This document shows positions 1-64,000 of a stretch of DNA of 64,000 nt, piece after piece. Under the pieces are notes generated by a model that searched no databases, had not been told where the DNA came from, and worked only from the letters and a program-made list of their open reading frames with translations. Origin of the DNA: Myxococcales bacterium (GTDB lineage Bacteria > Myxococcota_A > Polyangia > Palsa-1104 > JAEUJZ01); NCBI GenBank assembly GCA_016794505.1, contig JAEUJZ010000076.1, positions 64,001 to 128,000 of the forward strand. The letters are read 5' to 3'. The position numbers and the translations under genes are program-made. Positions within the stretch are counted from its first letter, which is position 1, and each line of letters starts with the position of its first letter.

Positions 1-453
1 GAGCGCAACGTCAAGGGCGTCTATTACGTCATGGATAACTACGGCGACACCATCCCGACGAAGTCCGCGACGTTCGTGCCGCTGCCACAGAAAAAGATCC
101 TGCGCAGCATGGTGTCAAACGGCATCTGGGTGATGCACATCCTGGCCATGGATCAGCAAGGGTATCTGACCAAGGCCGCGATGCACCTGCGCGTCAACGT
201 CGGCCCCAACCCCGGCGCGGGCGGCGTGCTGGGCCTGGTGACCGACTCGATGAGCAAGCCGCTTGCCGGCGCCACCGTGACACTGAACCGCGGCCTGTAC
301 AGCCAGGCCACCAACAGCAGCGGCAACTACAACATCACGGGCATCTCGGCGGGCAGCTACGAGCTGAAAGTCAGCCAGGGCGGCAAGAGCACAACGCAGA
401 TGATCACCGTCACCAAGGACATGACGACGACGGTGAACATCAGCCTGCCCTAG
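1..453 (+). CDS. C-terminal fragment (5' truncated by the window edge) of a protein ending in a carboxypeptidase-regulatory-like (CarboxypepD_reg) beta-sandwich domain
   Basis: The frame is open from nt 1. The motif 'GLVTDS..PLAGATVTL....SGNYNITGISAGSYELKVS' is typical of CarbopepD_reg domains. Stop at 451-453. Confidence 0.45.
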   Translation, partial: ERNVKGVYYVMDNYGDTIPTKSATFVPLPQKKILRSMVSNGIWVMHILAMDQQGYLTKAAMHLRVNVGPNPGAGGVLGLVTDSMSKPLAGATVTLNRGLYSQATNSSGNYNITGISAGSYELKVSQGGKSTTQMITVTKDMTTTVNISLP

Positions 454-459
454 CGGCTC

Positions 460-852
460 CTAGAAGGTGCTGAAGCTGCCGCCGAGCTGACTGCAAGATG
501 CACGCAGCGCTTCCAGCTTGGTGGGTACGTGCTGGGGCGTGTAGAAGAGGGACGTGATGTAGCCGCAGCTTGTGCCGCACGAGGCATCTTTGGCCCGCGA
601 TGTGCAGCTGGCGATGGCGTTCTGCCTGGGGCATGGGCCATCGCCAGCGATCGCCGAACTATCGGTGCGACAGTTCGTGAGGATCTCTGTCTTGAGGGAA
701 GCGAAGCTGTCGTCGTATTCGCCGCAGACGCCATCGTCTTTTAGATCCCCGCAGTGAAATGCGGCACTCGACCCGCATCCCGGCAGCAGCGCAGCGGCGA
801 GGCTGAAGCCGACAAAAAGGACAACACGCGAAAGACAAGTGGACATGTTCAT
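460..852 (-). CDS. Cys-rich secreted lipoprotein, hypothetical
   Basis: An internal ATG is preceded by AAGGAG. Signal peptide with lipobox 'LLPGC' (MNMSTCLSRVVLFVGFSLAAALLPGC); about 10 Cys in the mature part. Confidence 0.45.
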   Translation of the reverse strand: MNMSTCLSRVVLFVGFSLAAALLPGCGSSAAFHCGDLKDDGVCGEYDDSFASLKTEILTNCRTDSSAIAGDGPCPRQNAIASCTSRAKDASCGTSCGYITSLFYTPQHVPTKLEALRASCSQLGGSFSTF

Positions 853-973
853 CTGCTCCTTCATTAGGCAGTTGGGCACACCGATCCACAGCGACACCAA
901 TACGGTGCCGTATGGACCTCGTTGGCTCTGACCAGCGCGCATCGTCGCGCGGGCAGAAACGGATCAAGGACTC

Positions 974-1483
974 TCAGCGCAGCGAGGGCAGCTCGGCGGC
1001 GCGAACCCGATCAAAAACCAGGCTGCCGCACACAAGCTGCGGCTTTGGTTGAAACAGCGAGCAGTCGAGCTCCAGGCGATTGCCGAACTGCTCACAGCCG
1101 TTCACGCAAGATGTCTCGATGCGGTACGCGTCGCCTTGGCTGCGCTGCCTGGAGCCAGAGTATTGCGATCGCGTCGGGCCCGTCCGCGTCTCGCGAAGAT
1201 CCAGCAGCACGTACGCGCTGCTGGCATACGTGTACAGCACCCAGACCAGGCTGCTGCGAACGCCTTGCCAGACCGCATTTTCGGTATCGAGATCAGGAAA
1301 GCGCACCTGACCCTCGCGAAGGCACGTTCCCTCATCGCAGTGATAGCCAGTCACGCAGTCGCCATCGTACCGACAGAGGTTCTTGTACTGTGGGTTGAGC
1401 TCACAGCCGACATCTCCAATAAAAAGACCCATCCAGACGATGAGCGGCGCGGTGATGCGGCGGAATGGGCGGTGCTGGTGCAT
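974..1483 (-). CDS. Cys-rich secreted protein, hypothetical
   Basis: The start was chosen at 'MHQHRPFRRITAPLIVWMGLFIG' (signal-like). There are many Cys (CxxC-like pairs). It is divergent from the ECF sigma gene. Confidence 0.4.
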   Translation of the reverse strand: MHQHRPFRRITAPLIVWMGLFIGDVGCELNPQYKNLCRYDGDCVTGYHCDEGTCLREGQVRFPDLDTENAVWQGVRSSLVWVLYTYASSAYVLLDLRETRTGPTRSQYSGSRQRSQGDAYRIETSCVNGCEQFGNRLELDCSLFQPKPQLVCGSLVFDRVRAAELPSLR

Positions 1484-1594
1484 GGCTGGCTCTGGGCTCG
1501 TCGCGTTCTGTGCCAAGCGAACACCCTCTCTTACGCGCCAGCCCAGCAACTTGGTCGAAAAAAATGCACCCCGTGGTAGCGTGCGGGGCCTTGC

Positions 1595-2299
1595 ATGCCG
1601 GGTTCGGTGCGAGAAAATTGGCACGAAGATCGCTCGCTGCTCGACGCGTTTCGTCGGGGAGAGCGGCCTGCTCTAAGCCAGATCTACTACGCGCACGTCG
1701 ACGACGTAGCGGGGGTAATACGGGCGGGCTTCACGCTCAAGGAACAGGGCATCTATGTGCCGGGGACCGGAACAGGCGATACCGAGCGCGAGCTTGTGCA
1801 GGAAGTATTTTTTCGCGCCTTTGAAGAGTCCGCCCGGCTCGCCTATGACGGGCTGCGCCCCTATGGCCCCTACCTTGGACGCATTGCCCGCAACCTTTTG
1901 ATCGATTGGCAGCGCCAGCGCCAGCGTCAGCTATCCAAGCAGGTCGACAGCGAAGCGCTCGACGGCTGCCCGGCTGCCAGCCCGGCTCGCGCGCACGAAG
2001 AAGAGCTTCACTGGAATCGCCTCGCTGCCGTTACAAAAGAGTACTTGGCGACCTTGGATGAACAGACCCGAAGGCTGGTTCGGCTGCGCTTCGAAGAAGA
2101 GCTCTCGCAGGAAGAGGCCGCGAGCCAGCTCGGACTCTCGCGCCGAAATGTGCGCACGCTGGAAGAGCATGTGCAGACCGGCTTGCGCCGTTTCCTGAAG
2201 CGCCGCGACCTGTGGCGCGATGCGTCCAGCGATGCGTCCTTGGGCTCGGCGTTTGGCGTCCCCGCGCGGGCGGGCGACGCGGAGAGGCTGTCAAAATGA
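1595..2299 (+). CDS. ECF-subfamily RNA polymerase sigma-70 factor
   Basis: Region 2 reads 'ELVQEVFFRAFE...'. Region 4 HTH reads 'LSQEEAASQLGLSRRNVRTLEEHVQTGLRRF'. Confidence 0.85.
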   Translation: MPGSVRENWHEDRSLLDAFRRGERPALSQIYYAHVDDVAGVIRAGFTLKEQGIYVPGTGTGDTERELVQEVFFRAFEESARLAYDGLRPYGPYLGRIARNLLIDWQRQRQRQLSKQVDSEALDGCPAASPARAHEEELHWNRLAAVTKEYLATLDEQTRRLVRLRFEEELSQEEAASQLGLSRRNVRTLEEHVQTGLRRFLKRRDLWRDASSDASLGSAFGVPARAGDAERLSK

Positions 2300-2955
2300 A
2301 GTACCTAGCCGCTCGCCTGCTGTCGGGGCGAAACCAGCTCTCGCGCATCGAGAAAGAAACGATCCTAGACAGTGTCCTGGATCGCGTGGCCGCAGCCGAG
2401 GCGCCCGCTGAGTCGGCTTCCAGGCCGCGGCGTCGATACGCTGTGCTGTGGTACGGCGCTCCCGTGGCGCTTGCGGCGGCCGGCTTCGCCGTCTTTCTGC
2501 TCGTGCGTCCCTCGCCGCCCCCGCCCGGCGAATTTACCGCCCGAGGTGGGGCGGTATCGAGCTCCAAGGATCCTGACTTTGCGCTGCGCTGCATCGATGC
2601 GCATGGCCAGGCCCCCTGCCGCAGCGGTCTGCGCATGCTGTTCGTGCTGAGTCCAGAGGAGGCGCATCCATACTTCGCGGCCTATGCCCAGCACCCAGAC
2701 GGCACCCTGCTTTGGTATCTGCCCGAGCAGGCGAGCGAAACGAGCATCGATCTGCGCGCCGCGAGCCAACAGGATGTCCTTTCGACCGCCATCACCTTAG
2801 GGCCCGAGCACCGGCCCGGCGTGTACCGCGTCCATGGGGTGTTCTCGACCACCCCGCTGTCGCGCGCAGCGATTCGAGCGGCGGTCAGCGCTGGCAGCAG
2901 CACCTCTGTGGTGGTGCGCACGAAAGAGCTCTTGCTTGCGTCGCCGATTCCCTGA
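2296..2955 (+). CDS. putative anti-sigma factor (single-pass membrane protein)
   Basis: ATGA overlap with the sigma gene stop (translational coupling). GGAG RBS. One TM helix 'VALAAAGFAVFLLV'. The long ORF from 2212 is an unlikely extension. Confidence 0.55.
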   Translation: MKYLAARLLSGRNQLSRIEKETILDSVLDRVAAAEAPAESASRPRRRYAVLWYGAPVALAAAGFAVFLLVRPSPPPPGEFTARGGAVSSSKDPDFALRCIDAHGQAPCRSGLRMLFVLSPEEAHPYFAAYAQHPDGTLLWYLPEQASETSIDLRAASQQDVLSTAITLGPEHRPGVYRVHGVFSTTPLSRAAIRAAVSAGSSTSVVVRTKELLLASPIP

Positions 2956-4576
2956 TCGCGCGCAGCGCCGGATCACGGCCTCCTTCGCGGCATCCTTTGG
3001 GGCATCCCTCGGCCTGCTGCTGCTGCTTGTCGGCCGCGACGTTCCGCAGGCACACGCCCGCTCGGTGAGCTATGGCATCGCCATCGGCAACAACGCTCCG
3101 GCCGCTGGGCAGGTCGCACCGGTTCTACGCTATGCCGATGACGACGCAGCCCGGTTCTATCAGCTCTTCCGTCGCTTCACCGAGACCAGCTTCCTGCTGT
3201 CCGTCCTCGATCCCGACACGCAGCGTCGCTATCCCGAGCTAGCCTCGGTCTCGAAGGCACCGAGCCGCGCGAACCTGCTGCAGATCGTGACCGAGCTAGG
3301 GCAGCGGATGTCGCAAGACCGCGCCCGCGGCGATGAGCCCGTGCTGTACCTCAGCTACAGCGGACACGGCCTGCGGGATGGCGCAGAAGCGGCAGGACTC
3401 GCGCTTCTCGACGGACTATTGACGCAAGAGATCCTGTACGAGCACATCCTTTCGCGGCTGCCGCTTTCGTATGGCCACCTGTTTATCGACGCCTGTCATG
3501 CGGGTGCGGTCGTCGGTCTGCGCGGCCCCGGTGGCGAGCCCCGGACATCGTCCCCGGCCAAAGAGCTGGAAGCGGTGCGGGCTCCCGTATCGAGCCTGGA
3601 TCTGCGGGCGCTCACCGAAGGACGGCGAGCGCGCTTTCCCATGATCGGCATCCTGGCCGCGAGCACGGACGGCCACGAGTCGCATGAGTGGTCGCGACTG
3701 CAGTCAGGCGTCTTCAGCCATGAGGTGCTCTCGGGCTTGCTGGGGGCTGCCGATGCCAATCGCGATCTAAAGCTGGAGTACTCGGAAGTCCATGCCTTCG
3801 TCGCCGCGGCCAATCATGCCCTGCCGGATCCGCAGGCGGCGCCGCAGCTTCTGGTCTCGCCTCCACCGATCAACCAGCGCGTGCCCTTGCTCGTCTTGCG
3901 GGCGCTGCGTGACACGGCGTTTCTGACCGGACCCGCAGCACCCTTAGGTCGCTTTTACATCGAGCTCGCCAACGGTCAGCGTTACCTGGATGCGCGCTTT
4001 AGCGCCGATGCCAGCCCGACCCTGGCGGTGCCCGCCCACACGCAGCTCTTCATCCGCACCGTCGAGCAGGAAGCCGAGCTGAGCGTGCCTGCCGAAGCGA
4101 CCGTGCGACTCGATGCCTTGGCTCTGCATCCGCGGAGCAGCAGCTCGCGTGGCAGCGTCGAGCTGGCCTTTGAGCGTGCGCTCTTCGTCGAGCCCTATGG
4201 CCCCGCGTACTACCGCGGCTTCACCGATAGCCAAGGTCTGCCCAGCGTGGTCTTCGCAGACAGCCTCGCCAGCGCGGCCGGGAGCCCTGGTCATGCCGCC
4301 ACGCCCTCGTTACCGACCCGCACCTATCGACGCCCGCTCGCCATCAGCCTGCTGGTTCTCGGCAGTACTGCCGGCGCAGCGGCCGTGGCAGCGGGGGGCA
4401 TCGCGCTCAAGGCTCGCACCGACTTTGATGCGACGTTCTACCAGCGCGAGGCCTTCGCTGCGCGCGATCGATATACCCAAAGCAGCGCCGTCTTTTGGCC
4501 CTGCCTCAGCATCGCTGCACTCAGCGCGCTGGGCACCGGCCTTGCGTGGACGCCCAGAGGCAAAATGGGAAATTGA
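2936..4576 (+). CDS. peptidase C14 caspase-domain protein with N- and C-terminal hydrophobic segments
   Basis: The His-Gly 'YSGHG' and Cys 'FIDACHAG' catalytic dyad motifs are spaced as in caspases/metacaspases. The start is uncertain: TTG 2936 gives a Tat/Sec-like leader 'RRRFPDRAQRRITASFAASFGASLGLLLLLV'; ATG 2834 is the alternative. A C-terminal TM helix is present. Confidence 0.7.
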   Translation: MRRRFPDRAQRRITASFAASFGASLGLLLLLVGRDVPQAHARSVSYGIAIGNNAPAAGQVAPVLRYADDDAARFYQLFRRFTETSFLLSVLDPDTQRRYPELASVSKAPSRANLLQIVTELGQRMSQDRARGDEPVLYLSYSGHGLRDGAEAAGLALLDGLLTQEILYEHILSRLPLSYGHLFIDACHAGAVVGLRGPGGEPRTSSPAKELEAVRAPVSSLDLRALTEGRRARFPMIGILAASTDGHESHEWSRLQSGVFSHEVLSGLLGAADANRDLKLEYSEVHAFVAAANHALPDPQAAPQLLVSPPPINQRVPLLVLRALRDTAFLTGPAAPLGRFYIELANGQRYLDARFSADASPTLAVPAHTQLFIRTVEQEAELSVPAEATVRLDALALHPRSSSSRGSVELAFERALFVEPYGPAYYRGFTDSQGLPSVVFADSLASAAGSPGHAATPSLPTRTYRRPLAISLLVLGSTAGAAAVAAGGIALKARTDFDATFYQREAFAARDRYTQSSAVFWPCLSIAALSALGTGLAWTPRGKMGN

Positions 4577-4620
4577 CGCGACACGCCGCGTTCGGGTAGG
4601 TTCTCGATCACGCCCTTTCC

Positions 4621-4693
4621 GGGGGAATAGCTCAGTTGGTAGAGCACCGGCTTTGCAAGCCGGGTGTCGTGGGTTCGAATCCCATTTCCTCCA
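4621..4693 (+). tRNA. tRNA-Ala (anticodon TGC)
   Basis: Cloverleaf by eye: acceptor stem GGGGGAA/TTCCTCC with a G3:U70 pair (the Ala identity element), anticodon loop tTTGCAa, T-loop GGTTCGAATCC. Confidence 0.88.
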
Positions 4694-4849
4694 CTTCTTT
4701 TGGTTTGCGTGGGTGGGCGCTGACCTGCCCGCTTCCCTGTACGCGTTTGCTTCGTCGAGCCTGATTGGTCCACCCCCTCGGCACGCGGGGCAGAGCCAGG
4801 GGCCATCCCAGCGGTCCCGGCTGTCCCGTCTGGACACTGGAGACCCCCG

Positions 4850-5410
4850 ATGCACCTGCCCACGCTTCTGCGCTCGTTTTCGCTGCTCTTTCTCTGCTCG
4901 GCCTTCGCAGCCTGTCCGCCTCCGCCACCACCGGGCCCCGGCCCGACGGGCGAGGTCGTCACCCAAGCCACCGCCACCATCGAATCAAGAAGCGGCAGCA
5001 CCGTGACCGGCAGCGCGTCGTTCGAGCAAGTGGCCAACAAGGTCAAGGTCGTCGTCGAGATCGGCGGCGCCACCGCTGGCCAGCATGGCCTGCACATCCA
5101 TGAAAAGGGCGACTGCTCGGATCCCGCGGCCAAGTCGGCCGGCGATCACTTCAACCCCGGCAAGTCCGATCACGGCGGGCCCGAAAAGCCCAGCCACCAT
5201 GCCGGCGACTTCGGCAACATGACCATCGGCGAAGACGGCAAGGGCCGGCTTGAGATCGAGCTTGACGCAGTCAGCGTCAGCCAGGGTGCCAACGCCATCC
5301 TCGGGCGGTCCATCGTGTTTCACGAGAAGCCCGACGATCTGACGACGCAGCCCAGCGGCAACTCGGGCGTGCGTCAGGGCTGTGGCGTCATCGTCGCGCT
5401 GAAGAAGTAA
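4850..5410 (+). CDS. sodC: Cu/Zn superoxide dismutase, lipoprotein form
   Basis: 'GLHIHEKGDC...HFNP...HHAGDFGN...GRSIVFHEKPDD...GNSGVRQGCGVI' are the SodC metal ligands and C-terminal motif. Lipobox LFLC. Confidence 0.9.
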   Translation: MHLPTLLRSFSLLFLCSAFAACPPPPPPGPGPTGEVVTQATATIESRSGSTVTGSASFEQVANKVKVVVEIGGATAGQHGLHIHEKGDCSDPAAKSAGDHFNPGKSDHGGPEKPSHHAGDFGNMTIGEDGKGRLEIELDAVSVSQGANAILGRSIVFHEKPDDLTTQPSGNSGVRQGCGVIVALKK

Positions 5411-5447
5411 CCGTCGCAACGCTTCTCGCCAAAAGGAACGAACCCAC

Positions 5448-6263
5448 GTGGACACGGACAGCAGACCGCAGAATCCCTTTGCGCAGCCGGTCTCGGCGTT
5501 TATGGCCAAGCCTGTTCTGACCATTCACCCCGATGCCTCGCTGCAGGAAGCCGAGCGCCGCCTGGAAGACGCGCCGTTTTCGTGCCTGGCCGTCACCGAT
5601 GTCGAGGGTCACTTGTGCGGCGTCGTGTCGCGCACCGACCTTCTGCGCGTGGGTCGCCTGCGCGCCTCGATGGCCGATGACACGCACCTGCTCAAGCTTC
5701 CGCACCAGACCCTGCGGACGCGCATGACCAAGGACGTGATCACCGCCGATCCCAGCACGCCGCTTCAGGCCGTCGCTGCCGAGATGGTGCAGAAGCACAT
5801 CCATCGCATCTTCATCGTCGAAAACAGCCGACCCGTTGGCGTGCTCTCGACGCGCGATCTCATGCAGGCCATCGTGCAGGCGCGCATCGCCGATCCCATC
5901 AAGCGCTGGATGTCGAGCCCGGTCATGACCGTGTCCGCCACCGCCACCATCGGCGAGGCGACCGACCTTCTGCAGGAAGCGCGCGTCCGCGGCCTGGTCG
6001 TCGAAGATCAAGAGTGGCCCGTCGGCCTGTTCACGCAGACCGAGGCCCTGTTGTGCGCATCGCAAGATGCCGGCACCAAGGTCGAAGACGCCATGAGCTG
6101 TGCGCTGCTCTGCCTACCCCTCAACATGCCGCTGTTCCGCGCCGCTGCCCTCGCGCTTGAGACGCGGGCTCGCCGCATCCTCGCCACCGCCAACCGCGAG
6201 ATCCACGGCATCCTCTCGGGCCTCGACATCGCCCGCGTCATCGCCTCCTTCGCGACCCCCTAG
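5448..6263 (+). CDS. CBS domain-containing protein
   Basis: GTG start with an upstream AAGGA. Repeated CBS-like units ('LTIHPDASLQEA...VTDVEGHLCGVVSRTDLLR', 'VITADPSTPLQAVAAEM...IVENSRPVGVLSTRDLM'). Confidence 0.8.
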   Translation: MDTDSRPQNPFAQPVSAFMAKPVLTIHPDASLQEAERRLEDAPFSCLAVTDVEGHLCGVVSRTDLLRVGRLRASMADDTHLLKLPHQTLRTRMTKDVITADPSTPLQAVAAEMVQKHIHRIFIVENSRPVGVLSTRDLMQAIVQARIADPIKRWMSSPVMTVSATATIGEATDLLQEARVRGLVVEDQEWPVGLFTQTEALLCASQDAGTKVEDAMSCALLCLPLNMPLFRAAALALETRARRILATANREIHGILSGLDIARVIASFATP

Positions 6264-6280
6264 CGTCCCCGCCCCGCCGG

Positions 6281-6365
6281 AAGCCCACTCTGCAGTGCTG
6301 GAAGGCCACTCTGCAGCGCTGGAAGCCCTCTTTTCAGTGCTGGAAGGCCACTCTGCAGAGCCTTG
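6281..6365. repeat. tandem 21-bp repeat array, about 3.5 units (ccactctgcagcgctggaag / ccctcttttcagtgctggaag alternating)
   Basis: Seen directly. The same unit family recurs at 11497-11722. The core contains the palindrome CAGCGCTG. Confidence 0.8.
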
Positions 6366-6396
6366 CACTTTTTTAGGCGTCGGGCGCCCGGCTGCA

Positions 6397-6430
6397 CATT
6401 TTTAGGACCGGCTGCACATTTTTAGCTCGG
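6397..6430. repeat. two copies of the 15-mer ctgcacatttttag(g), direct repeats at the left edge of the low-GC island
   Basis: Seen directly. Copies are also present at 11447-11481 on the right edge. Confidence 0.75.
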
Positions 6431-6474
6431 GGCCACGCCCGGGTCGGTCAAGCGTCTGTTGTACAATTTCAGAA

Positions 6475-6732
6475 ATGATCGTTCCGCCTCGGCCAATGAC
6501 CCCTGAGGAAAAAGCTCGGTTCGAAGAACGCGTAAGACAGGTCGATGAGCACATCCGCCAACGCGGGCTGCAAACTGAGTACCCCTTCGAGCCATCCGAT
6601 ACCGAGCAACTTGTGGAGGATGTGCGTGACTATTTCATTCGGGTGCGGAAGCGCACCATAGTCAAGCCATATCGGGACAATCCGGGCAGTCTTTACCGTG
6701 GAACTGGTCGCTGGGTGATGTTCATCCAATAG
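6475..6732 (+). CDS. hypothetical protein (85 aa)
   Basis: An ORF in the low-GC island with no clear RBS. Confidence 0.3.
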   Translation: MIVPPRPMTPEEKARFEERVRQVDEHIRQRGLQTEYPFEPSDTEQLVEDVRDYFIRVRKRTIVKPYRDNPGSLYRGTGRWVMFIQ

Positions 6733-6752
6733 ACGCCAAGTCATCGAATTGG

Positions 6753-7091
6753 CTACTTCACCAGTGCGAGACCTCCCGGTTGTCGCGGCGCCTCCTCAAC
6801 CACGGTGTTCTCGTCCTTGAAGTCCGACGTGATGACGTGCCCGCAGTTAGGGCACGCGCCCGGCGGCAGGAACTTGCCGACGAGTAGATCGTCGATCATG
6901 ACCCCTGCCAGCCGCGCGACGCGAAACGCTAGGCTTGCAGAGACGGGATCGCTGCCACGAATCACGGTCTTAATGGTCTCCGTCTTTGCCTTCACTCCAT
7001 CGGCGACTGCTTGCCATGTGCCAAGACGGTTGTGGAGATAGCGCAGCGCTGCGCGGACGTGTTGCTGTTCTTTGGCGTCTAGATCGCTCAT
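6753..7091 (-). CDS. hypothetical small protein with C-terminal CPNC zinc-ribbon-like motif, co-transcribed with the transposase
   Basis: Its ATG overlaps the transposase stop (TAATG). The long ORF to 7385 is antisense to the transposase and is rejected as an extension. Confidence 0.45.
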   Translation of the reverse strand: MSDLDAKEQQHVRAALRYLHNRLGTWQAVADGVKAKTETIKTVIRGSDPVSASLAFRVARLAGVMIDDLLVGKFLPPGACPNCGHVITSDFKDENTVVEEAPRQPGGLALVK

Positions 7092-8395
7092 TAGGGCACC
7101 AGGGTTAGATGGGGACGGGTGGCGGCAGCCTTGACGGGCTGCGCGTCCTGCCAGAACGTCGGCGCGAGGCCGGCGGAAAAGACTGCCTGCACTACGCAGG
7201 TCAGGTTGTGCAGCAGGCACTTGGCCAGGACTTCGTTGACCTGCGCCGTCGTGGTCTTGGAGCGCACCGACGCGCCGAACTTGCTCTTGAGCATCCACAT
7301 GACGCTCTCGACGTTGCTGCGGCGATGATAGTGCGGCAGGAAGCGATCCTGGTTGAACAGGAACTCGCACAGACGGCGCGACCACGAGGGGCGCTTGGGA
7401 TCGACCTGCGCGTTGACCTTGAACGGGATGAACGGCTCGACACCGAACGACTCCAGGGTGTCGATGTTGTCCTTGCTGCTGTACGCCTTGTCGGCGCTCA
7501 TCTCGCGCACGGTGAAGTTGCGCATGGTCTGCGTCAGTAGCTCTGGCAACTGCGGGCAGTCGGCGGCAGACGTGACCTTGACGCCAGTGATCACATGCGT
7601 TGCCGTTCCGACAGCCACATGCAATTTGACCCAGGGGTGACGCGCGGCGAGTTTGCCGTGCTTCTGGTCAAACCAGCGGTCGTAAGTCACCGTCGAGAAC
7701 CCGGTGGAATCGATCGCGAACTGGCCCATTTCCAGCGCCGCGAGCGGCTTGGCGCTCTCTTCGATGAGCGAGATCAAGATCGCCGTCGATGACTCATCGG
7801 CGAGGAAGTTGGAAATCGTGTTGAAGTGCGCGACCCGACCGAGGGTGCCCTTCTCGACGCTGTCAGCCAGATCCGACTGAACGCGGCGCTGCGACTTCAT
7901 GCTGTAGACCTTGGCGACAGCGGCGAAGGCTTGATCCTTCAGTGGGATCGGCTTGCGGCCACGGCAGCCCGGCGCACGCACAGGCTCCTCGACGCCGTCG
8001 CACAACTCGCGCAACAGACGCTCAACGTAGGCGCCTTCGCTGGTCTGCGACGCGTTGTAGGCCGACCAATCCCGCGCAACGGTCTTGCGCTTGACCGTGA
8101 CGGTCTCTGTTACGCCACCGTCGGCAGCCACTTCTGAGCCCCACGCGATGAAAAAGTAGGTCGCGTGAACGTGCTTGCAGGGAGAGCGACGGAGTTCCCA
8201 GTCGGGGCAGGTGCAGCTCTCTTCGATGATATCGACGAGATACTTGCTCGCAGTCTGCGACTCCGACGGCACAGCGTACCGAGAACCGATCGTCTTGATC
8301 CCGCCCCGCTTGGCGATCTGACGGCCACGCTCCTCGCGCGTCGTCGGCAGCGGCAGGTAGTTCGAGACGGTGTTTTCGGCGGCGTTCGTTTCCAT
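7091..8395 (-). CDS. DDE-type transposase (IS4/IS5-like fold) with N-terminal SWIM-type zinc finger
   Basis: 'CTCPDWELRRSPCKHVHA' is a CxC-x(n)-CxH SWIM finger. DDE-like residues: 'FAIDSTGF', 'MSADKAYSS', '...ESVMWMLKSKF'. Confidence 0.7.
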   Translation of the reverse strand: METNAAENTVSNYLPLPTTREERGRQIAKRGGIKTIGSRYAVPSESQTASKYLVDIIEESCTCPDWELRRSPCKHVHATYFFIAWGSEVAADGGVTETVTVKRKTVARDWSAYNASQTSEGAYVERLLRELCDGVEEPVRAPGCRGRKPIPLKDQAFAAVAKVYSMKSQRRVQSDLADSVEKGTLGRVAHFNTISNFLADESSTAILISLIEESAKPLAALEMGQFAIDSTGFSTVTYDRWFDQKHGKLAARHPWVKLHVAVGTATHVITGVKVTSAADCPQLPELLTQTMRNFTVREMSADKAYSSKDNIDTLESFGVEPFIPFKVNAQVDPKRPSWSRRLCEFLFNQDRFLPHYHRRSNVESVMWMLKSKFGASVRSKTTTAQVNEVLAKCLLHNLTCVVQAVFSAGLAPTFWQDAQPVKAAATRPHLTLVP

Positions 8396-8397
8396 GC

Positions 8398-8457
8398 ACT
8401 TAATATGCGCATGGAAACTGAATTTGACAAGATATTTTTCATGCGCATATTAAGTGC
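8398..8457. promoter_or_regulatory. perfect 17-bp inverted repeat (cacttaatatgcgcatg ... catgcgcatattaagtg) in the divergent transposase / RHH-gene intergenic region; probable operator
   Basis: Seen directly. The right arm abuts the RHH gene start. Confidence 0.45.
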
Positions 8458-8459
8458 CC

Positions 8460-8651
8460 ATGGCCAAGCCCTCGAAAAAGCCCCGCATGGGGCGCCCCCC
8501 CGTCGCTGATGAAGATCGCAGGACGACTCACATCAAAGTGCTCCTTACGGAAACCGAGCGCGAAACTCTAGAGCAAGCCGCCAAGCCCACCGGACAAGGC
8601 GTCTCGACCTGGGTGCGCATGGTGGCCCTAGAGAGAGCACAGCAAAACTGA
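8460..8651 (+). CDS. ribbon-helix-helix (CopG/MobC-like) DNA-binding protein
   Basis: 'MGRPPVADEDRRTTHIKVLLTETERETLEQAAK...STWVRMVALE' follows the RHH pattern. Confidence 0.5.
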   Translation: MAKPSKKPRMGRPPVADEDRRTTHIKVLLTETERETLEQAAKPTGQGVSTWVRMVALERAQQN

Positions 8652-8652
8652 G

Positions 8653-8685
8653 GCCCGCCGCCCGGCCACAAGCCGGACGGCGGGC
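8653..8685. terminator. GC-rich hairpin (GCCCGCCG...CGGCGGGC) just after the RHH gene stop
   Basis: An inverted repeat with an 8-bp outer stem plus a 5-bp inner stem, seen directly. There is no clear U-tract. Confidence 0.3.
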
Positions 8686-8955
8686 TATCGCTTACGCGAT
8701 ATGGATGGGCACGCGGCGACCATCGATCGTGCGAATCACAATCGGCTGGCCGCAGCAGCAACTCTTAGCGGTGCAGGTCATTGCCTGTCCTCCAAGTTGT
8801 TAGGGTTGGAGGCGCAGCGACACCGTTGACACATCGCCCGGCATAAGTCAGGCTGACCGCTGACGGTTCCACACGTCGCGGCGTGATGTGCTTCCAACAC
8901 ACTGCGCCAGGTTTGGGATGTTGTCGGTGTTAGCGCACCGCGAGTCTCCCAACCG

Positions 8956-8979
8956 GGAATGGCCTTTTTAAGCCATTCC
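8956..8979. terminator. hairpin GGAATGGC-cttttaa-GCCATTCC just 3' of the 161-aa gene
   Basis: Seen directly. AT-rich flanks. Confidence 0.3.
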
Positions 8980-8997
8980 TTTATGTAAGGCTATGCA

Positions 8998-9483
8998 TTA
9001 AGCCGCCATTGCTACGTCATTGATACCACCAGCAGCCAAATGCTCTGCAACGTCAAGCGTGAAGTCTAGAATCATTTGTATGGGTTCTGCATCTTTGTGC
9101 ATGTCGTTGTAGGTATCGACATCCACGCGCAACTGAATGCAGTCACCGACGACGCTGCGACGACGCTGCGCAAATGCCTTGAGCATATGGTCACGCGGGG
9201 CGGTTTCCAACTCAGCCCAGAGGGAAAATTGGACACCATGGCGCGTAATGCGGACTGCGTGATTGCGCCGATATCTCCGACCCTTGGCGTCAGTGGCTAA
9301 TTCCTCACGAAGCGCATGGGTCATTTTGTCAGCCATGATCGCATATGGGTCCACAACGGGAAGGTTCAACAGACCGTTGTCAACGGCCCATTTGGCGACC
9401 ACATATGGGCTTTCCGGCACCCCGTCGTGCTCGGCTTGATATTTGTGCCACAATTTCTGGTACTGCTCTGCTGAAGTTGACAT
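8998..9483 (-). CDS. hypothetical protein (161 aa) immediately downstream of HTH-ImmA; candidate regulated cargo
   Basis: Clean ORF with a 24-bp gap to the upstream gene. Confidence 0.5.
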   Translation of the reverse strand: MSTSAEQYQKLWHKYQAEHDGVPESPYVVAKWAVDNGLLNLPVVDPYAIMADKMTHALREELATDAKGRRYRRNHAVRITRHGVQFSLWAELETAPRDHMLKAFAQRRRSVVGDCIQLRVDVDTYNDMHKDAEPIQMILDFTLDVAEHLAAGGINDVAMAA

Positions 9484-9507
9484 GCGAGTTCCTTTTGGGT
9501 TGCGTTC

Positions 9508-10659
9508 CTAGACAGGCGCGATCTGGCCAAAGCCATCGACAACTGCACTTGACAGCACGCTGGCGCGAATTTTGGCCAGGTGCTTGGTGAATATCTTGTA
9601 GTTGTTGATGCGGCTTCGTAGTTGTCCGGCCGCAATCCCTGGATGCACTTGGATCCGGTGCGCGAAACCGATCAAATCGGCTTCCGAGTAGTACGGGTGT
9701 TTTCTGGCGATCCAAGAATCCATTTCCTTTGGCGGAACGCAAAATGCAGCCGCAGCCGCATTAGCCAAGCGTTCCTGCTCTGGAAGCCCAGCTCCAACGC
9801 CGGCTTTTTCTCCATCCAACTCGTCTATCATGGCATCAACTTTTCCGTCTTTATTAAAGACGTGTTCTAGTTCATGCATAAGAACAAACCAGAAGTTATC
9901 AATTCGATCGAACCGCAATGACATCCCGACCACAGGCGATTTCCCGTTATCGAGCCACAAACATACGCCGTCTATCTTGCCCGAGGGAAGGCTCTCGACG
10001 ATAACAAAGCGTATACCGCATTCCGATAGCAGTCGCGGCACATGACGAGTTTCCTCGGGAGCACTCATTAATGCACGGAGTCTCGGCAGCGAATCGCGTA
10101 GCTTTTTCTCTGAGTAGGTGGGCAGGACCATTTGGTCCGCGATTTGTCTCACTCTAAACAACCACGCCAATTGCAAGGCTGTCGTGGCGTCATAACTGGT
10201 CTTTTTTGCGGCATATGACAAATGAGGCAATTGCTCGGAAGCCGATACGCCATAGAATTTGGCTAACTCTGCTTCTAGATTATTTTTGGAATCGTCGAGC
10301 CAGCCCCGCTTAATCATCTCCCGCAAGGGGTACTGCTTTTGCAACTCCACCATGCGGATGACGCGTGCATCGGGCGACTTGGCCTGAGCCAGATCTTTCG
10401 CATTTTGTAGACCAAGAAAAAACTCAGCGGGTTTTTCAAAAGCTAGGCTAAGTAATTTTGCGAGGTCAGCGGTGATCGCGCGCTTGCCGACCACGACAGC
10501 ATTTACAGCCTGCTCTGGCAGGCCGAGCGCAAATGCCAGATCGCGCTGCAGCCACCCACGCGCTTCGAGTTCATTTCGTATGTAATCACCGGGGGTTATG
10601 GTTTGGCTCTGCATGGGCGGAGAGCCTACTGAACCCTGCCCAATCTGGTCAATCATCAA
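9508..10659 (-). CDS. fused HigA-family HTH (XRE) domain + ImmA/IrrE-family (COG2856) zinc metallopeptidase
   Basis: N-terminal 'TPGDYIRNELEARGWLQRDLAFALGLPEQAVNAVVVGKRAITADLAKLLSLAF' is a HigA-type HTH. The HEXXH motif 'FVLMHELEHV' follows. Confidence 0.8.
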   Translation of the reverse strand: MMIDQIGQGSVGSPPMQSQTITPGDYIRNELEARGWLQRDLAFALGLPEQAVNAVVVGKRAITADLAKLLSLAFEKPAEFFLGLQNAKDLAQAKSPDARVIRMVELQKQYPLREMIKRGWLDDSKNNLEAELAKFYGVSASEQLPHLSYAAKKTSYDATTALQLAWLFRVRQIADQMVLPTYSEKKLRDSLPRLRALMSAPEETRHVPRLLSECGIRFVIVESLPSGKIDGVCLWLDNGKSPVVGMSLRFDRIDNFWFVLMHELEHVFNKDGKVDAMIDELDGEKAGVGAGLPEQERLANAAAAAFCVPPKEMDSWIARKHPYYSEADLIGFAHRIQVHPGIAAGQLRSRINNYKIFTKHLAKIRASVLSSAVVDGFGQIAPV

Positions 10660-10711
10660 ATCAACAGAATTGATGATTTTTCATGTTCTCCGTCGAGAAC
10701 AGGGGCAGCCC

Positions 10712-11020
10712 CTAACCGCCGAACGCCAGCCAGCCCCTAGAGACGCGCAAGGCATCCGCTAGCGCCGCCATCACATCCGCCGATGTGCCAGCTTTCTTGC
10801 CGGACTCGATCTCGCGAATCGTGCGGATGCTGACTCCCGAGGCAGATGCCAAGTCAGCCAGAGACCAGCCGAGCCGATCGCGCGACCACTTCAAGCGCAC
10901 GGCTTGACCTGAGCCAAGCTCAGGCCATGGGACGGTTTCCGGTACTGGCACCTTCTCGGTAGGCACGGCGGGCACCATAACCGAGGTGCGCTTGCACGCC
11001 ATCGGTGGCGTTTTACGCAT
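10712..11020 (-). CDS. XRE-family helix-turn-helix transcriptional regulator
   Basis: 'LKWSRDRLGWSLADLASASGVSIRTIREIESGKK' is a Cro/CI-type HTH. The start was chosen at an internal Met; the upstream part of the long ORF looks non-coding. Confidence 0.55.
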   Translation of the reverse strand: MRKTPPMACKRTSVMVPAVPTEKVPVPETVPWPELGSGQAVRLKWSRDRLGWSLADLASASGVSIRTIREIESGKKAGTSADVMAALADALRVSRGWLAFGG

Positions 11021-11120
11021 GACGATGTGAAATTTGCAGACGGATACATGCGAATGTCGTGCGTAAAATTTCACAATCGCGCATGAGTCCGCCAGCATGG
11101 GCCGCAGGAGGACACAGACC

Positions 11121-11435
11121 ATGAACCGACTCGCGACCGAGACAAATCGCAAAGCCAAGCGCATGCCAGCCGTCGTTGCACGACTTGACCTAGAGGACGC
11201 CGATCAACATCGGCTGCACGGGCTAATCCAGCGCATGCACAGCGGGCGCTGGCCACTGTTCCGATTGCTTGGCATGCGCCAAATTGCCGGCGTGCTCTAT
11301 GAGGCGGTGGAATGGCTCAGGATGGCTAAGCCGCAGTTCGGCCTAGTGACGTGGCGATCGGACGGGCTGGGGATGTCGTGGAAGGACGCGGACAGCGCGG
11401 ATGAAGCGCGAGCCATGCTCAAGGCCCTCAAGTAG
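11121..11435 (+). CDS. hypothetical protein
   Basis: GGAGGA RBS 9 nt upstream of the ATG. Divergent from the XRE gene. Confidence 0.4.
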   Translation: MNRLATETNRKAKRMPAVVARLDLEDADQHRLHGLIQRMHSGRWPLFRLLGMRQIAGVLYEAVEWLRMAKPQFGLVTWRSDGLGMSWKDADSADEARAMLKALK

Positions 11436-11446
11436 CCGGCCAGCAC

Positions 11447-11481
11447 GCTGCACATTTATTCGGCAGCCTGCACATTTTTAG
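11447..11481. repeat. two copies of ctgcacattt(a/t)tt(c/a)gg at the right island boundary
   Basis: Seen directly. They match the 6397-6430 copies. Confidence 0.75.
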
Positions 11482-11496
11482 GCCAGCCGGCCCGAA

Positions 11497-11722
11497 TTAC
11501 TGTGCAAGGCCACTCTGCAGCGCTGGAAGCCCTCTTTTCAGTGCTGGAAGCCCTCTCCTGCAGCGCTGGAAGCCCTCTTTTCAGTGCTGGAAGCCCACTC
11601 TGCAGCGCTGGAAGCCCTCTTTTCAGTGCTGGAAGCCCACTCTGCAGCGCTGGAAGTCCTCTTTTCAGTGCTGGAAGGCCACTCTGCAGCGCTGAAAGCC
11701 CACTCTGCAGTGCCGGAAGGCC
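11497..11722. repeat. tandem 21-bp repeat array, about 10 units (same family as 6281-6365)
   Basis: Seen directly. Period 21/42 bp; each unit ends in gctggaag. Confidence 0.85.
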
Positions 11723-11742
11723 CTCTCTGCTTGGCTGGTAGT

Positions 11743-13086
11743 CTACCCGTCTAGACCCATAAGAAGGCCGGTGCTGTCGTCACCGAAGCGGGGCTGAGGG
11801 GCAGAGAGGGCGTGCAAGATGGACAGGTACAGGTTGGCGAGCGGCTGGCCGGAAAGGCGCAGGTGACGGCCGGGCTGAATGGCGGTGCCCAGGCGGCCGA
11901 CGAGCAAGAGCGGCATGTTGTCATGGTTGTGGCGGTTGCCATCGGACACGTCGCTGGATAGGACGATCAGGGTGCGGTCGAGCAGGCTCTGGCCGCCTTC
12001 CTGGGTCTTTTTGAGCCCGTCGACGAGGTACGCGAGAAGCTGCATCTCGTAGGTGTTGATGGTCTGCAGCTTGGCGAGGTTTTCCGGGGCGTCCTGGTGG
12101 TGCGAGATCTCGTGGTGGGCGCCGGGCGCGCCGATAAAGGCATACGAGCGGTTGGAAAGCCCATTGCCCCACATGTACGAGATGACGCGCGACAGATCGC
12201 AGGAAAAGGCGAGGACCATGAGCTCAGCCATGGCCTTGGCGGTCTCGTCGAAGCGCAGCATGTCCGCGGGGCGCTTGGCGGCGCCGCAGGCGGGCGTGTT
12301 GCCTTCGATGCGGGCCTCGACCTGGCGCACGGCGGACAGGTACTCGTCGAGCTTCCGTCGATCGGTGCTGCCCAAGCGCGTCTGCAGGCGTGTCGCATCG
12401 GCGAGGACGTGATCGAGCACGCTCTTTCGTTGGCGGCGGCGGCGCTCTAGCTGCTCGGGCGTCTGACCTTGATCTTCACCGCGGAACAGCACATCAAAGA
12501 CGACGCGCGGATCGAACATCTTGGGCAGCGGCGTGCGCGGCCCCGACCACGAGATGTTGGTGGTGTACGCGCAGCTATAGCCGGAATCGCAGACGCCACC
12601 GCTGGAGCCGCCGTCGAGACCCAGCTGCAGCGAGGGAAAGCGAGTGCCGACACCGAGCTTGGCCGCAGCGAGCTGATCGATCGAGACACCCAGGCGGATG
12701 TCGCTGTCGCTCTTGTTGGCTTTGGCGCAGGTCAAAAAGGCGCTGGTGCCGCCTGCGTGATCGCCGGCTCCGTCGGGACGTCCGGGCAGGTTGCTCAGGC
12801 CGGACAAGACCAGAAGCTCGCTTTTGAAGGGCGCAAGCGGCTGCAGAATGGGCGAAAGCGTCCACTCGGACCCGGTCTCTTTCGGAGTCCAGGCCGGCAT
12901 GTGCATGCCGTTGGGCACGTAATAAAAGAGCAGCCGCTGCGGCGGGGAAGCGGCCTGGGCGGGGGCGACAAAGCGCCGGAAGCCAAGGCTCTCAAGAAAC
13001 GGCAGGGCGAGGGCTACTCCGGCTCCGCGCAGCACGGCGCGACGAGAAAGCTCGGCGCGATGGGGACGAGAAGAACGAGGGGTCAT
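11743..13086 (-). CDS. DUF1552-family protein with Tat signal
   Basis: Twin-arginine leader 'SRRAVLRGAGVALALPFL'. Overall DUF1552 (sulfatase-like fold) architecture. ATGA overlap with the upstream partner gene. Confidence 0.75.
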   Translation of the reverse strand: MTPRSSRPHRAELSRRAVLRGAGVALALPFLESLGFRRFVAPAQAASPPQRLLFYYVPNGMHMPAWTPKETGSEWTLSPILQPLAPFKSELLVLSGLSNLPGRPDGAGDHAGGTSAFLTCAKANKSDSDIRLGVSIDQLAAAKLGVGTRFPSLQLGLDGGSSGGVCDSGYSCAYTTNISWSGPRTPLPKMFDPRVVFDVLFRGEDQGQTPEQLERRRRQRKSVLDHVLADATRLQTRLGSTDRRKLDEYLSAVRQVEARIEGNTPACGAAKRPADMLRFDETAKAMAELMVLAFSCDLSRVISYMWGNGLSNRSYAFIGAPGAHHEISHHQDAPENLAKLQTINTYEMQLLAYLVDGLKKTQEGGQSLLDRTLIVLSSDVSDGNRHNHDNMPLLLVGRLGTAIQPGRHLRLSGQPLANLYLSILHALSAPQPRFGDDSTGLLMGLDG

Positions 13087-15179
13087 GGCCTACCTCCGAG
13101 CCGCAGGGCGGATGTCTGACTGTGGCTGTCGGGCTCGCCGCCGCGGCGGTTCTTGAAGGCGTCGCTTTGAATCAGCGCCCATAGGAGGGCATGCAGGGTC
13201 GAGCCGCCTTCGCCATAGGCAGTGGTCAAGGCATCCAGGCGGGCCTGATCGGCGGCGTGGGCCCGCTCGGGGAAGCGACCGATGGCAAAGGTGAACAGCT
13301 TTTCGGCGGCGCAGCGGGAAAGCCGCGGATCGTCGGCGAGCAGGGCGGCCAGCTCAGCGGCATCGGCAAAGCTGCGGCCGTCGATCAGGGTGCCGGTGGT
13401 GTCGACGGGCTGGCCCTCGTCGTGGGTGCGGCTGCGGCCGATGGCGTCGAAGCCTTCCAGCGAAAGGCCGATGGGATCCATCAGGGCATGGCAGCTAGCG
13501 CAGACCGGCATGGCGCGGTGCTGTTCCAAGCGCTTGCGCAAGGTGCCGCCCATGCCTGGCTTGCCAAAGTCGCCGATGACGTTGGGCGGCGGCGGGGGCG
13601 GCGGCGTACACAGAAGCTGTTCCAGCACCCACTTGCCGCGACGCACGGGCGAGGTCCGCGTGGGATACGACTCGGCCGTCAGCAGGCTGCCGTGGCTGAG
13701 CAGGCCGCGGCGGGTTGTGCCGTCAAGCGAGACCTGCGAAAAGTCGGCCCCCACAGGCGTCGCCAAGCCATAGTGCCGCGCCACATCTGAGTTGGCATAG
13801 GTGTAGCGCGCGGTCAGAAGCTCAGACAGCGGCCGACTGGGCGAACCGGCGACGGGGAAGAAGTCGCGAACGAAGCGCCGCGTCTCGGTCGCGAGCGCCG
13901 CGCGCAGCATGGGGGTGAACAGGGGGAACTGCAGGGCATCGGGCTCGGCCAAATCGATCAGACGCAGGGACAGCCACTGCGCCGCGAAGTTGTCGATCAG
14001 CGCCTGGGCGCGCGGGTCGGCCAGCATGCGCGCCACTTCGGCTTTTAATACGTCGTCATGCAAGAGCTCACCGCCGTCGGCCCGATCCAAGAGCGGCTCG
14101 TCGGGCGCGCTGCTCCACAGAAAATACGCAAGGCGCGTCGCAAGCTCGTGCGGGGACAGCGGGTGCGCCTGGTCCGAGCTGGGATCGGCATCCTGCTCGA
14201 CGCGGAACAAGAAGTGCGGCGACAGCAGCATGGCTTCCAGCGGCAGGCGCAGCGCGACATCAAAGCGACCGAGCTCGTCTTCGCTTTGCCCCTGCTCGAA
14301 CAGCGAGCGCAGCGAGGCCAGCTCGTCATCGGCCAGCGGGCGGCGATACAGCAGGCGGCCGGTGCGGCGCAGGATCTGATCGGCGCACGCGCGCTGCTCA
14401 TCGGCGCGTTCTTCGTTCGGTGTGCAGACGAACAGGCGCTGCCGCAGCGGGTTTGGACGATCGAGCTCGATGGGGCCCTGGATCTGAATCGTGCGAATCG
14501 CCAGGTTGCGGTCCTGCTTGGTCGCCGGGTCATAAAAGTCGTTGAGCAGACCCACCTGCACGACGTGGGGCCCGGCAAACGCGCTGACACGCGCCTCATA
14601 CAGGGTGGGCGTGGTCGCGGGCACCGGCACGGACTCGGCCGGTCGCGTGTCCAGGCCAATGCCCATGCGCACCGGCTCGGTGCCGACCTGCTCGCCATAG
14701 GCCTCGACCCGGATGCGATAGGTGCCATCGGCAGGCAGCGTCACCGGCACGATGACGGAGGTGTTGGTTAGGATCACCAGATCCTGCCCGCGCTTTACGA
14801 CGTACTCATTGTGCGGCAGATCGATGGCGGCGACGCTCTGGCGCAGCGGCGCACCGTCGGGCCGCGTCACCTCGGCGGCGATTGCCTCGGCAGCGCGCTG
14901 GTACATCTGGATATGCAGCGGCGACAGCGATAGGACATCGCCCAGGTTGTCAAAGCCATGTCCGGTGTCGTCGGCAGGAAACTGCGCAGACTGCTGAGCA
15001 TCGCTGCCCAGGACATCGTGAACCGTGTTCTTGTACTCGGTGCGCGACAAGCGGCGCAGCGTCACGTGGCCGGGATCGGGCAGCGGGGCGTTCTGCTCGC
15101 AGCCGGGCAGCGCAGCACAAACAAGTAGCAGGCTATACAGCCTGCCGATGGAGCGCATTCTCGTCGGTAACCTTGGCAT
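13083..15179 (-). CDS. DUF1592/DUF1588/DUF1585 (PSCyt, planctomycete cytochrome-c-like) family lipoprotein
   Basis: 'CASCHALMDPIGLSLEGFDAIG' is the DUF1588 signature. Lipobox 'ALPGC'. Start is 15179 (GGAG RBS) or 15158. Confidence 0.75.
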   Translation of the reverse strand: MPRLPTRMRSIGRLYSLLLVCAALPGCEQNAPLPDPGHVTLRRLSRTEYKNTVHDVLGSDAQQSAQFPADDTGHGFDNLGDVLSLSPLHIQMYQRAAEAIAAEVTRPDGAPLRQSVAAIDLPHNEYVVKRGQDLVILTNTSVIVPVTLPADGTYRIRVEAYGEQVGTEPVRMGIGLDTRPAESVPVPATTPTLYEARVSAFAGPHVVQVGLLNDFYDPATKQDRNLAIRTIQIQGPIELDRPNPLRQRLFVCTPNEERADEQRACADQILRRTGRLLYRRPLADDELASLRSLFEQGQSEDELGRFDVALRLPLEAMLLSPHFLFRVEQDADPSSDQAHPLSPHELATRLAYFLWSSAPDEPLLDRADGGELLHDDVLKAEVARMLADPRAQALIDNFAAQWLSLRLIDLAEPDALQFPLFTPMLRAALATETRRFVRDFFPVAGSPSRPLSELLTARYTYANSDVARHYGLATPVGADFSQVSLDGTTRRGLLSHGSLLTAESYPTRTSPVRRGKWVLEQLLCTPPPPPPPNVIGDFGKPGMGGTLRKRLEQHRAMPVCASCHALMDPIGLSLEGFDAIGRSRTHDEGQPVDTTGTLIDGRSFADAAELAALLADDPRLSRCAAEKLFTFAIGRFPERAHAADQARLDALTTAYGEGGSTLHALLWALIQSDAFKNRRGGEPDSHSQTSALRLGGRP

Positions 15180-15299
15180 GGGCCACTCCGCAGCGGGGGA
15201 TGGTCGACAGGGCCGGGACTGTATCGCGCTTGCCGCCAGGGGAAAAGCCCAGCATTTGCCGTCCATGCGAGAGGGCGGCGCCTATAATGGCTGCTTCGC

Positions 15300-17153
15300 A
15301 TGTCCCTTCTGCATCAGTCCCTGATTCTTCTCATCGCTGCGGTGCTGGCCGTGCCGCTGTTCAAGCGCCTGAAGCTGGGTGCTGTGCTGGGCTATCTTGC
15401 GGCAGGCGTTGCCGTTGGGCCGTGGGTGCTGCGCCTGATCACCGATGTGCAGAGCATCCTGCACTTTTCGGAATTCGGCGTCGTGCTGATGCTGTTTCTG
15501 ATCGGGCTTGAGCTAAACCCATCGCGGCTGTGGGTGCTGCGGCGGTCGGTGTTCGGCCTGGGCGGGGCGCAGGTGGCCGCGGTGACCGCTGCGTTTTTTG
15601 CCATCGGCCTGGCGCTGCGCATCGAGCCGCTGGCGGCGCTGATCGCGGGCTTTGGCCTGGCCCTTTCCTCGACGGCATTTGTCTTGCCCGTGCTGGCCGA
15701 GCGCGGTCAGCTGCAGAGCCCGCAGGGCAACGCGACGTTCGCCATCCTTTTGTTTCAAGATCTGGCCGTGATCCCGCTTTTGGTCATCCTGCCGCTTCTG
15801 GCCGGTGGCGCAGCGGCGGCGGGGCATGGGCACGGCGGCGGCGACAGCGGGCTTGTGATGGCGGTGAAGATCATCGGCGCGCTCGTCGGTCTGGTCTTGG
15901 CGGGACGCTATCTTCTGCGGCCCGCGTTCAAGGCCATTGCAGCCAGCGGCAACCAAGAGATCATGACCGCCACCGCGCTCTTGGTCGTCGTCGCGACGTC
16001 GGCGGTGATGGAAAAGGTCGGGCTTTCCATGTCGCTGGGCGCATTTCTGTCGGGCGTCATGCTGGCCGAATCGGAATATCGCCACGAGCTTCACGCCGAT
16101 ATCGAGCCGTTTAAGGGCCTCCTGCTGGGCCTGTTTTTCATGGCCGTGGGCATGTCCGCCAACCTTGGCATCGTGCGCGAAAAGCCGCTCTCGCTGTTCG
16201 GCTTCGTCGTCGGATTCATGGTCCTTAAGGCGGTGGTGGTGTTCTTTGTGTGCCGCGCGTTCCGCCACGACAAGACCGAAGCCGCATCGATCGCGGGTGC
16301 GCTGTCGCAAGGCGGCGAGTTCGCGTTCGTGCTGTTCGGCATCGCCACCGCAGCGCGCGTGCTGTCACAGACTGCGGCCGACTTCTTGGTCGTCGCTGTG
16401 ACGCTGTCGATGGCGCTGACGCCCGCGGCTTTGGCGCTTTCGGATCGCTTCATCGCTCGCTTCACGGCCCGCAGCGAAAAGCGCGAGTTCGACACCATCG
16501 CGGAAAACGATCACGAAAACCCCGTGGTCATCGCTGGCTTCGGCCGCGTCGGGCAGATCGTGGGCCGCCTGCTGTCCTTGCACCACATTGGCTTCACGGC
16601 GCTGGATGCCGCAAGTACGCACGTCGACTTTGTGCGCAAGTTTGGCAACAAGATCTATTACGGCGATGCGACGCGGCTGGATCTGCTGCGGTCGGCGCAT
16701 GCCGAACGAGCCAAGGTCTTTGTCGTCGCTATCGACGACATGGTCACGTCGCTTAAGGTCGTCGAGCTTGTGCAGCATCACTTCCCGCACTTGACGATCG
16801 TCGCGCGGGCGCGGAATCGCCCGCATGCCTATCAGCTTCTGGCGATGGGCGTGACGCTGCTCACTCGCGAGACGTTCGAAAGCAGCCTGACCATGGCGCA
16901 GCAGACGCTGGTTGCGCTGGGCATGACCGAAGAAAAAGCGCAGGCCGCAGCGCGCAAGTTTGCCACCTATGACGAAGCCCGCGTGCGCGCCATGTACGTG
17001 CTGCGCGACGACCAAAAGAAGCTGATCGAGTCGGTCAAGCAGTACGCATCCGAGCTAGAGAGCCTGTTTGCCACCGACGAGCAAGACAGCGGCGTCGATC
17101 CGTCCGCAGCACCGGCATCCAGCAAGTCGCCAAGCAGCAGCAAAGCCCACTGA
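15300..17153 (+). CDS. kefB: CPA2-family K+/H+ antiporter of the KefB/KefC type with C-terminal RCK/TrkA-N domain
   Basis: 12-TM Na_H_Exchanger region, then 'VVIAGFGRVGQIVGRLL', a Rossmann GxGxxG motif. Confidence 0.85.
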   Translation: MSLLHQSLILLIAAVLAVPLFKRLKLGAVLGYLAAGVAVGPWVLRLITDVQSILHFSEFGVVLMLFLIGLELNPSRLWVLRRSVFGLGGAQVAAVTAAFFAIGLALRIEPLAALIAGFGLALSSTAFVLPVLAERGQLQSPQGNATFAILLFQDLAVIPLLVILPLLAGGAAAAGHGHGGGDSGLVMAVKIIGALVGLVLAGRYLLRPAFKAIAASGNQEIMTATALLVVVATSAVMEKVGLSMSLGAFLSGVMLAESEYRHELHADIEPFKGLLLGLFFMAVGMSANLGIVREKPLSLFGFVVGFMVLKAVVVFFVCRAFRHDKTEAASIAGALSQGGEFAFVLFGIATAARVLSQTAADFLVVAVTLSMALTPAALALSDRFIARFTARSEKREFDTIAENDHENPVVIAGFGRVGQIVGRLLSLHHIGFTALDAASTHVDFVRKFGNKIYYGDATRLDLLRSAHAERAKVFVVAIDDMVTSLKVVELVQHHFPHLTIVARARNRPHAYQLLAMGVTLLTRETFESSLTMAQQTLVALGMTEEKAQAAARKFATYDEARVRAMYVLRDDQKKLIESVKQYASELESLFATDEQDSGVDPSAAPASSKSPSSSKAH

Positions 17154-17379
17154 TTTGGCGATTGCTTCGTGGCCTGCGGATCGTCGCTCTTCTTGGGCGC
17201 CAAGGAGCCAATTCCAGCGCGGCTACCGACGGCGAATCCAGCACGCGACCCTGCGTACGATGGCACCCTCTGCGGCGCCAGCCAGCGCTGAACGGCACGG
17301 GCCGCTGTCTAGAACGGCATGCGGCCTCGGAAAAAGCTGCCTCTTCACGCCCGGTATGGCGGTGATACCATCCGCCGCC

Positions 17380-18372
17380 ATGACGCGGTCGCTGCTCTTG
17401 ATTGGGCTTCTCAGTTCATATGTGGGCTGTTCCTCGGGTGGAGCCCCCAACGGCCCCCCAGGCTCGGGGCGCGATCTGACGGGCGGTGACGTCACCGATC
17501 TGTCGAGTGGACCCAGCGACCTGTCGGGTGGCACCGATCTGCAGTCGACCGAGGACATGGCCGGCACCATGCCCAGCGATGCCGACTGCTTCACCGAGTG
17601 GCCGCGCCTGACCGCCTGCCCCGCACCGCAGATCACCGAGGCCTATCTGGGCAACAACTGCGTCGGCACCACCGGAGTGTTTGTCGTCGGTCGCTATTTT
17701 CAGTCGGGCAACAAGTTTTGGACGTCGAACGGCTTTATGCCCTATGGCCCGTATGCGCTGCCGGCGCGACTGAATCGCGACACCTGGAACTTTTTGTCGC
17801 CGCGCCTGGTGTGCATCACGACCTCGGCGGATCCCGGTACGTGGACGGGATTTGAGATGCAGCTAAAGAACCCCGACGGCCAGCTTTCGAACGTCGCCAA
17901 CGTCCTTAACCGCTTGGGCTCGACGGTGACCCTGCCGTCGTCGGGAAGCAGCCATCCGTTTGACGGCAACGCTTGCATGGATCCGCCGATGAGCCTGGTG
18001 CAAGCGCAGGCACGCATCATCGCGCCGGCCTCGACTGCAACCTTGGGCATGGTGACGCTCAGCCGCCGCTCGCGCGCCTGCAACTCGGTCAGCGGCTGCG
18101 GCGCCTGGGGGCCGACGACCCTCGACTCGACGCTCAGCTTGGGTCTTAAGGTCAGCGGCGGCAACGTCAACGTCACCCTCGGCACCGCCGACTGCGGCGT
18201 CGTGGGCAGCGGCCTGATCACCACCAACATCTGCGCCAGCGGCGGCAGCGCCGGCTCGCTAGAAGCCCATGTCTCGGCTGGCTGCGCCATGCTCTGGCAG
18301 CGCAAGTTCTCGACGGTGGGCGGCGACGGCAACTACACCCAGACCGACTGGGGCGCCGTCATTAAGTACTAA
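17380..18372 (+). CDS. secreted lipoprotein, hypothetical
   Basis: Leader 'MTRSLLLIGLLSSYVGC'. Gly/Ser-rich linker and Cys-containing C-terminal domain. Start 17356 is an alternative. Confidence 0.5.
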   Translation: MTRSLLLIGLLSSYVGCSSGGAPNGPPGSGRDLTGGDVTDLSSGPSDLSGGTDLQSTEDMAGTMPSDADCFTEWPRLTACPAPQITEAYLGNNCVGTTGVFVVGRYFQSGNKFWTSNGFMPYGPYALPARLNRDTWNFLSPRLVCITTSADPGTWTGFEMQLKNPDGQLSNVANVLNRLGSTVTLPSSGSSHPFDGNACMDPPMSLVQAQARIIAPASTATLGMVTLSRRSRACNSVSGCGAWGPTTLDSTLSLGLKVSGGNVNVTLGTADCGVVGSGLITTNICASGGSAGSLEAHVSAGCAMLWQRKFSTVGGDGNYTQTDWGAVIKY

Positions 18373-18490
18373 CTGTCAGTCAGACCCCCATCGGCCCGTA
18401 TGAGGTTGCAACCTGGCCCTGCCTGCTGCATGTGACGCGGACCCTTTCGCGCAAGCGCTCGCTTCTGCCGTCGAGCTCCGCGCGGCGGCC

Positions 18491-19366
18491 TTGCACGTTC
18501 TGCGCACCGCCGATCCCTCCGACAAGCGCGACGGAGTGCGCAGCGTGGCTGCCGCTTTTGCCGCAGGCCGACTGACCCTCGACAGCGAGCGAGTGCTCGT
18601 GCCTGCCCCGTCGTGTGCCGCGTCGGAACACGAGGCCGGTATTCCAGGGCGCCCGTCGCGACCGCTGTTGGTGCCGCCGGATCAGCTTCCCGCTCGCGCC
18701 ATGAACACCGCCGGGGGCCGCGCCGCGCAGATCCACGCCATGGCCCACATCGAGTTCAACGCCATCAACCTGGCTCTGGATGCCGTCGTGCGCTTTTCGC
18801 AGCTGCCGCCCGCTTACTACGCCGACTGGCTGCGCGTCGCCGACGAAGAAGCCCTGCACTTCGACCTGTTGGCCCAGCACCTCTCCAGCCTGGGTTTTGC
18901 CTATGGCGACTTTCCCGCCCACAACGGTCTGTGGGAAATGGCCGAGCGCACCTGCGACGATGTCCTGGCCCGCATGGCGCTGGTGCCGCGGACGCTCGAA
19001 GCCCGCGGGCTCGATGCCTCGCCGCAGGTACGGGCCAAGCTGTGGCAGGCCGGAGACCATCGCGCCGCCGAGATCCTCGACGTCATTCTGCGCGATGAGA
19101 TCGGCCATGTCGCCGTCGGCAATCGCTGGTTTTACTTCCTGTGCGACGCGCGTCAGCTGGATCCGCTATCGACCCAGATCGATCTGGCCCAGCGGTACCG
19201 CGCTCCGCGCCTGCACGGCCCGTACAACCTGCAAGCTCGCGCCCTGGCTGGCTTCCACACTGCCGAGCTAGCCCTGCTGGCCGCCGAGCGCTCGGCGCCG
19301 TCGGTGCGCAAGCAACGTGCGAGACCCCATCGCCCAGCCGCAGGCGAAAAAAACCCAACAGATTGA
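18491..19366 (+). CDS. ferritin-like DUF455-family protein
   Basis: 'ADPSDKRDGV...' N-terminus and 'ALHFDLLAQHL...DEIGHVAVGNRWF' helices. The annotated start is TTG. A conserved-looking N-terminus continues upstream in frame with no canonical start codon. Confidence 0.6.
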   Translation: MHVLRTADPSDKRDGVRSVAAAFAAGRLTLDSERVLVPAPSCAASEHEAGIPGRPSRPLLVPPDQLPARAMNTAGGRAAQIHAMAHIEFNAINLALDAVVRFSQLPPAYYADWLRVADEEALHFDLLAQHLSSLGFAYGDFPAHNGLWEMAERTCDDVLARMALVPRTLEARGLDASPQVRAKLWQAGDHRAAEILDVILRDEIGHVAVGNRWFYFLCDARQLDPLSTQIDLAQRYRAPRLHGPYNLQARALAGFHTAELALLAAERSAPSVRKQRARPHRPAAGEKNPTD

Positions 19367-19508
19367 GCAACTTTGCGCACGCGGGCCCGACAACTTCCCG
19401 CCATGCGCGAAAAATCGCTATCCTCGTCCCGTGCGCTCTCTTCCGTCGCTGTTTTGTCGTGGTTGTCATCGTTGGCACGGGTCTGCGCTCAGCGCGCGAC
19501 TGCGCCAC

Positions 19509-20594
19509 GTGCTTGCGCTGTGGCTGTTGGCCTGGTCGCTTGTGTCCTGTGCCAAGTCGGCCGAGCACCGCGTGTCGCGCTCGCGACCGCGTGTCGACGA
19601 GCCGCAGCAGACCGTGCCCAAGTCGACGAAGAGAGGCCCAAGCTCGCCCAGCAGCGACGAGCAGCCAGCGACGGACCGGCCGATCCAGCGCTCGGCCGCG
19701 GCGCGCGTGGACCAGCGGGGCACGCTGTCGATCACCTTTTTCGACATTGGGCAGGGCGATGCCGCGCTGGTGGTGACGCCGACGGGCAAGCGCATCCTCA
19801 TCGACGGAGGTCCGCCCGAGGGAACGAATGCGCTCCTTTCGGCGTTGGCCGAGCGGCAGATCGATCGGCTCGATCTGGTGCTGCTCAGCCATCCGCACTT
19901 GGATCACCTGGCTGGCCTGCGGCGCGTCGTCGAGCGCATCCCGATCGCGACCTATATGGACGCCGGGTACGAGAGCACATCGCCCCCCTATCGCGCGCTC
20001 TTGCAGGCGCTCAGCGAGCGCAGCATTCCGGTCAAGCAAGCCAAGCGAGGTCGATCGATCGACGGCGGCGGGGGCGTCACGCTCTTGCTGCTGGCACCGC
20101 CCGATCCCTTTATCGATCGCTCCCGCTCGGACGTGAACGCCAACTCGGTCGTCGTGCGCTTGAGCTATGCCGGCCACTCGGTGCTGTTTACTGGCGATGC
20201 CGAGCCCGAGACCGAGCGCTGGCTGCTGGCGCAGTATGGCCCCGGCGCCAGCCCACCGCCCGAGACCGCGGGGCTGCTTGCGGCCGATGTGCTCAAGGTC
20301 GCGCACCATGGCGGCAAGTACTCTTCGACGGCCACGTTCCTGTCAGTGGTGCGACCGCAGCTTGCTGTGATCTCGTGCGCTGCGGTCAACGACTATGGCC
20401 ATCCCACGCCCGAGACCTTGGGCCGCTTGGAAAAAGTCGGCGCCCGCGTCCTGCGCACGGATCAGCTTGGGCACATCACGCTGCGCAGCCGCGACGGTCA
20501 GGCTTGGGAAGTCGACACCCAGCCAGCGACGCCCGAAAGTCCGCATGCCACGCCCAACCCGCGCTCGGGCAAACCCGCAAAGGACGAACTGTGA
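19509..20594 (+). CDS. MBL-fold metallo-hydrolase (ComEC/Rec2 C-terminal-domain-like), lipoprotein
   Basis: 'LSHPHLDHLAGL' is the HxHxDH motif; '...VAHHG' follows. Lipobox 'LVSC'. The start is ambiguous: GTG 19509, CTG 19497 or ATG 19317 overlapping the upstream gene. Confidence 0.65.
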   Translation: MLALWLLAWSLVSCAKSAEHRVSRSRPRVDEPQQTVPKSTKRGPSSPSSDEQPATDRPIQRSAAARVDQRGTLSITFFDIGQGDAALVVTPTGKRILIDGGPPEGTNALLSALAERQIDRLDLVLLSHPHLDHLAGLRRVVERIPIATYMDAGYESTSPPYRALLQALSERSIPVKQAKRGRSIDGGGGVTLLLLAPPDPFIDRSRSDVNANSVVVRLSYAGHSVLFTGDAEPETERWLLAQYGPGASPPPETAGLLAADVLKVAHHGGKYSSTATFLSVVRPQLAVISCAAVNDYGHPTPETLGRLEKVGARVLRTDQLGHITLRSRDGQAWEVDTQPATPESPHATPNPRSGKPAKDEL

Positions 20595-20977
20595 TGCCGC
20601 GCTCTTCTTCTTCCGTGCCGCCGGCTGCCGAGCCGCTGTCAGAACCCCGCTCGGTCGCGGCGAGCGATTCGCCGCCTGCTTCCCCAGTCCATCCCCCAGC
20701 GACGCCTGCCGCTGCACCGCAGGCGGCTGCACCGCCGACGGCTCTTGCCTATGTCGATGCCATCGAGGGCGACGTGGTGCGCGTGCTCTTTGCCGACCGT
20801 GCAGGCGAGTGGCGCCCCTTTTCCATTCCGCTCCACGTGCTGCCGGCCGATATCAAGGAAAATTCCTGGATTTCTTTACGCGGGTACACGCATGAGCCAC
20901 CGCCGTGGGCAGAGAGCGTCCGCGCGCTGCGCGCCCGTTTGGGCCGCGACGACGACGGCGGTGACTTCTCGCTCTAG
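20594..20977 (+). CDS. DUF3006-like small protein
   Basis: TGATG overlap with the MBL gene. 'YVDAIEGDVVRVLFADRAGEWRPFSIPLHVLPADIKENSWISL' matches the DUF3006 pattern, which typically partners MBL/ComEC-like genes. Confidence 0.5.
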   Translation: MPRSSSSVPPAAEPLSEPRSVAASDSPPASPVHPPATPAAAPQAAAPPTALAYVDAIEGDVVRVLFADRAGEWRPFSIPLHVLPADIKENSWISLRGYTHEPPPWAESVRALRARLGRDDDGGDFSL

Positions 20978-21016
20978 CTCCCGTCGCTGTACCGTCGCTG
21001 TACCGTCGCTGCGCTG

Positions 21017-21823
21017 CTAGCTTTGGGCTTTGCGCTGGGCGCTGTCGCAGAACCAGCGGACGATGCCGGGCACGATGCCGTGCGCGCGGGTGGCAGCGCG
21101 CGAGCCAAAGTCGGCGAAGATCTCGAAGGTGCCGTGGGCGATGCCGCGGGCGATGGCCAGCGCGACATCGTCGGGGGCAAGCGGCTTGACGGTGCCGGCG
21201 ATGGCCTTGGTCTCGGCCGGCTTGAACTGGTTTTCAAACGCAAGCTGCGGCGTGTCGGTGTCGGGCGGCATGCAGACGCTGACGGCGATGCCGTGGGGAA
21301 AAAGCTCGGCGCGCAGGGCCTGCGAAAAGCCACAGATCGCGAACTTGCTGGCCGCATACGCGCTGTAGCCATAGATGCCGATGACCCCAGCCAGCGACGA
21401 GACATTGCAGATCCGGCCACCGCCGTTTTCGATCATGTGCGGCACCAGCGCCCGGCACATGTGGACCGTGCCGAAATAGTTGATGTCCATCATCGAATGA
21501 AACTCGGCCATGGGTAGCTCGATGAAGCGGCCGGGCATGACGACGCCCGCGTTGTTCACCAGCACGTCGACCTTGCCGCCTTGCAGCACGCGCCCCATCG
21601 CGGCGTTGACCTCGGACTCTTTGCTGATGTCGAGCGAGACCAGCTCGACGCGGCCTTTGCCGCCGAGCTTTTCCACGGCGCTCTTGGCCTCTTCAAGCTG
21701 GGCGGTGCGGCGTGCGATCAGCACGACATCGGCGCCGGCCAGGGCGACACGCTTGGCCAGGGACAGGCCAATGCCGCTGGAGGCTCCGGTGATTACAACC
21801 CGACGATCGGCAAAAAAACTCAT
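21017..21823 (-). CDS. SDR-family short-chain dehydrogenase/reductase
   Basis: 'VVITGASSGIGLSLA' (TGxxxGxG), 'NNAG', catalytic 'YSAYAASK'. Confidence 0.88.
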   Translation of the reverse strand: MSFFADRRVVITGASSGIGLSLAKRVALAGADVVLIARRTAQLEEAKSAVEKLGGKGRVELVSLDISKESEVNAAMGRVLQGGKVDVLVNNAGVVMPGRFIELPMAEFHSMMDINYFGTVHMCRALVPHMIENGGGRICNVSSLAGVIGIYGYSAYAASKFAICGFSQALRAELFPHGIAVSVCMPPDTDTPQLAFENQFKPAETKAIAGTVKPLAPDDVALAIARGIAHGTFEIFADFGSRAATRAHGIVPGIVRWFCDSAQRKAQS

Positions 21824-22006
21824 GGTCGATTTGTCCTTTTCGTTCTGCGTGGGCTCGGCTGCGCGGCGCGGTGTCCAGCGACGGGGAAAAAGCCAAGATG
21901 CCGCGGGGCTGAGTGCGGCCAGAAGAGGCTCTGGCGCTGGGTGTGCGGCTCGCCTGCGGCAGGGTAACGCAAAAGCCAGGTGCCGCGGCAGGCCTGTGTA
22001 CGGCGT

Positions 22007-22291
22007 CTATGCAGGCGGCTTGCGCGCAGCGAAGCGACTGAACAGCGCCGCCCCGGCCGCATAGACCAGGCCATTTAGGACGCTGGCTGCGATCACCAGG
22101 GCGACGGTGCCGGGCTGCGAGAGATGCAGCACCTCGGCGCTCATGTCGACGAGCGCACCCGGCAGAGCCAAGACCAACCACAAGAGCGTGGCCAGCGGCT
22201 GCAGCGCACCCCCGACATGGGCGAACGCCAGCAGCACAAGATGCACGAGCACTCCGACCAGAAACGCACGGGCTTGGGGGCGCAAGGTCAT
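22007..22291 (-). CDS. small hydrophobic membrane protein, hypothetical
   Basis: Three predicted TM helices. Weak RBS. Confidence 0.3.
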   Translation of the reverse strand: MTLRPQARAFLVGVLVHLVLLAFAHVGGALQPLATLLWLVLALPGALVDMSAEVLHLSQPGTVALVIAASVLNGLVYAAGAALFSRFAARKPPA

Positions 22292-22351
22292 GGAAGCTAG
22301 GTCTTCTGCCCCGCGTCGCGAGGGGCCGTAAAGGCTGGCTGCGGAACGACC

Positions 22352-22462
22352 CAATATGCGTTGGGCAATAAAAATAATATCGAAATATTAATAATCATCA
22401 CAAAGAAGTCGATGATAAATAGACATATGATTATTTGTCTTTTAATTATTGATTCATTGCGC
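22352..22462. other. about 110-bp AT-rich tract (<25% GC) in a ~70% GC genome
   Basis: Seen directly. Contains ATTAATAATC, which is shared with the 48221-48333 tract. Confidence 0.8.
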
Positions 22463-23153
22463 CATGGCGCTGCGGACGCGTGGACAGGCGGGTGGCGCGG
22501 GCTCGACGGCGCAGTCCCCACAGAGCCGCCGCTAACCACAGCGAAAACGGACCGGCTGTCGTCGCCGTGGGGCCGGCGGCATAGTGGCAGCTGGCGCGGC
22601 GCGGTGTGCTGCTTGGGGGCGCGGCAGCCTGGCTGTCTGTCGTCGACACAGGGGCGGTCGCCGGGGGGACGCTATCCGTTGCGGCCGCGGCTGAAGGGAC
22701 TGCGGCGACCTGTACGGCGGGGGCGTTCGGGCTGCCCGTCGGGGTCCAGTTGGCAAAGCGCGCGGCCTGGCGCGACGCCGCATCGCGAAAGCTGCCGCAC
22801 AGCTTGCGCTTCTGACAGGAGAGCCCCGAGGGACACGTCAGCCCGCCGGGCCCCGTTTCACAGACGCGCACGGCCCGGCCACTGCCGCTGGCACAGACGC
22901 TGGCGTCCATGCAGGGGATGATGCCTTTCCAGCTGCAGTCGGCGTCCTTCTGGCATTCCCACGGCACGCAGACGGGCCCGACGTCGAGCTTCCAGCCAGG
23001 CGGACAGGCGATAGGCTCGCGACAGGAAAACGCGTCGACCTGTTCCCAGCCCGGCGGGCAGGGAGGCATCGGAGGTGCGTCCGCGCGGGCCGGCAGAGCC
23101 AGACCCAGCCCGCAGACGCCAACCAACAGTCCGACGAAATGCATGGTTCGCAT
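22446..23153 (-). CDS. secreted Cys-rich protein with MYXO-CTERM-like C-terminal sorting signal
   Basis: N-terminal signal peptide, many CP/CxC pairs. C-terminus 'GPFSLWLAAALWGLRRRAR' is a Gly/Cys region + hydrophobic helix + Arg cluster. Confidence 0.55.
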   Translation of the reverse strand: MRTMHFVGLLVGVCGLGLALPARADAPPMPPCPPGWEQVDAFSCREPIACPPGWKLDVGPVCVPWECQKDADCSWKGIIPCMDASVCASGSGRAVRVCETGPGGLTCPSGLSCQKRKLCGSFRDAASRQAARFANWTPTGSPNAPAVQVAAVPSAAAATDSVPPATAPVSTTDSQAAAPPSSTPRRASCHYAAGPTATTAGPFSLWLAAALWGLRRRARATRLSTRPQRHGAMNQ

Positions 23154-23226
23154 GGTGCAGCCGCCCCTTTTTTTGCGTAGACATCGACAGGATAGCGAAA
23201 AGCGCCCCGCGGAGGGCCCACGGACA

Positions 23227-23260
23227 TCAGGCGTCTAGACGTCTAGACGTCAGGCGTCTA
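23227..23260. terminator. palindromic/tandem element (tcaggcgtcta GACGTCTAGACGTC aggcgtcta) at the 3' end of the methyltransferase gene
   Basis: GACGTCTAGACGTC is a perfect 14-bp palindrome. It overlaps the stop codon. Confidence 0.3.
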
Positions 23261-24872
23261 ATAGGGCCAGCTTGGCCAGCGAGCCAAGCTGGGTCTGCAC
23301 TTCATCCGATAGTGCCTGCAGCCGCGTTGAACGATCGCTCGCTGCGCCCGCAAGGCGGCCTAGATCAAGAGCGCCCGCATCCGCCATCTGCGCAAGCTCA
23401 GCGACGAGAGCGGCGACATCGCGACTGCCATCGAGCAGCGGCACGAGCTTCTGTGGAAGGGCATCGAGGCCGATGTTTTCATGGAACAGGTTTGTGACTT
23501 CGTCGCCCCGCAGAAGCTGCCGACGCGCAAAGGCCCGAGCCCGCGGTGTCGGCCCTGGTATCGACGGAAACGACGGCGCCACGGCGTGCAGGCGCAGCAG
23601 GCGGTTTTCGGAAAAGAACGCCCGCAGGACATAGCGACCGAGCACATCCACATCGTCGCTGGACAACGGCTCTGTGGCTTGCGTGCGCTGCCAGGCGGCG
23701 TTGCACAGATCCGAAAAGCAAAGGGCCCGCGGCGCCTGCTCGGCAAGGATCGAAAACGCAGCCTTGGTCAGCGGGTGGTTGGTGCGCAAGACGGCATCGT
23801 CGGGACCGCGAAACTCGGCGGGCGCGTCGCCCTGCGTCTCGATGGGGCCTGTGGGTCGCCAGCCCGAGGTGACAAACAGCCGGTGCAGATCAGCGGTCTG
23901 AGGCTCGCTGCGCAGCGGTGCTTCGCCTTGACACAAAAGGCTCTGGCGAAAGGTCCGCATGCCGGCAAAGTCGGCGTACTGCTCTAGATCCATCGGCGTC
24001 TCGACGGCGGGACGCAGGCCCGCGATGGCTTCTGGGCTGAGCGACGGCGGCAGCCCGCGGCGAAACTCGGCATCGGCGAGATAGCGCAGGCCAAAGCGCC
24101 CAGCATGATTGACGAAGGTGCTGAAATAAACGGGCGTACAGGGATCGCCAATGAGGTCGTGCAAGATCGCTTGATCGCGCCACACACCCAGCCTCTGCAA
24201 GCGCGCGGCGAAGTCGCGGCCATAGCGGCTAATAAACGGGGCGAGCTCGCCGGTTTCCGCGTCGGTCAATAGCGGTAGCAACGCGGCCCCAGACAGCGCT
24301 CGCTGCAGACGCTCCGCCGGATCGCGGGCGCTGCGGCTGTGGAACGAAAGGAAGTCGCGCAGCACCTGCACGATGCGCCAGCCGGGAAGCAGGTTGTAGC
24401 TGACAAACGCGACTCCGTGCGGGGCCAAGTGCCGTCGACACAGTGCAAAGATGCGATCCTGCACGGGCTTGGGCACCCAGGAATACAGGCAGTGGGCAAC
24501 GATGAAGTCGAACTCACCCAGCGACGGATCGCCAGGCGAAAGCTGCAACAGATCGCCCTGCCGAAGCTCGATGTTTTTCAGGCCCAGCGCGGCGATCTCG
24601 GCCTGGCCCATGGCGATGTGCCGCGGGGATAGATCGATGCCCAGGCAGCGCGCCTCGGGCAGGCTGTCGGCGATTGCGATGAGGTTGTTGCCGTCGCCGC
24701 AGGCTAGCTCAAGGACGCGGCAGCGCCGCACATCGGGACAGGGCAGGCCAGCGAGCGTGGCCAGCACGGCGAGGCGACTGGGATGGCTCTCGGAACAGGG
24801 GCGGCCGTGATAGGGCAGCGCTTCATACGCTTGCGCCTGCGGGCGCGAGTCGGGATGGATCGATGCGGTCAT
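23250..24872 (-). CDS. class I SAM-dependent methyltransferase with C-terminal methyltransferase-regulatory domain
   Basis: 'VLELACGDGNNL' is SAM-binding motif I; 'DFIVAHCLYSWV' is motif II-like. The long C-terminal domain is as in PF10119-containing proteins. Confidence 0.75.
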   Translation of the reverse strand: MTASIHPDSRPQAQAYEALPYHGRPCSESHPSRLAVLATLAGLPCPDVRRCRVLELACGDGNNLIAIADSLPEARCLGIDLSPRHIAMGQAEIAALGLKNIELRQGDLLQLSPGDPSLGEFDFIVAHCLYSWVPKPVQDRIFALCRRHLAPHGVAFVSYNLLPGWRIVQVLRDFLSFHSRSARDPAERLQRALSGAALLPLLTDAETGELAPFISRYGRDFAARLQRLGVWRDQAILHDLIGDPCTPVYFSTFVNHAGRFGLRYLADAEFRRGLPPSLSPEAIAGLRPAVETPMDLEQYADFAGMRTFRQSLLCQGEAPLRSEPQTADLHRLFVTSGWRPTGPIETQGDAPAEFRGPDDAVLRTNHPLTKAAFSILAEQAPRALCFSDLCNAAWQRTQATEPLSSDDVDVLGRYVLRAFFSENRLLRLHAVAPSFPSIPGPTPRARAFARRQLLRGDEVTNLFHENIGLDALPQKLVPLLDGSRDVAALVAELAQMADAGALDLGRLAGAASDRSTRLQALSDEVQTQLGSLAKLALLDA

Positions 24873-24954
24873 TGCTCTCGATGGTACGCGCGTCCGCCAC
24901 CGATCCGAAGCGCCTGCTTAGGCCGAGCCCGCGCGCTGGGCTGATTGGGTCTTG

Positions 24955-25323
24955 CTAGCCAAGACGGCTCTTGAGGCTGCCATCGGCAAGCTGCTTGACG
25001 ACGTCGTCGTAGCCACCGATCAGCACGCCGCGCACAAAGACCTGCGGGAAGGTTGGCCAGCCGCTCCACATCTTGATGGCCAGGCGGCGCTTCCACTCGC
25101 CGAAATAGCTGCCGTATTCCAGGTAGGTGAACGCAACGCCGGCCTCGGACAGCGCCTTGCGCACCTTTTTGACAAAGGGGTTCTGCGCCATACCGACGAC
25201 AACCACGGGGTCGCGGGCGACGGTGGTGCTGACCTCGCGCACGGTGTCGGCGTGAAAGCCAGCGATGCGCTCAAGGACTTCGGGGGCCAGCTTGTCTTGC
25301 GGCAACAGCAGACGTTCGGACAT
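24955..25323 (-). CDS. monothiol-glutaredoxin-like (Grx4 fold) protein lacking the active-site cysteine
   Basis: 'WPTFPQVFVRGVLIGGYDDV' is the Grx C-terminal motif. The position of CGFS is 'AQNP'. AGGAG RBS. Confidence 0.6.
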   Translation of the reverse strand: MSERLLLPQDKLAPEVLERIAGFHADTVREVSTTVARDPVVVVGMAQNPFVKKVRKALSEAGVAFTYLEYGSYFGEWKRRLAIKMWSGWPTFPQVFVRGVLIGGYDDVVKQLADGSLKSRLG

Positions 25324-25459
25324 GGGGCTCTCCTTTTTGGGGGGACGCAGGCACAACGCAGAGTGCGGCTCTTTTACTTCGCGGCTCGACCGGCAGGGAA
25401 AGAATTGACAGGGTGACTGAAATTATGTTCAGGTCCAAACCACTGAACAGGAGTTCAAT

Positions 25460-25939
25460 ATGCAGACCCTTCACACGTCCCCGTCTTCCGCTGTTCCTCC
25501 GTCGCTGCAAGCCGTTCTAGAGCTGTTTGAAAACGATCTGGCGCACCTCAAGTTTCCCGATCTCGATCGCGCGGTCCTGGCCGCCTGTGCCGAGCGCGTT
25601 GAAGCGCAGGCCGCGGCGCTGCGCCAGGCCGAAGCGGCGCTGCTCGCCACGCGCGAGGCGCTGCAAGACAGCCTGGATGCCCTGCAGCACAAGTGTCAGC
25701 GCGCCCTGGCCTATGCCCGCATCTACGCCGAGGACGATGTCGAGCTCTTGGGACGCCTGGACGCCGTCGAGATCGTCCGCGCCCGCGGGCCGCGCAGCGT
25801 GTCGAGTGTGCCGACAAGTGGCGGCCCCCGCAGCGATCTGCCGACCCGCGGACGCAGGGGACGACGCAGCCCAGGCGCCGACGATCCGCTGTTCCTAAGC
25901 CCCAGCACGCCCGAGGCCAGCACCTCGCAAGCGGCGTAG
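25460..25939 (+). CDS. hypothetical protein
   Basis: AGGAG RBS 7 nt upstream. Coiled-coil-like N-terminus, Arg-rich tail. Confidence 0.5.
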   Translation: MQTLHTSPSSAVPPSLQAVLELFENDLAHLKFPDLDRAVLAACAERVEAQAAALRQAEAALLATREALQDSLDALQHKCQRALAYARIYAEDDVELLGRLDAVEIVRARGPRSVSSVPTSGGPRSDLPTRGRRGRRSPGADDPLFLSPSTPEASTSQAA

Positions 25940-26065
25940 GGCCGCGGCACGTCCCGGCCGCTTCGTTCCAGCCGCCAACGCTCGATCTTGTACAAGCAGC
26001 CAGAGCTGATCCATGGTGTGCCTCTCGTCGCTATGTAGCGGCGACTCAATCCCGCGAGGTGAACG

Positions 26066-26779
26066 ATGGACTACGGCGTACTCAAGGCACGCATCATCAA
26101 GGGCTATCGCGAAGACGATGACCCCAAAAGTCCCCACTATCAGATCATCTTGGAGCAGCTTGTCGACAAGCAGCAGGGCCTGTTCCGCAAATGGAAGTCG
26201 CCGGTCAACGTCCAGTCCAAGGTCGGGTCCGGCGCCGAGTCCGAGCTGCTTTATTACATCGACACCAACCTGCTCAAGCAGGCCAAGGCGCACCAAGCGC
26301 GGGCCGAGCTTTGGCAGCGCAAGCTAGCGGCGCTTTCCGAGCTGCCCGAGGGCTTTTTTGAAAACCCACGCGCGTCGCGCAACCGCGATCTGGCGCTCGA
26401 TTACGTGCGTGAGCACTACTTTGAGCGCGACGAGATGAACACCATGCCCGCCACGTCGCCGGGGGCCTGGGACGATCTACAGGACTACATCGACTTTTAC
26501 GTGCGGCGCGCTGTCGAAAGTGGCGACTCTGTGACGGCGTACATCTTCGGCGAAGGCATCCGTACGGGCGGCGTGTTCACGGGCGTTCACGACGTTCACA
26601 TGAACCAAGGCAACAGCGGCTCGTATGCCAAGGACAACGGCGCATACCAAGACGGCGGCTTGCTGCTGACCTCGCGCCACAGCACGACGGCGGTCGGGAT
26701 CTTTCTGGCGTTCCAGGGCCAGTCGTTTCAGACCGACGATCAAGGCCAGCCGTTGGTCGCCCAGCAGCAGACGCCGTAA
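26066..26779 (+). CDS. DUF2278 (YukJ-like) family protein
   Basis: 'DYGVLKARIIKGYRE....SPHYQIIL' at the N-terminus and a '...NQGNSG' C-terminal region resemble the YukJ family. Confidence 0.55.
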   Translation: MDYGVLKARIIKGYREDDDPKSPHYQIILEQLVDKQQGLFRKWKSPVNVQSKVGSGAESELLYYIDTNLLKQAKAHQARAELWQRKLAALSELPEGFFENPRASRNRDLALDYVREHYFERDEMNTMPATSPGAWDDLQDYIDFYVRRAVESGDSVTAYIFGEGIRTGGVFTGVHDVHMNQGNSGSYAKDNGAYQDGGLLLTSRHSTTAVGIFLAFQGQSFQTDDQGQPLVAQQQTP

Positions 26780-26862
26780 GCGCGGGCCGCGCACGGGAAA
26801 AACATCGAGGGCGCAGGCGGCTCTGGCGGTAGCATCTAAGAACGCACCCAAGGAGGATAAGG

Positions 26863-27420
26863 ATGAAGAGACTCGCGTTCGCTCTTTCTGCCCTGCTGCT
26901 TTTGACGGATGTGGCGCTGGCGCGCCCGGTGGCCAGTGTCGAAGTGCCCGAGACGCTAAGCGTCGGCGGCAAGACCCTGAAGATCAACGGCGCTGGCATC
27001 CGCAAAAAGTTCGTCATCAAGGTCTATGTCGGCGCGCTGTACCTCGAAGAAAACGCGACCGACCCCGCTGCCATTTTGAAAGCCGACAGCGCCCGCGCGC
27101 TGCAGATGGTCTTTCTGCGCAGCGTCGACAAGGCCAAGATCCTCGGCGCGTACAAAGAAGGCTTCGAGAAGAACGCCGCGGACAAGGCGGCCATCTGGCA
27201 GCCGGCGCTGGAAAAGATCTCGGGCGTAATCGGCGATGCCAAAGACGGCACGACGATCCTCGTCACCTACGTTCCCGGCAAGGGCACGACGGTCTCGGTG
27301 CAGGGCGGTGGCTCGGTGACGATCGAGGGCAAGGACTTCGCCGATGCCATGTTCTCGCTGTGGCTGGGCAAAGATCCAGCCGACGGCGGGCTTAAGCGCG
27401 AGATCCTGGCCGGCAAGTAA
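26863..27420 (+). CDS. chalcone-isomerase-like secreted protein
   Basis: AAGGAGG RBS, signal peptide, 'KFVIKVYVGALYLEE' is the Chalcone_3-like core. Confidence 0.6.
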   Translation: MKRLAFALSALLLLTDVALARPVASVEVPETLSVGGKTLKINGAGIRKKFVIKVYVGALYLEENATDPAAILKADSARALQMVFLRSVDKAKILGAYKEGFEKNAADKAAIWQPALEKISGVIGDAKDGTTILVTYVPGKGTTVSVQGGGSVTIEGKDFADAMFSLWLGKDPADGGLKREILAGK

Positions 27421-27451
27421 CGTCGAGCAGTCTGCGGCTCGCTCACGATCC

Positions 27452-30796
<3,345 letters not shown>

Positions 30797-30894
30797 AACG
30801 CAACGGGTGTATCACCCTCGGCGGCTGCTCACAAGACTGAGAAGTGGGCCGCCCAGCCTGCGCTGCGATGAAGCGCGCCGGTCGCCCAGCGCAG

Positions 30895-31639
30895 CTACTT
30901 GCCTGCAGCTGGACGAGGACGGGCCGCAGGCAAAGCCAACAACACCACGCCGCCTATCAGCGCCGCCGAGCCGAGGACCACCGCCGCGGCGCCGCCCGGC
31001 TCGGTCTTATAGATCCGCTCACACGGAGGATCGGGGGTTGCGCACTGGCCATGCATGGACCACGCGACGCCGCCGCCGATGAGCAGGCCCGCCCCCGCTG
31101 TGACCAGGCCTCCACCGAGGGCCCAGCGCCAAAGCGGTCGACTCGCCTGGGGGGGCGAGGGCAGCGGCACCGGACTTACGACGAGCGGCGCCGGAGCAGG
31201 CTCTGGTTCGTCGCTGGCCGCGCGCTGCCGTGCGTCTTTTAAGTATCCTTCCAGGGTTTGCCGACTGGCTTCGGACAGCGTCGCGTCGGTAGCTAGGCAT
31301 TTTTCTAAATAAGGAATCGCCGCAGATCCTGGCAGCAGCTTGTACTGGGCGCGAGCCAGATTGCACACGATCGATGGGTCGGGATCCAAGCGATACGCCG
31401 CGCTCAGCTGCTCGACGGCAGGGCCGTACTGCTGTTTTTTGTACAGCTCGATGCCGCGGCTGTTCAGGCGGGCCGCTTCTTCGCGAAGGTCTTGCGCACT
31501 GGGCTCGGCCGCGTGCAGGCCCCCCGACGAAAAGAGCGCCGCCAAAAGCACGGAACGCGCCGCAGCGAACGGGCGCAAGCAGACGCTGGCGCCGCGGCCT
31601 GGTCCCCGCGTGTTCCCGTCGGCTCGCGCGCTGGGCGCA

Positions 31640-31659
<20 letters not shown>
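30895..31659 (-). CDS. TPR-repeat protein with C-terminal TM anchor
   Basis: TPR-like helices 'GIELYKKQQYGPAVEQLSAAYRLDPDP...NLARAQYKL'. TTG 31578 is an alternative start that would remove the 20-nt overlap with the upstream STK. Confidence 0.55.
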
Positions 31660-33532
<1,873 letters not shown>

Positions 33533-33582
33533 GCTGAGCGGCGCGCCGTTTCACGGATTGGCTGGTCCGGTCCGGTCCGGTC

Positions 33583-35286
33583 CTATACGCCCTGCAGACG
33601 ATCTCCCGAGCGAGCGGCGGCGCCTTGCGGATCGGTGGGGGCCAGCTCGTCGGCCGAGCGGGCCAGCTCAGCCAGCTCGTCGACCAAGGCCCGACTGCGC
33701 GCACTCGCCGAGACCAAGGGAGCCCGCCAGCGTCCGTGCTCGGGCGTCTTTTCCAGCGCCGTCAGTACCTCGGCCGCCGTCGCGAAGCGTCGATCGCGCT
33801 CTTTTTGCAAGCAGCGCTCGATGATGTCCACCAGCGCAGGCGATGGCGTCGGCAAGCGCGGATCGCGTCGGCTGCTCAGCGGCGGTGGCGGGTCGTGAAT
33901 CTGGCGATAGACATCCAGGTAAGCATCGCCCGAGGAAAACGGCGGCTCGCCGCACAGCATGAAATACGCGACTGTACCGAGAGCATATACATCGGCACGG
34001 CAATCTACGGACTGACCGCAGAGCGCTTCCGGTGCCATGTAGCGCGGCGTGCCCATGAACGCATCCGGCCGCGTCAGGTCCGGCCCCAGGTCGACGCCTT
34101 TGACCAGGCCAAAGTCCAGGACCTTCACGAAGTCGCCGGCTCCGCCCATGGTGGTGACGAACAGGTTTCCCGGCTTTACGTCGCGGTGGATCATGTCCAG
34201 CGAGTGCGCCTCAGCCAGCGAGCCGGCGATCTGTTCCAGCAGGTACACGGCGCGGTCGGGCGGCAGCAGGCCCTCTTTGCGGACGAGCTGGGCCAGGTCG
34301 CAGCCGTCGAGAAATTCCATCACGTAGTACGGCTGGCCGGCGGCGGTGCGGCCAAAGTCAAAGACAGCGATGGTGTTGGGGTGACGCAGGCGGCTGGCCG
34401 CTTCGGCTTCGCGTTCAAAGCGGGCGACGCTTACCGCGTCGGCGATGCCTTCCTTGAGGATCTTGACCGCGCAGGGTCGACGCAGCGACGCGTGGTAGGC
34501 CAAGTGGACTTCCCCCATGCCGCCTTGGCCCAAGCGACGAATCAGGCGATAGCGTCCCATCAAGCGCGCCGTCGCCAGGCCCAAGGTCAAGCGGTCGGCG
34601 GCGATGGCGCCAAGCAGCCCTGGCACCATCGCTCCGACGATGACGAGCAGCGTCAGCACGCCGTGAACACCAAAGAAGCCGGGACGCGGAAACGGCGACG
34701 GCCACAGGCAGGCCAGCGTCATAAACACGACCAGCATGAAGCCCGACACAGGGGCCACGCGCAGAAATGCCCCTGGCAAAAGGACGAAGCGAGCCAGCAT
34801 CAAGATGATCAGGCTGCCGTAGTGCGGGCTGGCCAGGCGCCCGGTGTGCGCGCACAAGACGCCGACGCCGACGGCCCCCAGCGCCGTCCACAGCACGTCG
34901 CGGACAATCTGCAGGCGCGCGTCCAGCTCGGCAATGTACGAGGTCGCAAGCAGCATCATGTACCCGGCGACCCACAGCGTGCGCAGGCCAAAGAACTGTC
35001 GCGGCCCGAACGTCACCGCCGCTGACCAGGGGTAATACACATCGATGACGAAGAACACGCAGGTCAGAAGCACGCCGAACACGCAGAGCTGACGGAAGCG
35101 CTGCGGAAACAGCGCCTGCGTGGTGCCCGGTGGCTCAAAGGCCGCCTCGGCGGCGCGGCGTCCTGGCTTTTCCGCTGCGCCGGCCCGTGCCACCTGCGCC
35201 GAGCGCTTGCCCTCGGGCTTGCGCGCCATGGCCCGGAGCGCTTCCTTTGACTCCCTTTCGGCCTGAGGCGGTCGCTCGCGGTCCAC
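33583..35286 (-). CDS. Ser/Thr protein kinase with N-terminal polytopic membrane domain
   Basis: About 6 TM helices, then 'LGQGGMGEVHLA...AVKIL...HRDVKPGNLFV...DFGLVKG...GTPRYMAPE'. Confidence 0.85.
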   Translation of the reverse strand: MDRERPPQAERESKEALRAMARKPEGKRSAQVARAGAAEKPGRRAAEAAFEPPGTTQALFPQRFRQLCVFGVLLTCVFFVIDVYYPWSAAVTFGPRQFFGLRTLWVAGYMMLLATSYIAELDARLQIVRDVLWTALGAVGVGVLCAHTGRLASPHYGSLIILMLARFVLLPGAFLRVAPVSGFMLVVFMTLACLWPSPFPRPGFFGVHGVLTLLVIVGAMVPGLLGAIAADRLTLGLATARLMGRYRLIRRLGQGGMGEVHLAYHASLRRPCAVKILKEGIADAVSVARFEREAEAASRLRHPNTIAVFDFGRTAAGQPYYVMEFLDGCDLAQLVRKEGLLPPDRAVYLLEQIAGSLAEAHSLDMIHRDVKPGNLFVTTMGGAGDFVKVLDFGLVKGVDLGPDLTRPDAFMGTPRYMAPEALCGQSVDCRADVYALGTVAYFMLCGEPPFSSGDAYLDVYRQIHDPPPPLSSRRDPRLPTPSPALVDIIERCLQKERDRRFATAAEVLTALEKTPEHGRWRAPLVSASARSRALVDELAELARSADELAPTDPQGAAARSGDRLQGV

Positions 35287-35377
35287 GACTCTTCAGACTG
35301 CACAGATGCGCCGACCAGAGCAAGAGCCTCGCCGCGCTGCGCCGCCATCCCGCGGTGTTTCGCTCCGGTCCCGGTTT

Positions 35378-36658
35378 TCATCCCGTGACGGCGCGCGTGA
35401 CCACCTCGACGATCGAGCGCTTGATCTCGGCGATGATCTGTCGCGATGGGACGACCGCGAAGCCAAGCTCGACCTGCTGCGGCTCGACCACATCGGTCCA
35501 CGCGAACAGCGGCAGTCGCAGCGCTCGTGCGGTTCCCGGCACCAGCGGCAGCGGGGCACTGCGTACGGGATCCCAGGCCGGCCCGCCGGCATAGACATCG
35601 TCGTTCGACAGCCACGCAGCCTCTAGATCCGGCTGCGGCGCGATCAGCGACCATGCCTCGCGCTTCGACTCGGTCAGCGTTCGCAGACCGTCGAGCAGGC
35701 CATCGTGCAGCGCATCCAAGCGGTTGCGCGCGACGTCGTGCCAACGGCGCGTGCGGCCATCGACAAGCTCGGTGCTATACGCCGCCGTCGCGCGCAGCGC
35801 AAAGCGGAAGAGCGCACCGCGTCCGTCGAGCACATCCACGCCACGGCAGCGTGGCGGCTCGTAATAGTGGTCGACGTTCGCACGCTCGCCGTGCAGCGTC
35901 TGCCGATAGGCCCGCGCCGCCGGATCGACCAGGCCCATCGCGCGCGACGCGTTCATCGCTTCGCCCAGCGCCTGCATCGAGGGCTCAAAGCCCAGGGTCC
36001 GCACGAGCAGCGCATCGTCGCTTTGCACGTACAGCGCGTGATCGAAGCGCGCCCGGTCGGGCAGGTGGCCGTCATGGATGTGCAGCGTCGGGAAGAACAG
36101 CGCCTTGGGCCGTCGCGTCGGAAACGTAAACGCCATCGGGTGAATCGTCTGTCGTTTGATGCGCCCGAACCAGCCGCGCGCCGCCTTCAGCTGGAACACC
36201 GCAAAGCCAAAGTCGCCGTACTCGGGCCGTCGCAAAAAGATGTCTGGGGACAGCCGGAAGCGCTCGTCGAGGCGCTCGAAGTCACCAGGCCGCGGGACGA
36301 ACGACGCGACAAACGCGCCGACGTCGTGGACCACAAGCTTCTCGCGCCGGGACGCCGCGGCGGCCAGCAGGCCATGGCTCTTGGCATACAGGAGCTGCTC
36401 AGGAAATGCCCGATGCAGGTCGACAAAGAACCTCGGATATCCACGCAGGTTGACGAAGCGCACCGCGTCCTCGGCCGATCCGGGAACCACCGGAATCGGC
36501 AGCACCATGGCCAGATCCTCGTCCATGGCCACGTTCATGCTGTACACGATCGCCTGCCGTCCCGGCTCGACGTGGCGCGCGAAGAGATGCGTCGCAGAGA
36601 CGTGCTTGATCGGCCGTGAAAAGCAGCACATATCGGCTCGATCGTACCGCGGTCGCAT
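35378..36658 (-). CDS. conserved hypothetical protein; start uncertain
   Basis: The long ORF to 37387 runs antisense into the NACHT gene. The coding-like part begins near 36658/36538. Divergent from the TIR-NACHT gene. Confidence 0.4.
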   Translation of the reverse strand: MRPRYDRADMCCFSRPIKHVSATHLFARHVEPGRQAIVYSMNVAMDEDLAMVLPIPVVPGSAEDAVRFVNLRGYPRFFVDLHRAFPEQLLYAKSHGLLAAAASRREKLVVHDVGAFVASFVPRPGDFERLDERFRLSPDIFLRRPEYGDFGFAVFQLKAARGWFGRIKRQTIHPMAFTFPTRRPKALFFPTLHIHDGHLPDRARFDHALYVQSDDALLVRTLGFEPSMQALGEAMNASRAMGLVDPAARAYRQTLHGERANVDHYYEPPRCRGVDVLDGRGALFRFALRATAAYSTELVDGRTRRWHDVARNRLDALHDGLLDGLRTLTESKREAWSLIAPQPDLEAAWLSNDDVYAGGPAWDPVRSAPLPLVPGTARALRLPLFAWTDVVEPQQVELGFAVVPSRQIIAEIKRSIVEVVTRAVTG

Positions 36659-36751
36659 CCGCCGCGACGGAAAACGATTCGCGCAGCCAGCGCCTGCCTG
36701 GCCGCGCGCTCGCCGGGCCGTCGCTCGCCGCCCCCGTGATAGCTTCGCCGC

Positions 36752-39700
36752 ATGGTGCCTGTGCCTTCGATCGTCACACTGTACGCCGCAGAAGATCGCG
36801 ATCGGTTCGCGGTCTATGATCGGCACCTGTCGTCGCTGAAGCTGGGCCGTGCGCTGCGCCATACCCACTCGGGGGATCTGCTGCCCGGCGAGCCGCTCGC
36901 GCGCCTGGATCAGCTGCTGCGCGACGCTGGCCCGGTGGTCTGTCTGCTCAGCGCCGACTTCCTTTCGAACCCGGATCTGATGGCGCAGGCCAAGGCCGCC
37001 GCCGACCGGCGAGGGCTGAGCAAGCGGCTGATTCCCGTGCGCCTGCGACCGGTCGATCTGTCCGACACCGTGTTCGCCGACCGGCAGGCCCTGCCGCGCG
37101 ATGGCACGCCGCTTTTCGACGGAGACCACATCCGCGAGGAGGCCCTGACGCAGGTGGTCGCCGGCCTGCGCGATCTGATGGAGGTGCTGCGCCGATCGCG
37201 CGGGATGGATCTCGATGGCGAGTACCGCTACCGCGAGACGCTGATCGATCGCGTCTACCGCGAGACGCTGCTCGATCGCGTCGAGGAAGCCTGTCGCAGG
37301 CGGGCCGAGCGCGACCACAAAGACGTGCGCCTGCGCCGCGTCCAGGCCCCGCCGCCCTTCGGCGAGCTGATCGAAGTCCGCTACCAAGACTCGTTCTGGT
37401 CGCGGCGCTATCTGGTCGCCGCGCTGTCGTCCACACCGACGGGCGATGACATCCAGACCCTTGGTGCTGAGCTGCGCAGCCGCTACCAGCAGCTAGACGC
37501 CATGGCCTATGCCGAGCTGATCTTTGTCGGGGCGCCGCTGTCCGAGGCGCTGCTGCAGCAGGCGCGCACCCTCACCATCGAAGCGCAGCACCTGGAGGAC
37601 TACCAAGGCCTTATCCACTTTGGTCGGTACATCCACGATCAGCAGCGCGCCCTGCAAAACGACGAGCGCTATCCGCCGGCCCTGTATGTCCCGCAGCGCA
37701 TGGTGTACAGCCGCGGCCTGGGCGGACGCGAAGAGACCGCCGAGCGCGACGCCCTGGACGAGATGTTTGCCTGGGTGCTGCAGCGCGACATGCAGCGCTT
37801 CATCTTGGTGCTCGGTGAGTTCGGCGTCGGCAAGACCTTCCTTTTGCATGAGCTGGCCCGGCGCCTTGGGGAACATCCCGGTGCGCCGACGCCGGTCCTG
37901 CTAGAAATGCGTAGCCTGGAAAAGGCCCGCAGCCTCGACGAGCTCATCGCGCAGCACCTGGCCAGCCGCGGCATCGAGCGCATCGACCTGTCTGGCTTTC
38001 GCTACATGCTGGCCGAGGGGCGCATCGCGCTGCTCTTCGACGGCTTCGACGAGCTAGCCCTGCGCGTCAGCTACGACCGCGCCGCCGAGCACCTGGACAC
38101 CATCACGCAAGCGGCGCAGGGACGGGCCAAGGTCGTCTTGACCAGCCGCACGCAGCACTTTCGCTCGGACGATCAGGTCAAGAACGCGCTCGCCCGACGG
38201 CTGGAAGCGCTGCCCGGCCACCGCGCGGTGCGGCTGTTGCCGTTCGACGACGGCCAGATTCGATCGTTTTTGGGCAATCGGCTCAAAGACCCGGCCCAGG
38301 CCGAGGCGCGATACACCCTGCTGCGCGACGTCAAAGACCTGCTGGGTCTGTCGGAAAACCCGCGCATGCTGAGCTTCATCGCCCAGCTTCCCGAGGCACG
38401 GCTGCGCCAGGCCCAGACCCGCGGCGAGATCACCGCCGCCAAGCTGTACGAAGAGCTTCTGACCTGGTGGATCGAAGAAGAGTGGAAGCGCGCCCATCCC
38501 AAGGGGCAAGAGCCGGGCCTGTCGACCGAGCAGCGCTGGGCCGCCGTTGAAAAGCTGGCGCAGCGACTGTGGCAGCAGACCGAGTCCTGGGTCACCGAAG
38601 CGCAGCTTGGCGACGTGGTCAGCGCGACGCTGCTGCAGCTAAAAGACGTCGGCGTGGCCGTCCATCAGGTCGGCGCCGGAACGCTGCTGTGTCGCGATGG
38701 CGAGGGGCGCTTTTCGTTCATTCACCAGTCGGTGATGGAGTGGCTGGTGGCCAAAGAAGCGGCGCGGCGGGTGGCAGCCGGCGGCTCGGCACTGTATGCG
38801 GCGCGCGAGATCTCGCCGCTGATGGCCGACTTTTTCACCGACCTGCTCGGGCACAAGGCCGCGTGTGCCTGGGCCCGCGATGTGGGCAAGAACCGCGAGG
38901 CCCGCGACATCGAAAAGAGCAACGCGCTGCTCATTCGCAGGCGCCTGGGGGACTCGCTTTCCGGCCAGGATCTGGCGGGCCAGGATCTGCGCGAGCACGC
39001 CCTGTGCGATGCCGATCTAGAGGGCGCCAACCTGCGCAAGGCCGACCTGCGCGACGTCGATCTGCGACGGGCACGCCTGGTCCGCGCCGACCTGCGCGAT
39101 GCCGACCTGCGCGGCGCGATCCTGCTTGGCGCCGATCTGCGCGGCGCCCAGCTAGAAGGCGCCCGCATGGCGCGGGCTGCCCTGGTCGGCGCGCACATGG
39201 ACGCTCCCGAGACCCTCGACCCAGCCGCCCTGTGGGGCGCCGCCCCGCCCCACCTGAGCGAAACCACCCCCCTGCAAATCATGGCCCACGGCACCTCGGG
39301 GCTGTCGTTGTCCGGCGGCGACCTGGCCTTCAGCCCCGACGGTGCGCTGCTGGCCGTGCCATGCGATGACGGCACGGTGCGGCTGTGCAACGTTGCCAGT
39401 GGCCGTGCGTGCCGCGTGCTGTCCGGGCACCACCGCTACGTTCAGGGCGTGAGCTTCAGCCCCGACGGACGCGTGCTGGCATCGGCGTCTCACGACGGCA
39501 CGGTTCGGCTGTGGGATGTCGCCAGCGGTCGTGAGCGCCGCGTGCTATCCGGGCACCAGGGCCGTGTGCTAAGCGTGGACTTCAGCCCCGACGGCCAGAC
39601 GCTGGCCTCGGGGGCACAAGATGGCACGATCCGGCTGTGGGACGCTGCCAGCGGTCGCGAGCAGCGCGTGCTGTCGGGGCACAAGGGCGCTGTGCTAAGC

Positions 39701-41455
39701 GTGGACTTCAGCCCCGATGGGCAGACGCTGGCCTCGGCGTCCTGGGACTACAGCGTGCGGCTGTGGGATGTTGCCGGGGGCTGCGAGCGGCACGCGCTGG
39801 CTGGGTACGACGACGAGGTGAATAGCCTGTGCTTCAGCTGGGATGGGCAGGTGCTGGCTTCGGCATCCGGCGATGGCACCGTACGTCTGTGGGAGGTCGC
39901 CAGCGGCCGCGAGATCCAGGCGGCATTGGGAAAATTAGGCGACGTACGTAGCGTGAGCTTCAGCCCGGATGGGCAGACGCTGGCCTCGGCCTCCGACGAT
40001 GGCACCGTACGCCTGTGGGATGTCGAAAGCGGCCGCGAGCGGCGCGTGCTGTCTGATCGCCCACGCAGCATATGGAGCGTGCGCTTCAGCCCGGATGGGC
40101 AGGTGCTGGCCGCATTATCCATCGACAATACGGTGAGTCTGTGGGACGTGGCCAGCGGCCACGAACGGCACACGCTGTTAGGAAGCCAAAGCCGTGTGTT
40201 GAGCGTGTGCTTTAGCCCGGATGGTCAAGCGCTGGCCTTGGGGTCTAGAGACAACACAGTGAGTCTGTGGGACGTGGCCAGCGGCCGCGAGACGCTCGTG
40301 CTAACGGAACACCCACACTCGGTGTCGTGCGTGAGCTTCAGCCCGGATGGGCAGACGCTGGCCTCGGGCTCCTGGGACCACATCGTGCGGCTATGGGACC
40401 GCGCCAGTGGCAGCCAGACACAGGTGCTGTCAGGACACCGAGCCAACGTGTTGAGCGTGCGCTTCAGCCCCGATGGGCAGACGCTGGCGTCAGGGTCCGG
40501 GGACCACACCGTGCGGCTGTGGGACATCGCCAGTGGCCGTGAGCGGGGCGTGTTGAAAGAGCATCAAGGCGACGTGAATAGCGTGAGCTTCAGACCGGAT
40601 GGGCAGGTGCTCGCCTCGGCGTCTGACGACGGCACGGCGCGGCTGTGGAACGTGGCCAGCGGTCGCGTGCGGCACGTGCTGTCGGGATCCTCTGGCCCCG
40701 TGTACAGCGTGAGCTTCAGCCCCGATGGGCAGACGCTGGCCTCGGGCTCCTCTGACGGCGCGGTGCGTCTGTGGGACGTGGACCGTGGCGATGGGGGGTG
40801 GCGCGTGCTGGTGCTGTCCGGGCACCAAGGCGCCGTGCGCTGCGTGAGCTTCAGCCCGGATGGCAAAGCGCTGGCCTCGGCGTCCGAGGACCACACCGTG
40901 CGGTTATGGGACATGGCCAGCGGTCGCGAGCGCCTCGTCCTGTCGGGGCACCAACGCGCCGTCACAAGCGTGAGCTTCCGCCCGGATGGACGGGTGCTGG
41001 CCTCGGGATCTGACGACAACACCGTGCGGCTGTGGGACGTCGAAAGCGGCCGGTGTCTGGGCATCCTGGTGCCCTGCGCCGAGGGCTGGGCCGCCCTGAC
41101 CCCAGACGGCCGCTATCGCATGGGCGGGACCATCGCGGGCGAGGTCTGGTACGCAGTCAACCTATGCCGCTTCGAACTCGGCGAGCTAGATCCGTATGTG
41201 GACCCCGACCTGCCCGCGCCGCTGCGCTTGCCCGACTCGTTCCGCTTCGTGGAACCGACCCCCACCACCCCGCCTGCCATCGAGCCGGCCGTTCCCGACG
41301 CCCCCGGCCGCGACACCACGCTGCCCCCCGCCACGGTCGCGCGCTTTTCTCGCTGGGTCGCTACCCCACTCGGCATCGCGCTTCTCTCATTGATCGCGGG
41401 GCTGCTCTACGTGTTGGCTCGGCTGCTCTACGTGTTGCTCGGGATGATCTTCTGA
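36752..41455 (+). CDS. STAND NTPase: N-terminal TIR-like domain, NACHT/AAA module, pentapeptide repeats, about 14 WD40 repeats and a C-terminal TM helix
   Basis: TIR-like segment: 'IVTLYAAEDRDRFAVYDRHLSSL...GDLLPGEPLARLDQLLRDAGPVVCLLSADFLSNPD'. Walker A 'GEFGVGKTF'; Walker B 'ALLFDGFDE'. Pentapeptide repeats 'ADLRDVDLRRARLVRADLRDADLRGAIL'. Repeated 'GH...V.SV.FSPDGQ.LAS.S.D.TVRLWD' units. Confidence 0.85.
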   Translation: MVPVPSIVTLYAAEDRDRFAVYDRHLSSLKLGRALRHTHSGDLLPGEPLARLDQLLRDAGPVVCLLSADFLSNPDLMAQAKAAADRRGLSKRLIPVRLRPVDLSDTVFADRQALPRDGTPLFDGDHIREEALTQVVAGLRDLMEVLRRSRGMDLDGEYRYRETLIDRVYRETLLDRVEEACRRRAERDHKDVRLRRVQAPPPFGELIEVRYQDSFWSRRYLVAALSSTPTGDDIQTLGAELRSRYQQLDAMAYAELIFVGAPLSEALLQQARTLTIEAQHLEDYQGLIHFGRYIHDQQRALQNDERYPPALYVPQRMVYSRGLGGREETAERDALDEMFAWVLQRDMQRFILVLGEFGVGKTFLLHELARRLGEHPGAPTPVLLEMRSLEKARSLDELIAQHLASRGIERIDLSGFRYMLAEGRIALLFDGFDELALRVSYDRAAEHLDTITQAAQGRAKVVLTSRTQHFRSDDQVKNALARRLEALPGHRAVRLLPFDDGQIRSFLGNRLKDPAQAEARYTLLRDVKDLLGLSENPRMLSFIAQLPEARLRQAQTRGEITAAKLYEELLTWWIEEEWKRAHPKGQEPGLSTEQRWAAVEKLAQRLWQQTESWVTEAQLGDVVSATLLQLKDVGVAVHQVGAGTLLCRDGEGRFSFIHQSVMEWLVAKEAARRVAAGGSALYAAREISPLMADFFTDLLGHKAACAWARDVGKNREARDIEKSNALLIRRRLGDSLSGQDLAGQDLREHALCDADLEGANLRKADLRDVDLRRARLVRADLRDADLRGAILLGADLRGAQLEGARMARAALVGAHMDAPETLDPAALWGAAPPHLSETTPLQIMAHGTSGLSLSGGDLAFSPDGALLAVPCDDGTVRLCNVASGRACRVLSGHHRYVQGVSFSPDGRVLASASHDGTVRLWDVASGRERRVLSGHQGRVLSVDFSPDGQTLASGAQDGTIRLWDAASGREQRVLSGHKGAVLSVDFSPDGQTLASASWDYSVRLWDVAGGCERHALAGYDDEVNSLCFSWDGQVLASASGDGTVRLWEVASGREIQAALGKLGDVRSVSFSPDGQTLASASDDGTVRLWDVESGRERRVLSDRPRSIWSVRFSPDGQVLAALSIDNTVSLWDVASGHERHTLLGSQSRVLSVCFSPDGQALALGSRDNTVSLWDVASGRETLVLTEHPHSVSCVSFSPDGQTLASGSWDHIVRLWDRASGSQTQVLSGHRANVLSVRFSPDGQTLASGSGDHTVRLWDIASGRERGVLKEHQGDVNSVSFRPDGQVLASASDDGTARLWNVASGRVRHVLSGSSGPVYSVSFSPDGQTLASGSSDGAVRLWDVDRGDGGWRVLVLSGHQGAVRCVSFSPDGKALASASEDHTVRLWDMASGRERLVLSGHQRAVTSVSFRPDGRVLASGSDDNTVRLWDVESGRCLGILVPCAEGWAALTPDGRYRMGGTIAGEVWYAVNLCRFELGELDPYVDPDLPAPLRLPDSFRFVEPTPTTPPAIEPAVPDAPGRDTTLPPATVARFSRWVATPLGIALLSLIAGLLYVLARLLYVLLGMIF

Positions 41456-42543
41456 TGCGGTATGGTGTCGTGATGGATCCCTCGCCCGTGCGCATCGTGG
41501 CCATCTGCGGCAGCTTGCAGGCGCGCTCGTCGAACCGCGCCTTGATCGAAGCGGCCGTGCGGGGGGCGCCAGACGGGGTCGTGGTCACGCCGTACGTGGG
41601 GCTTGCCGAGCTACCACACTTCAGCCCGGACCTGGACAGCGAGACGCCGCCGGCCGGCGTCGTCGCGCTGCGGCGACAGGTGGCCGCGCACGATGCCGTG
41701 TTCATCACCTGCCCGGAATATGGGCACAGCCTGCCCGGAGCCCTAAAGAACGCCATCGACTGGCTGATTCCGTCGGGAGAGCTGGAACAGAAGATCGTCG
41801 CCATCACCGCGGCGACCTCGGCCCCCGGTCGCGGGCGGCTGGGGCTGCGGGCGCTGCGCGACACGCTGTATGCCGTGCGCGCCGACATCGTGTGGGGCGA
41901 GCCGATCCTGCGCAGCGACCCGCACGAGGCGCAGGTCGCCGCGCTGCTGCAGGCGCTTTCAAAGCGCGTCCAGGCACAGCGCGACCCATCGTCTGTGCTG
42001 GCGTCGCGGCTGGCGTCGCAGTCGGCGTCACGGCCAGCGGCAGTCGATGTGCAGATTGGGCTGGCCTCGGCCGAGGATGCGGCGACCTACAGCGCGTTTC
42101 TGTTGCGCGGCATCGCCGACCACCCCGATGCGCTGCGCATCGCAGAAGCCGACGTGCGAACGGCGCCGTTTGCGACGGCAGCCACGGCCGATGCGGCGAC
42201 ATTCGTGGCGCGCGATGCGTCCGGCGCGTGGTGTGGCGTGGTCAGCGTCGAACGCGAGCGCGGGCGAGCCAAGCGCCAGCACATCGCCTGGATCGTCCGC
42301 ATGTACGTCGCAGCCCAGCACGCGGGGAACGGCATCGGGCGCCGCTTGCTGCAGGCTGCGATCGCCCATGCGCGCACGCTGCCCGGCGTCGAAAAAGTAA
42401 ACCTGACCGTCGCTGCGCACAACACCTCGGCGATTCAACTGTACGCATCGGAAGGCTTCCGCGAGTTCGCCCGCGAAACCGATGCCTTTCGCTCGCCGAC
42501 GCCACAGACCGAGCTTTCCCTGTCGCGTTTGCTGTCCTGGTGA
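41455..42543 (+). CDS. NADPH-dependent FMN reductase-like (flavodoxin-fold) domain fused to a GNAT N-acetyltransferase domain
   Basis: TGATG overlap with the NACHT gene. 'RIVAICGSLQARSSNRALIEAA...FITCPEYGHSLPGALKNAIDW'. The GNAT domain reads 'IAWIVRMYVAAQHAGNGIGRRLLQAAIAHA...VNLTVAAHNTSAIQLYASEGF'. Confidence 0.75.
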   Translation: MRYGVVMDPSPVRIVAICGSLQARSSNRALIEAAVRGAPDGVVVTPYVGLAELPHFSPDLDSETPPAGVVALRRQVAAHDAVFITCPEYGHSLPGALKNAIDWLIPSGELEQKIVAITAATSAPGRGRLGLRALRDTLYAVRADIVWGEPILRSDPHEAQVAALLQALSKRVQAQRDPSSVLASRLASQSASRPAAVDVQIGLASAEDAATYSAFLLRGIADHPDALRIAEADVRTAPFATAATADAATFVARDASGAWCGVVSVERERGRAKRQHIAWIVRMYVAAQHAGNGIGRRLLQAAIAHARTLPGVEKVNLTVAAHNTSAIQLYASEGFREFARETDAFRSPTPQTELSLSRLLSW

Positions 42544-42621
42544 GCCCGCCGCACCGCCACGCGGGATCGTCGCAAGCGCCCGCCCCTGCCGCGCGCCAAG
42601 CGCTGTCTTGGGAGCACGTCC

Positions 42622-43326
42622 TTACGGCGTCTCGCAGACGGGTGTCGACGGCGGGGTGAAGTGAAACAGGACGAACTGCGTCTCGCTCAGCGCAAACGGG
42701 TAATAGCCGCTGGCATAGCCGTGCAGCAGCGGCAGAAATGGGTTGCTGTCGACGGGCGAGCCCGGCTCGGCAAGCTGCCACTGAATGGCGTCCAAGGCAT
42801 CGCCTTGCGCATAGGACAAGTAGAACCGAGCGCTCTCTGCGACCGCGTCACCGAGTCGCTCGAGGTCCAGGGTAGGGCACAGGTATCCCCAGACAAACGA
42901 GCCATTGCACGGCATGATAAGTAGATGTCGATAGTCAAACTCGACTCCCTCGCGCAAGTACCGAGGAGCCGCGGCGCTGAGCGAGAACTGACAGCGCCTG
43001 TCGTGTGCCCCTAGCAGTGACTTGAGGGGCCCGAGCTTCCAGTCGAAGGCGCCGGGCTGGCGGACGCGGTGGCAGAGCGCGACGAACTCAGGCCAGCCGC
43101 CGTGGCGATGCTCGACATCAATGCGCGCGGCGAAGTGCTCGGGCGCGTGGCGATGCCCCAGATGCTGGTGGCCAAGCAGGTGGGCGTGTCCGATGGCGCT
43201 GGGCTGCGTCGGCGGCTCGAACCAGTCGATGTCTTGCCACAGGGACACGATGCGCAGGATCGCTGGCTCGGCGGCGCCGAAGTCATGGAGCGCAAGATCC
43301 ACGGTCAGCGGACCTTTCACGGACAC
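42622..43326 (-). CDS. hypothetical protein, His-rich ('GHAHLLGHQHLGHRH'); possibly a degenerate metallophosphoesterase-like protein
   Basis: 'VDLALHDFG' loosely resembles the GD motif region. Weak. Confidence 0.35.
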   Translation of the reverse strand: MSVKGPLTVDLALHDFGAAEPAILRIVSLWQDIDWFEPPTQPSAIGHAHLLGHQHLGHRHAPEHFAARIDVEHRHGGWPEFVALCHRVRQPGAFDWKLGPLKSLLGAHDRRCQFSLSAAAPRYLREGVEFDYRHLLIMPCNGSFVWGYLCPTLDLERLGDAVAESARFYLSYAQGDALDAIQWQLAEPGSPVDSNPFLPLLHGYASGYYPFALSETQFVLFHFTPPSTPVCETP

Positions 43327-43649
43327 AGCCTCCCCAGCCGACGCAGCGGCCGCTCGCGCAGCGCCTGCACAAGCTCGATGGCCTGCTCGCCCTGCACGAT
43401 GCCCACGCCCGAGATCAGCGAGCCGACGATGGGTCCGTGCTCGGTCTGCCCCAAATAAAAGATCCGCCCAGCGGGGATGCGCTCGGCCACGGCTTCGCTG
43501 AGCGCGTGCAGCGCCTGCGCAAAATCAGGGCGCCCACCGAGGAGCTTGCAGCGCGCGAGGCTCACGATCGCCTGATCGCGGCGCGACAGCGCAAAGCACC
43601 TGCGTATCTCGGCCGGCGGGACCTCGTCATGCGGCTGCGGCATGCCCAC
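43317..43649 (-). CDS. hypothetical protein; may be the N-terminal part of a frameshifted gene continued by 42622-43326
   Basis: 10-nt overlap in a different frame with the downstream ORF on the same strand. Confidence 0.3.
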   Translation of the reverse strand: MGMPQPHDEVPPAEIRRCFALSRRDQAIVSLARCKLLGGRPDFAQALHALSEAVAERIPAGRIFYLGQTEHGPIVGSLISGVGIVQGEQAIELVQALRERPLRRLGRLCP

Positions 43650-43736
43650 TCAGTCTAGCGCGGGTGCGATGGGCGGGCGGGCAGCGGCGCTCGGCTCGTC
43701 GTGGCAGCGCCGTCAGACCGCCCAACGACTCGGCGC

Positions 43737-45602
43737 CTACATCCGCTCGGGCACGGCGATCCCCAGAAGCGATAGACCGTGGCGCAGGGTCTTGGCCGCC
43801 AGATCGAGCAGCCCCAGGCGACTCGCCCGCTCGGCCGGCTCGGCCTTGAGCACCGGGACCTCGCTGTAAAACGTGCTGACTGCCCCGGCGAGCTCATACA
43901 GGTACTCGCACAGCGTGTGCGGCTTGCAGGACTCGGCGACTTTTTCGACGACCGCGCCATAGTCCAAGATGCGCCGCGCCAGCGCTCGCTCGGCTGGGTG
44001 CAGAAGCGTCGGTGCAGAAGCCGTGATGCCTTCGCTGGCCGCCTTGCGATGGATCGACCGCATGCGGGCATAGGCGTACTGGATGTACGGCGCCGTGTTG
44101 CCGTCGAGCGCCATGGCTTTATCGAGGTCAAAGTGAATGTCGGCGATGCGGTCGCGGCACAGATCGTTGTACTTGATAGCGCCGATACCGACGATGCGCG
44201 CCACTTCTTCGAGCTCGCTGGGACGTAGCTCGGCGTTCTTTTCGCGGGCCACGCTGCGCGCCTTTTCCGTCGCCATGTCCAAGAACTCGTCGAGCAAGGG
44301 CACGTTGCCCAGCCGCGTGCTGCCCGTCGACCAGTTCCCTTGTGCATCGCGGAACCGCATCGAGCCAAACGGCAGGTGCTCCAAGCTGGGCCCTGGATCC
44401 GCGTCGGATAGCAGGCCGGTCTTGCGCAGATAGGCCAGCGCCACGGCAAACACCTGCTTGAAGTGAAGCTGCTGCGGTGCCCCGACGACGTACAGGATGC
44501 GGCGCGGCGCGAACGTGCGCACGCGGTACTCGATGGTCGCGACATCCGTCGTGCCGTACAGAAACGCTCCGTCGGCCTTGCGCACCAGTAGCGGTGCCGG
44601 CGCACCTTCGACGGGACAGACGATCGCACCCAGACTTGGCTCGGCCAGACCGAGCTGCAGAAGCGACTCGACGAGCGCGGCCAAGCGGTCGTTGTAAAAG
44701 CTCTCGCCCAGCTCGTGATCGAACACGACACCAAGGCGGGCATAGGTGCGGTGGAATTCCTGCAGCGAGACGCGCACGAACTCTTGCCACAGCGCATGGT
44801 TTGCCGCGTCGCCGGCCTGCAGCTTGGCCAGCTCTTCGCGCGCCTGCGCCAGAAGCGGCGTCACCGCCTGGGGAGCCTCGTCATCGGCCCCGGCCCCCTC
44901 TTCGTCTTCGCCCTCGGCAGCGCGGCGATCGGGCTTCTTGATGCCCAGGCTCTGCGCCTGCGCTTTTTCTTCGCTGACGAACTTCTGATACAGCCGCACC
45001 AGCTCAGCGATGGGGGCGCGCTGATATGCCTCGACATCGAGCCAGCTGCGATACGCGACGATCAGCTTGCCGAACTGCGTGCCCCAGTCGCCCAAGTGGT
45101 TGTCGGTGATGACGCGATAGCCGACGGCGCGCAGCACGTGCGACAGCGCAGCACCGATGATCGTCGAGCGGATGTGCCCGATGTGCATCGGCTTGGCGAC
45201 GTTGGGCGACGAATAGTCGACGACCACGCTCTGCCCGGCGAAGCGCTGGCGCACGCCGTGGTGTTCGCTCTGCGCGTGGGCCGCAAGCAAGCGACCAAGA
45301 CAGGCATTATTCAGGTGCAGGTTGACGTAGCCGGGCCCGGCGATCTCGACCTTGGCCAGGTCGGGGTGTGAAGCGAGCGTGTCGACGACCAGCTGAGCCA
45401 GATCGCGCGGCTTTTTGCCGAGCGGCTTGGCAAGCTGCAGACAGCCTGCGATCTGCAGATCGCCGAACTCGGGACGGCTGGCCACCTGCACCGAGAGCTC
45501 GTCGGGAATGGCGGTGTGATGATCGCAGCGGGCGCGCAGTGCCGTCGCCGCGACGCGGCCTAGCTCGGCAGAAAGATCGAGGAGAGAGAGCGAGATCGAC
45601 AT
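43737..45602 (-). CDS. argS: arginine--tRNA ligase
   Basis: 'SSPNVAKPMHIGHIRSTIIG' is the HIGH motif. The class-I ArgRS N-terminal add-1 domain is present. 621 aa. Confidence 0.9.
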   Translation of the reverse strand: MSISLSLLDLSAELGRVAATALRARCDHHTAIPDELSVQVASRPEFGDLQIAGCLQLAKPLGKKPRDLAQLVVDTLASHPDLAKVEIAGPGYVNLHLNNACLGRLLAAHAQSEHHGVRQRFAGQSVVVDYSSPNVAKPMHIGHIRSTIIGAALSHVLRAVGYRVITDNHLGDWGTQFGKLIVAYRSWLDVEAYQRAPIAELVRLYQKFVSEEKAQAQSLGIKKPDRRAAEGEDEEGAGADDEAPQAVTPLLAQAREELAKLQAGDAANHALWQEFVRVSLQEFHRTYARLGVVFDHELGESFYNDRLAALVESLLQLGLAEPSLGAIVCPVEGAPAPLLVRKADGAFLYGTTDVATIEYRVRTFAPRRILYVVGAPQQLHFKQVFAVALAYLRKTGLLSDADPGPSLEHLPFGSMRFRDAQGNWSTGSTRLGNVPLLDEFLDMATEKARSVAREKNAELRPSELEEVARIVGIGAIKYNDLCRDRIADIHFDLDKAMALDGNTAPYIQYAYARMRSIHRKAASEGITASAPTLLHPAERALARRILDYGAVVEKVAESCKPHTLCEYLYELAGAVSTFYSEVPVLKAEPAERASRLGLLDLAAKTLRHGLSLLGIAVPERM

Positions 45603-45756
45603 GGGCCGGCGAGGGTATCAACCTCGCTGCCACGAATCAATGGACGCCCCCAGACATCGGTCAAAGACACCGGGCGAGACACTGCACGACGACGCCCCAA
45701 GACGACCGTCGAAGACGGCGCCCCAAGGTGGCCGGGCTGCGCTGCGACGCGTGCGG

Positions 45757-46338
45757 CTAGCGGTAATTGATGCCGCCGCCGCCGACGCTGCCAATGCCGA
45801 AGGAGGCACCGCCAGAGCCGGTGTCCGCCACAGCCTGCCCAACCGAGGGTAGCTCGGGCTCTTTGGGTGGCTCGGGCTGATTCAAGATCTCTTCGCGCCC
45901 TGGTGTCGGGATGATCATCACGGGCACGGGGCTCCTCGCCGCAAGCTGATTGGACACCGAGCCAAGCAGCGCCCGCTTCAACATGCCCTTGCCGTGGCTG
46001 CCGACGACGACGAAGTCCGGCTTAAGCTCTTTGATCAAGGACAGCATGCCTTCCATGGGCGAGATTCCCAGGCGCACGTGGACCTCGCCATCGATGCGCG
46101 CCCCAAGCTGCAGAAGCAAGCGCTGCAGGCTAGCCCGCGCGTCTTTTGCCTCGGGGAATTCGCTGGGGATGTTCAGGCCCAGGTTGGTGTTGGCGACAAA
46201 GCCGTCGCCCTTGGCGATGTGGGCCAGGTGCAGGCGAGCGCCGCAGGCCTCGGCCAAGCGGGCGGCATGCTGGATGGCCAGGTTCGAGCTATCGCTGAAG
46301 TCGATCCCAACCAAGATGTGAATCTTCGTGTTGTTCAT
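45757..46338 (-). CDS. universal stress protein (UspA family) with Gly-rich C-terminal tail
   Basis: 'IHILVGIDFSDSSNLAIQHA...DFVVVGSHGKGMLKRALLGSVSNQLAARSPVPVMII'. GGGAAGGA RBS. Confidence 0.75.
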   Translation of the reverse strand: MNNTKIHILVGIDFSDSSNLAIQHAARLAEACGARLHLAHIAKGDGFVANTNLGLNIPSEFPEAKDARASLQRLLLQLGARIDGEVHVRLGISPMEGMLSLIKELKPDFVVVGSHGKGMLKRALLGSVSNQLAARSPVPVMIIPTPGREEILNQPEPPKEPELPSVGQAVADTGSGGASFGIGSVGGGGINYR

Positions 46339-46503
46339 CGGTCCTTCCCTGCCTTCGGCGCCGCAGCGCCGCAAAAGAGGCTCCGCTTGGCGTATGCCCC
46401 GATCCAAAATTTGCGCCCCCTGGCCGGCGGGAGGCGACCTGCCGATCGCGAAGCCGCGCAGGCGATGCGCAAAACGCAAGGCCTGTGCAGCTTTTGCGCG
46501 ATG

Positions 46504-47025
46504 CTACGTGCGCAGGAACTTGGCGTGGCTGCCTGCCACTCGCGCCTCGTCCGCGGCTTGGCCGGGGTGATAGGTCGAGTACACGAACACCGGGATGCCC
46601 AGATCGCTCAGGTGCTGCTGGACAAGCGGCTGCACCTTGGCCCAGTCCATGCCACCCAAGCCCGTCGCCAAGCGCGGCAGAGCCAGGCTCGTGATCTTCT
46701 CTTTTGCGACGATGCCTCGCAGGTCGCGAAGGGCGTGGTTGACGTGCTCGATCTTGGCCCGGCCGGGGTGGGCTTTTTCGCTCGCAGCGGCTTCCTGCGT
46801 CAGCAGGCTGACGATGTATAGACCGTCGCTGCTCTTCCATGTCCAGGCTCCGCCGGACGCGGCGTGCTGCACGTGGCAGTAGTGGCGGAAGTCCTTGGCC
46901 ATGGCCGGCCAGCGCTCGCGCAGGGCCAACGCCAAGCCGCGATCCATGTGGTCGTTGGGCGCGACGCCGTGAGCGATGGCATGCGCCTTGGTCAGAAGAA
47001 TGTCGCCGGTCACTTCAAACAGCAT
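46504..47025 (-). CDS. macro domain (ADP-ribose binding / O-acetyl-ADP-ribose deacetylase-like) protein
   Basis: 'MLFEVTGDILLTKAHAIAHGVAPNDHMDRGLALALRERWP'. GGAGGA RBS. Confidence 0.7.
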   Translation of the reverse strand: MLFEVTGDILLTKAHAIAHGVAPNDHMDRGLALALRERWPAMAKDFRHYCHVQHAASGGAWTWKSSDGLYIVSLLTQEAAASEKAHPGRAKIEHVNHALRDLRGIVAKEKITSLALPRLATGLGGMDWAKVQPLVQQHLSDLGIPVFVYSTYHPGQAADEARVAGSHAKFLRT

Positions 47026-47089
47026 CGGATTCCTCCAGAAGTTGCGTGGGGTTGGGGGATGCAATCAGGCAGTTACAAGAAGCGTGCCG

Positions 47090-48217
47090 ATGCGCGCGTC
47101 GCGATATAATCACGCACTCGTGAGTGACTCTTCAACCTCACAGCCGATCTTGGTTGCATCCGGTCCTTTGGACCGTCGGTTCGACCCGTTTCGGTTCTTT
47201 AAGTGGGGCGGACTGCTGCTCGGCGTACTGACGCTGATCGCGACGTTCATCTATTGGGGCTTAGGCAAGTACTATCACCGCCCCGACTGGACGGTGATGA
47301 ACTGCCTGTTCATGGTGGTGATCACGCTCACCACCATCGGCTATGGCGACTGGCTTGAGCTCAAGAACCTGTATGCCGCGGAAGCCTTCACGATGCTTCT
47401 GGCGATGATCGGCATCGCGGTGCCCGCCTTTGTCATTTCGAATGTCACGGCCCTCATCGTCGAGGGCTTGTTCACCGAGCGCTTTCGGAGACGTCGCATG
47501 GATAAGCTTATGGCCGCGCTAAAGGACCACATCATCGTCTGCGGCGTCGGCACCACCGGCACGCACTGCTTAAGCGAGCTGATGTGGACGGGACGATCGG
47601 TCGTCGGCATCGACAAAGATGAAAACAAGCTGCGTCACCTGTGCGAAGAGATCGGCGAGTTCCCATATGTCGTCGGATCGGCCGAGTCAGACGAGGTGCT
47701 GAAGCAGGCCGGCATCGAGCGCGCATCGGGGCTGATCGCCTGTCTGACCGACGACAAAGACAACGTGTTCGTGACGCTGACGGCGCGCTCGATGAATCGT
47801 CACCTGCGCATCATCAGCAAGGTTCTCGACGAGACCAGCCGCCGCAAGATGGTCATCGCGGGCGCCAACAACACCGTGAACCCAACCGCCGTAGGTGGCC
47901 TGCGCCTAGTGTCCGAGCTCGTGCGGCCGAACGTCGTCACGTTTCTCGACAGCATGATGCGCGACCGCAGTGCGCATCACCGCTTTGAAGAGATCGAAGT
48001 CGAGCCCGGCTCGGAAGTCGCGGAAAAGACGCTGGCGCAGGCCAACCTGCGCGGCAAGGGCAAGGCGCTGGTGGTCGCGGCCAAGCGGCCCGGCGAAAAG
48101 GCGTTCATCTACAACCCGACCGCGGATCTGGTGCTAGAGCCAGGCTTGGTGCTGGTGCTCTTGGCCAGCCTGCAAGATCTACAGAACCTGCGCCCGCAGT
48201 TCCGCAGCCCGGCCTAG
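47090..48217 (+). CDS. 2TM potassium channel with C-terminal RCK (TrkA-N) domain
   Basis: Selectivity filter 'TTIGYGD'. Rossmann motif 'HIIVCGVGTTGTH'. A TATAAT hexamer lies inside the first codons, so an internal GTG at 47120 is a possible leaderless start. Confidence 0.8.
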   Translation: MRASRYNHALVSDSSTSQPILVASGPLDRRFDPFRFFKWGGLLLGVLTLIATFIYWGLGKYYHRPDWTVMNCLFMVVITLTTIGYGDWLELKNLYAAEAFTMLLAMIGIAVPAFVISNVTALIVEGLFTERFRRRRMDKLMAALKDHIIVCGVGTTGTHCLSELMWTGRSVVGIDKDENKLRHLCEEIGEFPYVVGSAESDEVLKQAGIERASGLIACLTDDKDNVFVTLTARSMNRHLRIISKVLDETSRRKMVIAGANNTVNPTAVGGLRLVSELVRPNVVTFLDSMMRDRSAHHRFEEIEVEPGSEVAEKTLAQANLRGKGKALVVAAKRPGEKAFIYNPTADLVLEPGLVLVLLASLQDLQNLRPQFRSPA

Positions 48218-48220
48218 GAG

Positions 48221-48333
48221 AGTATCTTATTTATCAATTAATAATCTGATAGGATAATAAAATATAATTTGTTTCGCTTTATTATACTGATTCATTTTTG
48301 CTCAAACGATTTGTTTTCTGTTTCAGTCTTCCC
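48221..48333. promoter_or_regulatory. about 110-bp AT-rich tract immediately upstream of the EAD-MoxR-vWA locus
   Basis: Seen directly. Shares ATTAATAATC with 22352-22462. Probable promoter/UP/nucleoid-protein region. Confidence 0.5.
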
Positions 48334-48425
48334 GGCAGCGAGCGCCAAGCGCGGCAGGCTCTTCGTCGCTAGCGGCCGCGCGAAAGATCGTCAGAATCCG
48401 CCCGCTCATCGCGTATGTTCCCCGC

Positions 48426-49487
48426 ATGGATGCGTGGGTGCGCAAGCGCTTGTTCGAGTTTCTCAAGGCGGACTCTGACTTTGAGGCGTTCTGTCAGGAC
48501 CACTTCCCCGAGACCGCGCAGCGCTTCGGAGCCGCGATGGATCGCCAGGCGCGCATCAGCCTGCTCTTGCAGCGCGAAGGCGCAAAGCCCGTTCTGCAGA
48601 AGCTGCGCGACGAGTTTCCCGGCCTGATCCCCGCCGGACCGCCGTCGAGCGACCCCGATGTGCGCGCCGAGGTCTCGCTGCGCCAGCGCGCGTTTGGGCA
48701 CGGCGATCCCTATCTGCACTGCGATCGCGGCAAGCAGTTCGCGTACATGCGCGGCGCGATGGCGCGACCCGATCATCAGGTCGTGCTCTTGCCGGGCAGC
48801 CAGGGCGAGGCGCACGAGTTTTTCTTGGCCCGCCTGGAAGTCGCGCTGCCGGGTGAGATCCCGCGCAAGGTGCTGCGCGTGCCGTGGCGCAAGGCGCGTC
48901 CGCCCTCGCCGAGCTTTCCCGTCGACCGCCGCGACTTCGAGGCCGCGCTCTTGCTGGCGCTGGGTCATCCGCCGTCGAGCGAGACCCCGCTTGCGAGCGC
49001 GCTGTCGCGCACCCTGCAGCACCATGTGTTGGTCCTTTTGCATCCCGTCGTGCGGCGTGGGTACGAGCACGCGGCGCTCGTGCAGTACTACACCGACTGG
49101 CTGCCGACGCTGCTTTCATCGCTGCGCACCGAATACCCGTGCAAGCTGGTGCAGCCGATCGAGTGGCAGCCCGCGCCCCCAAAGTCCTCGCCGGACGCCA
49201 CGCCAAGCGCTGTCCCGACGAGCAGCGAAGCCGCCGCCCGCGATCTGATCCGCCGCTTGATGAGCCAGCGCAAGGCGAAGCTGATCATCGAGGCCACCAA
49301 CGATCTGGCGCCGATCACGCGGCCCGATATCGACGATTTTTTGACCGTGGTCGGCTACGCCAGCAGCCTGCCGCCCGACGAGTGCAACGCTGCCCGCGAA
49401 GCCTTCCTGACCGCCGTTTTCAGCGAGGGCGCCAGCTCAGAACAGATCCTGCGCAAGATCCACGAGGAACTTCCCGACGACCTGTGA
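48426..49487 (+). CDS. hypothetical protein with N-terminal alpha-helical effector-associated-domain (EAD)-like module
   Basis: 'MDAWVRKRLFEFLKADSDFEAFCQDHFPETAQRF' is a short helical bundle of the kind found at the N-termini of NTPase-coupled conflict-system proteins. No recognisable enzymatic motif. Confidence 0.5.
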   Translation: MDAWVRKRLFEFLKADSDFEAFCQDHFPETAQRFGAAMDRQARISLLLQREGAKPVLQKLRDEFPGLIPAGPPSSDPDVRAEVSLRQRAFGHGDPYLHCDRGKQFAYMRGAMARPDHQVVLLPGSQGEAHEFFLARLEVALPGEIPRKVLRVPWRKARPPSPSFPVDRRDFEAALLLALGHPPSSETPLASALSRTLQHHVLVLLHPVVRRGYEHAALVQYYTDWLPTLLSSLRTEYPCKLVQPIEWQPAPPKSSPDATPSAVPTSSEAAARDLIRRLMSQRKAKLIIEATNDLAPITRPDIDDFLTVVGYASSLPPDECNAAREAFLTAVFSEGASSEQILRKIHEELPDDL

Positions 49488-49543
49488 CTTCTGCGCCAAG
49501 GCCCAGGCTCAGGCCGAGGCCAGCGCCGACGAAGGACTTCGCC

Positions 49544-50587
49544 ATGCCCAGCACGCCATCGACTTCTCATGCGCCGCACAGCCTGTCCGCCTCGACGGGA
49601 TCCACCCGCACGCAGGCCGCCGACCGGCTTTACCTTTTGTACGAAGGCCAGGGCAGAGCCGCGGGCAGCGCCGCCGTCACACGGGGCGAGCGTGGCGCGT
49701 ATCTCGCCGATGTACGCCTGCGCGATGCCGTACGCACCGCGGTCGCCCTCGAAAAGCCGCTGCTCGTCACGGGCGAGCCGGGCTGCGGCAAGACGGCGCT
49801 GGCCTGGTCCGTCGCATCCGAGCTCGGCTTGGGCGAGCCGCTGACCTTTCACACCCGCAGCGACCATCACGCCGTCGATGTGCTGTACAGCTTCGATCAC
49901 ATCCTGCGCTTCTTCGACGCGCAGACGCAGGAGGAGCGGGCCAAGAGTCCCGAAAACTACATCAAGCTCGAAGCGCTCGGCCGCGCCATCGTCGAGTCCG
50001 ACCCCAGCCCGCGTGGCGCCGAGTGGCGGGCTCGCTTGGCGCAAGACGACGGCATCGCCGAGGTGCCGCTGGGCCGTCGCGTCGTCCTTATCGACGAGAT
50101 CGACAAGGCGCCGCGCGACTTTCCCAACGACCTGCTCGACGAGTTCGACCGCATGCAGTTTCGCGTCAAGGAAAAGCCCGGCCTGCGCTTTACCGCGTCG
50201 CTGCGGCCGATCGTGATCATCACCAGCAACAGCGAACGCCAGCTTCCCGATCCGTTTTTGCGTCGCTGCGTCTATCACGGCATCGACTTTCCCGATCCGC
50301 CGACGCTGGAAAAGATCCTGCGGCAGCGCATCGCGCCCGATCTGCCCGACCAGCTTGTGCAGGCCGCTCTCGATCGCTTCCGTGAGCTGCGTCAGCGCGG
50401 CGAAGAAAAGCTGCTGGAAAAGAAGCCCGCGACCGCTGAGCTCGAAGCCTGGGTGCGCATGCTGCTTCTGGCTCGCGTTCCCGTCGAGAAAATCGCCGAA
50501 AGTCCGCTCGCCGAGCTGCCCAACGTCAGCGTGCTGATCAAGACCGAAAAGGATCTGACATGGATCCGCAAGCAGACCACGCGCTAG
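49544..50587 (+). CDS. MoxR-family AAA+ ATPase
   Basis: AAGGA RBS. Walker A 'GEPGCGKT'; Walker B 'VVLIDEIDKAPRD'; sensor-1 'IVIITSNS'; 'PDPFLRRC' arginine-finger region. Confidence 0.85.
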   Translation: MPSTPSTSHAPHSLSASTGSTRTQAADRLYLLYEGQGRAAGSAAVTRGERGAYLADVRLRDAVRTAVALEKPLLVTGEPGCGKTALAWSVASELGLGEPLTFHTRSDHHAVDVLYSFDHILRFFDAQTQEERAKSPENYIKLEALGRAIVESDPSPRGAEWRARLAQDDGIAEVPLGRRVVLIDEIDKAPRDFPNDLLDEFDRMQFRVKEKPGLRFTASLRPIVIITSNSERQLPDPFLRRCVYHGIDFPDPPTLEKILRQRIAPDLPDQLVQAALDRFRELRQRGEEKLLEKKPATAELEAWVRMLLLARVPVEKIAESPLAELPNVSVLIKTEKDLTWIRKQTTR

Positions 50588-53500
50588 ACGATCCGAGCGC
50601 AGCGATGGACCCTGCGCGCGATCCAGCGTCGCCCTTGTCGGCGTTTCTGGCCGTGCTGCGGACGCGTGGCGTGCCGATCGGCATCGCCCAGCACATCGAG
50701 GCCGCGCGCCTGCTTTCGCTTCTGCGCCCGACCTGCGACGTGCAGTCGCTGGCGCGAAGCCTGGGCGCGCTGCTCGGTCGCGACGGCAAAGAAGCGCGCC
50801 TGGTCGAAAACCTGTTCCTCAACGAGTTCGCCGAGGCGTTTCACTTTGCCGACTATGGCCCTGAGCTTCCGGCCGTGCGTCAAGCCGCGCTGCGCAAGCT
50901 CGTCGAGCGCGCCGAGCACACGACCCCGGCCGATGACGCGCGCCGACGACGCAGGGCGGCGCTGCGCTGGATCGTTCCGAGCGCTGTGGTCTTTGTTGCC
51001 GTGCTGGCGGGATTGGCCGTGTTTCTGCGTCGCCCCGCACCCTCGCCGCCGCCCACGCCGAGCCCACAAACCCAAGCACCACCCACCGCGCCGATCCCGT
51101 GGACCGAGTTGCTGGAACCGGAAGCCACTCCGCCCGATCTTCGCAGCGAGCCCGTAGTCAGCGATCCGCGCTGGCTGCTCTTGATCCTGTTGTCGCTCGT
51201 GGGGACGCTGCCTTTTTCTGCGCTCTGGTTGGCTCGCAGCTATGGCCCGCGACGCAGGCAGGCGCGCAAGGAACACGCGCGAGCGTTCTGGAGCAAAGCG
51301 CGCGAGCAGCTTGACGGCCCGGTCACGCCGCAGCTTCGCTTGCCGCCCGTGCCGCCGCCGCTCGATCGCGGTGATCTCGACGACATGGCGACGCTCTTGG
51401 GCCGCAGCGACGAGCGGCAGCCGACGCGCCAGATCGATGGCGAGGGGACGGCGCGGGCGACAATCGCCCTCGGCAACACGCCCAAGCTGGTGTGGCGCGA
51501 GCGCAAGCTGGCGCGAAGGCTGTTGATCCTGTGCGATGTGTGCAGCGACATGCGGCCGTGGCAGCACAAGACCGCGGCGCTGATCGATGGCCTGCGTCGA
51601 CGTGGCGTGCCGCTCTCCGTGCGCTATTTCGATGGCTCGGCAGATCTGCTACGTGCCGATGAAGACAGCGCGTATGAGCCCTTATCGCTGACCCTGCTTC
51701 AGAATGCCGGCGCCGCGCTGCTGGTGCTGAGCACGGGCCGCGATGCCCGCGATCCCCATCGCCCCGGCCAGCTTGCGCGCTGGATTCGTGAGGCGAGTGA
51801 GCGCGTGCCGCTGCGCGTGTGGCTGAACCCGCTTTCGCCGCGTCGGCTGTGGCGTCCCGAGCTACGTAAGGCGCGCTTTCCCATGCGCGTCTTGCCGATG
51901 ACGCCCAAGGGCCTGACCGCCGCCGCGTATGAGCTAGCGCTGGGCAGCGAGCGACGCCTGCACATCCCCGACGCCCGCGTGCAGCCCGCCCGCGAAGCCA
52001 GCGAGTCCGACGTGCAGCGCTTGGAAGAGCTGATCGCGCTGTATCCCGATGCGCCGCTTGATGTCGTCGAGTGGCTGTGGCGTCGCTTCCTGCCTGACGT
52101 GCCCGACGACGTGCTGGCCCTGACGCTGGACGAAGAAGACGTGCGCTGGAACAGCGTGCAGTGGAGCGACGAGCGTCTGGCCGCCGCCCTGAATCGCCTG
52201 CGGATGCGCGACGCGGGCAAGGAGCCGCCGGAGCGCATCGAAGAACAGGCGCGGCGCGAGCTTTTCCGCCTGCTCGACGACAGCGCGCAGACGATGGTGC
52301 GCGACAGTGTCGGCCAGCTTCGCCTGCGCCTGTTGGCGGCGCTGCAGCAGATTTATCTGCACGGCCCCGGCGACCAAGAAGCCGCGCTGGCGACGCTGCG
52401 CAGCCTGCTGCGCGGCCCGATCTACAGCGAGGTGGCCGAGGCCATTTTCCTGATCGGCGGGCCGGCGGACATGCCGCAAGCGGGCATCCTGCCCATCGCA
52501 CTGCCGACGATCGACGCGCTGCGCAGCGAGTTCCCCCAGCTTGTGCAAAGCGGCGTCGAGTACGTGGCCGAGGTGTCATCCGATGCGACGCTGCCCAAGG
52601 GCGGAAAGCCCGCGTCCGTGCCCTGGCCGCGCCCGATGCTGCGTGACATCGCCCCCGCGCTGGGGCTGCCGGCTCTGGCGCTGCTGGGGCAGTGGTGGCT
52701 CGGCGGGTGGGGCCGTCCGGTTCTGCCCGAGCCTGCGTATCGGCTCACCGTGCAAGCGACCGACAGCGAGCACGTGCGGCTCGTCGTCCAAGCGACGCGA
52801 TCCGGTCTGCCGACGAGCGGTCGTCTGTGCCAGGACGCCACGTGCCGCCGCTCAACCGAGCGGACCTGGGATGCGGCGAGCGGATTTGTCCAGAGCCGAA
52901 CCGCAGAGCGTCAGGAAATCCACCTGCGCGCGAGGCTGAGGGGCGGAAAGCTGCTGTACAGCAACGCCGTCGCGATCCCCAAGCGCGTGCCGCCCGCGCC
53001 CCCCATCGAAGAGCCGTCCATGCCGCCCGTCGAAGAGCCGCCCGAAAAACCGCCTGAGCCGGTCGTCGCAGCGGCGATGCAGGGCAGTCTGCGCCTGCGG
53101 TTTATCGATGCGCAAGATGGCCGTGCCGTCGTGGGGGTGCGGTACAGCGTGATCGACGCCAAGGGGCAGAAGCAGAGCGGGCAAGGCGTGCTGCAGAAGT
53201 CGCTGCCCATCGGAGCCGCCAAAATCACCGCACAAGCCGCGGGGTATGCGCCGCGTACCGTGACCGTCACGATCAAGGCCGGGCTAGAGCAAGAGGTGCA
53301 GTACCCATTGACGACACAGCAAGCCAAGCCCGACCCACTGCCCCTCATCGCTGCGAGCCCACCGGACATGGCAACGCCCGCACCGCCGCCGGATCTAAGC
53401 AGCCCCGTGGATCAGGCGAGCCCGGCGCCAGCCGTTGCGTTTCGACTTGCGCGCTGGCTGACGATCCCCGGCGGGACGTTCACGATGGGCAGTGAACGCC

Positions 53501-54234
53501 ACGACGACGAAAAACCACCGCACCCGATGACCGTCGCGGCCTTCCAGCTCGATGACATCGAAGTGACCGCCGGGGCGTATGCCGAGTGCGTCGCGAGCGG
53601 CGCCTGCGTGGCTGCCGAGACCGTCGGAAGCTGCAATGCCGGGAAGCCCGATCGGGTGAGCCACCCGATCAACTGCGTGAACTACGCGCAGGCCGAGTCG
53701 TACTGCAGCTGGCGGGGCGGTCGCTTGCCGACGGAAGAAGAGTGGGAATACGCCGCGCGGGGCCGCGACGGACGCGAGTATCCATGGGGCGCAGCACAGC
53801 CCTCACCCCAGCTATTGAACGCTTGCGGCAGCGAGTGTCGATATGCCAACAAGATGTTCAAAGGCAACGACGGCTGGCCCGAGACGGCTCCCGTGGGCAG
53901 CTATCCCGAGGGCCAGAGCCCATTCGGGGCGCTGGACCTGGCCGGCAACGTCGGGGAGTGGGTAGATGGCTGGCACTGTAGCCGCGGTTATGAGCCGGGA
54001 ATCCCGACCAGAGCGAGTGAACATAAATCGCGCTGTCGGGCTAATTTTCGCATGATTCGCGGGGGCTCCTGGGACAGCTTCGCCCCGACGGGCGTGCGTG
54101 CCGCCTATCGCTCTGGATTCTCACCGAACTACCGCGGCTACTTCGTCGGTTTCCGTTGCGCCAGGACCAGTGCCGAACGGATCGGGCCACCCGATTTTTT
54201 TTATAGTACTAGGGCTCGCGAAGCGAACCCTTGA
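50560..54234 (+). CDS. large membrane protein: N-terminal helical domain, 2 TM helices, vWA domain (degenerate MIDAS), third TM, Ig-like/CarboxypepD_reg-like domain, C-terminal FGE-sulfatase (SUMF1-type) domain
   Basis: 28-nt overlap with the MoxR gene; AAGGA RBS. vWA: 'LLILCDVCSDM...ALLVLSTGRD'. FGE: 'WLTIPGGTFTMGS...HPMTVAAFQLDDIEVT...YCSWRGGRLPTEEEWEYAARG...RGGSWDS'. Confidence 0.75.
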   Translation: MDPQADHALDDPSAAMDPARDPASPLSAFLAVLRTRGVPIGIAQHIEAARLLSLLRPTCDVQSLARSLGALLGRDGKEARLVENLFLNEFAEAFHFADYGPELPAVRQAALRKLVERAEHTTPADDARRRRRAALRWIVPSAVVFVAVLAGLAVFLRRPAPSPPPTPSPQTQAPPTAPIPWTELLEPEATPPDLRSEPVVSDPRWLLLILLSLVGTLPFSALWLARSYGPRRRQARKEHARAFWSKAREQLDGPVTPQLRLPPVPPPLDRGDLDDMATLLGRSDERQPTRQIDGEGTARATIALGNTPKLVWRERKLARRLLILCDVCSDMRPWQHKTAALIDGLRRRGVPLSVRYFDGSADLLRADEDSAYEPLSLTLLQNAGAALLVLSTGRDARDPHRPGQLARWIREASERVPLRVWLNPLSPRRLWRPELRKARFPMRVLPMTPKGLTAAAYELALGSERRLHIPDARVQPAREASESDVQRLEELIALYPDAPLDVVEWLWRRFLPDVPDDVLALTLDEEDVRWNSVQWSDERLAAALNRLRMRDAGKEPPERIEEQARRELFRLLDDSAQTMVRDSVGQLRLRLLAALQQIYLHGPGDQEAALATLRSLLRGPIYSEVAEAIFLIGGPADMPQAGILPIALPTIDALRSEFPQLVQSGVEYVAEVSSDATLPKGGKPASVPWPRPMLRDIAPALGLPALALLGQWWLGGWGRPVLPEPAYRLTVQATDSEHVRLVVQATRSGLPTSGRLCQDATCRRSTERTWDAASGFVQSRTAERQEIHLRARLRGGKLLYSNAVAIPKRVPPAPPIEEPSMPPVEEPPEKPPEPVVAAAMQGSLRLRFIDAQDGRAVVGVRYSVIDAKGQKQSGQGVLQKSLPIGAAKITAQAAGYAPRTVTVTIKAGLEQEVQYPLTTQQAKPDPLPLIAASPPDMATPAPPPDLSSPVDQASPAPAVAFRLARWLTIPGGTFTMGSERHDDEKPPHPMTVAAFQLDDIEVTAGAYAECVASGACVAAETVGSCNAGKPDRVSHPINCVNYAQAESYCSWRGGRLPTEEEWEYAARGRDGREYPWGAAQPSPQLLNACGSECRYANKMFKGNDGWPETAPVGSYPEGQSPFGALDLAGNVGEWVDGWHCSRGYEPGIPTRASEHKSRCRANFRMIRGGSWDSFAPTGVRAAYRSGFSPNYRGYFVGFRCARTSAERIGPPDFFYSTRAREANP

Positions 54235-54252
54235 GCCCGGATGGGGGCTGGT
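54222..54252. repeat. 31-bp direct repeat copy 1 (agcgaacccttgagcccggatgggggctggt)
   Basis: Seen directly. It overlaps the last codons and the stop of the vWA-FGE gene. An identical copy lies at 56598-56628. Confidence 0.85.
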
Positions 54253-54525
54253 GCGGGGGGAGCGGGGCGGCGGGGAGGTCTTTGGTGATTCGGCGGGGGG
54301 CGGCCTGCAAGCTTGGCCTTGGTGTGCTCATCCATGAGTACTTGCCGCGTAGCTGTCGAAGAGTGCCAGGCAAACTACTGAGTCGGAATCGCCAGCGGCC
54401 CGTGCTGTCGCGTGCTCCGTCCCGCTTCGCCTGCACCAAGCCAAGCGCCAGCTTGCCGCGGAAAAAAAAGGAAAACGCCAGGTCCGCTGCGCGTCCGAGG
54501 TAGACCCTCTGGCGAACGCCGCGCC

Positions 54526-56376
54526 CTAGCGAAAGACGTATACAGCGCCGCTGCCTGGAGCGCGGTTGTTGGTCCAGATGTCGTTCACGCCGCGAGCATC
54601 GTCGGCTTCATTCAGTGCTCCGATGGCCACGGTGCCGTCTGACACCGCCACACGATAGCCAAAGTAGTCACCGCGCTCAGAGTTGGGGGCTTTGATATAG
54701 GCTTGCTGCCTCCACGTGGTGCCGACTCGCTGGAACAGATAGCCCGCGCCGCTGCTAAGCGCCGAGTTGTCGTTCTGGCCGACATTTATGACTCTGGAGC
54801 CGCTACCTTCAGTGTAGGCGCCGACGACTAGAAGATCGCCCGACAGTGAGATGCTGGTGCCGAACAGGTCGTCCCGCTCGGTGTTGCTGGCCTTGATATA
54901 GGCCTGCTGACTCCACGTGGTGCCGGTTCGCTGGAACACATAGACCGCCCCGCTTGCAACGAAGTCGTTGTTGGCTTGATTGCCATCCACTCCCGTTGCG
55001 TTGCTGTCTTCCCCGGTTGCAGAAACGGCCAGGGTGTCGCCCGACAGGGATACTGCGGTGCCAAAGTAGTCGGCGCCATTTGTGTTGCTGGCCTTGATAT
55101 AGGCTTGCTGGCTCCAGGTGGTGCCGACGCGCTGGAACACATAAACCGCGCCGCTCCCTGGTGCACTGTTGTCGGCCTGGTTGCCATTTGCCCCGGTGGC
55201 ATTGCTGGCTTCCATTGTGGCGCCCACGGTCAGGGTGTCGCCGGACACCGCGACGCTCGTACCGAACTGATCATTCGCCTCGGTGTTGCTGGCCTTGATA
55301 TAGGCCTGCTGGCTCCAAGTCGAGCCGGAGCGCGTAAAGACATAGACCGCGCCGCTCCCTGAAGCGCTGTTGTCGGCCTGGTTGCCATCCACTCCGGTAG
55401 CGTTGCTATCTTCCGCCATGGCTCCCACGGCGAGGGTGTCGCCTGATACAGAGACGCTATAGCCAAACTGATCGTATGCCTGGGCGTTGCTGGCCTTGAT
55501 ATAGGCCTGCTGCCTCCACGTGGTGCCGGTTCGCTGGAACACATAGACCGCCCCGCTTCTCGGCGCGCTGTTGTCGGCTTGGTTGCCATTGACCCCCGTG
55601 GCACTGCTGGCTTCCATATAGGTTCCGACAGCGAGCGTGTCGCCCGAAAGTGAAAGGCTAAGGCCAAACTGATCCAGCGCCTCGGTGTTGCTGGCCTTGA
55701 TATAGGCTTGCTGGCTCCAGGTCGAGCCGGCGCGCGTAAAGACGTAGACCGCGCCGCTGGCAAATGCGCTGTTGTCGGCCTGATTGCCATCCACTCCGGT
55801 GGCATTGCTCTCTTCCGAAGTGGCCGCCACGGCCAGCGTGTCCCCCGATAGCGCCACCATGGCGAAGAGATCGCCGGTACCGGTGTTGCTGGCCTTAATA
55901 TAGTCGATGGGTGCTTTCGTAATGGCGATGTCGTAGCTCATCTGTGCTCCGCCCTGGCTTTGGACCCGTACCGCGATCATCGTCGGCCCGTTGGCCAGTG
56001 CGATCGGCGCTGAGGCGACGCCGGAAGCCACCGGCTGTCCGTTTATCTCGATCGTGGCCCCCGACTGCACAGCCGTCGCTGTGACCTGCACAGTGGTGGC
56101 AAAAACGGAGACCCGCGCCGAATAGACCGCCCGCGTCGGAGAGAACTCTGGGCTAAGAGAGCCCCCAGATAGGCTGAGCGCAGAAAGAGAAGCATCGTCG
56201 ACGCTGGCATCTTGGCCACCGCCGCTGGCATCGCTGGCTCCACAGGCAAAGCCAGTCGGCAGGCAGGTAGCTCCACACGGCATCATCCCTTGCGGGCAGC
56301 CGGCCTGGCCCCCCGTTTGTGAACAGCCCAAGACACCGATTACCGTCAGAATCCAACAGACATTCGCAATCCGCAT
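54526..56376 (-). CDS. secreted lipoprotein with cadherin-like beta-sandwich domain and about 9 FG-GAP-like beta-propeller repeats
   Basis: Lipobox 'VLGC'. 'LSALSLSGGSLSPEFSPTRAVYSARV' is cadherin-like. Tandem ~42-aa units 'GNQADNSA.SGAVYVF.R.G.TWSQQAYIKASNT...D.FG'. Confidence 0.7.
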   Translation of the reverse strand: MRIANVCWILTVIGVLGCSQTGGQAGCPQGMMPCGATCLPTGFACGASDASGGGQDASVDDASLSALSLSGGSLSPEFSPTRAVYSARVSVFATTVQVTATAVQSGATIEINGQPVASGVASAPIALANGPTMIAVRVQSQGGAQMSYDIAITKAPIDYIKASNTGTGDLFAMVALSGDTLAVAATSEESNATGVDGNQADNSAFASGAVYVFTRAGSTWSQQAYIKASNTEALDQFGLSLSLSGDTLAVGTYMEASSATGVNGNQADNSAPRSGAVYVFQRTGTTWRQQAYIKASNAQAYDQFGYSVSVSGDTLAVGAMAEDSNATGVDGNQADNSASGSGAVYVFTRSGSTWSQQAYIKASNTEANDQFGTSVAVSGDTLTVGATMEASNATGANGNQADNSAPGSGAVYVFQRVGTTWSQQAYIKASNTNGADYFGTAVSLSGDTLAVSATGEDSNATGVDGNQANNDFVASGAVYVFQRTGTTWSQQAYIKASNTERDDLFGTSISLSGDLLVVGAYTEGSGSRVINVGQNDNSALSSGAGYLFQRVGTTWRQQAYIKAPNSERGDYFGYRVAVSDGTVAIGALNEADDARGVNDIWTNNRAPGSGAVYVFR

Positions 56377-56597
56377 TTGATCCCCCCTCCAAGAGCCGAC
56401 AAGGTAGCTCCCAGATGCATTCTAAGGAAGTCTAGCTGGTGCCAGTTGGCTATTCATGGCGGGCCGGCTTTGACACACGCCCGTTCACAAACCAAGCAGC
56501 GTCACGTGTTCCAACAGGACAGCGGCGGCTGCGTTGGCGAGTGGATGCTAGGTAGGTCGCTGCCCGCTGCCGTGTCTTGATTCCTGCCGTCACGCGC

Positions 56598-56628
56598 AGC
56601 GAACCCTTGAGCCCGGATGGGGGCTGGT
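56598..56628. repeat. 31-bp direct repeat copy 2
   Basis: Identical to 54222-54252. Confidence 0.85.
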
Positions 56629-56694
56629 TGCGCTCGGCGCAGTCGCGGCGTGTGGGGCGGCCGGCCGCTTCATCCCCTCTGCGCGTGCGTGGCA

Positions 56695-58092
<1,398 letters not shown>

Positions 58093-58107
58093 GTCCTCTC
58101 AAGTGGG

Positions 58108-58146
58108 CTGATCTGCTGATCTGCTGATCTGCTGATCTGCTGATCT
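58108..58146. repeat. octanucleotide SSR (CTGATCTG)x5 between the SprT-like gene stop and the nhaA start
   Basis: Seen directly. Fifteen nt upstream of the nhaA start codon. Confidence 0.85.
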
Positions 58147-59330
58147 TAGGTGCCACCACGACGCGGAGGAAGCAGCCGTGGACCACCACCGCCCGTTGAC
58201 CCCGAGGTGATCGGCCGATGCAGGATGATGTTGCGGCCGGCTTTACGACCCTCGGCGCGCGTCTCGGTGCGGGGCTGGCCGCGCTGTGCGACGCGTCGGA
58301 TGTGCGGGTGGCGCTGCCGCAGGTACCGCCCAAGCTCGGCGTCACCGCGCCAGATCAGGCCCTGCTGCTGCTGCACCTTGGTTTCCTGATCGAGCTTCTC
58401 GGAAAAGCCCAGCATGACGCCGGAAAGAAACGTCCGCCGCTCGCGATCGCCGGGCAGGCCGGCAGCGCGCTTGTGCTCGCGCCACAGGTGCTCGGCGGTG
58501 TGCGACAGGAAGTCATAGACATAGGCCGCCATCTCTAGGTTTTCGGGCGTGCCGCAGACCTCAAGCGCGCTGCCGCGAAGGCCGCGGGCGACGTCATAGC
58601 TTGGGATCCAGATGCTCTCGACGAAGAAGTGCTTGGACAAGAGCATGGCCAAGAGCCGCTCGCTCTCTTCGATGCGCCGCTTGACCGGGCCCAGCTGACG
58701 ATAGCTATAGCGCCGCCCGCCGTCGCCAGGCACCGTGGCCCGCGCCGCACTGGCTTCCAGGTTGTGCTTGAGCATCAAGCGCTGCGCCTCGCGCATGGCG
58801 CTTTCGGCTTCGTGCAGGTTCTGGCTTTGCGCCAGCGCCAACAAGCGAGCCACTCGACGCAGCGGGCGGGCCTGGTCGGTATCGTGTCCCGCAGCGACCT
58901 CGTCGGGCGTCACCGGCAAGCCGCTGGCTCGCGCGTCGATGCCCAGCCGCTCGCACACGGCGCGAAAGCTCGGCCCATGCGCCGCTTCGTCGGTAAGGCG
59001 CAGGATTTCGTGAACGTACTGATGCGCCATCTCATGCTTCAGTACTTCAACGATCACCGGCCACGGCTGCAGCCGCAGCAAGTGCCGCGACAAGACCAGC
59101 GTTCGCGTCGCGCCCTGCCATTCCCCCAAGCGGCTCTCGTTGTCGGACAAAGCCAAGGTGGGTGGCAGAAGCACGCTGCGAAAGTGGCTCAGGTTGACGC
59201 CGTGCCAGGCGCGCACAAGCTCGCGCAGAAGCGCCGCTTCCAGCTCGGAAGACAGGCGCTGGGCATCGCCCGCGGCAAAGACCGTGGCCGACGCAGAAGA
59301 CGCAGAATGATCAGGCGAAGAGCGATCCAC
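58146..59330 (-). CDS. SprT-like zinc-metalloprotease domain protein with DUF2786-like C-terminal region
   Basis: 'VLKHEMAHQYVH' is the HExxH motif in a SprT-like context. Confidence 0.65.
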   Translation of the reverse strand: MDRSSPDHSASSASATVFAAGDAQRLSSELEAALLRELVRAWHGVNLSHFRSVLLPPTLALSDNESRLGEWQGATRTLVLSRHLLRLQPWPVIVEVLKHEMAHQYVHEILRLTDEAAHGPSFRAVCERLGIDARASGLPVTPDEVAAGHDTDQARPLRRVARLLALAQSQNLHEAESAMREAQRLMLKHNLEASAARATVPGDGGRRYSYRQLGPVKRRIEESERLLAMLLSKHFFVESIWIPSYDVARGLRGSALEVCGTPENLEMAAYVYDFLSHTAEHLWREHKRAAGLPGDRERRTFLSGVMLGFSEKLDQETKVQQQQGLIWRGDAELGRYLRQRHPHIRRVAQRGQPRTETRAEGRKAGRNIILHRPITSGSTGGGGPRLLPPRRGGT

Positions 59331-59668
59331 GCAGCGGTTCTAGCACGGCGAACCGCAAGGCCGCTCGCTTCTGCGCGCAGTCTGGGCCGAAGAGGTCGCC
59401 AGGGTCGCTGACTCGCCGTGTCGTGGGTGACAGCCTCGGCGGCCACGCGAATTTGCCGGTGGGTCCGCGGGCCTGCACGGGCCGCGCAAAAACCGGCCGC
59501 TGTGCAGTATGCTTTGGCCCGCACGCGCCCCTGCTTGGCGGACCGCTTGTCGTCCCGCAGATCGCGTTTTTCTCGTCGAAACGCCAGGGATCGCCGCCCA
59601 GCATGCGCGACTTTGTTTTCACACCCAACCCAACATCCACCTAGCGACAGAGCACGAAAGGAAACCAC

Positions 59669-62600
59669 ATGGCCAGTGATCTTCTGGACTTTCGCGGCGG
59701 CGCCGGACCCGAGGCCGGTCGCGTCGTCATCATCACCGGAGCCGGCAACGGCCTGGGCAAGTCGCACGCTTTGCTGTTCGCGGCGCGCGGTGCTCGCGTT
59801 GTCGTCAACGACCTAGGCGGCCGGCACGATGGCACCGGCAAGGGCTCGGCAGCGGCCGACGCGGTCGTCGCTGAGATCCGCGAAAAGGGCGGCCAAGCGG
59901 TCGCCAACTATGACTCGGTGGAAGACGGCGACAAGATCGTTCAGACCGCCATGGACACCTGGGGCCGCATCGATGTCGTTGTCAACAACGCCGGCATCCT
60001 GCGCGACACCTCGTTCCAGAAGATGACGCAGGACGACTGGGATTTGATCTATCGCGTCCACGTTCTTGGCTCGTACCGCGTCACGCACGCGGCGTGGAAC
60101 ACAAAGGGCGGTATGCGCGACCAGGGCTATGGACGCGTCATCATGACGTCGAGCGCCGCGGGGATTTATGGGAACTTTGGCCAGTCCAACTACTCCATGG
60201 CCAAGCTCGGAGTCGTCGGCTTGGCGCAGACGCTGGCCATCGAGGGTCGCAAGCGCAACATCCTGGTGAACGCCATCGCACCGATCGCCGGCTCGCGCAT
60301 GACGGAAACCGTGCTGCCCGCCAACCTGATCGCGGCACTGAAGCCGGAATATGTGTCGCCGCTGGTCGTGTGGCTGTCGCACGAGTCGTGTACCGAGACC
60401 GGCGCGCTGTTTGAAGTCGGCGGCGGCTTTTACGCCAAGCTGCGCTGGGAACGCACCGAGGGCAAGACGTTCAAGCTGGGCCGCAACATCGGGCCGGAAG
60501 ACATCCGCAAGCACTTCGCGGTCATCACCAGCTTTGAAAAGTCGACGCATCCGACGGACATCACCAGCTCGATGCAGCCGATCTTGTCGAACCTGGACAG
60601 CAAGAGCCGCGGTGGCAACGACCTGATCGACGTCGATGCGGCGCTCGATGCTCCACCGATGGTCAGCGAGTCCAAGTATGACGAGCGCGATGTCTCGCTG
60701 TATGCACTGGGCGTCGGCGCAGCGGAAAACCCGCTCGACCCGAGTGGCCTGTCCTTGGTCTATGAAATGAACGGCGAGGGCTTCCATACCCTGCCGACCT
60801 TTGCCGTGGTGCCGGCGATGAAGGTCATCTTCGACGGCTTCAAGCGCGGCGACAAAGCCCCCGGCATGAACTATGGCTTCGAGCGCGTGCTGCACGGCGA
60901 GCAGTACACCGAGCTCAAGCGCCCGCTGCCGCCGCGCGCCAAGCTGCGCCACGAGCTGAAGTGCAAAGACGTCTATGACAAGGGCAAGAACGCCGTCGTC
61001 ATCATGGGCATTAAGACCTTCGATGAAAACGGCGATGAGCTGGCGTACAACGAGGTCTCGACCGTCGTGCGCGGCGCAGGTGGCTGGGGCGGCGACCGCG
61101 GACCGTCTGCCGAGATCAACGTCCCGCCGAGCCGCGCCGCCGACGCTGTGATCGAAGAAAAGACGCGCGACAACCAAGCGCTTTTGTATCGGCTGTCTGG
61201 CGACATCAACCCGCTGCACGCCGACCCCGCCTTTGCGCAGGGCTTCGGCTTCGACAAGCCGATCCTGCACGGGCTCTGCACCTATGGCTTTGCGGCGCGG
61301 GCCGTCTTGCGCGCGTTCAGCAAGGGCGATCCGCGGTACTTCAAGAGCATCAAGGTCCGCTTCGCCGACAGCGTGTTCCCCGGCGAGACACTGATCACCG
61401 AGATGTGGAAGGAATCGGACACGCGCATCGTGTTCCGCACCAAGGTCAAAGAGCGCGACAAGGTCGTCATCTCGAACGCCGCCGTCGAGCTATACAGCGA
61501 GATTCCCAAGCCCAAGGCGAAGACCTCTGCAGCGACGGGCACCGCGTCTGGACCTGCCGCATCGGCCGAGCCGATCAGCGCCGACGTGTTTGCCGGCATC
61601 AAGGCGTACTTCGAGGCCAACGTCGACGCCGTCAAGAAGATCGGCGTGCTGTATCAGTTCAAGCTGAGCGCACCCGAGAGCGTCTGGACCTTGGACACCA
61701 AAGCGGCACGCGTCAGCCCCGGCGCTGCCACCAGCCCACAGTGCATGCTGGAGCTGTCCGACGCGGACTTCATGGCCATGTGCAGCGGCAAAGCCGACCC
61801 CATGAAGCTGTTCATGGACAAAAAGCTGCGCATCAGCGGCGACATCATGGCCAGCCAGAAGCTGGAGTTCCTAAAGAAGATCGATCCCAACCTGGTCTTG
61901 GCCGCGGCCAAGGCACGAGCCGGATCAAGCGGCGCAGCGACGGCAGCCTCGGCCCCGGCAGCCCCGCCCGCCGCGTCGAGCCTGTCCGGCGACATCTTCC
62001 TGGCCATCGACGACTACGTCGAAAAGAACCGCGCCGAGCTGACCAAGATCGGCGTCGTCTATCTGTTCAAGCTGACCGGCCCTGAATCGGCCTGGACCGT
62101 CGACCTGAAGGAAGGCAAGGTGCAGGCGGGCGAGGTCGGCAAGGCGGGCTGCACCCTGACCTTGTCCGACGCGGACTTCATCGCCATGGCCACCGGCAAG
62201 GCCGACCCGATGAAGCTGTTTATGGACAAAAAGCTGCGCATCAGCGGCGACATCATGGCCAGCCAGAAGCTGGAGTTCCTAAAGAAGATCGATCCCAAGG
62301 CTGCCGAGGCCGCCGTCGCTGCCAAGAAAGCGGCACAGGCTCCGACGCAGGCTGCGGCCCCGACGAGCAGCACCCCGGCGAAAGCAACTGCGCAAGCGGG
62401 TGCGATCGTTGCCGCGCTGGCCCGACGCCTCGAAAACGATCCGAGCCTGTGCAAGTCGCTGGGTGCTCTGGTGCAGCTCAATGTCGACGGCAAGTCCTGG
62501 CTGATCGACGGCAACGCCGGTAGCGTGCGCGAAGGCAGCGATGCCAAGGCCCCGACGGTCATCACGGTCAGCGACGAAGATCTGCAGGCGCTGGTCAAGG

Positions 62601-62701
62601 GCAGCGCAACCGCGCAGAGCCTGTATCAGCACGGCCAGCTTCGCGTCGACGGCGATGTCCGCCCGGCGCACGGGCTCGGCTTCCTGCGCGGGCTTCTGTA
62701 A
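59669..62701 (+). CDS. multifunctional beta-oxidation enzyme type-2-like protein: SDR dehydrogenase + MaoC-like (hot-dog) enoyl-CoA hydratase + three SCP2 sterol-carrier domains
   Basis: 'VVIITGAGNGLGKS', 'YSMAKLG' (SDR). 'SGDINPLHADPAFA' (MaoC). Repeated 'KADPMKLFMDKKLRISGDIMASQKLEFL' (SCP2). AAAGGA RBS. Confidence 0.8.
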   Translation: MASDLLDFRGGAGPEAGRVVIITGAGNGLGKSHALLFAARGARVVVNDLGGRHDGTGKGSAAADAVVAEIREKGGQAVANYDSVEDGDKIVQTAMDTWGRIDVVVNNAGILRDTSFQKMTQDDWDLIYRVHVLGSYRVTHAAWNTKGGMRDQGYGRVIMTSSAAGIYGNFGQSNYSMAKLGVVGLAQTLAIEGRKRNILVNAIAPIAGSRMTETVLPANLIAALKPEYVSPLVVWLSHESCTETGALFEVGGGFYAKLRWERTEGKTFKLGRNIGPEDIRKHFAVITSFEKSTHPTDITSSMQPILSNLDSKSRGGNDLIDVDAALDAPPMVSESKYDERDVSLYALGVGAAENPLDPSGLSLVYEMNGEGFHTLPTFAVVPAMKVIFDGFKRGDKAPGMNYGFERVLHGEQYTELKRPLPPRAKLRHELKCKDVYDKGKNAVVIMGIKTFDENGDELAYNEVSTVVRGAGGWGGDRGPSAEINVPPSRAADAVIEEKTRDNQALLYRLSGDINPLHADPAFAQGFGFDKPILHGLCTYGFAARAVLRAFSKGDPRYFKSIKVRFADSVFPGETLITEMWKESDTRIVFRTKVKERDKVVISNAAVELYSEIPKPKAKTSAATGTASGPAASAEPISADVFAGIKAYFEANVDAVKKIGVLYQFKLSAPESVWTLDTKAARVSPGAATSPQCMLELSDADFMAMCSGKADPMKLFMDKKLRISGDIMASQKLEFLKKIDPNLVLAAAKARAGSSGAATAASAPAAPPAASSLSGDIFLAIDDYVEKNRAELTKIGVVYLFKLTGPESAWTVDLKEGKVQAGEVGKAGCTLTLSDADFIAMATGKADPMKLFMDKKLRISGDIMASQKLEFLKKIDPKAAEAAVAAKKAAQAPTQAAAPTSSTPAKATAQAGAIVAALARRLENDPSLCKSLGALVQLNVDGKSWLIDGNAGSVREGSDAKAPTVITVSDEDLQALVKGSATAQSLYQHGQLRVDGDVRPAHGLGFLRGLL

Positions 62702-62786
62702 CACTGGGATCACAGCACGAACATCACGCAGCGACGCACCCGAGCCTTCACCCGTCGGGTCGCGTCGTGCCGAGAGGAAACGAACC

Positions 62787-63965
62787 ATGGGACGCAGAGT
62801 CAACGTGATTGGCGTCGGGATGATCAAGTTCTCAAAGCCCGGCGCAAGCGAGGAATACAACGTCATGGCGGCCAAGGCCGGCCGCGCCGCGCTCGAAGAC
62901 GCCAAGGTGCCCTTCGACGCCATCGAGCAGGCCTATGCCGGCTATGTCTATGGCGACTCGACCTGCGGGCAGCGCGCGGTCTATGAGCTGGGACTGACCG
63001 GCATTCCTGTATTCAACGTCAACAACAACTGCTCGACCGGATCGACGGCGCTGATGCTGGGCAAGCAGGCGATCGAAGGCGGCATCGCCGAGTGCGTGCT
63101 GGTCGTCGGCTTTGAGCAGATGGAAAAGGGCGCGCTGGGATCGAAGTACAACGACCGCACGAACCCCTTGGAAAAGCATGCCAGCGTCATGAACAACGTG
63201 CAGGGCTTCAACCAAGCCCCGCCGGCTGCGCAGATGTTCGGCGGCGCCGGCCGCGAGTACCGCTGGCGCTATGGCACCAAGCGCGAGACCTTCGCCAAGG
63301 TCAGCGAAAAGGCGCGCAAGCACGCCAGCCAAAACCCGCTCGCCATCTTTAACGAACGCCTGTCCGTCGACGAAATCATGGCCGCGCAAGAGGTCTTTGA
63401 TCCGCTGACGCGCTACCAGTGCTGCCCGCCGACCTGTGGCGCCGCGGCGGCTGTGCTGTGCTCGGACGACTTCGCCAAGAAGCACGGACACGAGCGCCCG
63501 GTGTACATCGCCGCCCAGACCATGACCACCGACTATGCGTCGAGCTTTGGCGACAGCATGATCAAGATGGTCGGTTACGACATGGCCAAGCGCGCCGCCG
63601 ACCAAGTTTATAAGCAAGCCGGCGTCGGCCCCGAGGATGTGCAGGTCATCGAGCTTCACGACTGCTTCACGACGAACGAAGTGCTGACCTATGAAGCGCT
63701 CGGCCTGTGCAAGGAAGGCGAAGCCGAGAAGTTTATCTGGGAAGGCCAGAACACCTACGGCGGCAAGTACGTCACCAACCCCTCGGGCGGCTTGCTGTCC
63801 AAGGGCCATCCGCTCGGCGCGACCGGCGTCGCTCAGTGTGCCGAGCTGGTCTGGCAGCTACGCGGCCAAGCCGACACGCGCCAGGTGCAGGGCGCCAAGA
63901 TCGGCCTTCAGCACAACCTGGGCCTCGGTGGAGCCTGCGTTGTGACCATGTACCGCCGCGACTAG
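62787..63965 (+). CDS. SCP-x-type thiolase (nonspecific lipid-transfer protein thiolase domain)
   Basis: GAGGAA RBS. 'NVNNNCSTGSTAL' is the active-site Cys region. 'NPSGGLLSKGHPLGATG...' is the thiolase C-terminal motif. Confidence 0.8.
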   Translation: MGRRVNVIGVGMIKFSKPGASEEYNVMAAKAGRAALEDAKVPFDAIEQAYAGYVYGDSTCGQRAVYELGLTGIPVFNVNNNCSTGSTALMLGKQAIEGGIAECVLVVGFEQMEKGALGSKYNDRTNPLEKHASVMNNVQGFNQAPPAAQMFGGAGREYRWRYGTKRETFAKVSEKARKHASQNPLAIFNERLSVDEIMAAQEVFDPLTRYQCCPPTCGAAAAVLCSDDFAKKHGHERPVYIAAQTMTTDYASSFGDSMIKMVGYDMAKRAADQVYKQAGVGPEDVQVIELHDCFTTNEVLTYEALGLCKEGEAEKFIWEGQNTYGGKYVTNPSGGLLSKGHPLGATGVAQCAELVWQLRGQADTRQVQGAKIGLQHNLGLGGACVVTMYRRD

Positions 63966-64000
63966 CGACACATCAGCCCGCGCCGCTTCGCCCGTCCCCG

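Follow-up and report, generated by a model that had tools for sequence, protein, structure and literature searches.

A passenger-carrying transposon, distantly related to IS903, inserted in a 21-bp tandem array of a Myxococcales bacterium

The window analyzed here, a 64,000-nucleotide stretch of DNA from a Myxococcales bacterium, contains a low-GC segment bordered by two kinds of short repeats, which raises the question of what this segment is and how it came to lie among them. A sharp drop in GC had been reported in a preliminary description of the locus and is confirmed by a composition scan: GC content is 57.8% across positions 6359–11511, compared with 64.9% in the left flank and 65.9% in the right flank, and is lowest (0.50–0.55) between 8.8 and 10.6 kb. 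GC3 is 0.56–0.57 in the Xre-M78 gene and orf161, 0.83 in the transposase gene, and 0.81–0.85 in the flanking host genes.

The ends of the segment identify it as a classical terminal-inverted-repeat (TIR) transposon, inverted termini enclosed by a 9-bp duplication being the hallmark of DDE transposition. The ends, the subterminal sites and the surrounding array are as follows.

6278–6349 (array runs to 6361), plus strand: left part of the chromosomal 21-bp array, target DNA (TRF and repeat search)
6350–6358, plus strand: left target-site duplication ACTCTGCAG, 9 bp, an exact match to 11512–11520
6359–11511: whole element, 5153 bp, between the 9-bp duplication copies
6359–6377, plus strand: left TIR AGCCTTGCACTTTTTTAGG, which is also a B-type site (the 15-bp repeat kind)
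6392–6426, plus strand: two left subterminal B sites (6392, CTGCACATTTTTAGG; 6412, CTGCACATTTTTAGC) in the same direction as the terminal site
11448–11482, plus strand: two right subterminal B sites (11448, CTGCACATTTATTCG; 11468, CTGCACATTTTTAGG) pointing outward, opposite to the terminal site
11494–11511, minus strand: right TIR, reverse complement GGCCTTGCACAGTAATTC
11512–11520, plus strand: right target-site duplication ACTCTGCAG, 9 bp, read from the sequence
11521–11730 (array from 11503), plus strand: right part of the chromosomal 21/42-bp array, target DNA (TRF and repeat search)

The TIRs comprise 10 bp, (A/G)GCCTTGCAC, of which nine agree between the two ends. The termini of the window copy (AGCCTTGCAC and GGCCTTGCAC) begin with the GGC(T)TTG-type sequence of the IS903 group, and the family-wide terminus is GGCYTTGCMC; the first base of the left end is A in this copy and G in the rest of the family. 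Five matches (≤3 mismatches) to the 15-bp repeat CTGCACATTTTTAGG are present, three of them near the left end (6363, 6392, and 6412) and two near the right end (11448 and 11468), against 0.69 expected; no shuffle out of 100 had as many. The paired subterminal sites are spaced by 20 bp at each end of the window element, and the overall pattern is asymmetric, with three sites facing one way at one end and one site followed by two reversed sites at the other. These asymmetric ends are kept, together with the palindromic promoter described below, in about 20 copies of the family.

The 15-bp repeats had been regarded as the borders of an island. They are indeed present at both ends, but are subterminal within a TIR transposon and are not of an island-boundary or att type. 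The true ends had escaped the preliminary description, in which the inverted copy of the terminal repeat (11494–11511) and the 9-bp duplication were overlooked, and the layout proposed there ("A-B / island / B-A") merged two unrelated things, A being target DNA and B a part of the element.

The 21-bp arrays described on both sides are real, with 3.8 copies at 6278–6361 and 10.6 copies at 11503–11730 on one strand, and are in fact built of a 42-bp a/b dimer. When 6359–11511 and one copy of ACTCTGCAG are taken out, the two parts join in phase as one array of 13.7 × 21 bp (6.9 × 42 bp; 92% match), which supports the earlier suggestion that foreign mobile DNA was inserted into a pre-existing repeat locus. 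Continuity of the array after in silico removal of the element was also found in all nine testable array-borne relatives, and in a sister lineage, the CBS protein of which is 94% identical, this locus has a 21-bp repeat that has diverged. An empty-site allele was not recovered, and all short-read contigs with the flanking genes end within the array. In the window, the array lies between two convergent genes. REP/BIME units are palindromic, can form hairpins, and alternate in orientation; the units of the window array are all direct, and shuffled sequences fold equally well (z = +1.0). Strongly palindromic arrays make up 3 of 12 in the family. No further copy of the 21-bp unit or of the 15-bp repeat is present in the 64-kb window (≤3 mismatches).

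The window copy has nine genes in its 5153 bp. The conserved core consists of the RHH gene, the SWIM-DDE transposase gene, and the gene of a translationally coupled HTH-CxxC protein, and the remaining genes vary by copy. The core and its control elements are arranged as follows.

6753–7094, minus strand: HTH-CxxC core protein, 113 aa, overlapping the transposase stop codon (ATGA)
7091–8395, minus strand: transposase, 434 aa, SWIM and DDE_Tnp_1 (Pfam, NCBIfam)
8396–8457: palindromic control region, 22-nt arms at 8396–8417 and 8436–8457, 95% complementary
8430–8402, minus strand: predicted transposase promoter, TTGTCA-17-CATATT
8424–8451, plus strand: predicted RHH-gene promoter, TTGACA-16-CATATT
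8460–8651 (ORF from 8454), plus strand: RHH protein, 63 aa, NikA-like, core gene (Pfam E = 1.8e-7)
8653–8685: strong hairpin terminator, 15-bp stem, dividing the core module from the cargo operon

The transposase matches Pfam DDE_Tnp_1 (PF01609, E = 1.7e-20) and SWIM (E = 2e-6), the latter as an N-terminal zinc finger (C61-x-C63…C73-x-H75). Asp229, Asp302, and Glu363, as well as the Y356-(2)-R-(3)-E-(6)-K370 motif (with Arg359), are invariant in an alignment of 22 sequences. The best NCBIfam model is NF033579 (IS5_2), with 132.4 bits, below the cut-off of 140, and it covers only residues 109–398. The best annotated tblastn matches are IS903B and ISAte1, with 27–30% identity over residues 109–397.

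As noted previously, the SWIM-DDE transposase does have a small partner, to which it is coupled in translation, and this pairing is kept across the family. The partner had been called a small Zn-ribbon protein; it actually consists of an HTH of XRE type and, after it, one CxxCGH knuckle. The HTH, of XRE/PbsX type, occupies approximately residues 25–70, Cys80-x2-Cys83-Gly84 is invariant in the alignment, His85 is present in most members, and the acidic tail ends in LxLV-K. PDB profile matches include 9k3w (E = 8.5e-5) and 2eby (E = 1.1e-4). The gene of this protein adjoins that of the transposase in 14 of the 19 complete copies. The RHH gene faces away from the transposase gene and is kept in 12 of these 19 copies. 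Between the two, the palindrome contains two predicted σ70-like promoters that stand face to face with overlapping −35 boxes, each arm holding a −10 box and adjoining a start codon. These are the only two promoter-like sites of the element, and a similar architecture is present in relatives.

The element is thus a cut-and-paste transposon that carries extra genes and is a distant relative of IS903. In more specific terms, 6359–11511 is very probably a passenger-carrying transposon inserted in the array, with an enzyme that is distantly related to the IS903 group (IS5 family) and has an extended N-terminus. A search for the transposase family and for TIRs, which had been recommended in the preliminary description, yielded this IS903-like enzyme and the 10-bp TIRs. 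The absence of an integrase stated there holds in domain searches, but has no bearing on mobility, for which the DDE transposase is responsible. Features common to this family and IS903/IS903B are a DDE_Tnp_1 domain with the YREK signature, termini starting with GGCTTTG, and a 9-bp duplication; IS903B on plasmid NZ_CP042552 has the termini GGCTTTGTTGAATAAATC (GGCTTTGTTG) and the 9-bp duplication AAGTCTATC. Whereas IS903 is a simple insertion sequence of about 1 kb with one gene, neither the window copy nor the family is of this simple kind: the transposase has an N-terminal extension of about 108 residues with the SWIM zinc finger, the RHH and HTH-CxxC core genes and passengers are present, each end has two subterminal repeats in an asymmetric pattern, and insertions are biased toward tandem arrays. 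As in passenger-carrying insertion sequences (tIS) and small unit transposons, TIRs and one transposase move variable genes that are unrelated to transposition. To our knowledge, and from literature searches, no described tIS or unit transposon has SWIM, RHH, and HTH partners together with an enzyme of the IS903 type. In PIF/Harbinger elements of eukaryotes, an IS5-related DDE transposase is accompanied by a separately encoded DNA-binding Myb/SANT partner, and insertion duplicates 3 bp of target. The comparison is an analogy of two-protein design and does not imply a shared origin of the partners.

In the proposed mechanism, the transposase would cut the GGC termini and join them to a target cut with a 9-bp stagger, as in IS903. 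The repeated sites may be bound by the N-terminus of the transposase, by the HTH or RHH partner, or by both, and such binding would lead to an asymmetric transpososome and to auto-regulation of the divergent promoters. An A in place of G at the outermost position of the left end may cripple this copy. The short TIR (9/10), this deviant base, the IS5_2 score below the cut-off, and the 27–30% identity are counted against the explanation given above.

GGCYTTGC termini with a 9-bp duplication are a recurrent signature in about 50 related copies, and are also found in IS903B. The duplication is exact in 20 relatives, namely 13 genome or metagenome copies, the copy L018 (CACTTCATG), and six IMG/VR contig copies. 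Duplications of 10 bp are present in L005 and L010, and none was found at four putative complete copies (L007, L085, L088, and L091). Family members range in size from 2.5 to 9.8 kb and have two extra conserved genes besides that of the transposase; the cargo of relatives includes methyltransferases, DUF4238, and another Xre-M78 protein. A related copy (L047–L049), with a right end 91% identical and transposase DNA 87% identical to those of the window copy, lies in another genomic context with other cargo, and this change of context and cargo, seen by sequence comparison, can be counted as evidence of mobility.

The family hits ~21-bp tandem arrays far above chance, and its interest lies in this choice of target, for which no explanation emerged. 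Thirteen of about 46–50 independent insertions are located in arrays with a period of ~21 bp, against an array background of 0.15% taken from ~0.7 Mb of mixed contigs rather than complete genomes (binomial P about 1e-26 to 2e-26). No array is present at approximately 39 of 52 copies, and several of the non-array insertions appear to be within coding sequence. At one site, three different family members stand in tandem, separated by one 9-mer, TATGGCAAA. The array preference is without a mechanism because no sequence, symmetry, or hairpin feature common to the targeted arrays was found.

Insertion sequences that target REP elements, such as IS1397, ISKpn1, and ISPpu9/ISPpu10, belong to the IS3, IS110, and other families and recognize a particular palindrome that occurs hundreds of times (Tobes and Pareja, 2006; PMC1525189). 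The present family resembles them in that insertions are concentrated in non-coding intergenic repeats, but here the targets are direct tandem arrays of mutually unrelated sequences that have only the period of ~21 bp in common, many of them without hairpin potential. Transposon Tn7 and phage Mu have several transposase-binding sites per end, and the different arrangement of these sites makes the two ends functionally distinct. The multiple, differently arranged putative binding sites at the two ends of this family are similar in design. Tn7 and Mu avoid insertion near their own ends (target immunity), whereas different members of this family sit exactly 9 bp apart, and the enzyme families are unrelated.

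Other explanations of the arrays and of the element have to be weighed against this evidence. It is very unlikely that the arrays were made or expanded by the element after insertion, through abortive cleavage and repair or through insertion–excision footprints, rather than being a pre-existing target. In its favor, 16 of the 23 non-coding arrays of 15–50 bp period in 737 kb sampled abut an element end, free-standing ones being hardly seen, and array sizes are rather uniform (~150–330 bp). However, the units are common to both sides and exactly in phase after removal of one 9-bp copy in 9/9 cases, which indicates a single insertion into an existing array, since growth from unique flanks would give differing units. 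In addition, the array units contain no terminus-derived sequence in L024 or L020 and show no resemblance to the element's own sites (p = 0.31), and both the lack of an array at most copies and the diverged array at the same locus in the sister lineage argue against element-made arrays. An absence of active targeting, in which the arrays are neutral "safe havens" or genome-wide REP-like copies and insertions elsewhere have been purged, is also unlikely, even though there is good documentation of insertion sequences that lie within repetitive extragenic palindromes (PMC1525189). Insertion between the convergent genes of the window is harmless, and nested or adjacent family members could also mean safe havens; yet neutral intergenic DNA is far commoner than arrays, which hold about one quarter of the sites. 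The insertions that seem to lie in coding sequence speak against safe havens, REP-like copies find no support within the 64-kb window, where the 21-bp unit and the 15-bp site do not recur, and selection alone is hard-pressed to explain the same 9-bp staggered cut in three different elements.

The direct repeats at both boundaries, the 21-bp arrays flanking a gene cluster, and the NikA-like RHH protein might suggest an iteron-type plasmid replicon that became integrated, or a genomic island for which the 15-bp repeats served as att-like sites of site-specific recombination. This is scarcely credible: no integrase (tyrosine or serine recombinase), Rep, or relaxase was found among the element genes by Pfam and NCBIfam searches, and the 15-bp repeats lie inside inverted termini bounded by the 9-bp duplication, the outermost features not being of att type. 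Moreover, the array sequence is wholly different between related copies with conserved termini, and most copies have no array.

For the IS903-like, passenger-carrying transposon, the distribution of insertions suggests that the family may actively prefer phased ~21-bp arrays and the ends of resident relatives without reading a simple motif. A tentative and still doubtful extension is that the target is chosen by DNA periodicity or architecture, not by sequence, with homing to non-coding arrays and to the tips of resident relatives. If so, the ~21-bp period of the arrays (two helical turns) would match the 20–21-bp phasing of the binding sites at the element ends, and homing to the tips of relatives would be the reverse of target immunity. 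The targeting machinery would in that case consist of the parts missing from ordinary IS903-type elements, namely the SWIM domain, the RHH protein, and the HTH-CxxC partner, and would work by a sequence-independent, "ruler"-type target capture.

The cargo of the window copy consists of the following genes.

6496–6732 (ORF open from 6475), plus strand: orf78 (ORF list; gene call on an identical Logan contig)
8998–9483, minus strand: orf161, partner of Xre-M78
9508–10614 (ORF open to 10659), minus strand: Xre/HigA-type HTH with M78 (ImmA/IrrE) peptidase, 368 aa
10712–11002 (ORF open to 11164), minus strand: XRE-family HTH protein, 96 aa (Pfam HTH_3 E = 6.8e-12; Logan gene call)
11121–11435 (ORF open from 11097), plus strand: orf104, divergent from the XRE gene (ORF list; Logan gene call)

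Domain matches in Pfam and NCBIfam establish the RHH, HigA-type HTH-M78 fusion, and XRE HTH genes listed in the preliminary description. Searches of Pfam, NCBIfam, PADLOC, and PHROG gave no family match for orf78, which is missing from the other complete copies, for orf104, or for orf161, for which a fold search was also without a match. The Xre-M78 protein has Pfam HTH_3 and Peptidase_M78 domains, reaches the HigA model TIGR02607, and matches PADLOC PD-Lambda-2_B (PDLC03982) with E = 8.2e-49 (residues 18–364 against 55–392 of the 402 model positions).

PD-lambda-2 is an anti-phage system in which a HigB-like component A lies upstream of component B, and a P4-antitoxin-like component C, needed for defense, lies downstream of B, which is toxic if expressed by itself (Vassallo et al., 2022; PMC9519451). 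The Xre-M78 protein of the window corresponds to component B over its full length, and its gene likewise has that of a small co-transcribed partner behind it. A HigB-like component A is missing: the gene upstream of Xre-M78 (10712–11002) encodes an XRE/HTH_3 regulator and gave no HigB or PD-Lambda-2_A match. The downstream orf161 neither matches component C nor has a recognizable fold. The cargo as a whole (Xre-M78 with orf161, XRE with orf104, and orf78) may be a toxin–antitoxin-like or defense-like load from lower-GC DNA. A repressor/anti-repressor switch had been proposed earlier, but nothing shows that the HTH-ImmA fusion and the 161-aa protein act in this way for the element. Xre-M78 and orf161 form a separately mobile two-gene cassette with homology to component B of PD-lambda-2; the pair is also present in a prophage-like island and beside an IS1-like gene.

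Relatives of the 5-kb low-GC element in the window were retrieved with its transposase as the query, giving 10 loci when one genome was taken per species (mostly Kofleriaceae MAGs), together with 80 metagenome loci and 9 loci on IMG/VR contigs; L-numbers denote these loci. When ends are read across the relatives, each copy is found to be closed by inverted repeats that start with GGCYTTGCMC, and an exact 9-bp direct duplication lies outside the termini in 20 complete copies (e.g., GACCGTGTC in L006, ATGCGATCC in L014, CCCAGGCGG in L024, CATCTTCGG in L071, and TCGAGGAGG in L120). The duplication is 10 bp in L005 and L010. Such ends mark the family as a classical transposon. In the window, the left terminus AGCCTTGCAC begins at 6359, the right terminus closes with ...GTGCAAGGCC at 11511, and the 9-mer ACTCTGCAG is present at 6350–6358 and again at 11512–11520; because the termini are bounded by these 9-mer copies, the length of the element is 5153 bp. 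The first base of the left terminus (6359) is A, compared with G in the rest of the family, and independent Logan contigs matching 6329–11535 at 100% identity have the same A. Given this base, the window copy may be incapable of transposing.

The preliminary description had regarded a 15-bp repeat as the boundary of the island. The 15-mer CTGCACATTTTTAGG does have three copies near the left end, at 6363, 6392, and 6412, and two near the right end, at 11448 and 11468 (five matches observed versus 0.69 expected), but its role as a boundary repeat is not supported: the real ends are the inverted termini, and both these and the 9-bp duplication outside them had been missed. Each end of the element consists of a terminal site and two extra copies spaced by about 20 bp. 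Site orientation is asymmetric, in that all three sites are alike at one end and the two inner copies are reversed at the other, and this asymmetry is kept in about 20 copies even as the site sequence drifts within the family (CTGCACATTT, CTGCCTCAGAA, CTGCCCGAGAA, TTGCCCATAAA). The conserved multi-site ends are the source of the direct repeats that had been noted on either side of the island. Clades differ in how the core module (the RHH gene, the SWIM-DDE transposase gene, and a small HTH-CxxC protein gene) is oriented relative to the two end types. Extra terminus-like sequences are nested in or adjoin several complete copies (L005 at about 8355, L035/L036, L040, L043, and L065), and L020 447–4515 has an inner terminus-like pair at 527 and 4252; these may reflect insertion of one element into another, or non-autonomous shells.

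The low GC content of the island was borne out, being 57.8% over 6359–11511 versus about 65–66% in the flanks, with a minimum of 0.50–0.55 at 8.8–10.6 kb. The 21-bp arrays outside it and all of the SWIM-DDE, RHH, HTH-M78/HigA-type, and XRE genes were likewise found, as follows.

Genes of the element and the arrays flanking it in the window
6278–6361, 21-bp array, 3.8 copies, on the same strand as the right array
7091–8395, minus strand, SWIM + DDE_Tnp_1 protein (transposase)
8454–8651, plus strand, NikA-like RHH protein
9508–10659, minus strand, HTH_3 + Peptidase_M78 protein, also reaching the HigA model
10712–11164, minus strand, XRE protein
11503–11730, 21-bp array, 10.6 copies

The array unit in the window comprises two variants that alternate as a 42-bp repeat, and neither the 21-bp unit nor the 15-mer has a further copy elsewhere within the 64 kb. 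A CBS-domain gene (end 6263) and a DUF1552 gene (end 11743) flank the array and converge on it. No Rfam match was found inside the element, and comparison of the whole-element DNA with plasmids and phages gave short HigA-like matches only. The tRNA-Ala(TGC) gene at 4621–4694, which lies 1.7 kb left of the element, does not serve as an attachment site. Coding tandem repeats elsewhere in the window (38987–41052, with a 15-bp period followed by 126-bp units that are WD40-like by translation pattern; 54877–55848, with 201/402-bp units) are unrelated to the transposon.

The earlier proposal that foreign DNA had entered a pre-existing repeat locus proved right. Removal of the element and one copy of the duplication restores a perfect unit, TGGAAGGCCACTCTGCAGCGC, and yields a single continuous array of 13.7 x 21 bp, or 6.9 x 42 bp with a 92% match. 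The same reconstruction is continuous and in phase in 9/9 relatives with both flanks visible, and the array sequences are mutually unrelated between loci.

Reconstructed arrays at related loci (copies x unit in bp)
L024, 12.2 x 21
L071, 12.3 x 21
L020, 5.3 x 43
L009, 7.9 x 19
L018, 15.6 x 21
L008, 5.8 x 18
L022, 4.8 x 43
L005, 7.8 x 11

A sister lineage with a CBS protein of 94% identity carries a diverged 21-bp repeat (GGAGCCGTCCCCGCACCAGCC) right after the CBS stop codon, and contigs break at this repeat in several independent runs. Since a different unit occupies the same position, the array evolves fast and the locus is fixed. More distant relatives (CBS protein 73–80% identical) have other neighbours and no array. 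A search for an empty site among contigs encoding the flanking proteins and their closest homologues revealed no empty allele, and every contig from the window lineage or its sister ends within the array. At least 10 public runs contain CBS- or DUF1552-bearing contigs from the window or sister lineage that end inside the tandem array (the last ~55 bases of L093, L094, and L096; the last ~80–100 bases of L103–L108); in many public runs, short-read assemblies are interrupted by the arrays around the element. A perfect 19-bp x 4.1 tandem array, CCGAGGTCGGTTGCAAAAT, is located inside the cargo of another family member (L034 4876–4953), and such arrays are therefore not restricted to host DNA.

Taken singly, the window event and the island are ordinary, a transposon that has landed between two genes. 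What merits experimental follow-up is the preference of the whole family for 21-bp arrays and for the tips of relatives. Thirteen independent insertions into arrays were identified (the window copy, L005, L008, L009, L011, L013, L018, L020, L022, L024, L027/28, L031, and L071) among about 46 genome and metagenome sites, besides which there are 6 non-array IMG/VR sites. Away from element ends, arrays of 15–50 bp period occupy 0.15% of the same 737 kb and are mostly coding repeats; the binomial probability of at least 13/46 array insertions is 2e-26, and the enrichment is roughly 200-fold for periods near 21 bp. The tips of resident relatives are also used. L081 9001–16060 (L080 is alike) contains three different family members head to tail, each separated by the identical 9-mer TATGGCAAA (at 9001, 12629, and 16041), and the same staggered target has therefore been used repeatedly at the tip of a resident element, which is the opposite of target immunity. 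Several further loci have nested or abutting ends.

The target arrays share only tandem periodicity and a non-coding location, with periods that are mostly 21 bp or 42–43 bp (single cases of 19, 18, and 11 bp) and are close to the 20–21-bp phasing of sites in the element's own ends. Several explanations based on target sequence or structure were considered and rejected. If the arrays were expanded binding sites of the element, their units should resemble its own sites, yet similarity was 8.46 matches to the sites of the own element versus 8.30 to those of other elements (permutation p = 0.31), and a resemblance of targets or flanks to the element's own termini was similarly not supported (z = 1.4 over 68 ends). 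An IS903-style palindromic target would place a dyad at the duplication, where 2.5/10 symmetric pairs were found versus 2.6 in shifted controls. Hairpin or cruciform potential is strong in 3/12 arrays only (z −5 to −6); several arrays, that of the window among them, have z near 0 or above, so it fails as a general cause. In a footprint model, each unit would consist of the 9-bp duplication and 12 bp remaining from a terminus; this agrees loosely with the window and L071 and fails in L024 and L020.

A working hypothesis, of low to moderate confidence, is that target capture responds to the phasing or architecture of DNA, and the extra DNA-binding parts of the family may mediate it. Should phased DNA be actively recognized, the bias would represent a new mode of safe-site choice for a DDE transposase and might be exploited for site-directed integration; it also draws attention to the short 21-bp arrays of Myxococcota-type genomes, which merit explanation. 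As an alternative, insertion might be biased by clamp loading or by fork stalling at repeats. A QLSLF clamp-binding motif has been reported at the C-termini of several transposases (PMC3971601), and xLxLV ends in this family faintly recall it, although the conserved key glutamine is absent. The C-termini concerned are RPHLTLVP in the transposase (7091–7115) and GGLALVK in the HTH-CxxC protein (6753–6775), and most homologues of both proteins share the ending xLxLV plus K, R, or P.

The transposase is IS903-like. Residues 109–398 best match the NCBI model IS5_2 (132.4 bits, just below the cut-off of 140), and the best annotated matches among 72,556 plasmids are IS903B and ISAte1 at 27–30% identity, with no representative of the family above 31% identity in that collection. 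A Y-(2)-R-(3)-E-(6)-K signature and the residues Asp229, Asp302, and Glu363 do not vary among 22 family members. IS903B, when read directly, has the termini GGCTTTGTTGAATAAATC and the 9-bp duplication AAGTCTATC, and its terminal bases and stagger are therefore common to the family. The element thus has the DDE enzyme, GGC termini, and 9-bp stagger of IS903, but departs from that group in its score below the curated cut-off and in lacking a simple one-gene architecture. Beyond IS903, it has cargo, two partner genes, a SWIM domain, and multi-site ends that are asymmetric. The family thereby extends the IS903 theme to a SWIM transposase with two dedicated DNA-binding partners, conserved asymmetric multi-site ends, and an insertion bias toward ~21-bp arrays that have no common sequence. 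The family is large: among the candidates scored, 3903 protein clusters were matched at E <= 0.001, nearly all metagenomic and named 'transposase' at most. A literature search covering SWIM with IS5, passenger-carrying IS903-type elements, and tandem-repeat targeting gave no description of the family, which appears to be previously undescribed. A PDB sequence search with the transposase found no relative, and its AF2 model (pLDDT 49.8) was too poor for use. One complete copy with 54% transposase identity (L007, contig JACQII010000010.1) is binned as 'Candidatus Aenigmatarchaeota archaeon', probably a binning error because every other host is bacterial.

In the core, the RHH gene is divergent from the transposase gene, and the start of the small-protein gene overlaps the transposase stop. 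All 19 complete copies have the transposase, 14/19 have the small protein, and 12/19 have the RHH protein. The small protein had been described as a Zn-ribbon protein, which is refuted by a 13-member profile that matches XRE/PbsX-type HTH domains in PDB (9k3w, E = 8.5e-5; 2eby, E = 1.1e-4); the HTH is followed by a CxxCG motif (Cys80, Cys83, and Gly84 invariant; His85 in most members) and an acidic tail. A palindrome at 8396–8457 holds the only two sigma-70-like promoters predicted in the element, which face each other with overlapping −35 hexamers, and each arm has one −10 box adjoining a start codon. This layout is alike in relatives, where the arms are loosely similar to the end sites of the same copy. 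A single DNA-binding module would recognize terminal and subterminal sites as well as the promoter arms, and this shared recognition would couple transpososome assembly with auto-regulation.

The non-core genes vary between copies. Cargo genes in relatives encode a DUF4238 protein, methyltransferases of the N6/N4 type (with a partner gene) and of the D12 type, and another HTH-M78 protein. The element spreads toxin–antitoxin-like and defence-like cassettes as well as methyltransferases. The window cargo has a GC3 of 0.56–0.57 versus 0.81–0.85, below both host and transposase. Its Xre-M78 protein matches component B of PD-lambda-2 over the full length (E = 8.2e-49). In that system, B is toxic alone, the HigB-like A neutralizes B, and C is required for defence (PMC9519451); the window cargo has no counterpart of A, and its orf161 has no match to C. 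A protein identical to orf161 is present in NCBI, annotated from a 'Myxococcales bacterium' MAG, and homologues of orf161 are always directly behind a 350–390-aa HTH_3 protein. The pair also occurs beside an IS1-like gene and in a prophage-like island that has an integrase, and is therefore an independently mobile two-gene cassette. Nothing links the Xre-M78/orf161 cassette to control of the transposon, and the suggestion that the cargo is the regulatory switch of the island is not supported. A 29-codon cysteine-rich ORF (MTCTAKSCCCGQPIVIRTIDGRRVPIHIA; 8692–8781, minus strand) lies between orf161 and the terminator; one Logan contig has a gene call for it, and it may be spurious. The divergent spacer that separates the XRE gene from orf104 contains a 9-nt inverted repeat (GTGAAATTT / AAATTTCAC, at 11027–11035 and 11066–11074), likely an operator for the cargo regulator.

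What the first reader, a model, noticed from the sequence alone, without database searches (positions are those of the whole stretch)
36752..42543. TIR-NACHT-pentapeptide-WD40 STAND protein with C-terminal TM helix, translationally coupled to an FMN-reductase-GNAT fusion
The 1567-aa protein stacks four modules: a TIR-like N-terminal domain, a NACHT P-loop NTPase (Walker A GVGKTF, Walker B DGFDE), a pentapeptide-repeat stretch and about 14 WD40 blades. It ends in a hydrophobic anchor. Bacterial NACHT/STAND proteins with TIR effectors are implicated in anti-phage defence. The downstream gene overlaps it by 1 nt (TGATG) and fuses a flavodoxin-fold NAD(P)H-FMN-reductase-like domain to a GNAT acetyltransferase. 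If the TIR is an NADase, a co-expressed NAD(P)H-binding/acetyltransferase partner could modulate or detoxify its products, or act as an immunity/antitoxin partner. That pairing is not a described one. Pentapeptide repeats placed between the NACHT and WD40 modules are also uncommon.
Basis: partly seen in the sequence, partly recalled or inferred. Interest (0 to 1): 0.75.

Follow-up and report, generated by a model that had tools for sequence, protein, structure and literature searches.

The report
Bacterial NLR-like sensor, unrelated neighbour gene
The big gene is a real but ordinary member of a widespread family of bacterial NLR-like (NACHT) immune-type sensors. Its TIR domain has lost the residue needed to destroy NAD+, and the flavin-reductase/acetyltransferase gene next to it is a chance neighbour, not a conserved partner.

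Summary
In detail: 36752-41455(+) encodes a 1567-aa STAND protein, followed closely by an FMN-reductase-GNAT fusion.

The interpretation mostly fails.
- The iREase-NACHT-pentapeptide-WD40 core is the norm in hundreds of homologues from Sorangium, other Myxococcota, Actinomycetota and Acidobacteriota. Their N-terminal effectors are swappable.
- The N-terminal domain is a genuine TIR fold. However, the catalytic Glu column (AbTir E208) holds Gln79, the W204 equivalent is Asp75, and residues 49-128 contain no Glu. An NADase is therefore unlikely.
- The pairing is not conserved in either direction. Five independent contexts of fusion homologues lack a NACHT gene. Eighty genomic NACHT-family loci lack the fusion.
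- Homologues support a fusion start at ATG 41473, 17 nt after the stop, not the TGATG overlap.

Unusual points remain. The C-terminal membrane anchor is absent from 75 genomic homologues and from 120 database homologues (about 33 with an intact C-terminus), and is shared only with one fragment. Strain-level differences concentrate in the WD40 blades.

Verdict: a new member of a known kind, of low to moderate interest.

The parts
36752..41455 (+). Gene for the 1567-aa NACHT-clade STAND (bacterial NLR-like) protein, stop codon included
   Evidence: ORF and translation. GC3 is 0.81-0.92 in frame along the whole length. There are 295 homologues of residues 1-760 at E<=1e-3, and 497 confirmed genomic relatives.
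36752..37216 (+). N-terminal TIR-fold domain (residues 1-155) lacking the catalytic glutamate. Gln79 is codon CAG at 36986-36988; Asp75 sits at the AbTir W204 position.
   Evidence: TIR_2 scores 24.6 bits, below the cut-off. There are 3861 homologues at E<=1e-3. The family profile hits PDB TIR domains: Cat1 at 1.9e-11 and AbTir at 5e-7. The AF2 model has pLDDT 90.3 and its top Foldseek hits are nearly all TIR domains.
37228..37282 (+). In-frame 27-nt tandem duplication (YRETLIDRV / YRETLLDRV) at the TIR/iREase junction
   Evidence: TRF: period 27, 2.0 copies, 96% match. Homologues have one copy of the motif.
37262..37615 (+). NACHT-associated inactive restriction-endonuclease-fold domain (residues 171-288)
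   Evidence: Pfam PF22739 NA-iREase3, 71.4 bits, E=1.3e-19. It is present in most homologues.
37796..38272 (+). NACHT P-loop NTPase core (residues 349-507), with Walker A at 37823-37837 and Walker B at 38039-38053
   Evidence: Pfam NACHT 40.1 bits. G358, G360, K361, T362, D430-E434 and R466 are invariant in a 22-sequence alignment. Codons checked.
38273..38956 (+). Conserved helical / winged-helix region after the NTPase core (residues 508-735), including near-invariant H658
   Evidence: Conserved columns in alignment A1. The assignment as the NACHT C-terminal helical/WH part is inferred from family knowledge.
38957..39196 (+). Pentapeptide-repeat stretch (residues 736-815, about 16 units)
   Evidence: Pfam Pentapeptide 64.8 bits. 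TRF finds a 15-nt period at 38987-39148. Sequence checked.
39290..41062 (+). 14 WD40 blades (residues 847-1437), enough for two seven-bladed propellers; the presumed sensor
   Evidence: Pfam WD40 E=5e-155. TRF finds a 126-nt period with 13.3 copies. Repeat register. Strain differences concentrate here.
41063..41248 (+). Family-wide conserved C-terminal cap (residues 1438-1499; GWAALTPDGRY...CRFELGELDPY...)
   Evidence: The same motif ends nearly all of 75 complete genomic homologues.
41249..41353 (+). Proline-rich linker (residues 1500-1534), specific to this lineage
   Evidence: Absent from 75 genomic homologues. GC3 is 0.92 in frame. Also present in L010 and P0326.
41354..41452 (+). C-terminal hydrophobic helix / tail anchor (residues 1535-1567), containing a 21-nt in-frame tandem duplication at 41400-41442
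   Evidence: KD maximum 2.23. TRF finds a 21-nt period. None of 75 genomic homologues and none of 120 database homologues has such a tail. Fragment P0327 has an analogous tail with KD 1.86.
41473..42543 (+). FMN-reductase (ChrR/YieF class) - GNAT fusion gene. The alternative upstream in-frame ATG at 41455 gives the TGATG overlap.
   Evidence: Pfam. About 25 full-length homologues. Homologue N-termini and a conserved leader support 41473. The profile hits chromate reductase at 1.5e-24. AF2 pLDDT is 85.6, and Foldseek gives ChrR at TMt 0.81 plus GNATs.
41491..41883 (+). NAD(P)H-dependent FMN reductase domain, with the GSxxxxSxNR and PEYGHS motifs intact
   Evidence: PF03358 92.5 bits. Invariant S13, S18, N20, R21 and P80-S85 in A3.
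42136..42480 (+). GNAT acetyltransferase domain, with the acetyl-CoA loop Q-x-x-G-x-G-x-G-R intact
   Evidence: PF00583 56 bits. Invariant G284, G286, G288 and R289 in A3.

Best explanation
The locus holds two functionally unlinked genes that happen to be adjacent in this lineage.

Gene 1 is a member of the large iREase-NACHT-pentapeptide-WD40 family of bacterial NLR-like STAND proteins. These are typical of Myxococcota, Actinomycetota and other bacteria with complex lifestyles. The most likely mechanism is as follows. The pentapeptide beta-helix and the two WD40 propellers act as a ligand sensor. Ligand binding releases the NACHT NTPase switch, whose Walker A, Walker B and sensor Arg are intact. 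NTP-dependent oligomerisation then brings the N-terminal modules together.

In this protein the N-terminal module is a TIR fold without the catalytic glutamate (Gln79). The output is therefore probably not NAD+ cleavage. It is more likely a non-enzymatic, scaffold or adaptor-type TIR function, or a weakened output. The protein is additionally tethered to the membrane by a lineage-specific Pro-rich linker and C-terminal helix.

Gene 2 is a ChrR/YieF-type NAD(P)H:flavin/quinone reductase fused to a GNAT acetyltransferase. It belongs to a small family found in varied, non-defence contexts. It is probably read through from gene 1, but it carries its own conserved initiation region.

Shown: domain identities, absence of the catalytic Glu, non-conservation of the pairing, rarity of the TM tail, and concentration of strain variation in the WD40 blades. 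Inferred: the sensing, oligomerisation and output steps, membrane insertion, and any immune role.
For: Domain calls. The family is widespread, with effector swapping at the N-terminus (PNP_UDP_1, Metallophos, TIR_2, Trypsin_2) on a constant iREase-NACHT-Pp-WD40 core. NTPase motifs are invariant. The TIR fold is established. The catalytic column holds Gln79, Gln in P0064 and Ser in L057, against Glu in 104 of 149 family domains and in AbTir and Cat1. AbTir E208A is inactive. No NACHT gene lies near fusion homologues, and no fusion gene lies near 80 NACHT loci or near the TM-tailed relative. The start at 41473 and the conserved leader are. The TM tail has a coding-like composition and is conserved as a feature in P0327. 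Between window and L010, WD40 differences fall at the positions that also vary between blades, and dS is 10-20 times higher than in the flanks. The published framework already lists this tripartite architecture, inactive REase, Pp and beta-propeller sensors, and 'hybrid' C-terminal tethers.
Against: No experiment supports any step. The neighbourhood is not a recognisable defence island: it holds three Ser/Thr kinases, ArgRS, Usp and a K+ channel, and GC content is uniform. A TIR without the Glu could still have an unknown activity. The two genes are only 17 nt apart with no promoter-like or terminator-like site between them, so co-expression is likely and a lineage-specific functional link cannot be excluded. 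The closest full-length homologue is only about 48-51% identical, so conservation was tested at a distance. The WD40 strain variation could be partly a metagenome assembly artefact, because L010 begins inside the repeat array.
Confidence: 0.62

Rival explanations
1. The TIR is an NADase effector, and the translationally coupled FMN-reductase-GNAT protein modulates, detoxifies or neutralises its products, so the two form a two-gene defence cassette.
For: The genes are co-directional, 17 nt apart (or overlapping if ATG 41455 is used), with no terminator or promoter consensus between them. The fusion binds NAD(P)H-type cofactors by family. The same arrangement is present in a second strain (L010).
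Against: The catalytic Glu and the W204 equivalent are absent from the TIR. The pairing is absent from 5 contexts of fusion homologues, from 80 NACHT-family loci and from the TM-tailed relative. Homologue starts and the conserved leader argue against the overlap. PADLOC gives no meaningful hit for the fusion.
Confidence: 0.04
2. The membrane anchor is the effector. Ligand-triggered NACHT oligomerisation clusters many C-terminal helices, or brings the complex onto the membrane, and this disturbs membrane integrity. The dead TIR serves only as an assembly interface.
For: A TM tail with coding-like composition occurs in three strain variants and, with a different sequence, in P0327. The TIR lacks the catalytic Glu. 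TM regions are a listed category in bacterial NACHT proteins.
Against: A single C-terminal helix at the far end of the sensor, opposite the N-terminal position where effectors sit in this family, is an odd place for an effector. Kibby et al. read small C-terminal add-ons as tethers and TM regions as sensors. There are no data on topology or toxicity.
Confidence: 0.12
3. The gene is a decaying or functionally retired paralogue. The effector has lost its catalytic residues and in-frame duplications are accumulating, so the protein no longer signals.
For: Gln79 and Asp75 occupy catalytic positions. Two recent in-frame tandem duplications are present. The closest TIR-bearing relative, P0064, is a truncated ORF. 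Sorangium genomes carry several paralogues of the family each.
Against: The 4.7-kb ORF is uninterrupted and has a strong codon-position signal throughout. All NTPase motifs are intact. The Glu-less state is shared by diverged relatives: P0064 at 50% identity, L057, and P0188 and P0191. WD40 variation is patterned on predicted surface positions, with the scaffold positions constrained at dN/dS 0.39.
Confidence: 0.12
4. The protein has a non-immune signalling role. It would be a membrane-associated STAND scaffold in myxobacterial developmental or social signalling, consistent with the adjacent cluster of eukaryotic-like kinases.
For: Three Ser/Thr kinase genes lie immediately upstream on the opposite strand. 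There is no defence island, mobile-element signature or GC anomaly. An adaptor-type TIR would fit a scaffold.
Against: Kinase genes appear here only as neighbours, and adjacency alone says little. No neighbour is conserved with the family. Effector swapping and sensor diversification are hallmarks of conflict systems.
Confidence: 0.1

Closest known systems
[quoted passage not shown]
   Same: Tripartite layout: N-terminal effector, NACHT, C-terminal repeats. The inactive REase module, pentapeptide and beta-propeller sensors, TIR as one of several interchangeable N-terminal domains, and enrichment in Myxococcota and Actinomycetota all match.
   Different: The TIR lacks the catalytic Glu. A Pro-rich linker and a single C-terminal helix follow the conserved cap, and this tail was seen in none of 75 genomic and 120 database homologues examined. 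No member this close has been tested experimentally. NCBIfam antiphage NACHT models (EruA, HyoA) match only weakly, at 55 and 23 bits against cut-offs of 1000 and above.
Catalytic TIR NADases (AbTir, Cat1, SARM1, plant TNL TIRs, ThsB)
   Same: The same fold. Foldseek probability is 1.00 to RPS4, BtpA, AbTir, SPARTA and MyD88, and the profile matches Cat1 at 1.9e-11 and AbTir at 5e-7.
   Different: AbTir E208 corresponds to Gln79 and W204 to Asp75, and the whole alpha-C region has no Glu. E208A abolishes AbTir activity. In this respect the domain resembles adaptor-type TIRs such as MyD88 and the TLRs. That comparison rests on my own knowledge, not on a test made here.
Fungal HNWD/HET-type NACHT-WD40 NLRs with highly similar, rapidly diversifying WD40 repeats (from my own knowledge; fungal NLRs are mentioned)
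   Same: A NACHT domain is followed by many near-identical WD40 units. Variation is focused on a few positions per blade, both between blades and between strains.
   Different: This protein is bacterial and has a pentapeptide spacer, an iREase module and a membrane tail. Repeat units are about 70% identical at the DNA level. Only two strains were compared, and one is a metagenome contig.
Class I chromate/quinone reductases ChrR/YieF and YhdA-type azoreductases (FMN_red, PF03358) and generic GNAT N-acetyltransferases
   Same: The N-terminal half of gene 2 matches Gh-ChrR (E=1.5e-24; TMt 0.81, 32% identity). The C-terminal half matches GNATs such as 2I79, PaiA and SpeG. Cofactor motifs are intact.
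   Different: The two domains are fused in one 356-aa chain, in a small family of about 25 clusters at 90% identity among 5.8 billion proteins. No NCBIfam equivalog reaches its cut-off. The substrate is unknown.

Membership tests
NACHT-clade STAND NTPase (bacterial NLR-related protein) | Walker A GxxxxGK[ST] | tested here: met
   GEFGVGKTF. G358, G360, K361 and T362 are invariant in 22 homologues.
NACHT-clade STAND NTPase (bacterial NLR-related protein) | Walker B hhhhDGhDE with two acidic residues | tested here: met
   LLFDGFDE. D430-E434 are invariant.
NACHT-clade STAND NTPase (bacterial NLR-related protein) | Match to the curated NACHT profile above its cut-off | tested here: met
   PF05729 scores 40.1 bits against 26.7.
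NACHT-clade STAND NTPase (bacterial NLR-related protein) | Tripartite architecture: N-terminal effector/adaptor, NACHT, C-terminal repeat sensor | tested here: met
   TIR + iREase, then NACHT, then pentapeptide + 14 WD40.
NACHT-clade STAND NTPase (bacterial NLR-related protein) | NTP-dependent oligomerisation, and protection against phage | not testable with these tools
   This needs biochemistry and phage challenge.
iREase-NACHT-pentapeptide-WD40 subfamily (Sorangium / Actinomadura type) | NA-iREase domain immediately before the NACHT domain | tested here: met
   PF22739 scores 71.4 bits. It is present in most homologues.
iREase-NACHT-pentapeptide-WD40 subfamily (Sorangium / Actinomadura type) | Pentapeptide stretch followed by WD40 blades and the conserved cap ...GW.A..PDGRYK..G...G.FW...G.CRFEPGELDPY | tested here: met
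   The cap is present at residues 1438-1499.
Catalytic TIR NADase | TIR fold | tested here: met
   The AF2 model has pLDDT 90.3, and 22 of the 27 best Foldseek matches are TIR domains. The family profile hits PDB TIRs. Pfam TIR_2 alone is below its cut-off, at 24.6 against 28.
Catalytic TIR NADase | Catalytic glutamate in helix alpha-C (AbTir E208, SARM1 E642) | tested here: not met
   The column holds Gln79 in three independent alignments. Residues 49-128 contain no Glu.
Catalytic TIR NADase | Aromatic residue four positions before the Glu (AbTir W204), contacting the substrate | tested here: not met
   Asp75 occupies that column. The role of W204 is described.
Catalytic TIR NADase | NAD+ cleavage activity | not testable with these tools
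   This needs an enzyme assay.
Two-gene defence cassette (STAND + FMN_red-GNAT partner) | Adjacency conserved among homologues of either gene | tested here: not met
   None of 5 fusion contexts, none of 80 NACHT-family loci, and neither L091 nor L092 shows the pairing.
Two-gene defence cassette (STAND + FMN_red-GNAT partner) | Overlapping stop/start (translational coupling) | tested here: inconclusive
   TGATG exists, but homologues and a conserved leader support ATG 41473, 17 nt downstream. Neither start has a strong SD sequence.
Two-gene defence cassette (STAND + FMN_red-GNAT partner) | Location in a defence island | tested here: not met
   The neighbours are kinases, ArgRS, Usp and a K+ channel. 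Only a DarG-like macrodomain lies 5 kb away. There is no GC anomaly.
NAD(P)H-dependent FMN reductase (ChrR/YieF class) | Profile match above the cut-off, the flavodoxin-like fold, and the GSxRxxSxN and PEYN/H motifs | tested here: met
   PF03358 scores 92.5 bits against 24. ChrR matches at E=1.5e-24 with TMt 0.81. The motifs are invariant.
GNAT acetyltransferase | Profile match above the cut-off and the acetyl-CoA loop Q/RxxGxG/A | tested here: met
   PF00583 scores 56 bits against 20.7. G284, G286, G288 and R289 are invariant. Foldseek finds GNATs.

The most novel reading that the evidence does not exclude
A small myxobacterial sub-lineage of NLR-like proteins may have swapped the usual enzymatic output for something else. 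In that reading, a catalytically dead TIR acts as an adaptor or assembly surface, and a newly acquired tail anchor places or fires the complex at the membrane. In this lineage the gene would also have become co-transcribed with a flavin-reductase/acetyltransferase that takes part in the response. The result would be a membrane-tethered bacterial NLR with a non-NADase TIR and a lineage-specific metabolic partner.
Probability: 0.08. Interest if true: 0.55.

Novelty: new member of a known kind. Interest (0 to 1): 0.22.

Why it matters
It matters little as a discovery. The protein fits a family and a framework already described for bacterial NACHT/NLR-like proteins, and the proposed new pairing does not hold.

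Three points could be worth a specialist's attention:
- a TIR module inside a bacterial NLR that has lost its catalytic residues, as animal adaptor TIRs have;
- a rare tail anchor added after the family's normal C-terminus;
- strain-to-strain variation focused on the same few WD40 positions that vary between blades, echoing fungal NLR sensors.

If confirmed with long-read genomes, the last point would add a bacterial example of repeat-based sensor diversification.

Tried and rejected
- A single-sequence phmmer search of the N-terminal 160 aa against PDB found no TIR, only chance hits to troponin and Tse8. The TIR link needed a family profile.
- Synteny between the neighbours of fusion homologues and window ORFs was tested with three BLASTP comparisons, and nothing matched.
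- tblastn of the upstream 440-aa ORF, the two downstream ORFs, the macrodomain and Usp against 80 NACHT-family loci found no conserved neighbour.
- An HMM search for other TIR or NACHT genes in the window found none.
- The promoter/terminator scan found no promoter-like site (0.4 expected by chance) and no more terminator-like sites than chance, none of them between the two genes.
- tRNA and Rfam scans found only tRNA-Ala at 4.6 kb, so there is no sign of an integration site.
- The afdb50 fold library was unavailable.
- PADLOC kinase hits (PD-T4-6, mad6) for the three upstream genes were set aside as generic kinase-domain similarity.
- I considered that the TM tail might be read-through into non-coding DNA. 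I rejected this because GC3 stays at 0.81-0.92 in frame, and the feature recurs with a different sequence in P0327.
- I considered that the upstream 'RYGVV' residues might be coding, because RY[GR]V is conserved. I rejected this because L001 and L007 have no in-frame start and L008 has a stop there.

Full report
**1. What is in the sequence**

The window is high in G+C (62-69%) with no compositional break around the locus. ORF 36752-41455(+) encodes 1567 aa. In frame, GC at the third codon position is 0.81-0.92 from the first to the last segment, so the whole length looks coding.

Pfam scans of the whole protein and of its parts give the following:
- a weak TIR_2 match (residues 40-111, 24.6 bits, below the cut-off of 28);
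- NACHT (residues 349-507, 40 bits);
- Pentapeptide (residues about 736-815, 65 bits);
- WD40 (E=5e-155).

The blades are 42 aa long and there are exactly 14 of them, at residues 847-1437. After the last blade come three elements:
- a 62-aa cap (GWAALTPDGRY...CRFELGELDPY...);
- a 35-aa proline-rich linker;
- a 33-aa hydrophobic end, with a Kyte-Doolittle maximum of 2.23.

Walker A (GEFGVGKTF), Walker B (LLFDGFDE) and a sensor Arg (R466) are present. All are invariant in a 22-sequence alignment of homologues.

The downstream ORF carries FMN_red (92.5 bits) and GNAT (56 bits).

**2. The STAND protein belongs to a large, already described family**

A search with residues 1-760 returned 295 proteins at E<=1e-3; the best was 48% identical over 78% of the query, and up to 55-56% over shorter stretches. 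Most of them combine PF22739, NACHT, Pentapeptide and WD40. Their N-termini differ: nucleoside phosphorylase (PF01048), metallophosphoesterase (PF00149), TIR_2 (PF13676) or trypsin-like peptidase (PF13365).

A scan of one genome per species confirmed 497 relatives. The best 80 come from Sorangium (several paralogues per genome), other Myxococcota, Actinomadura, Spirillospora, Nonomuraea, Acidobacteriota and Planctomycetota. About 30 of those 80 carry an N-terminal TIR. The consensus of the 22-sequence alignment shows the pentapeptide stretch directly after the NACHT region.

Pentapeptide repeats between NACHT and WD40 are therefore the family norm. TIR-NACHT-Pp-WD40 is a common architecture.

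The published survey of bacterial NACHT proteins lists exactly these elements:
- TIR, PNPase and calcineurin-like N-terminal effectors;
- catalytically inactive REase;
- pentapeptide and beta-propeller sensors;
- 'hybrids', which have repeats plus a small C-terminal add-on thought to tether the protein;
- TM regions.

**3. The TIR domain is real but lacks the catalytic residues**

Residues 1-165 have 3861 homologues at E<=1e-3 among 1.84 billion representative proteins. A profile built from 31 of these domains hits solved TIR domains: Cat1 at 1.9e-11, Hydra TRR-2, TLR15, AbTir at 5e-7, PdTIR, MyD88 and plant TIRs. An AlphaFold2 model with mean pLDDT 90.3 gives Foldseek matches that are almost all TIR domains. 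They include RPS4, TRAM, BtpA, MyD88, SPARTA, RUN1 and AbTir, at probability 1.00.

The profile column that aligns with the catalytic Glu of AbTir (WTNY-E-LDG) and of Cat1 (CWD-E-LEQ) carries Glu in 104 of 149 family domains. In the window protein it carries Gln79. This holds in two MAFFT alignments and in an hmmalign run that included the AbTir and Cat1 fragments. The AbTir W204 equivalent is Asp75.

There is no Glu anywhere between residues 49 and 128, so no change of register can supply one. The closest TIR-bearing relative, P0064, also has Gln. A Polyangiaceae homologue (L057) has Ser. The nearest stand-alone relatives, P0188 and P0191, also lack the Glu. In AbTir, E208A is inactive, while E208D and W204A are impaired. 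An NAD+-cleaving role is therefore unlikely. That removes the premise of the proposed partner function.

**4. The pairing with the FMN-reductase-GNAT gene is not conserved**

The fusion has about 25 full-length homologues at 56-72% identity. Five independent contexts were read (L001/L002, L003/L004, L005/L006, L007, L008/L009). They contain two-component regulators, a sigma-54 activator, a Gly-rich protein, PSD/cytochrome genes and an FAD oxidoreductase on the opposite strand. None contains a NACHT or WD40 gene. Only L010, a metagenome contig of the same locus, repeats the arrangement.

In the other direction, none of the 80 genomic NACHT-family loci has a tblastn match to the fusion within 8 kb. 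An HMM of the fusion family finds only two weak GNAT hits there, both on the opposite strand and kilobases away. No other neighbour of the window gene is conserved either.

The closest fusion homologues (P0002-P0005) start at MD(S/A)xxV, which corresponds to ATG 41473. The 13-15 nt just before that ATG (cggtatggtgtcg) recur in L001, L003, L007 and L008. There they cannot be coding, because there is no in-frame start, and L008 has a stop. The gene thus carries its own initiation region, and the TGATG overlap is probably incidental. The real gap is 17 nt. No promoter-like or terminator-like site lies between the genes, so read-through transcription is still likely.

**5. What the fusion is**

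Its profile matches class I chromate/quinone reductases: Gh-ChrR at 1.5e-24, PA1204 and YieF. It also matches YhdA-type azoreductases and, in the C-terminal half, generic GNATs. The AF2 model (pLDDT 85.6) superposes on ChrR with TMt 0.81, and on GNATs such as 2I79 and PaiA. Cofactor motifs are invariant in the family. No NCBIfam equivalog comes near its cut-off, and PADLOC gives nothing meaningful. It is best described as a soluble NAD(P)H:flavin/quinone reductase fused to an N-acetyltransferase of unknown substrate.

**6. What is unusual**

(a) The tail. Nearly all of the 75 complete genomic homologues end within a few residues of the conserved cap, and none has a hydrophobic end (maximum KD 1.12). 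None of 120 database homologues has one either. A search with the last 130 aa found only two relevant sequences. One is another strain's fragment with the same tail (P0326). The other is a C-terminal fragment, P0327. It is 72% identical in the cap, and its linker differs in sequence but again ends in a hydrophobic helix with KD 1.86. The tail therefore looks like a genuine, rare, lineage-specific addition. It most simply reads as a membrane tether. Downstream of P0327 there is no fusion gene.

(b) The sensor. L010 and the window are about 99.7% identical over 3.4 kb of flanking sequence. Yet about 130 of about 140 differences fall within 39779-40979, inside the WD40 array. At the protein level, 74 of 75 differences lie in or between the blades. 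They cluster at repeat positions 5-9, 25-26 and 39-41, the same positions that vary most between the 14 blades. In the array, dS is 0.14 against 0.007-0.019 in the flanks. dN/dS is 1.1 at the variable positions and 0.39 at scaffold positions. This pattern fits repeat exchange plus diversifying selection on a binding surface. Because L010 starts inside the array, an assembly artefact is not excluded.

(c) Two in-frame tandem duplications: 27 nt at the TIR/iREase junction and 21 nt inside the hydrophobic helix.

**7. Surroundings**

Upstream, on the other strand, lie three Ser/Thr kinase genes and an ORF with no family. Downstream lie two small ORFs with no family, ArgRS, Usp, a 169-aa DarG-like macrodomain and a K+ channel. 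Beyond those is a three-gene cluster ending in a 1209-aa vWA...FGE-sulfatase protein. There is no integrase, and no tRNA closer than 32 kb. This is not a recognisable defence island, although the macrodomain and the vWA/FGS cluster are of types seen in conflict systems.

**8. Verdict**

The locus is a new member of the known bacterial NLR-like NACHT family. It has a non-catalytic TIR and a rare membrane tail, and it sits next to an evolutionarily unlinked flavoreductase-acetyltransferase gene.

The most likely mechanism is ligand sensing by the repeats, an NTP-driven NACHT assembly, and a non-NADase output at the membrane. Everything after the domain assignments is inference. Interest is low to moderate.

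Noticed in passing
window 39779-40979 versus L010:2-1200: Two near-identical strains differ at about 0.3% in the flanks and about 11% in the WD40 blades. Amino-acid changes sit at repeat positions 5-9, 25-26 and 39-41, the same positions that vary between blades. dS is also 10-20 times higher there, which suggests repeat exchange rather than point mutation alone. A metagenome assembly artefact is not excluded.
   Followed up: partly
window 37228-37282 and 41400-41442: There are two recent in-frame tandem duplications inside the STAND gene. A 27-nt one (YRETLIDRV/YRETLLDRV) lies at the start of the iREase domain. A 21-nt one (LLYVLAR/LLYVLLG) lengthens the C-terminal hydrophobic helix and puts an Arg inside it. 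The second is present in all three strain variants seen.
   Followed up: partly
window 41458-41472; L001:7983-8000, L003:7983-8000, L007:1075-1092, L008:662-679: A motif of about 15 nt (cgGTATgGTGTcg) directly upstream of the fusion gene's ATG is conserved in homologues from unrelated genomic contexts, where it cannot be coding. It may be a gene-specific translation or transcription initiation signal.
   Followed up: partly
window 46504-47013 (-): A stand-alone 169-aa macrodomain protein resembles the N-terminal half of the antitoxin DarG (PADLOC 3.7e-25; NCBIfam 78.6 bits against a cut-off of 250). No DarT-like gene lies beside it; its neighbours are a Usp gene and a K+ channel gene.
   Followed up: partly
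window 48426-54234 (+): A three-gene cluster encodes a 353-aa protein with no family, a 367-aa AAA-type ATPase (weak MadB-like match) and a 1209-aa protein with a CoxE-like vWA domain and a C-terminal FGE-sulfatase domain. It is reminiscent of the ATPase-vWA ternary conflict systems with FGS domains described by Kaur et al. 2020. Membership was not tested.
   Followed up: partly
window 27452-35286 (-): Three consecutive Ser/Thr protein kinase genes (1114, 630 and 567 aa; two carry TPR repeats) lie just upstream of the STAND gene on the opposite strand. Their PADLOC hits (PD-T4-6, mad6) look like generic kinase-domain similarity.
   Followed up: no
window 42622-43649 (-) and 35378-~36650 (-): Two overlapping small ORFs (234 and 110 aa) downstream of ArgRS, and a roughly 420-aa ORF divergent from the STAND gene, have strong coding composition. 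None matches anything in Pfam, NCBIfam or PADLOC. The two small ORFs are 100% identical in L010.
   Followed up: no
L093:280-3057 (P0064): The closest relative with the same Glu-less TIR is a 554-aa ORF that stops inside the NACHT-associated region and is followed by two short same-strand ORFs. It is either a pseudogene or a frameshift error in a low-coverage contig (3.2x).
   Followed up: no
L091:1209-1900: Downstream of the TM-tailed relative P0327 a stretch of about 70 nt occurs twice. In one frame it reads GHPGHAL(R/L)LP(V/I)PDLIGGSAPPDS. It looks like a small intergenic repeat element.
   Followed up: no

What the first reader, a model, noticed from the sequence alone, without database searches (positions are those of the whole stretch)
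48221..54234. Candidate NTP-dependent conflict system: EAD-like protein + MoxR AAA+ ATPase + membrane vWA protein with C-terminal FGE/SUMF1-type domain, behind an AT-rich tract
Three co-directional genes sit together. The second and third overlap by 28 nt, and a MoxR ATPase next to a vWA-domain protein is the classic co-chaperone pairing. Here the vWA protein is unusual in several ways. It is 1224 aa long. Its vWA domain sits between N-terminal TM helices and a third TM helix. Its MIDAS motif is degenerate (DVCSD in place of DxSxS). It ends in an Ig-like domain plus an FGE-sulfatase/C-type-lectin-fold domain, placed after the third TM helix and so perhaps extracytoplasmic. The upstream 353-aa protein opens with a short helical EAD-like module and has no enzymatic motifs. 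Computational surveys have proposed vWA-MoxR ternary modules with variable effectors, FGE-like domains among them, as anti-invader or programmed-death systems; none has been characterised experimentally. The locus is preceded by a ~110-bp AT-rich tract in a 70% GC genome. Its architecture may couple a cytoplasmic MoxR/vWA sensor to an extracytoplasmic FGE-type binding or effector domain.
Basis: partly seen in the sequence, partly recalled or inferred. Interest (0 to 1): 0.82.

Follow-up and report, generated by a model that had tools for sequence, protein, structure and literature searches.

The report
Three-gene membrane threat-sensor system
This is a typical member of a predicted, still untested bacterial "immune-like" gene trio (inactive STAND protein, MoxR ATPase, membrane vWA protein), and its outward-facing lectin-like tip bears the scars of targeted hypermutation, so it is more likely a variable receptor than an enzyme.

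Summary
Three co-directional genes (48426-49487, 49544-50587, 50560-54234) follow a 110-bp tract of 23% GC. The trio matches, feature by feature, the "iSTAND" subtype of MoxR-vWA ternary conflict systems predicted by Kaur et al. 2020. Gene A is an EAD7-like adaptor plus an inactive STAND NTPase core, not a VMAP. Gene B is a catalytically intact MoxR-type AAA+. Gene C has a CoxE-like N-domain, two TM helices, a vWA domain with a variant MIDAS, a helical linker, a third TM, two Ig-like sandwiches and an FGE-sulfatase (C-type-lectin-fold) domain. The trio is conserved down to 34-41% identity in changing genomic contexts, and all three genes are under purifying selection.

The main addition is that the FGE-like domain lacks the catalytic cysteines. 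Its last ~35 codons are instead a diversity-generating-retroelement (DGR) variable region. Relatives carry avd, a template repeat and a reverse transcriptase just downstream, with 66 of 70 template-to-target mismatches at template adenines. This window has lost that cassette, so its variable region is frozen or serviced in trans.

The best reading is a transmembrane receptor (periplasmic variable lectin, then vWA/MoxR, then iSTAND-EAD adaptor). It is a new member of a known, experimentally uncharacterised kind.

The parts
48221..48330 (.). AT-rich tract (22.7% GC). It forms the left junction of the cassette in this lineage and contains the only sigma-70-like promoter match in the region (48231-48258).
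   Evidence: Lowest-GC 110-bp window of the 64 kb. Promoter-like site. Conserved in syntenic L008 but absent in L006/L011, where a 111-aa ORF occupies that position.
48338..48425 (+). Conserved leader upstream of gA. This is the left end of the sequence shared with relatives that sit in other genomic contexts.
   Evidence: Alignment of the window and L008 with L006 and L011. Similarity begins about 90 bp before the ATG.
48426..49487 (+). gA, the iSTAND component (353 aa). It has an EAD7-like helical adaptor (residues ~5-70; 48438-48635), a disordered linker, and an inactive STAND NTPase core (residues ~97-350; 48714-49475). 'LLPGSQGEAH' (48786-48815) stands in place of Walker A and 'LVLLHP' (49029-49046) in place of Walker B.
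49544..50587 (+). gB, a MoxR-type AAA+ ATPase (347 aa). It carries Walker A GEPGCGKT (49772-49795), Walker B VVLIDEIDK (50081-50107), sensor-1 IITSN and an arginine pair PFLRRC. An alternative GTG start at 49484 overlaps the gA stop.
   Evidence: Pfam AAA and AAA_5 above cut-off. Best PDB sequence matches are midasin AAA domains. More than 7600 relatives were found, and NCBI and JGI name them MoxR family ATPase. Relatives sit between iSTAND/TIR-iSTAND and vWA genes. dN/dS 0.04-0.17.
50560..54234 (+). gC, the membrane vWA component (1224 aa). It overlaps gB by 28 nt.
   Evidence: P0007 is 100% identical, comes from a Myxococcales MAG, and is annotated 'SUMF1/EgtB/PvdO family nonheme iron enzyme'.
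50632..50844 (+). gC N-terminal four-helix domain (residues ~25-95), of the type described for CoxE-like vWA proteins. It is cytoplasmic.
   Evidence: Helices 25-35, 42-55, 61-72 and 76-94 with pLDDT about 63-82. The domain is conserved in all homologues. Kaur et al. describe this domain for iSTAND-system vWA proteins.
50971..51240 (+). TM1 (residues 138-156), a proline-rich periplasmic loop (157-204) and TM2 (205-227).
   Evidence: Kyte-Doolittle 2.69 and 2.23. The K/R distribution is 6 against 2 on the cytoplasmic sides.
51403..51939 (+). vWA domain (residues ~282-460) with a variant MIDAS, D326-V-C-S-D-M (51535-51552).
   Evidence: Pfam VWA_CoxE 29.1 bits against a cut-off of 26.4. The Foldseek hit to NorD of the NorQD complex has probability 0.94-0.98 but E only 0.011-0.017 and TM 0.36-0.38, on a full-length model of pLDDT 66. 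Motif conservation. dN/dS 0.06-0.16.
51967..52554 (+). Alpha-helical linker domain after the vWA domain (residues ~470-665). It corresponds by position to the 'vWA-L' linker of Kaur et al. 2021.
   Evidence: AF2 gives helices with pLDDT 80-94. There is no Pfam family. The assignment rests on position only and was not tested by profile.
52639..52707 (+). Probable third TM helix (residues ~694-716).
   Evidence: Kyte-Doolittle is 1.3 here but 1.6-2.3 at the same position in homologues. AF2 predicts a helix at 694-713.
52711..53310 (+). Two beta-sandwich (Ig-like) domains (residues 718-806 and 841-917) separated by a Pro-rich linker. The second is of the transthyretin-like/CarboxypepD_reg (PEGA-like) type. 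Predicted periplasmic.
   Evidence: AF2 pLDDT about 72-83. Foldseek hits carboxypeptidase D transthyretin-like domain, CnaB, pilin and FNIII pairs. Weak Pfam CarboxypepD_reg.
53449..54165 (+). FGE-sulfatase-superfamily (C-type-lectin-fold, 'FGS') domain, residues 964-1202. The FGE catalytic cysteine pair is absent.
   Evidence: Pfam E = 3e-49. The best PDB match is SUMF2/pFGE. In the alignment to FGE, the C336/C341 stretch falls on DSFAPT and a gap. The AF2 model of this part is unreliable (pLDDT about 30-45).
54052..54159 (+). DGR-type variable region (residues ~1165-1200; ...RGGSW DSFA PT G VRAA Y R S G F SP NY R GYF V GFRC).
   Evidence: Variable codons are of NNC type between fixed codons. 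dN/dS is 1.1-1.4 against 0.06-0.35 elsewhere in gC. 28 of 34 positions that are A in the template repeat of relative L014 vary among window-clade VRs, against 19 of 102 non-A positions (Fisher p = 3e-11).
54179..54197 (+). Conserved hairpin just after the VR, followed by a T-run. This is the position of the DGR target-recognition hairpin, and it is also terminator-like. In this window the ancestral TAG stop before it is lost, so gC reads through it to 54234.
   Evidence: Best terminator-like site of the region. A hairpin and the motif TAG-(G/A)TCGG..CCGA are present in most relatives with an FGS domain (L001, L004 and L009 differ).
54217..54252 (+). A 36-bp element conserved downstream of gC in relatives, where it lies just upstream of avd. 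It marks the right end of the shared cassette. A second copy lies at 56593-56628.
   Evidence: Zero matches are expected by chance.

Best explanation
The locus is an iSTAND-type MoxR-vWA ternary conflict (threat-sensing) system.

**The receptor, gC.** It is a three-pass inner-membrane protein. The N-terminal four-helix domain, the vWA domain and the helical linker face the cytoplasm. Two Ig-like spacers and a C-type-lectin-fold (FGE-superfamily) domain face the periplasm. That lectin domain is a ligand-binding module, not an enzyme. Its C-terminal ~35 codons are a variable region that was written by a diversity-generating retroelement (error-prone, adenine-specific reverse transcription of a template repeat).

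**The signalling steps (all inferred).**
1. A periplasmic ligand binds. Candidates are a phage, predator or competitor surface molecule, or envelope debris.
2. Binding changes the cytoplasmic vWA/linker part of gC.
3. The MoxR AAA+ ATPase gB docks on the vWA domain, as NorQ does on NorD, and uses ATP to remodel or license the complex.
4. The catalytically dead STAND protein gA is released or oligomerises. Through its N-terminal EAD7-like adaptor it recruits effector proteins carrying the same adaptor, encoded elsewhere in the genome. The outcome is growth arrest or death of the cell.

**State of the DGR in this genome.** The avd-TR-RT cassette that sits right after gC in relatives is gone from the locus. 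The receptor specificity is therefore either frozen or maintained by a DGR elsewhere in the genome.

**Shown:** domain identities, loss of the catalytic motifs, gene linkage, purifying selection, the DGR signature, and active DGRs in relatives. **Inferred:** topology of the C-terminal half, direction of signalling, the identity of the effector, and the biological role.
For: **Classification**
- gA: iSTAND is hit by the window protein (E = 0.0016, below cut-off) and by 30 of 75 homologues. L021's orthologue scores above the cut-off.
- gA: the N-module is a free-standing adaptor found alone or repeated on kinase, SIR2-STAND and TRADD-N proteins. It coincides with sub-threshold EAD7 matches.
- gA: in L014 the divergent neighbour carries the same adaptor (39% over 71 aa).
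- gB: Walker A, Walker B, sensor-1 and the Arg pair are intact. It belongs to the MoxR family by source names, and AAA_5 is above cut-off.
- gC: VWA_CoxE is above cut-off, there is a weak NorD fold match (E about 0.01) and FGE-sulfatase scores 3e-49.
- The published description of iSTAND systems fits: MoxR without extensions, a CoxE-like four-helix N-domain, TM segments in 28%, FGS as the commonest effector (22%), and PEGA-type domains after a TM.

**Linkage**
- The same trio is found in L001, L004, L006/7, L008, L011, L014, L016, L018, L019 and L021, with different neighbours.

**Selection**
- dN/dS is 0.04-0.20 for gA, gB and the cytoplasmic part of gC.

**Receptor rather than enzyme**
- The FGE cysteines are absent.
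- The VR shows NNC codon variation and dN/dS above 1.
- In relatives, TR-VR mismatches at TR adenines are 16/16, 17/17, 17/18 and 16/19. An RVT_1 reverse transcriptase and avd lie downstream. A bAvd-like gene follows gC in L011.
- The variable positions in the window clade coincide with TR adenines (p = 3e-11).
- The sensor domain is swapped between nearly identical backbones.

**Periplasmic location**
- TM3 is conserved.
- The domains after it are extracellular types (CnaB, transthyretin-like, pilin-like).
- In homologue P0019 a TonB_C-like domain replaces the FGS module.

**Precedent**
- Dore et al. propose that the DGR-varied CLec-vWA protein is the sensor of MoxR ternary systems.
- The Esr pathway preprint gives genetic evidence that a surface sensor signals through MoxR-vWA.
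Against: - No experiment exists for any iSTAND system.
- No PADLOC model hits gA or gC.
- The window's neighbours are housekeeping genes, not a defence island.
- No EAD7-like partner was found in the 64 kb, so the effector is unknown.
- No avd, TR or RT is in the window.
- The window's VR deviates from its relatives at several non-adenine third-codon positions, and its ancestral stop codon is lost. This looks like drift since the last DGR homing event.
- The MIDAS is non-canonical (DxCxD; STG loop), so the usual metal-mediated vWA contact may not operate.
- TM3 is only weakly hydrophobic here, and the charge bias around it is weak (3 against 2). No dedicated topology predictor was available.
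- The AF2 model of the FGS domain is unreliable.
- Kaur et al. assign the sensing role to iSTAND, not to the FGS domain.
Confidence: 0.6

Rival explanations
1. Original Kaur/Aravind model. The cytoplasmic iSTAND protein is the invader sensor (a nucleic-acid receptor), MoxR-vWA sets the threshold, and the FGS domain on the vWA protein is the output: a non-enzymatic binder that sequesters invader molecules.
For: This is the published prediction for iSTAND systems. gA has an ORC/Cdc6/STAND-like fold, whose relatives bind nucleic acids. The FGS domain has no catalytic residues, which fits a 'binder' role.
Against: An FGS domain placed beyond a third TM helix and two Ig-like spacers would sit in the periplasm, away from injected nucleic acid. 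gA carries an EAD adaptor, which Kaur et al. say 'primarily recruits other effectors'. That places the output on gA rather than on gC. A hypervariable domain is more naturally an input.
Confidence: 0.17
2. The system is a sensor, but not for defence. The periplasmic variable lectin would serve social or predatory functions of a myxobacterium (kin or prey recognition, envelope-stress sensing), with MoxR-vWA-iSTAND as a signalling module.
For: The host is a Myxococcales MAG. The locus sits among ordinary chromosomal genes and is syntenic in a relative. The DGR is absent here, which fits a fixed specificity. MoxR-vWA pathways can drive transcriptional or secretion responses rather than death.
Against: Relatives sit next to recombinases, transposases, TIR-kinase and SNF2/HNH helicase genes. 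The adaptor family is fused to TIR, SIR2, caspase and TRADD-N modules that are typical of immunity and death systems. The family is patchy and rare: only 6 close gA homologues among 5.8 billion proteins, and only 2 hits among 185,579 species genomes at the sensitivity of that pattern scan (two peptide motifs).
Confidence: 0.12
3. The locus is a decaying remnant. A horizontally acquired cassette lost its DGR and is on its way to inactivation, so it has no current function.
For: The avd-TR-RT cassette is missing. L006/L007 show an intermediate stage, with avd truncated after 74 aa and fused to an RT fragment. The window's gC lost its stop codon and reads through the hairpin. The MIDAS serine is replaced by Cys. 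The cassette has an AT-rich junction.
Against: All three ORFs are intact over 5.8 kb. dN/dS is 0.04-0.2 even against the syntenic orthologue L008, which also lacks the DGR. Selection has therefore continued after the loss. The gB catalytic motifs are intact.
Confidence: 0.08
4. Housekeeping MoxR-vWA chaperone pair. It would work like NorQ/NorD, CoxD/CoxE or RavA/ViaA and mature an envelope enzyme, with the C-terminal domain acting as a true formylglycine-generating or EgtB-like enzyme, as the NCBI annotation implies.
For: The NCBI name is 'SUMF1/EgtB/PvdO family nonheme iron enzyme'. The sequence is closer to FGE/SUMF2 than to TvpA (E = 2e-22 against 2e-8). The vWA domain resembles NorD, though weakly (Foldseek E about 0.01).
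Against: The FGE catalytic cysteines are absent. NCBIfam EgtB, SenA and PvdO scores are far below their cut-offs (80-88 bits against 360-500). The would-be active-site stretch is hypervariable and DGR-written. No sulfatase or other client gene is linked. The third gene is an iSTAND-EAD protein.
Confidence: 0.03

Closest known systems
iSTAND ternary systems (vWA-MoxR subsystem 2) of Kaur, Burroughs, Iyer & Aravind, eLife 2020 (PMC7159879); computational prediction only
   Same: - Gene trio of iSTAND, MoxR and vWA.
- iSTAND with an N-terminal EAD.
- MoxR without terminal extensions.
- vWA protein with a CoxE-like four-helix N-domain and N-terminal TM segments.
- FGS as the C-terminal module.
- Ig/PEGA-type domain after a TM.
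- Proteobacterial hosts with a multicellular lifestyle.
   Different: - In relatives of this trio the FGS module is served by a DGR. The passages I read describe DGR linkage for VMAP systems and for STAND-FGS proteins, not for iSTAND systems.
- In this window the DGR is missing.
- The EAD is only EAD7-like, with sub-threshold matches.
DGR-diversified MoxR/vWA (VMAP-type) conflict systems of cyanobacteria and Thiohalocapsa (Dore et al., PNAS 2024, PMC10907252)
   Same: [quoted passage not shown]
- The proposed role is a variable antigen sensor.
- Some targets are predicted to be periplasmic.
   Different: - The third component there is VMAP, a trypsin or an HTH protein, not iSTAND.
- No Myxococcota are mentioned ('myxo' occurs 0 times).
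- Those loci have their DGR in cis, whereas this window does not.
Esr threat-sensing pathway of Schaalia odontolytica (bioRxiv 2026, PMC13622651)
   Same: A cell-surface variable sensor signals through a conserved MoxR-vWA pair to a defensive output. This is the only genetic evidence for the outside-in logic.
   Different: - The sensor is a filamentous beta-propeller protein.
- The relay is a kinase/phosphatase/FHA cascade to Esx secretion.
- There is no iSTAND, EAD or lectin domain.
NorQ/NorD, CoxD/CoxE, RavA/ViaA (classical MoxR-vWA chaperone pairs)
   Same: - An AAA+ MoxR gene is adjacent to a vWA gene.
- gC's vWA domain hits VWA_CoxE and, weakly, NorD by fold (E about 0.01).
   Different: - Those pairs mature metallo-enzymes and have a canonical MIDAS.
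- They lack a third iSTAND gene, TM helices and variable C-terminal modules.
DGR variable proteins TvpA (Treponema denticola, PDB 2Y3C) and Mtd (phage BPP-1)
   Same: - C-type-lectin/FGE fold with the VR at the C-terminal end, finishing in GFRC-like residues.
- Adenine-specific mutagenesis.
- A hairpin after the VR.
   Different: - By sequence the gC domain is closer to FGE/SUMF2 than to TvpA.
- It is the tip of a 1224-aa membrane signalling protein, not a lipoprotein or a tail fibre.
Formylglycine-generating enzyme (SUMF1) / pFGE (SUMF2)
   Same: Full-length Pfam FGE-sulfatase match (E = 3e-49). The best solved relative is SUMF2.
   Different: The catalytic Cys336/Cys341 pair is absent, as it is in the inactive paralogue SUMF2. 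That stretch is the hypervariable region.

Membership tests
iSTAND-type MoxR-vWA ternary system (Kaur et al. 2020) | Adjacent, co-directional genes for a MoxR-clade AAA+ ATPase and a vWA-domain protein | tested here: met
   gB has AAA and AAA_5 above cut-off, and sources name the family MoxR. gC has VWA_CoxE above cut-off and a weak NorD fold match (E about 0.01). The two genes overlap by 28 nt.
iSTAND-type MoxR-vWA ternary system (Kaur et al. 2020) | The third gene encodes a STAND-like NTPase domain with eroded nucleotide-binding motifs (Pfam PF19995) | tested here: met
iSTAND-type MoxR-vWA ternary system (Kaur et al. 2020) | The three genes are conserved as a unit across genomes | tested here: met
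   The same order is seen in at least 10 loci at 34-96% identity, with unrelated flanks.
iSTAND-type MoxR-vWA ternary system (Kaur et al. 2020) | The vWA protein has a CoxE-like four-helix N-domain and a variable C-terminal effector region, and the MoxR lacks VMAP-type extensions | tested here: met
   Four helices at residues 25-94. The C-terminal module is FGS in most homologues, absent in P0018, and TonB_C-like in P0019. gB has only a ~50-aa low-complexity N-tail, without the WxhapG/PsWRxa motifs quoted (read from the sequence).
iSTAND-type MoxR-vWA ternary system (Kaur et al. 2020) | An EAD or signalling domain at the N-terminus of iSTAND, with a cognate EAD on a separate effector | tested here: inconclusive
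   The N-module behaves as an EAD. It is free-standing, repeated, and fused to kinase, SIR2 and TRADD-N proteins. It is paired in L014. However, EAD7 matches are below cut-off, and no partner lies in this 64-kb window. The rest of the genome was not available.
iSTAND-type MoxR-vWA ternary system (Kaur et al. 2020) | Anti-invader or programmed-death function | not testable with these tools
   No experiment on this subtype was found in the literature.
VMAP-type ternary system | The third component carries VMAP-M/VMAP-C domains | tested here: not met
   No VMAP family was hit by gA or by its 75 homologues. iSTAND was hit instead.
DGR target gene (variable protein) | A variable region whose differences map to adenines of a template repeat | tested here: inconclusive
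   Met in relatives: 16/16, 17/17, 17/18 and 16/19 mismatches lie at TR adenines. In the window itself no TR is available. The evidence is indirect: NNC codon pattern, dN/dS 1.1-1.4, and variable sites coinciding with the TR adenines of L014 (p = 3e-11).
DGR target gene (variable protein) | A cognate reverse transcriptase, Avd and TR nearby | tested here: not met
   None in the 64-kb window (blastn; tblastn with RT and Avd). They are present in L014, L016, L018 and L019, partly present in L011, and decayed in L006/L007. A trans-acting DGR elsewhere in the genome could not be checked.
DGR target gene (variable protein) | A conserved 3' end of the VR (IMH-like) followed by a hairpin | tested here: met
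   GG(A/T)TTCCGTTG(C/T)GCCAGGAC is followed by a TCGG..CCGA hairpin in most of the 13 loci (L001, L004 and L009 differ). In the window the hairpin is at 54179-54197. Function was not tested.
Formylglycine-generating enzyme (FGE/SUMF1) | A catalytic cysteine pair (human C336/C341) in the C-terminal segment | tested here: not met
   In the HMMER alignment to FGE chains, gC has DSFAPT and a gap at that place, with no cysteines.
EgtB/SenA/PvdO-type enzymes (NCBI annotation of the protein) | A score above the NCBIfam equivalog cut-offs | tested here: not met
   Scores are 80-88 bits against cut-offs of 360-500, and only the C-terminal FGE-like domain matches.
von Willebrand A domain with functional MIDAS | The DxSxS motif plus Thr and Asp loops | tested here: not met
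   The motif is D-V-C-S-D-M, and the third loop is S-T-G instead of T-D-G. The family-wide pattern is DxxxDM. Metal binding could not be tested.
Known anti-phage systems in PADLOC-DB v2 | A match to a curated defence-protein model | tested here: not met
   gA and gC have no hits. gB has only weak P-loop-level hits (IetA, TRIP13, mad8).

The most novel reading that the evidence does not exclude
The trio may be a bacterial transmembrane 'antigen receptor'. A periplasmic hypervariable lectin would still be re-written by a DGR located elsewhere in the genome. It would detect extracellular threats (phage particles, predators, epibionts) before they breach the membrane. It would signal outside-in through vWA/MoxR to a death-adaptor-like iSTAND-EAD protein that assembles effectors. 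This would be an adaptive-immunity-like surface surveillance pathway in Myxococcota, in which recombinational swapping of whole sensor domains adds a second layer of diversification.
Probability: 0.2. Interest if true: 0.8.

Novelty: new member of a known kind. Interest (0 to 1): 0.45.

Why it matters
MoxR-vWA ternary systems are one of the largest predicted classes of "immune-like" systems in multicellular bacteria. No iSTAND or VMAP member has been tested experimentally.

This locus is compact (5.9 kb, three genes) and comes with a natural series of relatives:
- relatives with an active DGR (L014, L018, L019);
- relatives with a decaying DGR (L006/L007);
- relatives without a DGR (the window and L008);
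- a relative with a swapped sensor domain (L009).

The predicted topology puts the variable domain outside the cytoplasm. Together these features make three open questions directly testable:
1. Which component senses, the lectin or iSTAND?
2. What does the MoxR-vWA pair do mechanically?
3. Do EAD adaptors really recruit effectors?

The work also corrects a database annotation: "SUMF1/EgtB/PvdO family nonheme iron enzyme" should read non-catalytic variable lectin domain.

Tried and rejected
- **PADLOC.** The scan gave no hit for gA or gC.
- **"MadB family AAA-type ATPase".** The NCBIfam hit of gB scored 72 bits against a cut-off of 475. I could not trace it in the literature. A paper search returned only unrelated MadB proteins, so I did not use it.
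- **Genome-contig scan.** With the 7-sequence alignment it returned only two short MAG contigs (1.7 and 2.5 kb), which were useless for context.
- **Template repeat near gC.** I searched the window and L001-L011 and found none. The TR was found only after fetching metagenome loci.
- **Second EAD7-like domain in the window.** A six-frame search with a profile of the gA N-module found none. The profile was narrow, so divergent copies could be missed.
- **111-aa ORF upstream of gA in L006/L011.** I tested it as a possible EAD partner. It showed no similarity and no Pfam hit.
- **AlphaFold model of gC residues 1-1200.** It is usable for residues ~25-95, 205-630, 694-806 and 841-917. It is unreliable for the FGS domain (pLDDT 30-45), so I drew no structural conclusion on the VR surface.
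- **Hypotheses considered and rejected.** gC as a true FGE or EgtB enzyme, and gA as a VMAP.
- **Not run.** The 36-bp repeat pair was not pursued to an explanation. No topology predictor such as DeepTMHMM was available. Topology rests on hydropathy, charge bias, conservation and domain types.

Full report
**1. What is in the sequence**

The region holds three co-directional + strand genes:
- gA, 48426-49487, 353 aa.
- gB, most likely 49544-50587, 347 aa. A GTG at 49484 overlapping the gA stop is an alternative start.
- gC, 50560-54234, 1224 aa. It overlaps gB by 28 nt.

Upstream lies the most AT-rich 110 bp of the whole 64-kb window (48221-48330, 22.7% GC against 65.4% overall). It holds the only sigma-70-like promoter match of the region. 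gC is 100% identical to a protein of a Myxococcales MAG (219-kb contig) that NCBI calls "SUMF1/EgtB/PvdO family nonheme iron enzyme".

**2. Gene A is an iSTAND protein with an EAD-like adaptor**

*Family searches*
- On its own, gA gives only a sub-threshold Pfam hit to iSTAND (PF19995, E = 0.0016, residues 97-206).
- A word-indexed search found only six relatives among 5.8 billion proteins.
- An exhaustive profile search found 1186 cluster representatives at E <= 0.001.

*Two modules.* The matches split the protein into two modules.
- Profile positions ~7-70 occur alone, in several copies, or at the ends of long proteins.
- Positions ~99-355 occur behind other N-terminal domains.
- Of 75 homologues scanned against Pfam, 30 hit iSTAND, 15 TIR_2 and 11 EAD7. 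Others hit protein kinase, SIR2, caspase, TRADD-N and SAVED.
- The EAD7 matches, though below cut-off, fall exactly on the stretch that matches gA's N-module.

*Structure and motifs*
- An AlphaFold model (pLDDT 85.9) has a helical N-domain, a disordered linker and an alpha/beta core.
- Where Walker A and B should be, the family has PGxxGEAH and hLLHP.

gA is thus an inactive STAND NTPase with an EAD7-like adaptor. It is not a VMAP.

**3. Gene B is a competent MoxR-type AAA+**
- It has Walker A (GEPGCGKT), Walker B (VVLIDEIDK), sensor-1 and an arginine pair.
- It passes the Pfam AAA and AAA_5 cut-offs.
- Its best solved relatives by sequence are midasin AAA domains.
- It belongs to a family of more than 7600 proteins that NCBI and JGI name MoxR family ATPase.
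- Two relatives were examined in context. One sits between an iSTAND gene and a 1144-aa FGE-domain gene (L021). The other sits between a TIR-domain gene, whose C-terminal part was not tested for iSTAND, and an 845-aa gene with no Pfam hit (L022).

**4. Gene C is a modular membrane protein**

In order along the protein:
- A four-helix N-domain (residues 25-94).
- TM1 (138-156), a Pro-rich loop, and TM2 (205-227). The charge bias places the N-terminus and the vWA domain in the cytoplasm.
- A vWA domain. VWA_CoxE is above cut-off. A Foldseek match to NorD of the NorQD complex is weak (E about 0.01).
- A helical domain (~470-665), which corresponds by position to the "vWA-L" linker of Kaur et al. 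2021.
- A third hydrophobic helix (~694-716). It is weak here but sits at the same position in the gC homologues that were scanned.
- Two beta-sandwiches (718-806 and 841-917). The second is transthyretin-like/CarboxypepD_reg. The fold matches are to CnaB, pilin, FNIII and adhesin domains, all extracellular types.
- An FGE-sulfatase domain (964-1202, E = 3e-49).

In homologue P0019 the FGS module is replaced by a TonB_C-like domain, which is another periplasmic domain type.

**5. The trio is a conserved, mobile unit under selection**
- The same three genes in the same order occur in L001, L004, L006/L007, L008, L011, L014, L016, L018, L019 and L021. The gA homologues were verified at 34%, 41% and 77% identity.
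- The flanks differ between loci. They include serine recombinases, an IS transposase, a TIR-kinase, SNF2 and HNH helicases and HTH regulators.
- Only L008 is syntenic with the window (Usp, K+ channel, trio, FG-GAP, NhaA, SprT).
- Sequence shared between the window and the non-syntenic relatives runs from about 48338 to about 54252. This delimits a cassette of about 5.9 kb. The AT-rich tract is its left junction in this lineage.
- dN/dS is 0.18-0.20 for gA, 0.04-0.17 for gB and 0.06-0.16 for the cytoplasmic part of gC.

**6. The "FGE" domain is a DGR-type variable lectin, not an enzyme**

*No catalytic residues.* In the alignment to FGE structures, the stretch that carries the catalytic Cys336/Cys341 is DSFAPT plus a gap in gC. 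The closest solved relative is the inactive paralogue SUMF2. NCBIfam EgtB, SenA and PvdO scores are far below their cut-offs.

*Hypervariability*
- That same stretch is hypervariable. Orthologues that are 87-90% identical overall differ at about half of the last 45 residues, between fixed RGGSW and GFRCA.
- In the codon alignment, variable codons are of NNC type (GAC/GGC/TTT, TTC/AGC/GTC, TAC/AGC/GGC and so on). They are interleaved with invariant codons.
- First- and second-position changes outnumber third-position ones only in this segment. dN/dS there is 1.1-1.4.

*DGRs in relatives*
- L011 has a bAvd-like gene directly after gC.
- The metagenome loci L014, L018 and L019 have avd, a 119-122-bp repeat of the VR about 0.8 kb downstream, and an RVT_1 reverse transcriptase. 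L016 has avd and the repeat, but its contig ends before any RT.
- The repeat differs from the VR at 16, 17, 18 and 19 positions. Of these, 16, 17, 17 and 16 are adenines in the repeat. This is the hallmark of DGR mutagenic homing.
- Positions that vary among the four VRs of the window clade coincide with the adenines of the L014 template: 28 of 34 against 19 of 102 (Fisher p = 3e-11).
- A conserved VR 3' end and a short hairpin follow in most relatives. This is where DGR targets carry their recognition elements (my knowledge of Guo et al. 2011, not re-read here).

**7. State of the DGR in this window**
- No TR, avd or RT is present in the 64 kb.
- L006/L007 show a decayed cassette, with avd truncated after 74 aa and abutting an RT fragment.
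- The window and L008 have none, and they share the same downstream junction.
- The window's VR has private third-position changes at non-adenine sites (CGT, GGA, TCA, TGC).
- The ancestral TAG stop is lost, so the ORF runs through the hairpin/terminator (54179-54197) to 54234.
- This favours a VR that has drifted since its last homing event. A trans-acting DGR elsewhere in the genome cannot be excluded.
- Independently, the window and L009 are nearly identical (only scattered differences) over the first ~2.7 kb of gC but differ throughout the FGS domain, synonymous sites included. Whole sensor domains are therefore exchanged by recombination.

**8. Comparison with what is known**
- Kaur et al. 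2020 define four MoxR-vWA ternary systems. Their "iSTAND" subtype is described with these features:
  - a MoxR without extensions;
  - a vWA protein with a CoxE-like four-helix N-domain;
  - N-terminal TM segments in about 28% of systems;
  - FGS as the commonest effector (about 22%);
  - PEGA/OmpA/PASTA-type domains preceded by a TM segment;
  - EADs or a Death-like domain on iSTAND;
  - enrichment in proteobacteria with multicellular habits.
- The locus meets each feature that could be tested.
- Those authors describe DGR linkage for VMAP systems and for STAND-FGS proteins.
- Dore et al. 2024 argue that the DGR-varied CLec-vWA protein is the sensor, and they note periplasmic targets.
- I found no experiment on iSTAND or VMAP systems.
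- A 2026 preprint gives genetic evidence that a surface beta-propeller sensor signals through MoxR-vWA in Actinobacteria.

**9. Mechanism and verdict**

The best-supported model is a transmembrane receptor. A periplasmic variable lectin is the input, vWA plus the linker with MoxR is the ATP-dependent transducer, and iSTAND-EAD is the adaptor that recruits effectors encoded elsewhere.
- The paired-EAD arrangement is visible in L014, where the divergent neighbour shares the adaptor.
- No partner lies in this window.
- Topology beyond TM3, signal direction, the effector and the biological role are all inferred.

Lesser rivals are a social or predatory sensing role, a decaying relic, and a housekeeping chaperone/enzyme. 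The last is essentially excluded.

It is a new member of a known, computationally defined kind. Two points go beyond the passages of the literature that I read: DGR servicing of an iSTAND-type system in Myxococcota relatives, and an orphaned VR here. I score interest at 0.45. A specialist would not be surprised, but the locus and its natural variants are a good entry point for the first experiments on this class.

Noticed in passing
window 36752-41455 (+): A 1567-aa protein with a weak TIR match, NA-iREase3, a NACHT NTPase, pentapeptide repeats and about 13 WD40 repeats. It is an NLR-like STAND conflict protein about 7 kb upstream of the trio, so the neighbourhood holds a second immune-like gene.
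   Followed up: partly
window 54217-54252 and 56593-56628: A 36-bp direct repeat (35/36 identical; none expected by chance) brackets the minus-strand FG-GAP/cadherin-like gene 54526-56376. The same two copies occur in syntenic L008. Relatives in other contexts have a single copy between gC and avd. It may be a recombination scar from loss of the DGR cassette or gain of the FG-GAP gene. It remains unexplained.
   Followed up: partly
window 54160-54234: gC has lost the ancestral stop codon (relatives read ...CAATAG; the window reads ...GAACGG). It reads through the conserved hairpin/terminator-like element, which adds a unique C-terminal tail of about 18-20 aa (SAERIGPPDFFYSTRAREANP).
   Followed up: yes
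window 22349-22458: A second very AT-rich 110-bp tract (24.5% GC) elsewhere in the window. It is the only other tract comparable to the one before gA.
   Followed up: no
L014 12963-14781; L018 8133-9942; L019 5613-7425: In the DGR-bearing relatives, avd and the template repeat are on the same strand as the target gene, but the reverse transcriptase is encoded on the opposite strand (convergent). A conserved HTH plus Methyltransf_33-like gene of 508-567 aa lies beyond it.
   Followed up: partly
L017 3916-6603: A second FGS-domain target lies next to the trio's gC homologue. It is an 895-aa Ser/Thr protein kinase fused to an FGE-sulfatase domain, and its C-terminus is 72% identical at the DNA level to the gC VR region. 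This suggests that one DGR serves two targets.
   Followed up: partly
L014 5348-5953 (-) and 6140-8326 (+): The gA homologue here is 728 aa, with a calcineurin-like phosphoesterase (Metallophos) domain inserted between the EAD and iSTAND. The divergent 201-aa neighbour carries the same EAD (39% over 71 aa) and is followed by a 660-aa TPR protein. This is an example of the paired-EAD arrangement.
   Followed up: yes
L009 471-4124 versus window 50560-54234: The two gC alleles are nearly identical over residues 1-900 (only scattered nucleotide differences). They diverge abruptly from about residue 930, at the Pro-rich linker, through the whole FGS domain, synonymous sites included. This indicates recombinational replacement of the sensor domain.
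   Followed up: yes
L006 11716-12288; L007 10054-10626: The 190-aa ORF after gC is a chimera. Its first 74 aa are 97% identical to the bAvd-like protein of L011. It then runs into the reverse complement of an RT fragment (RT residues ~5-94). This is a deletion-decayed DGR, followed in L007 by a serine recombinase gene.
   Followed up: yes
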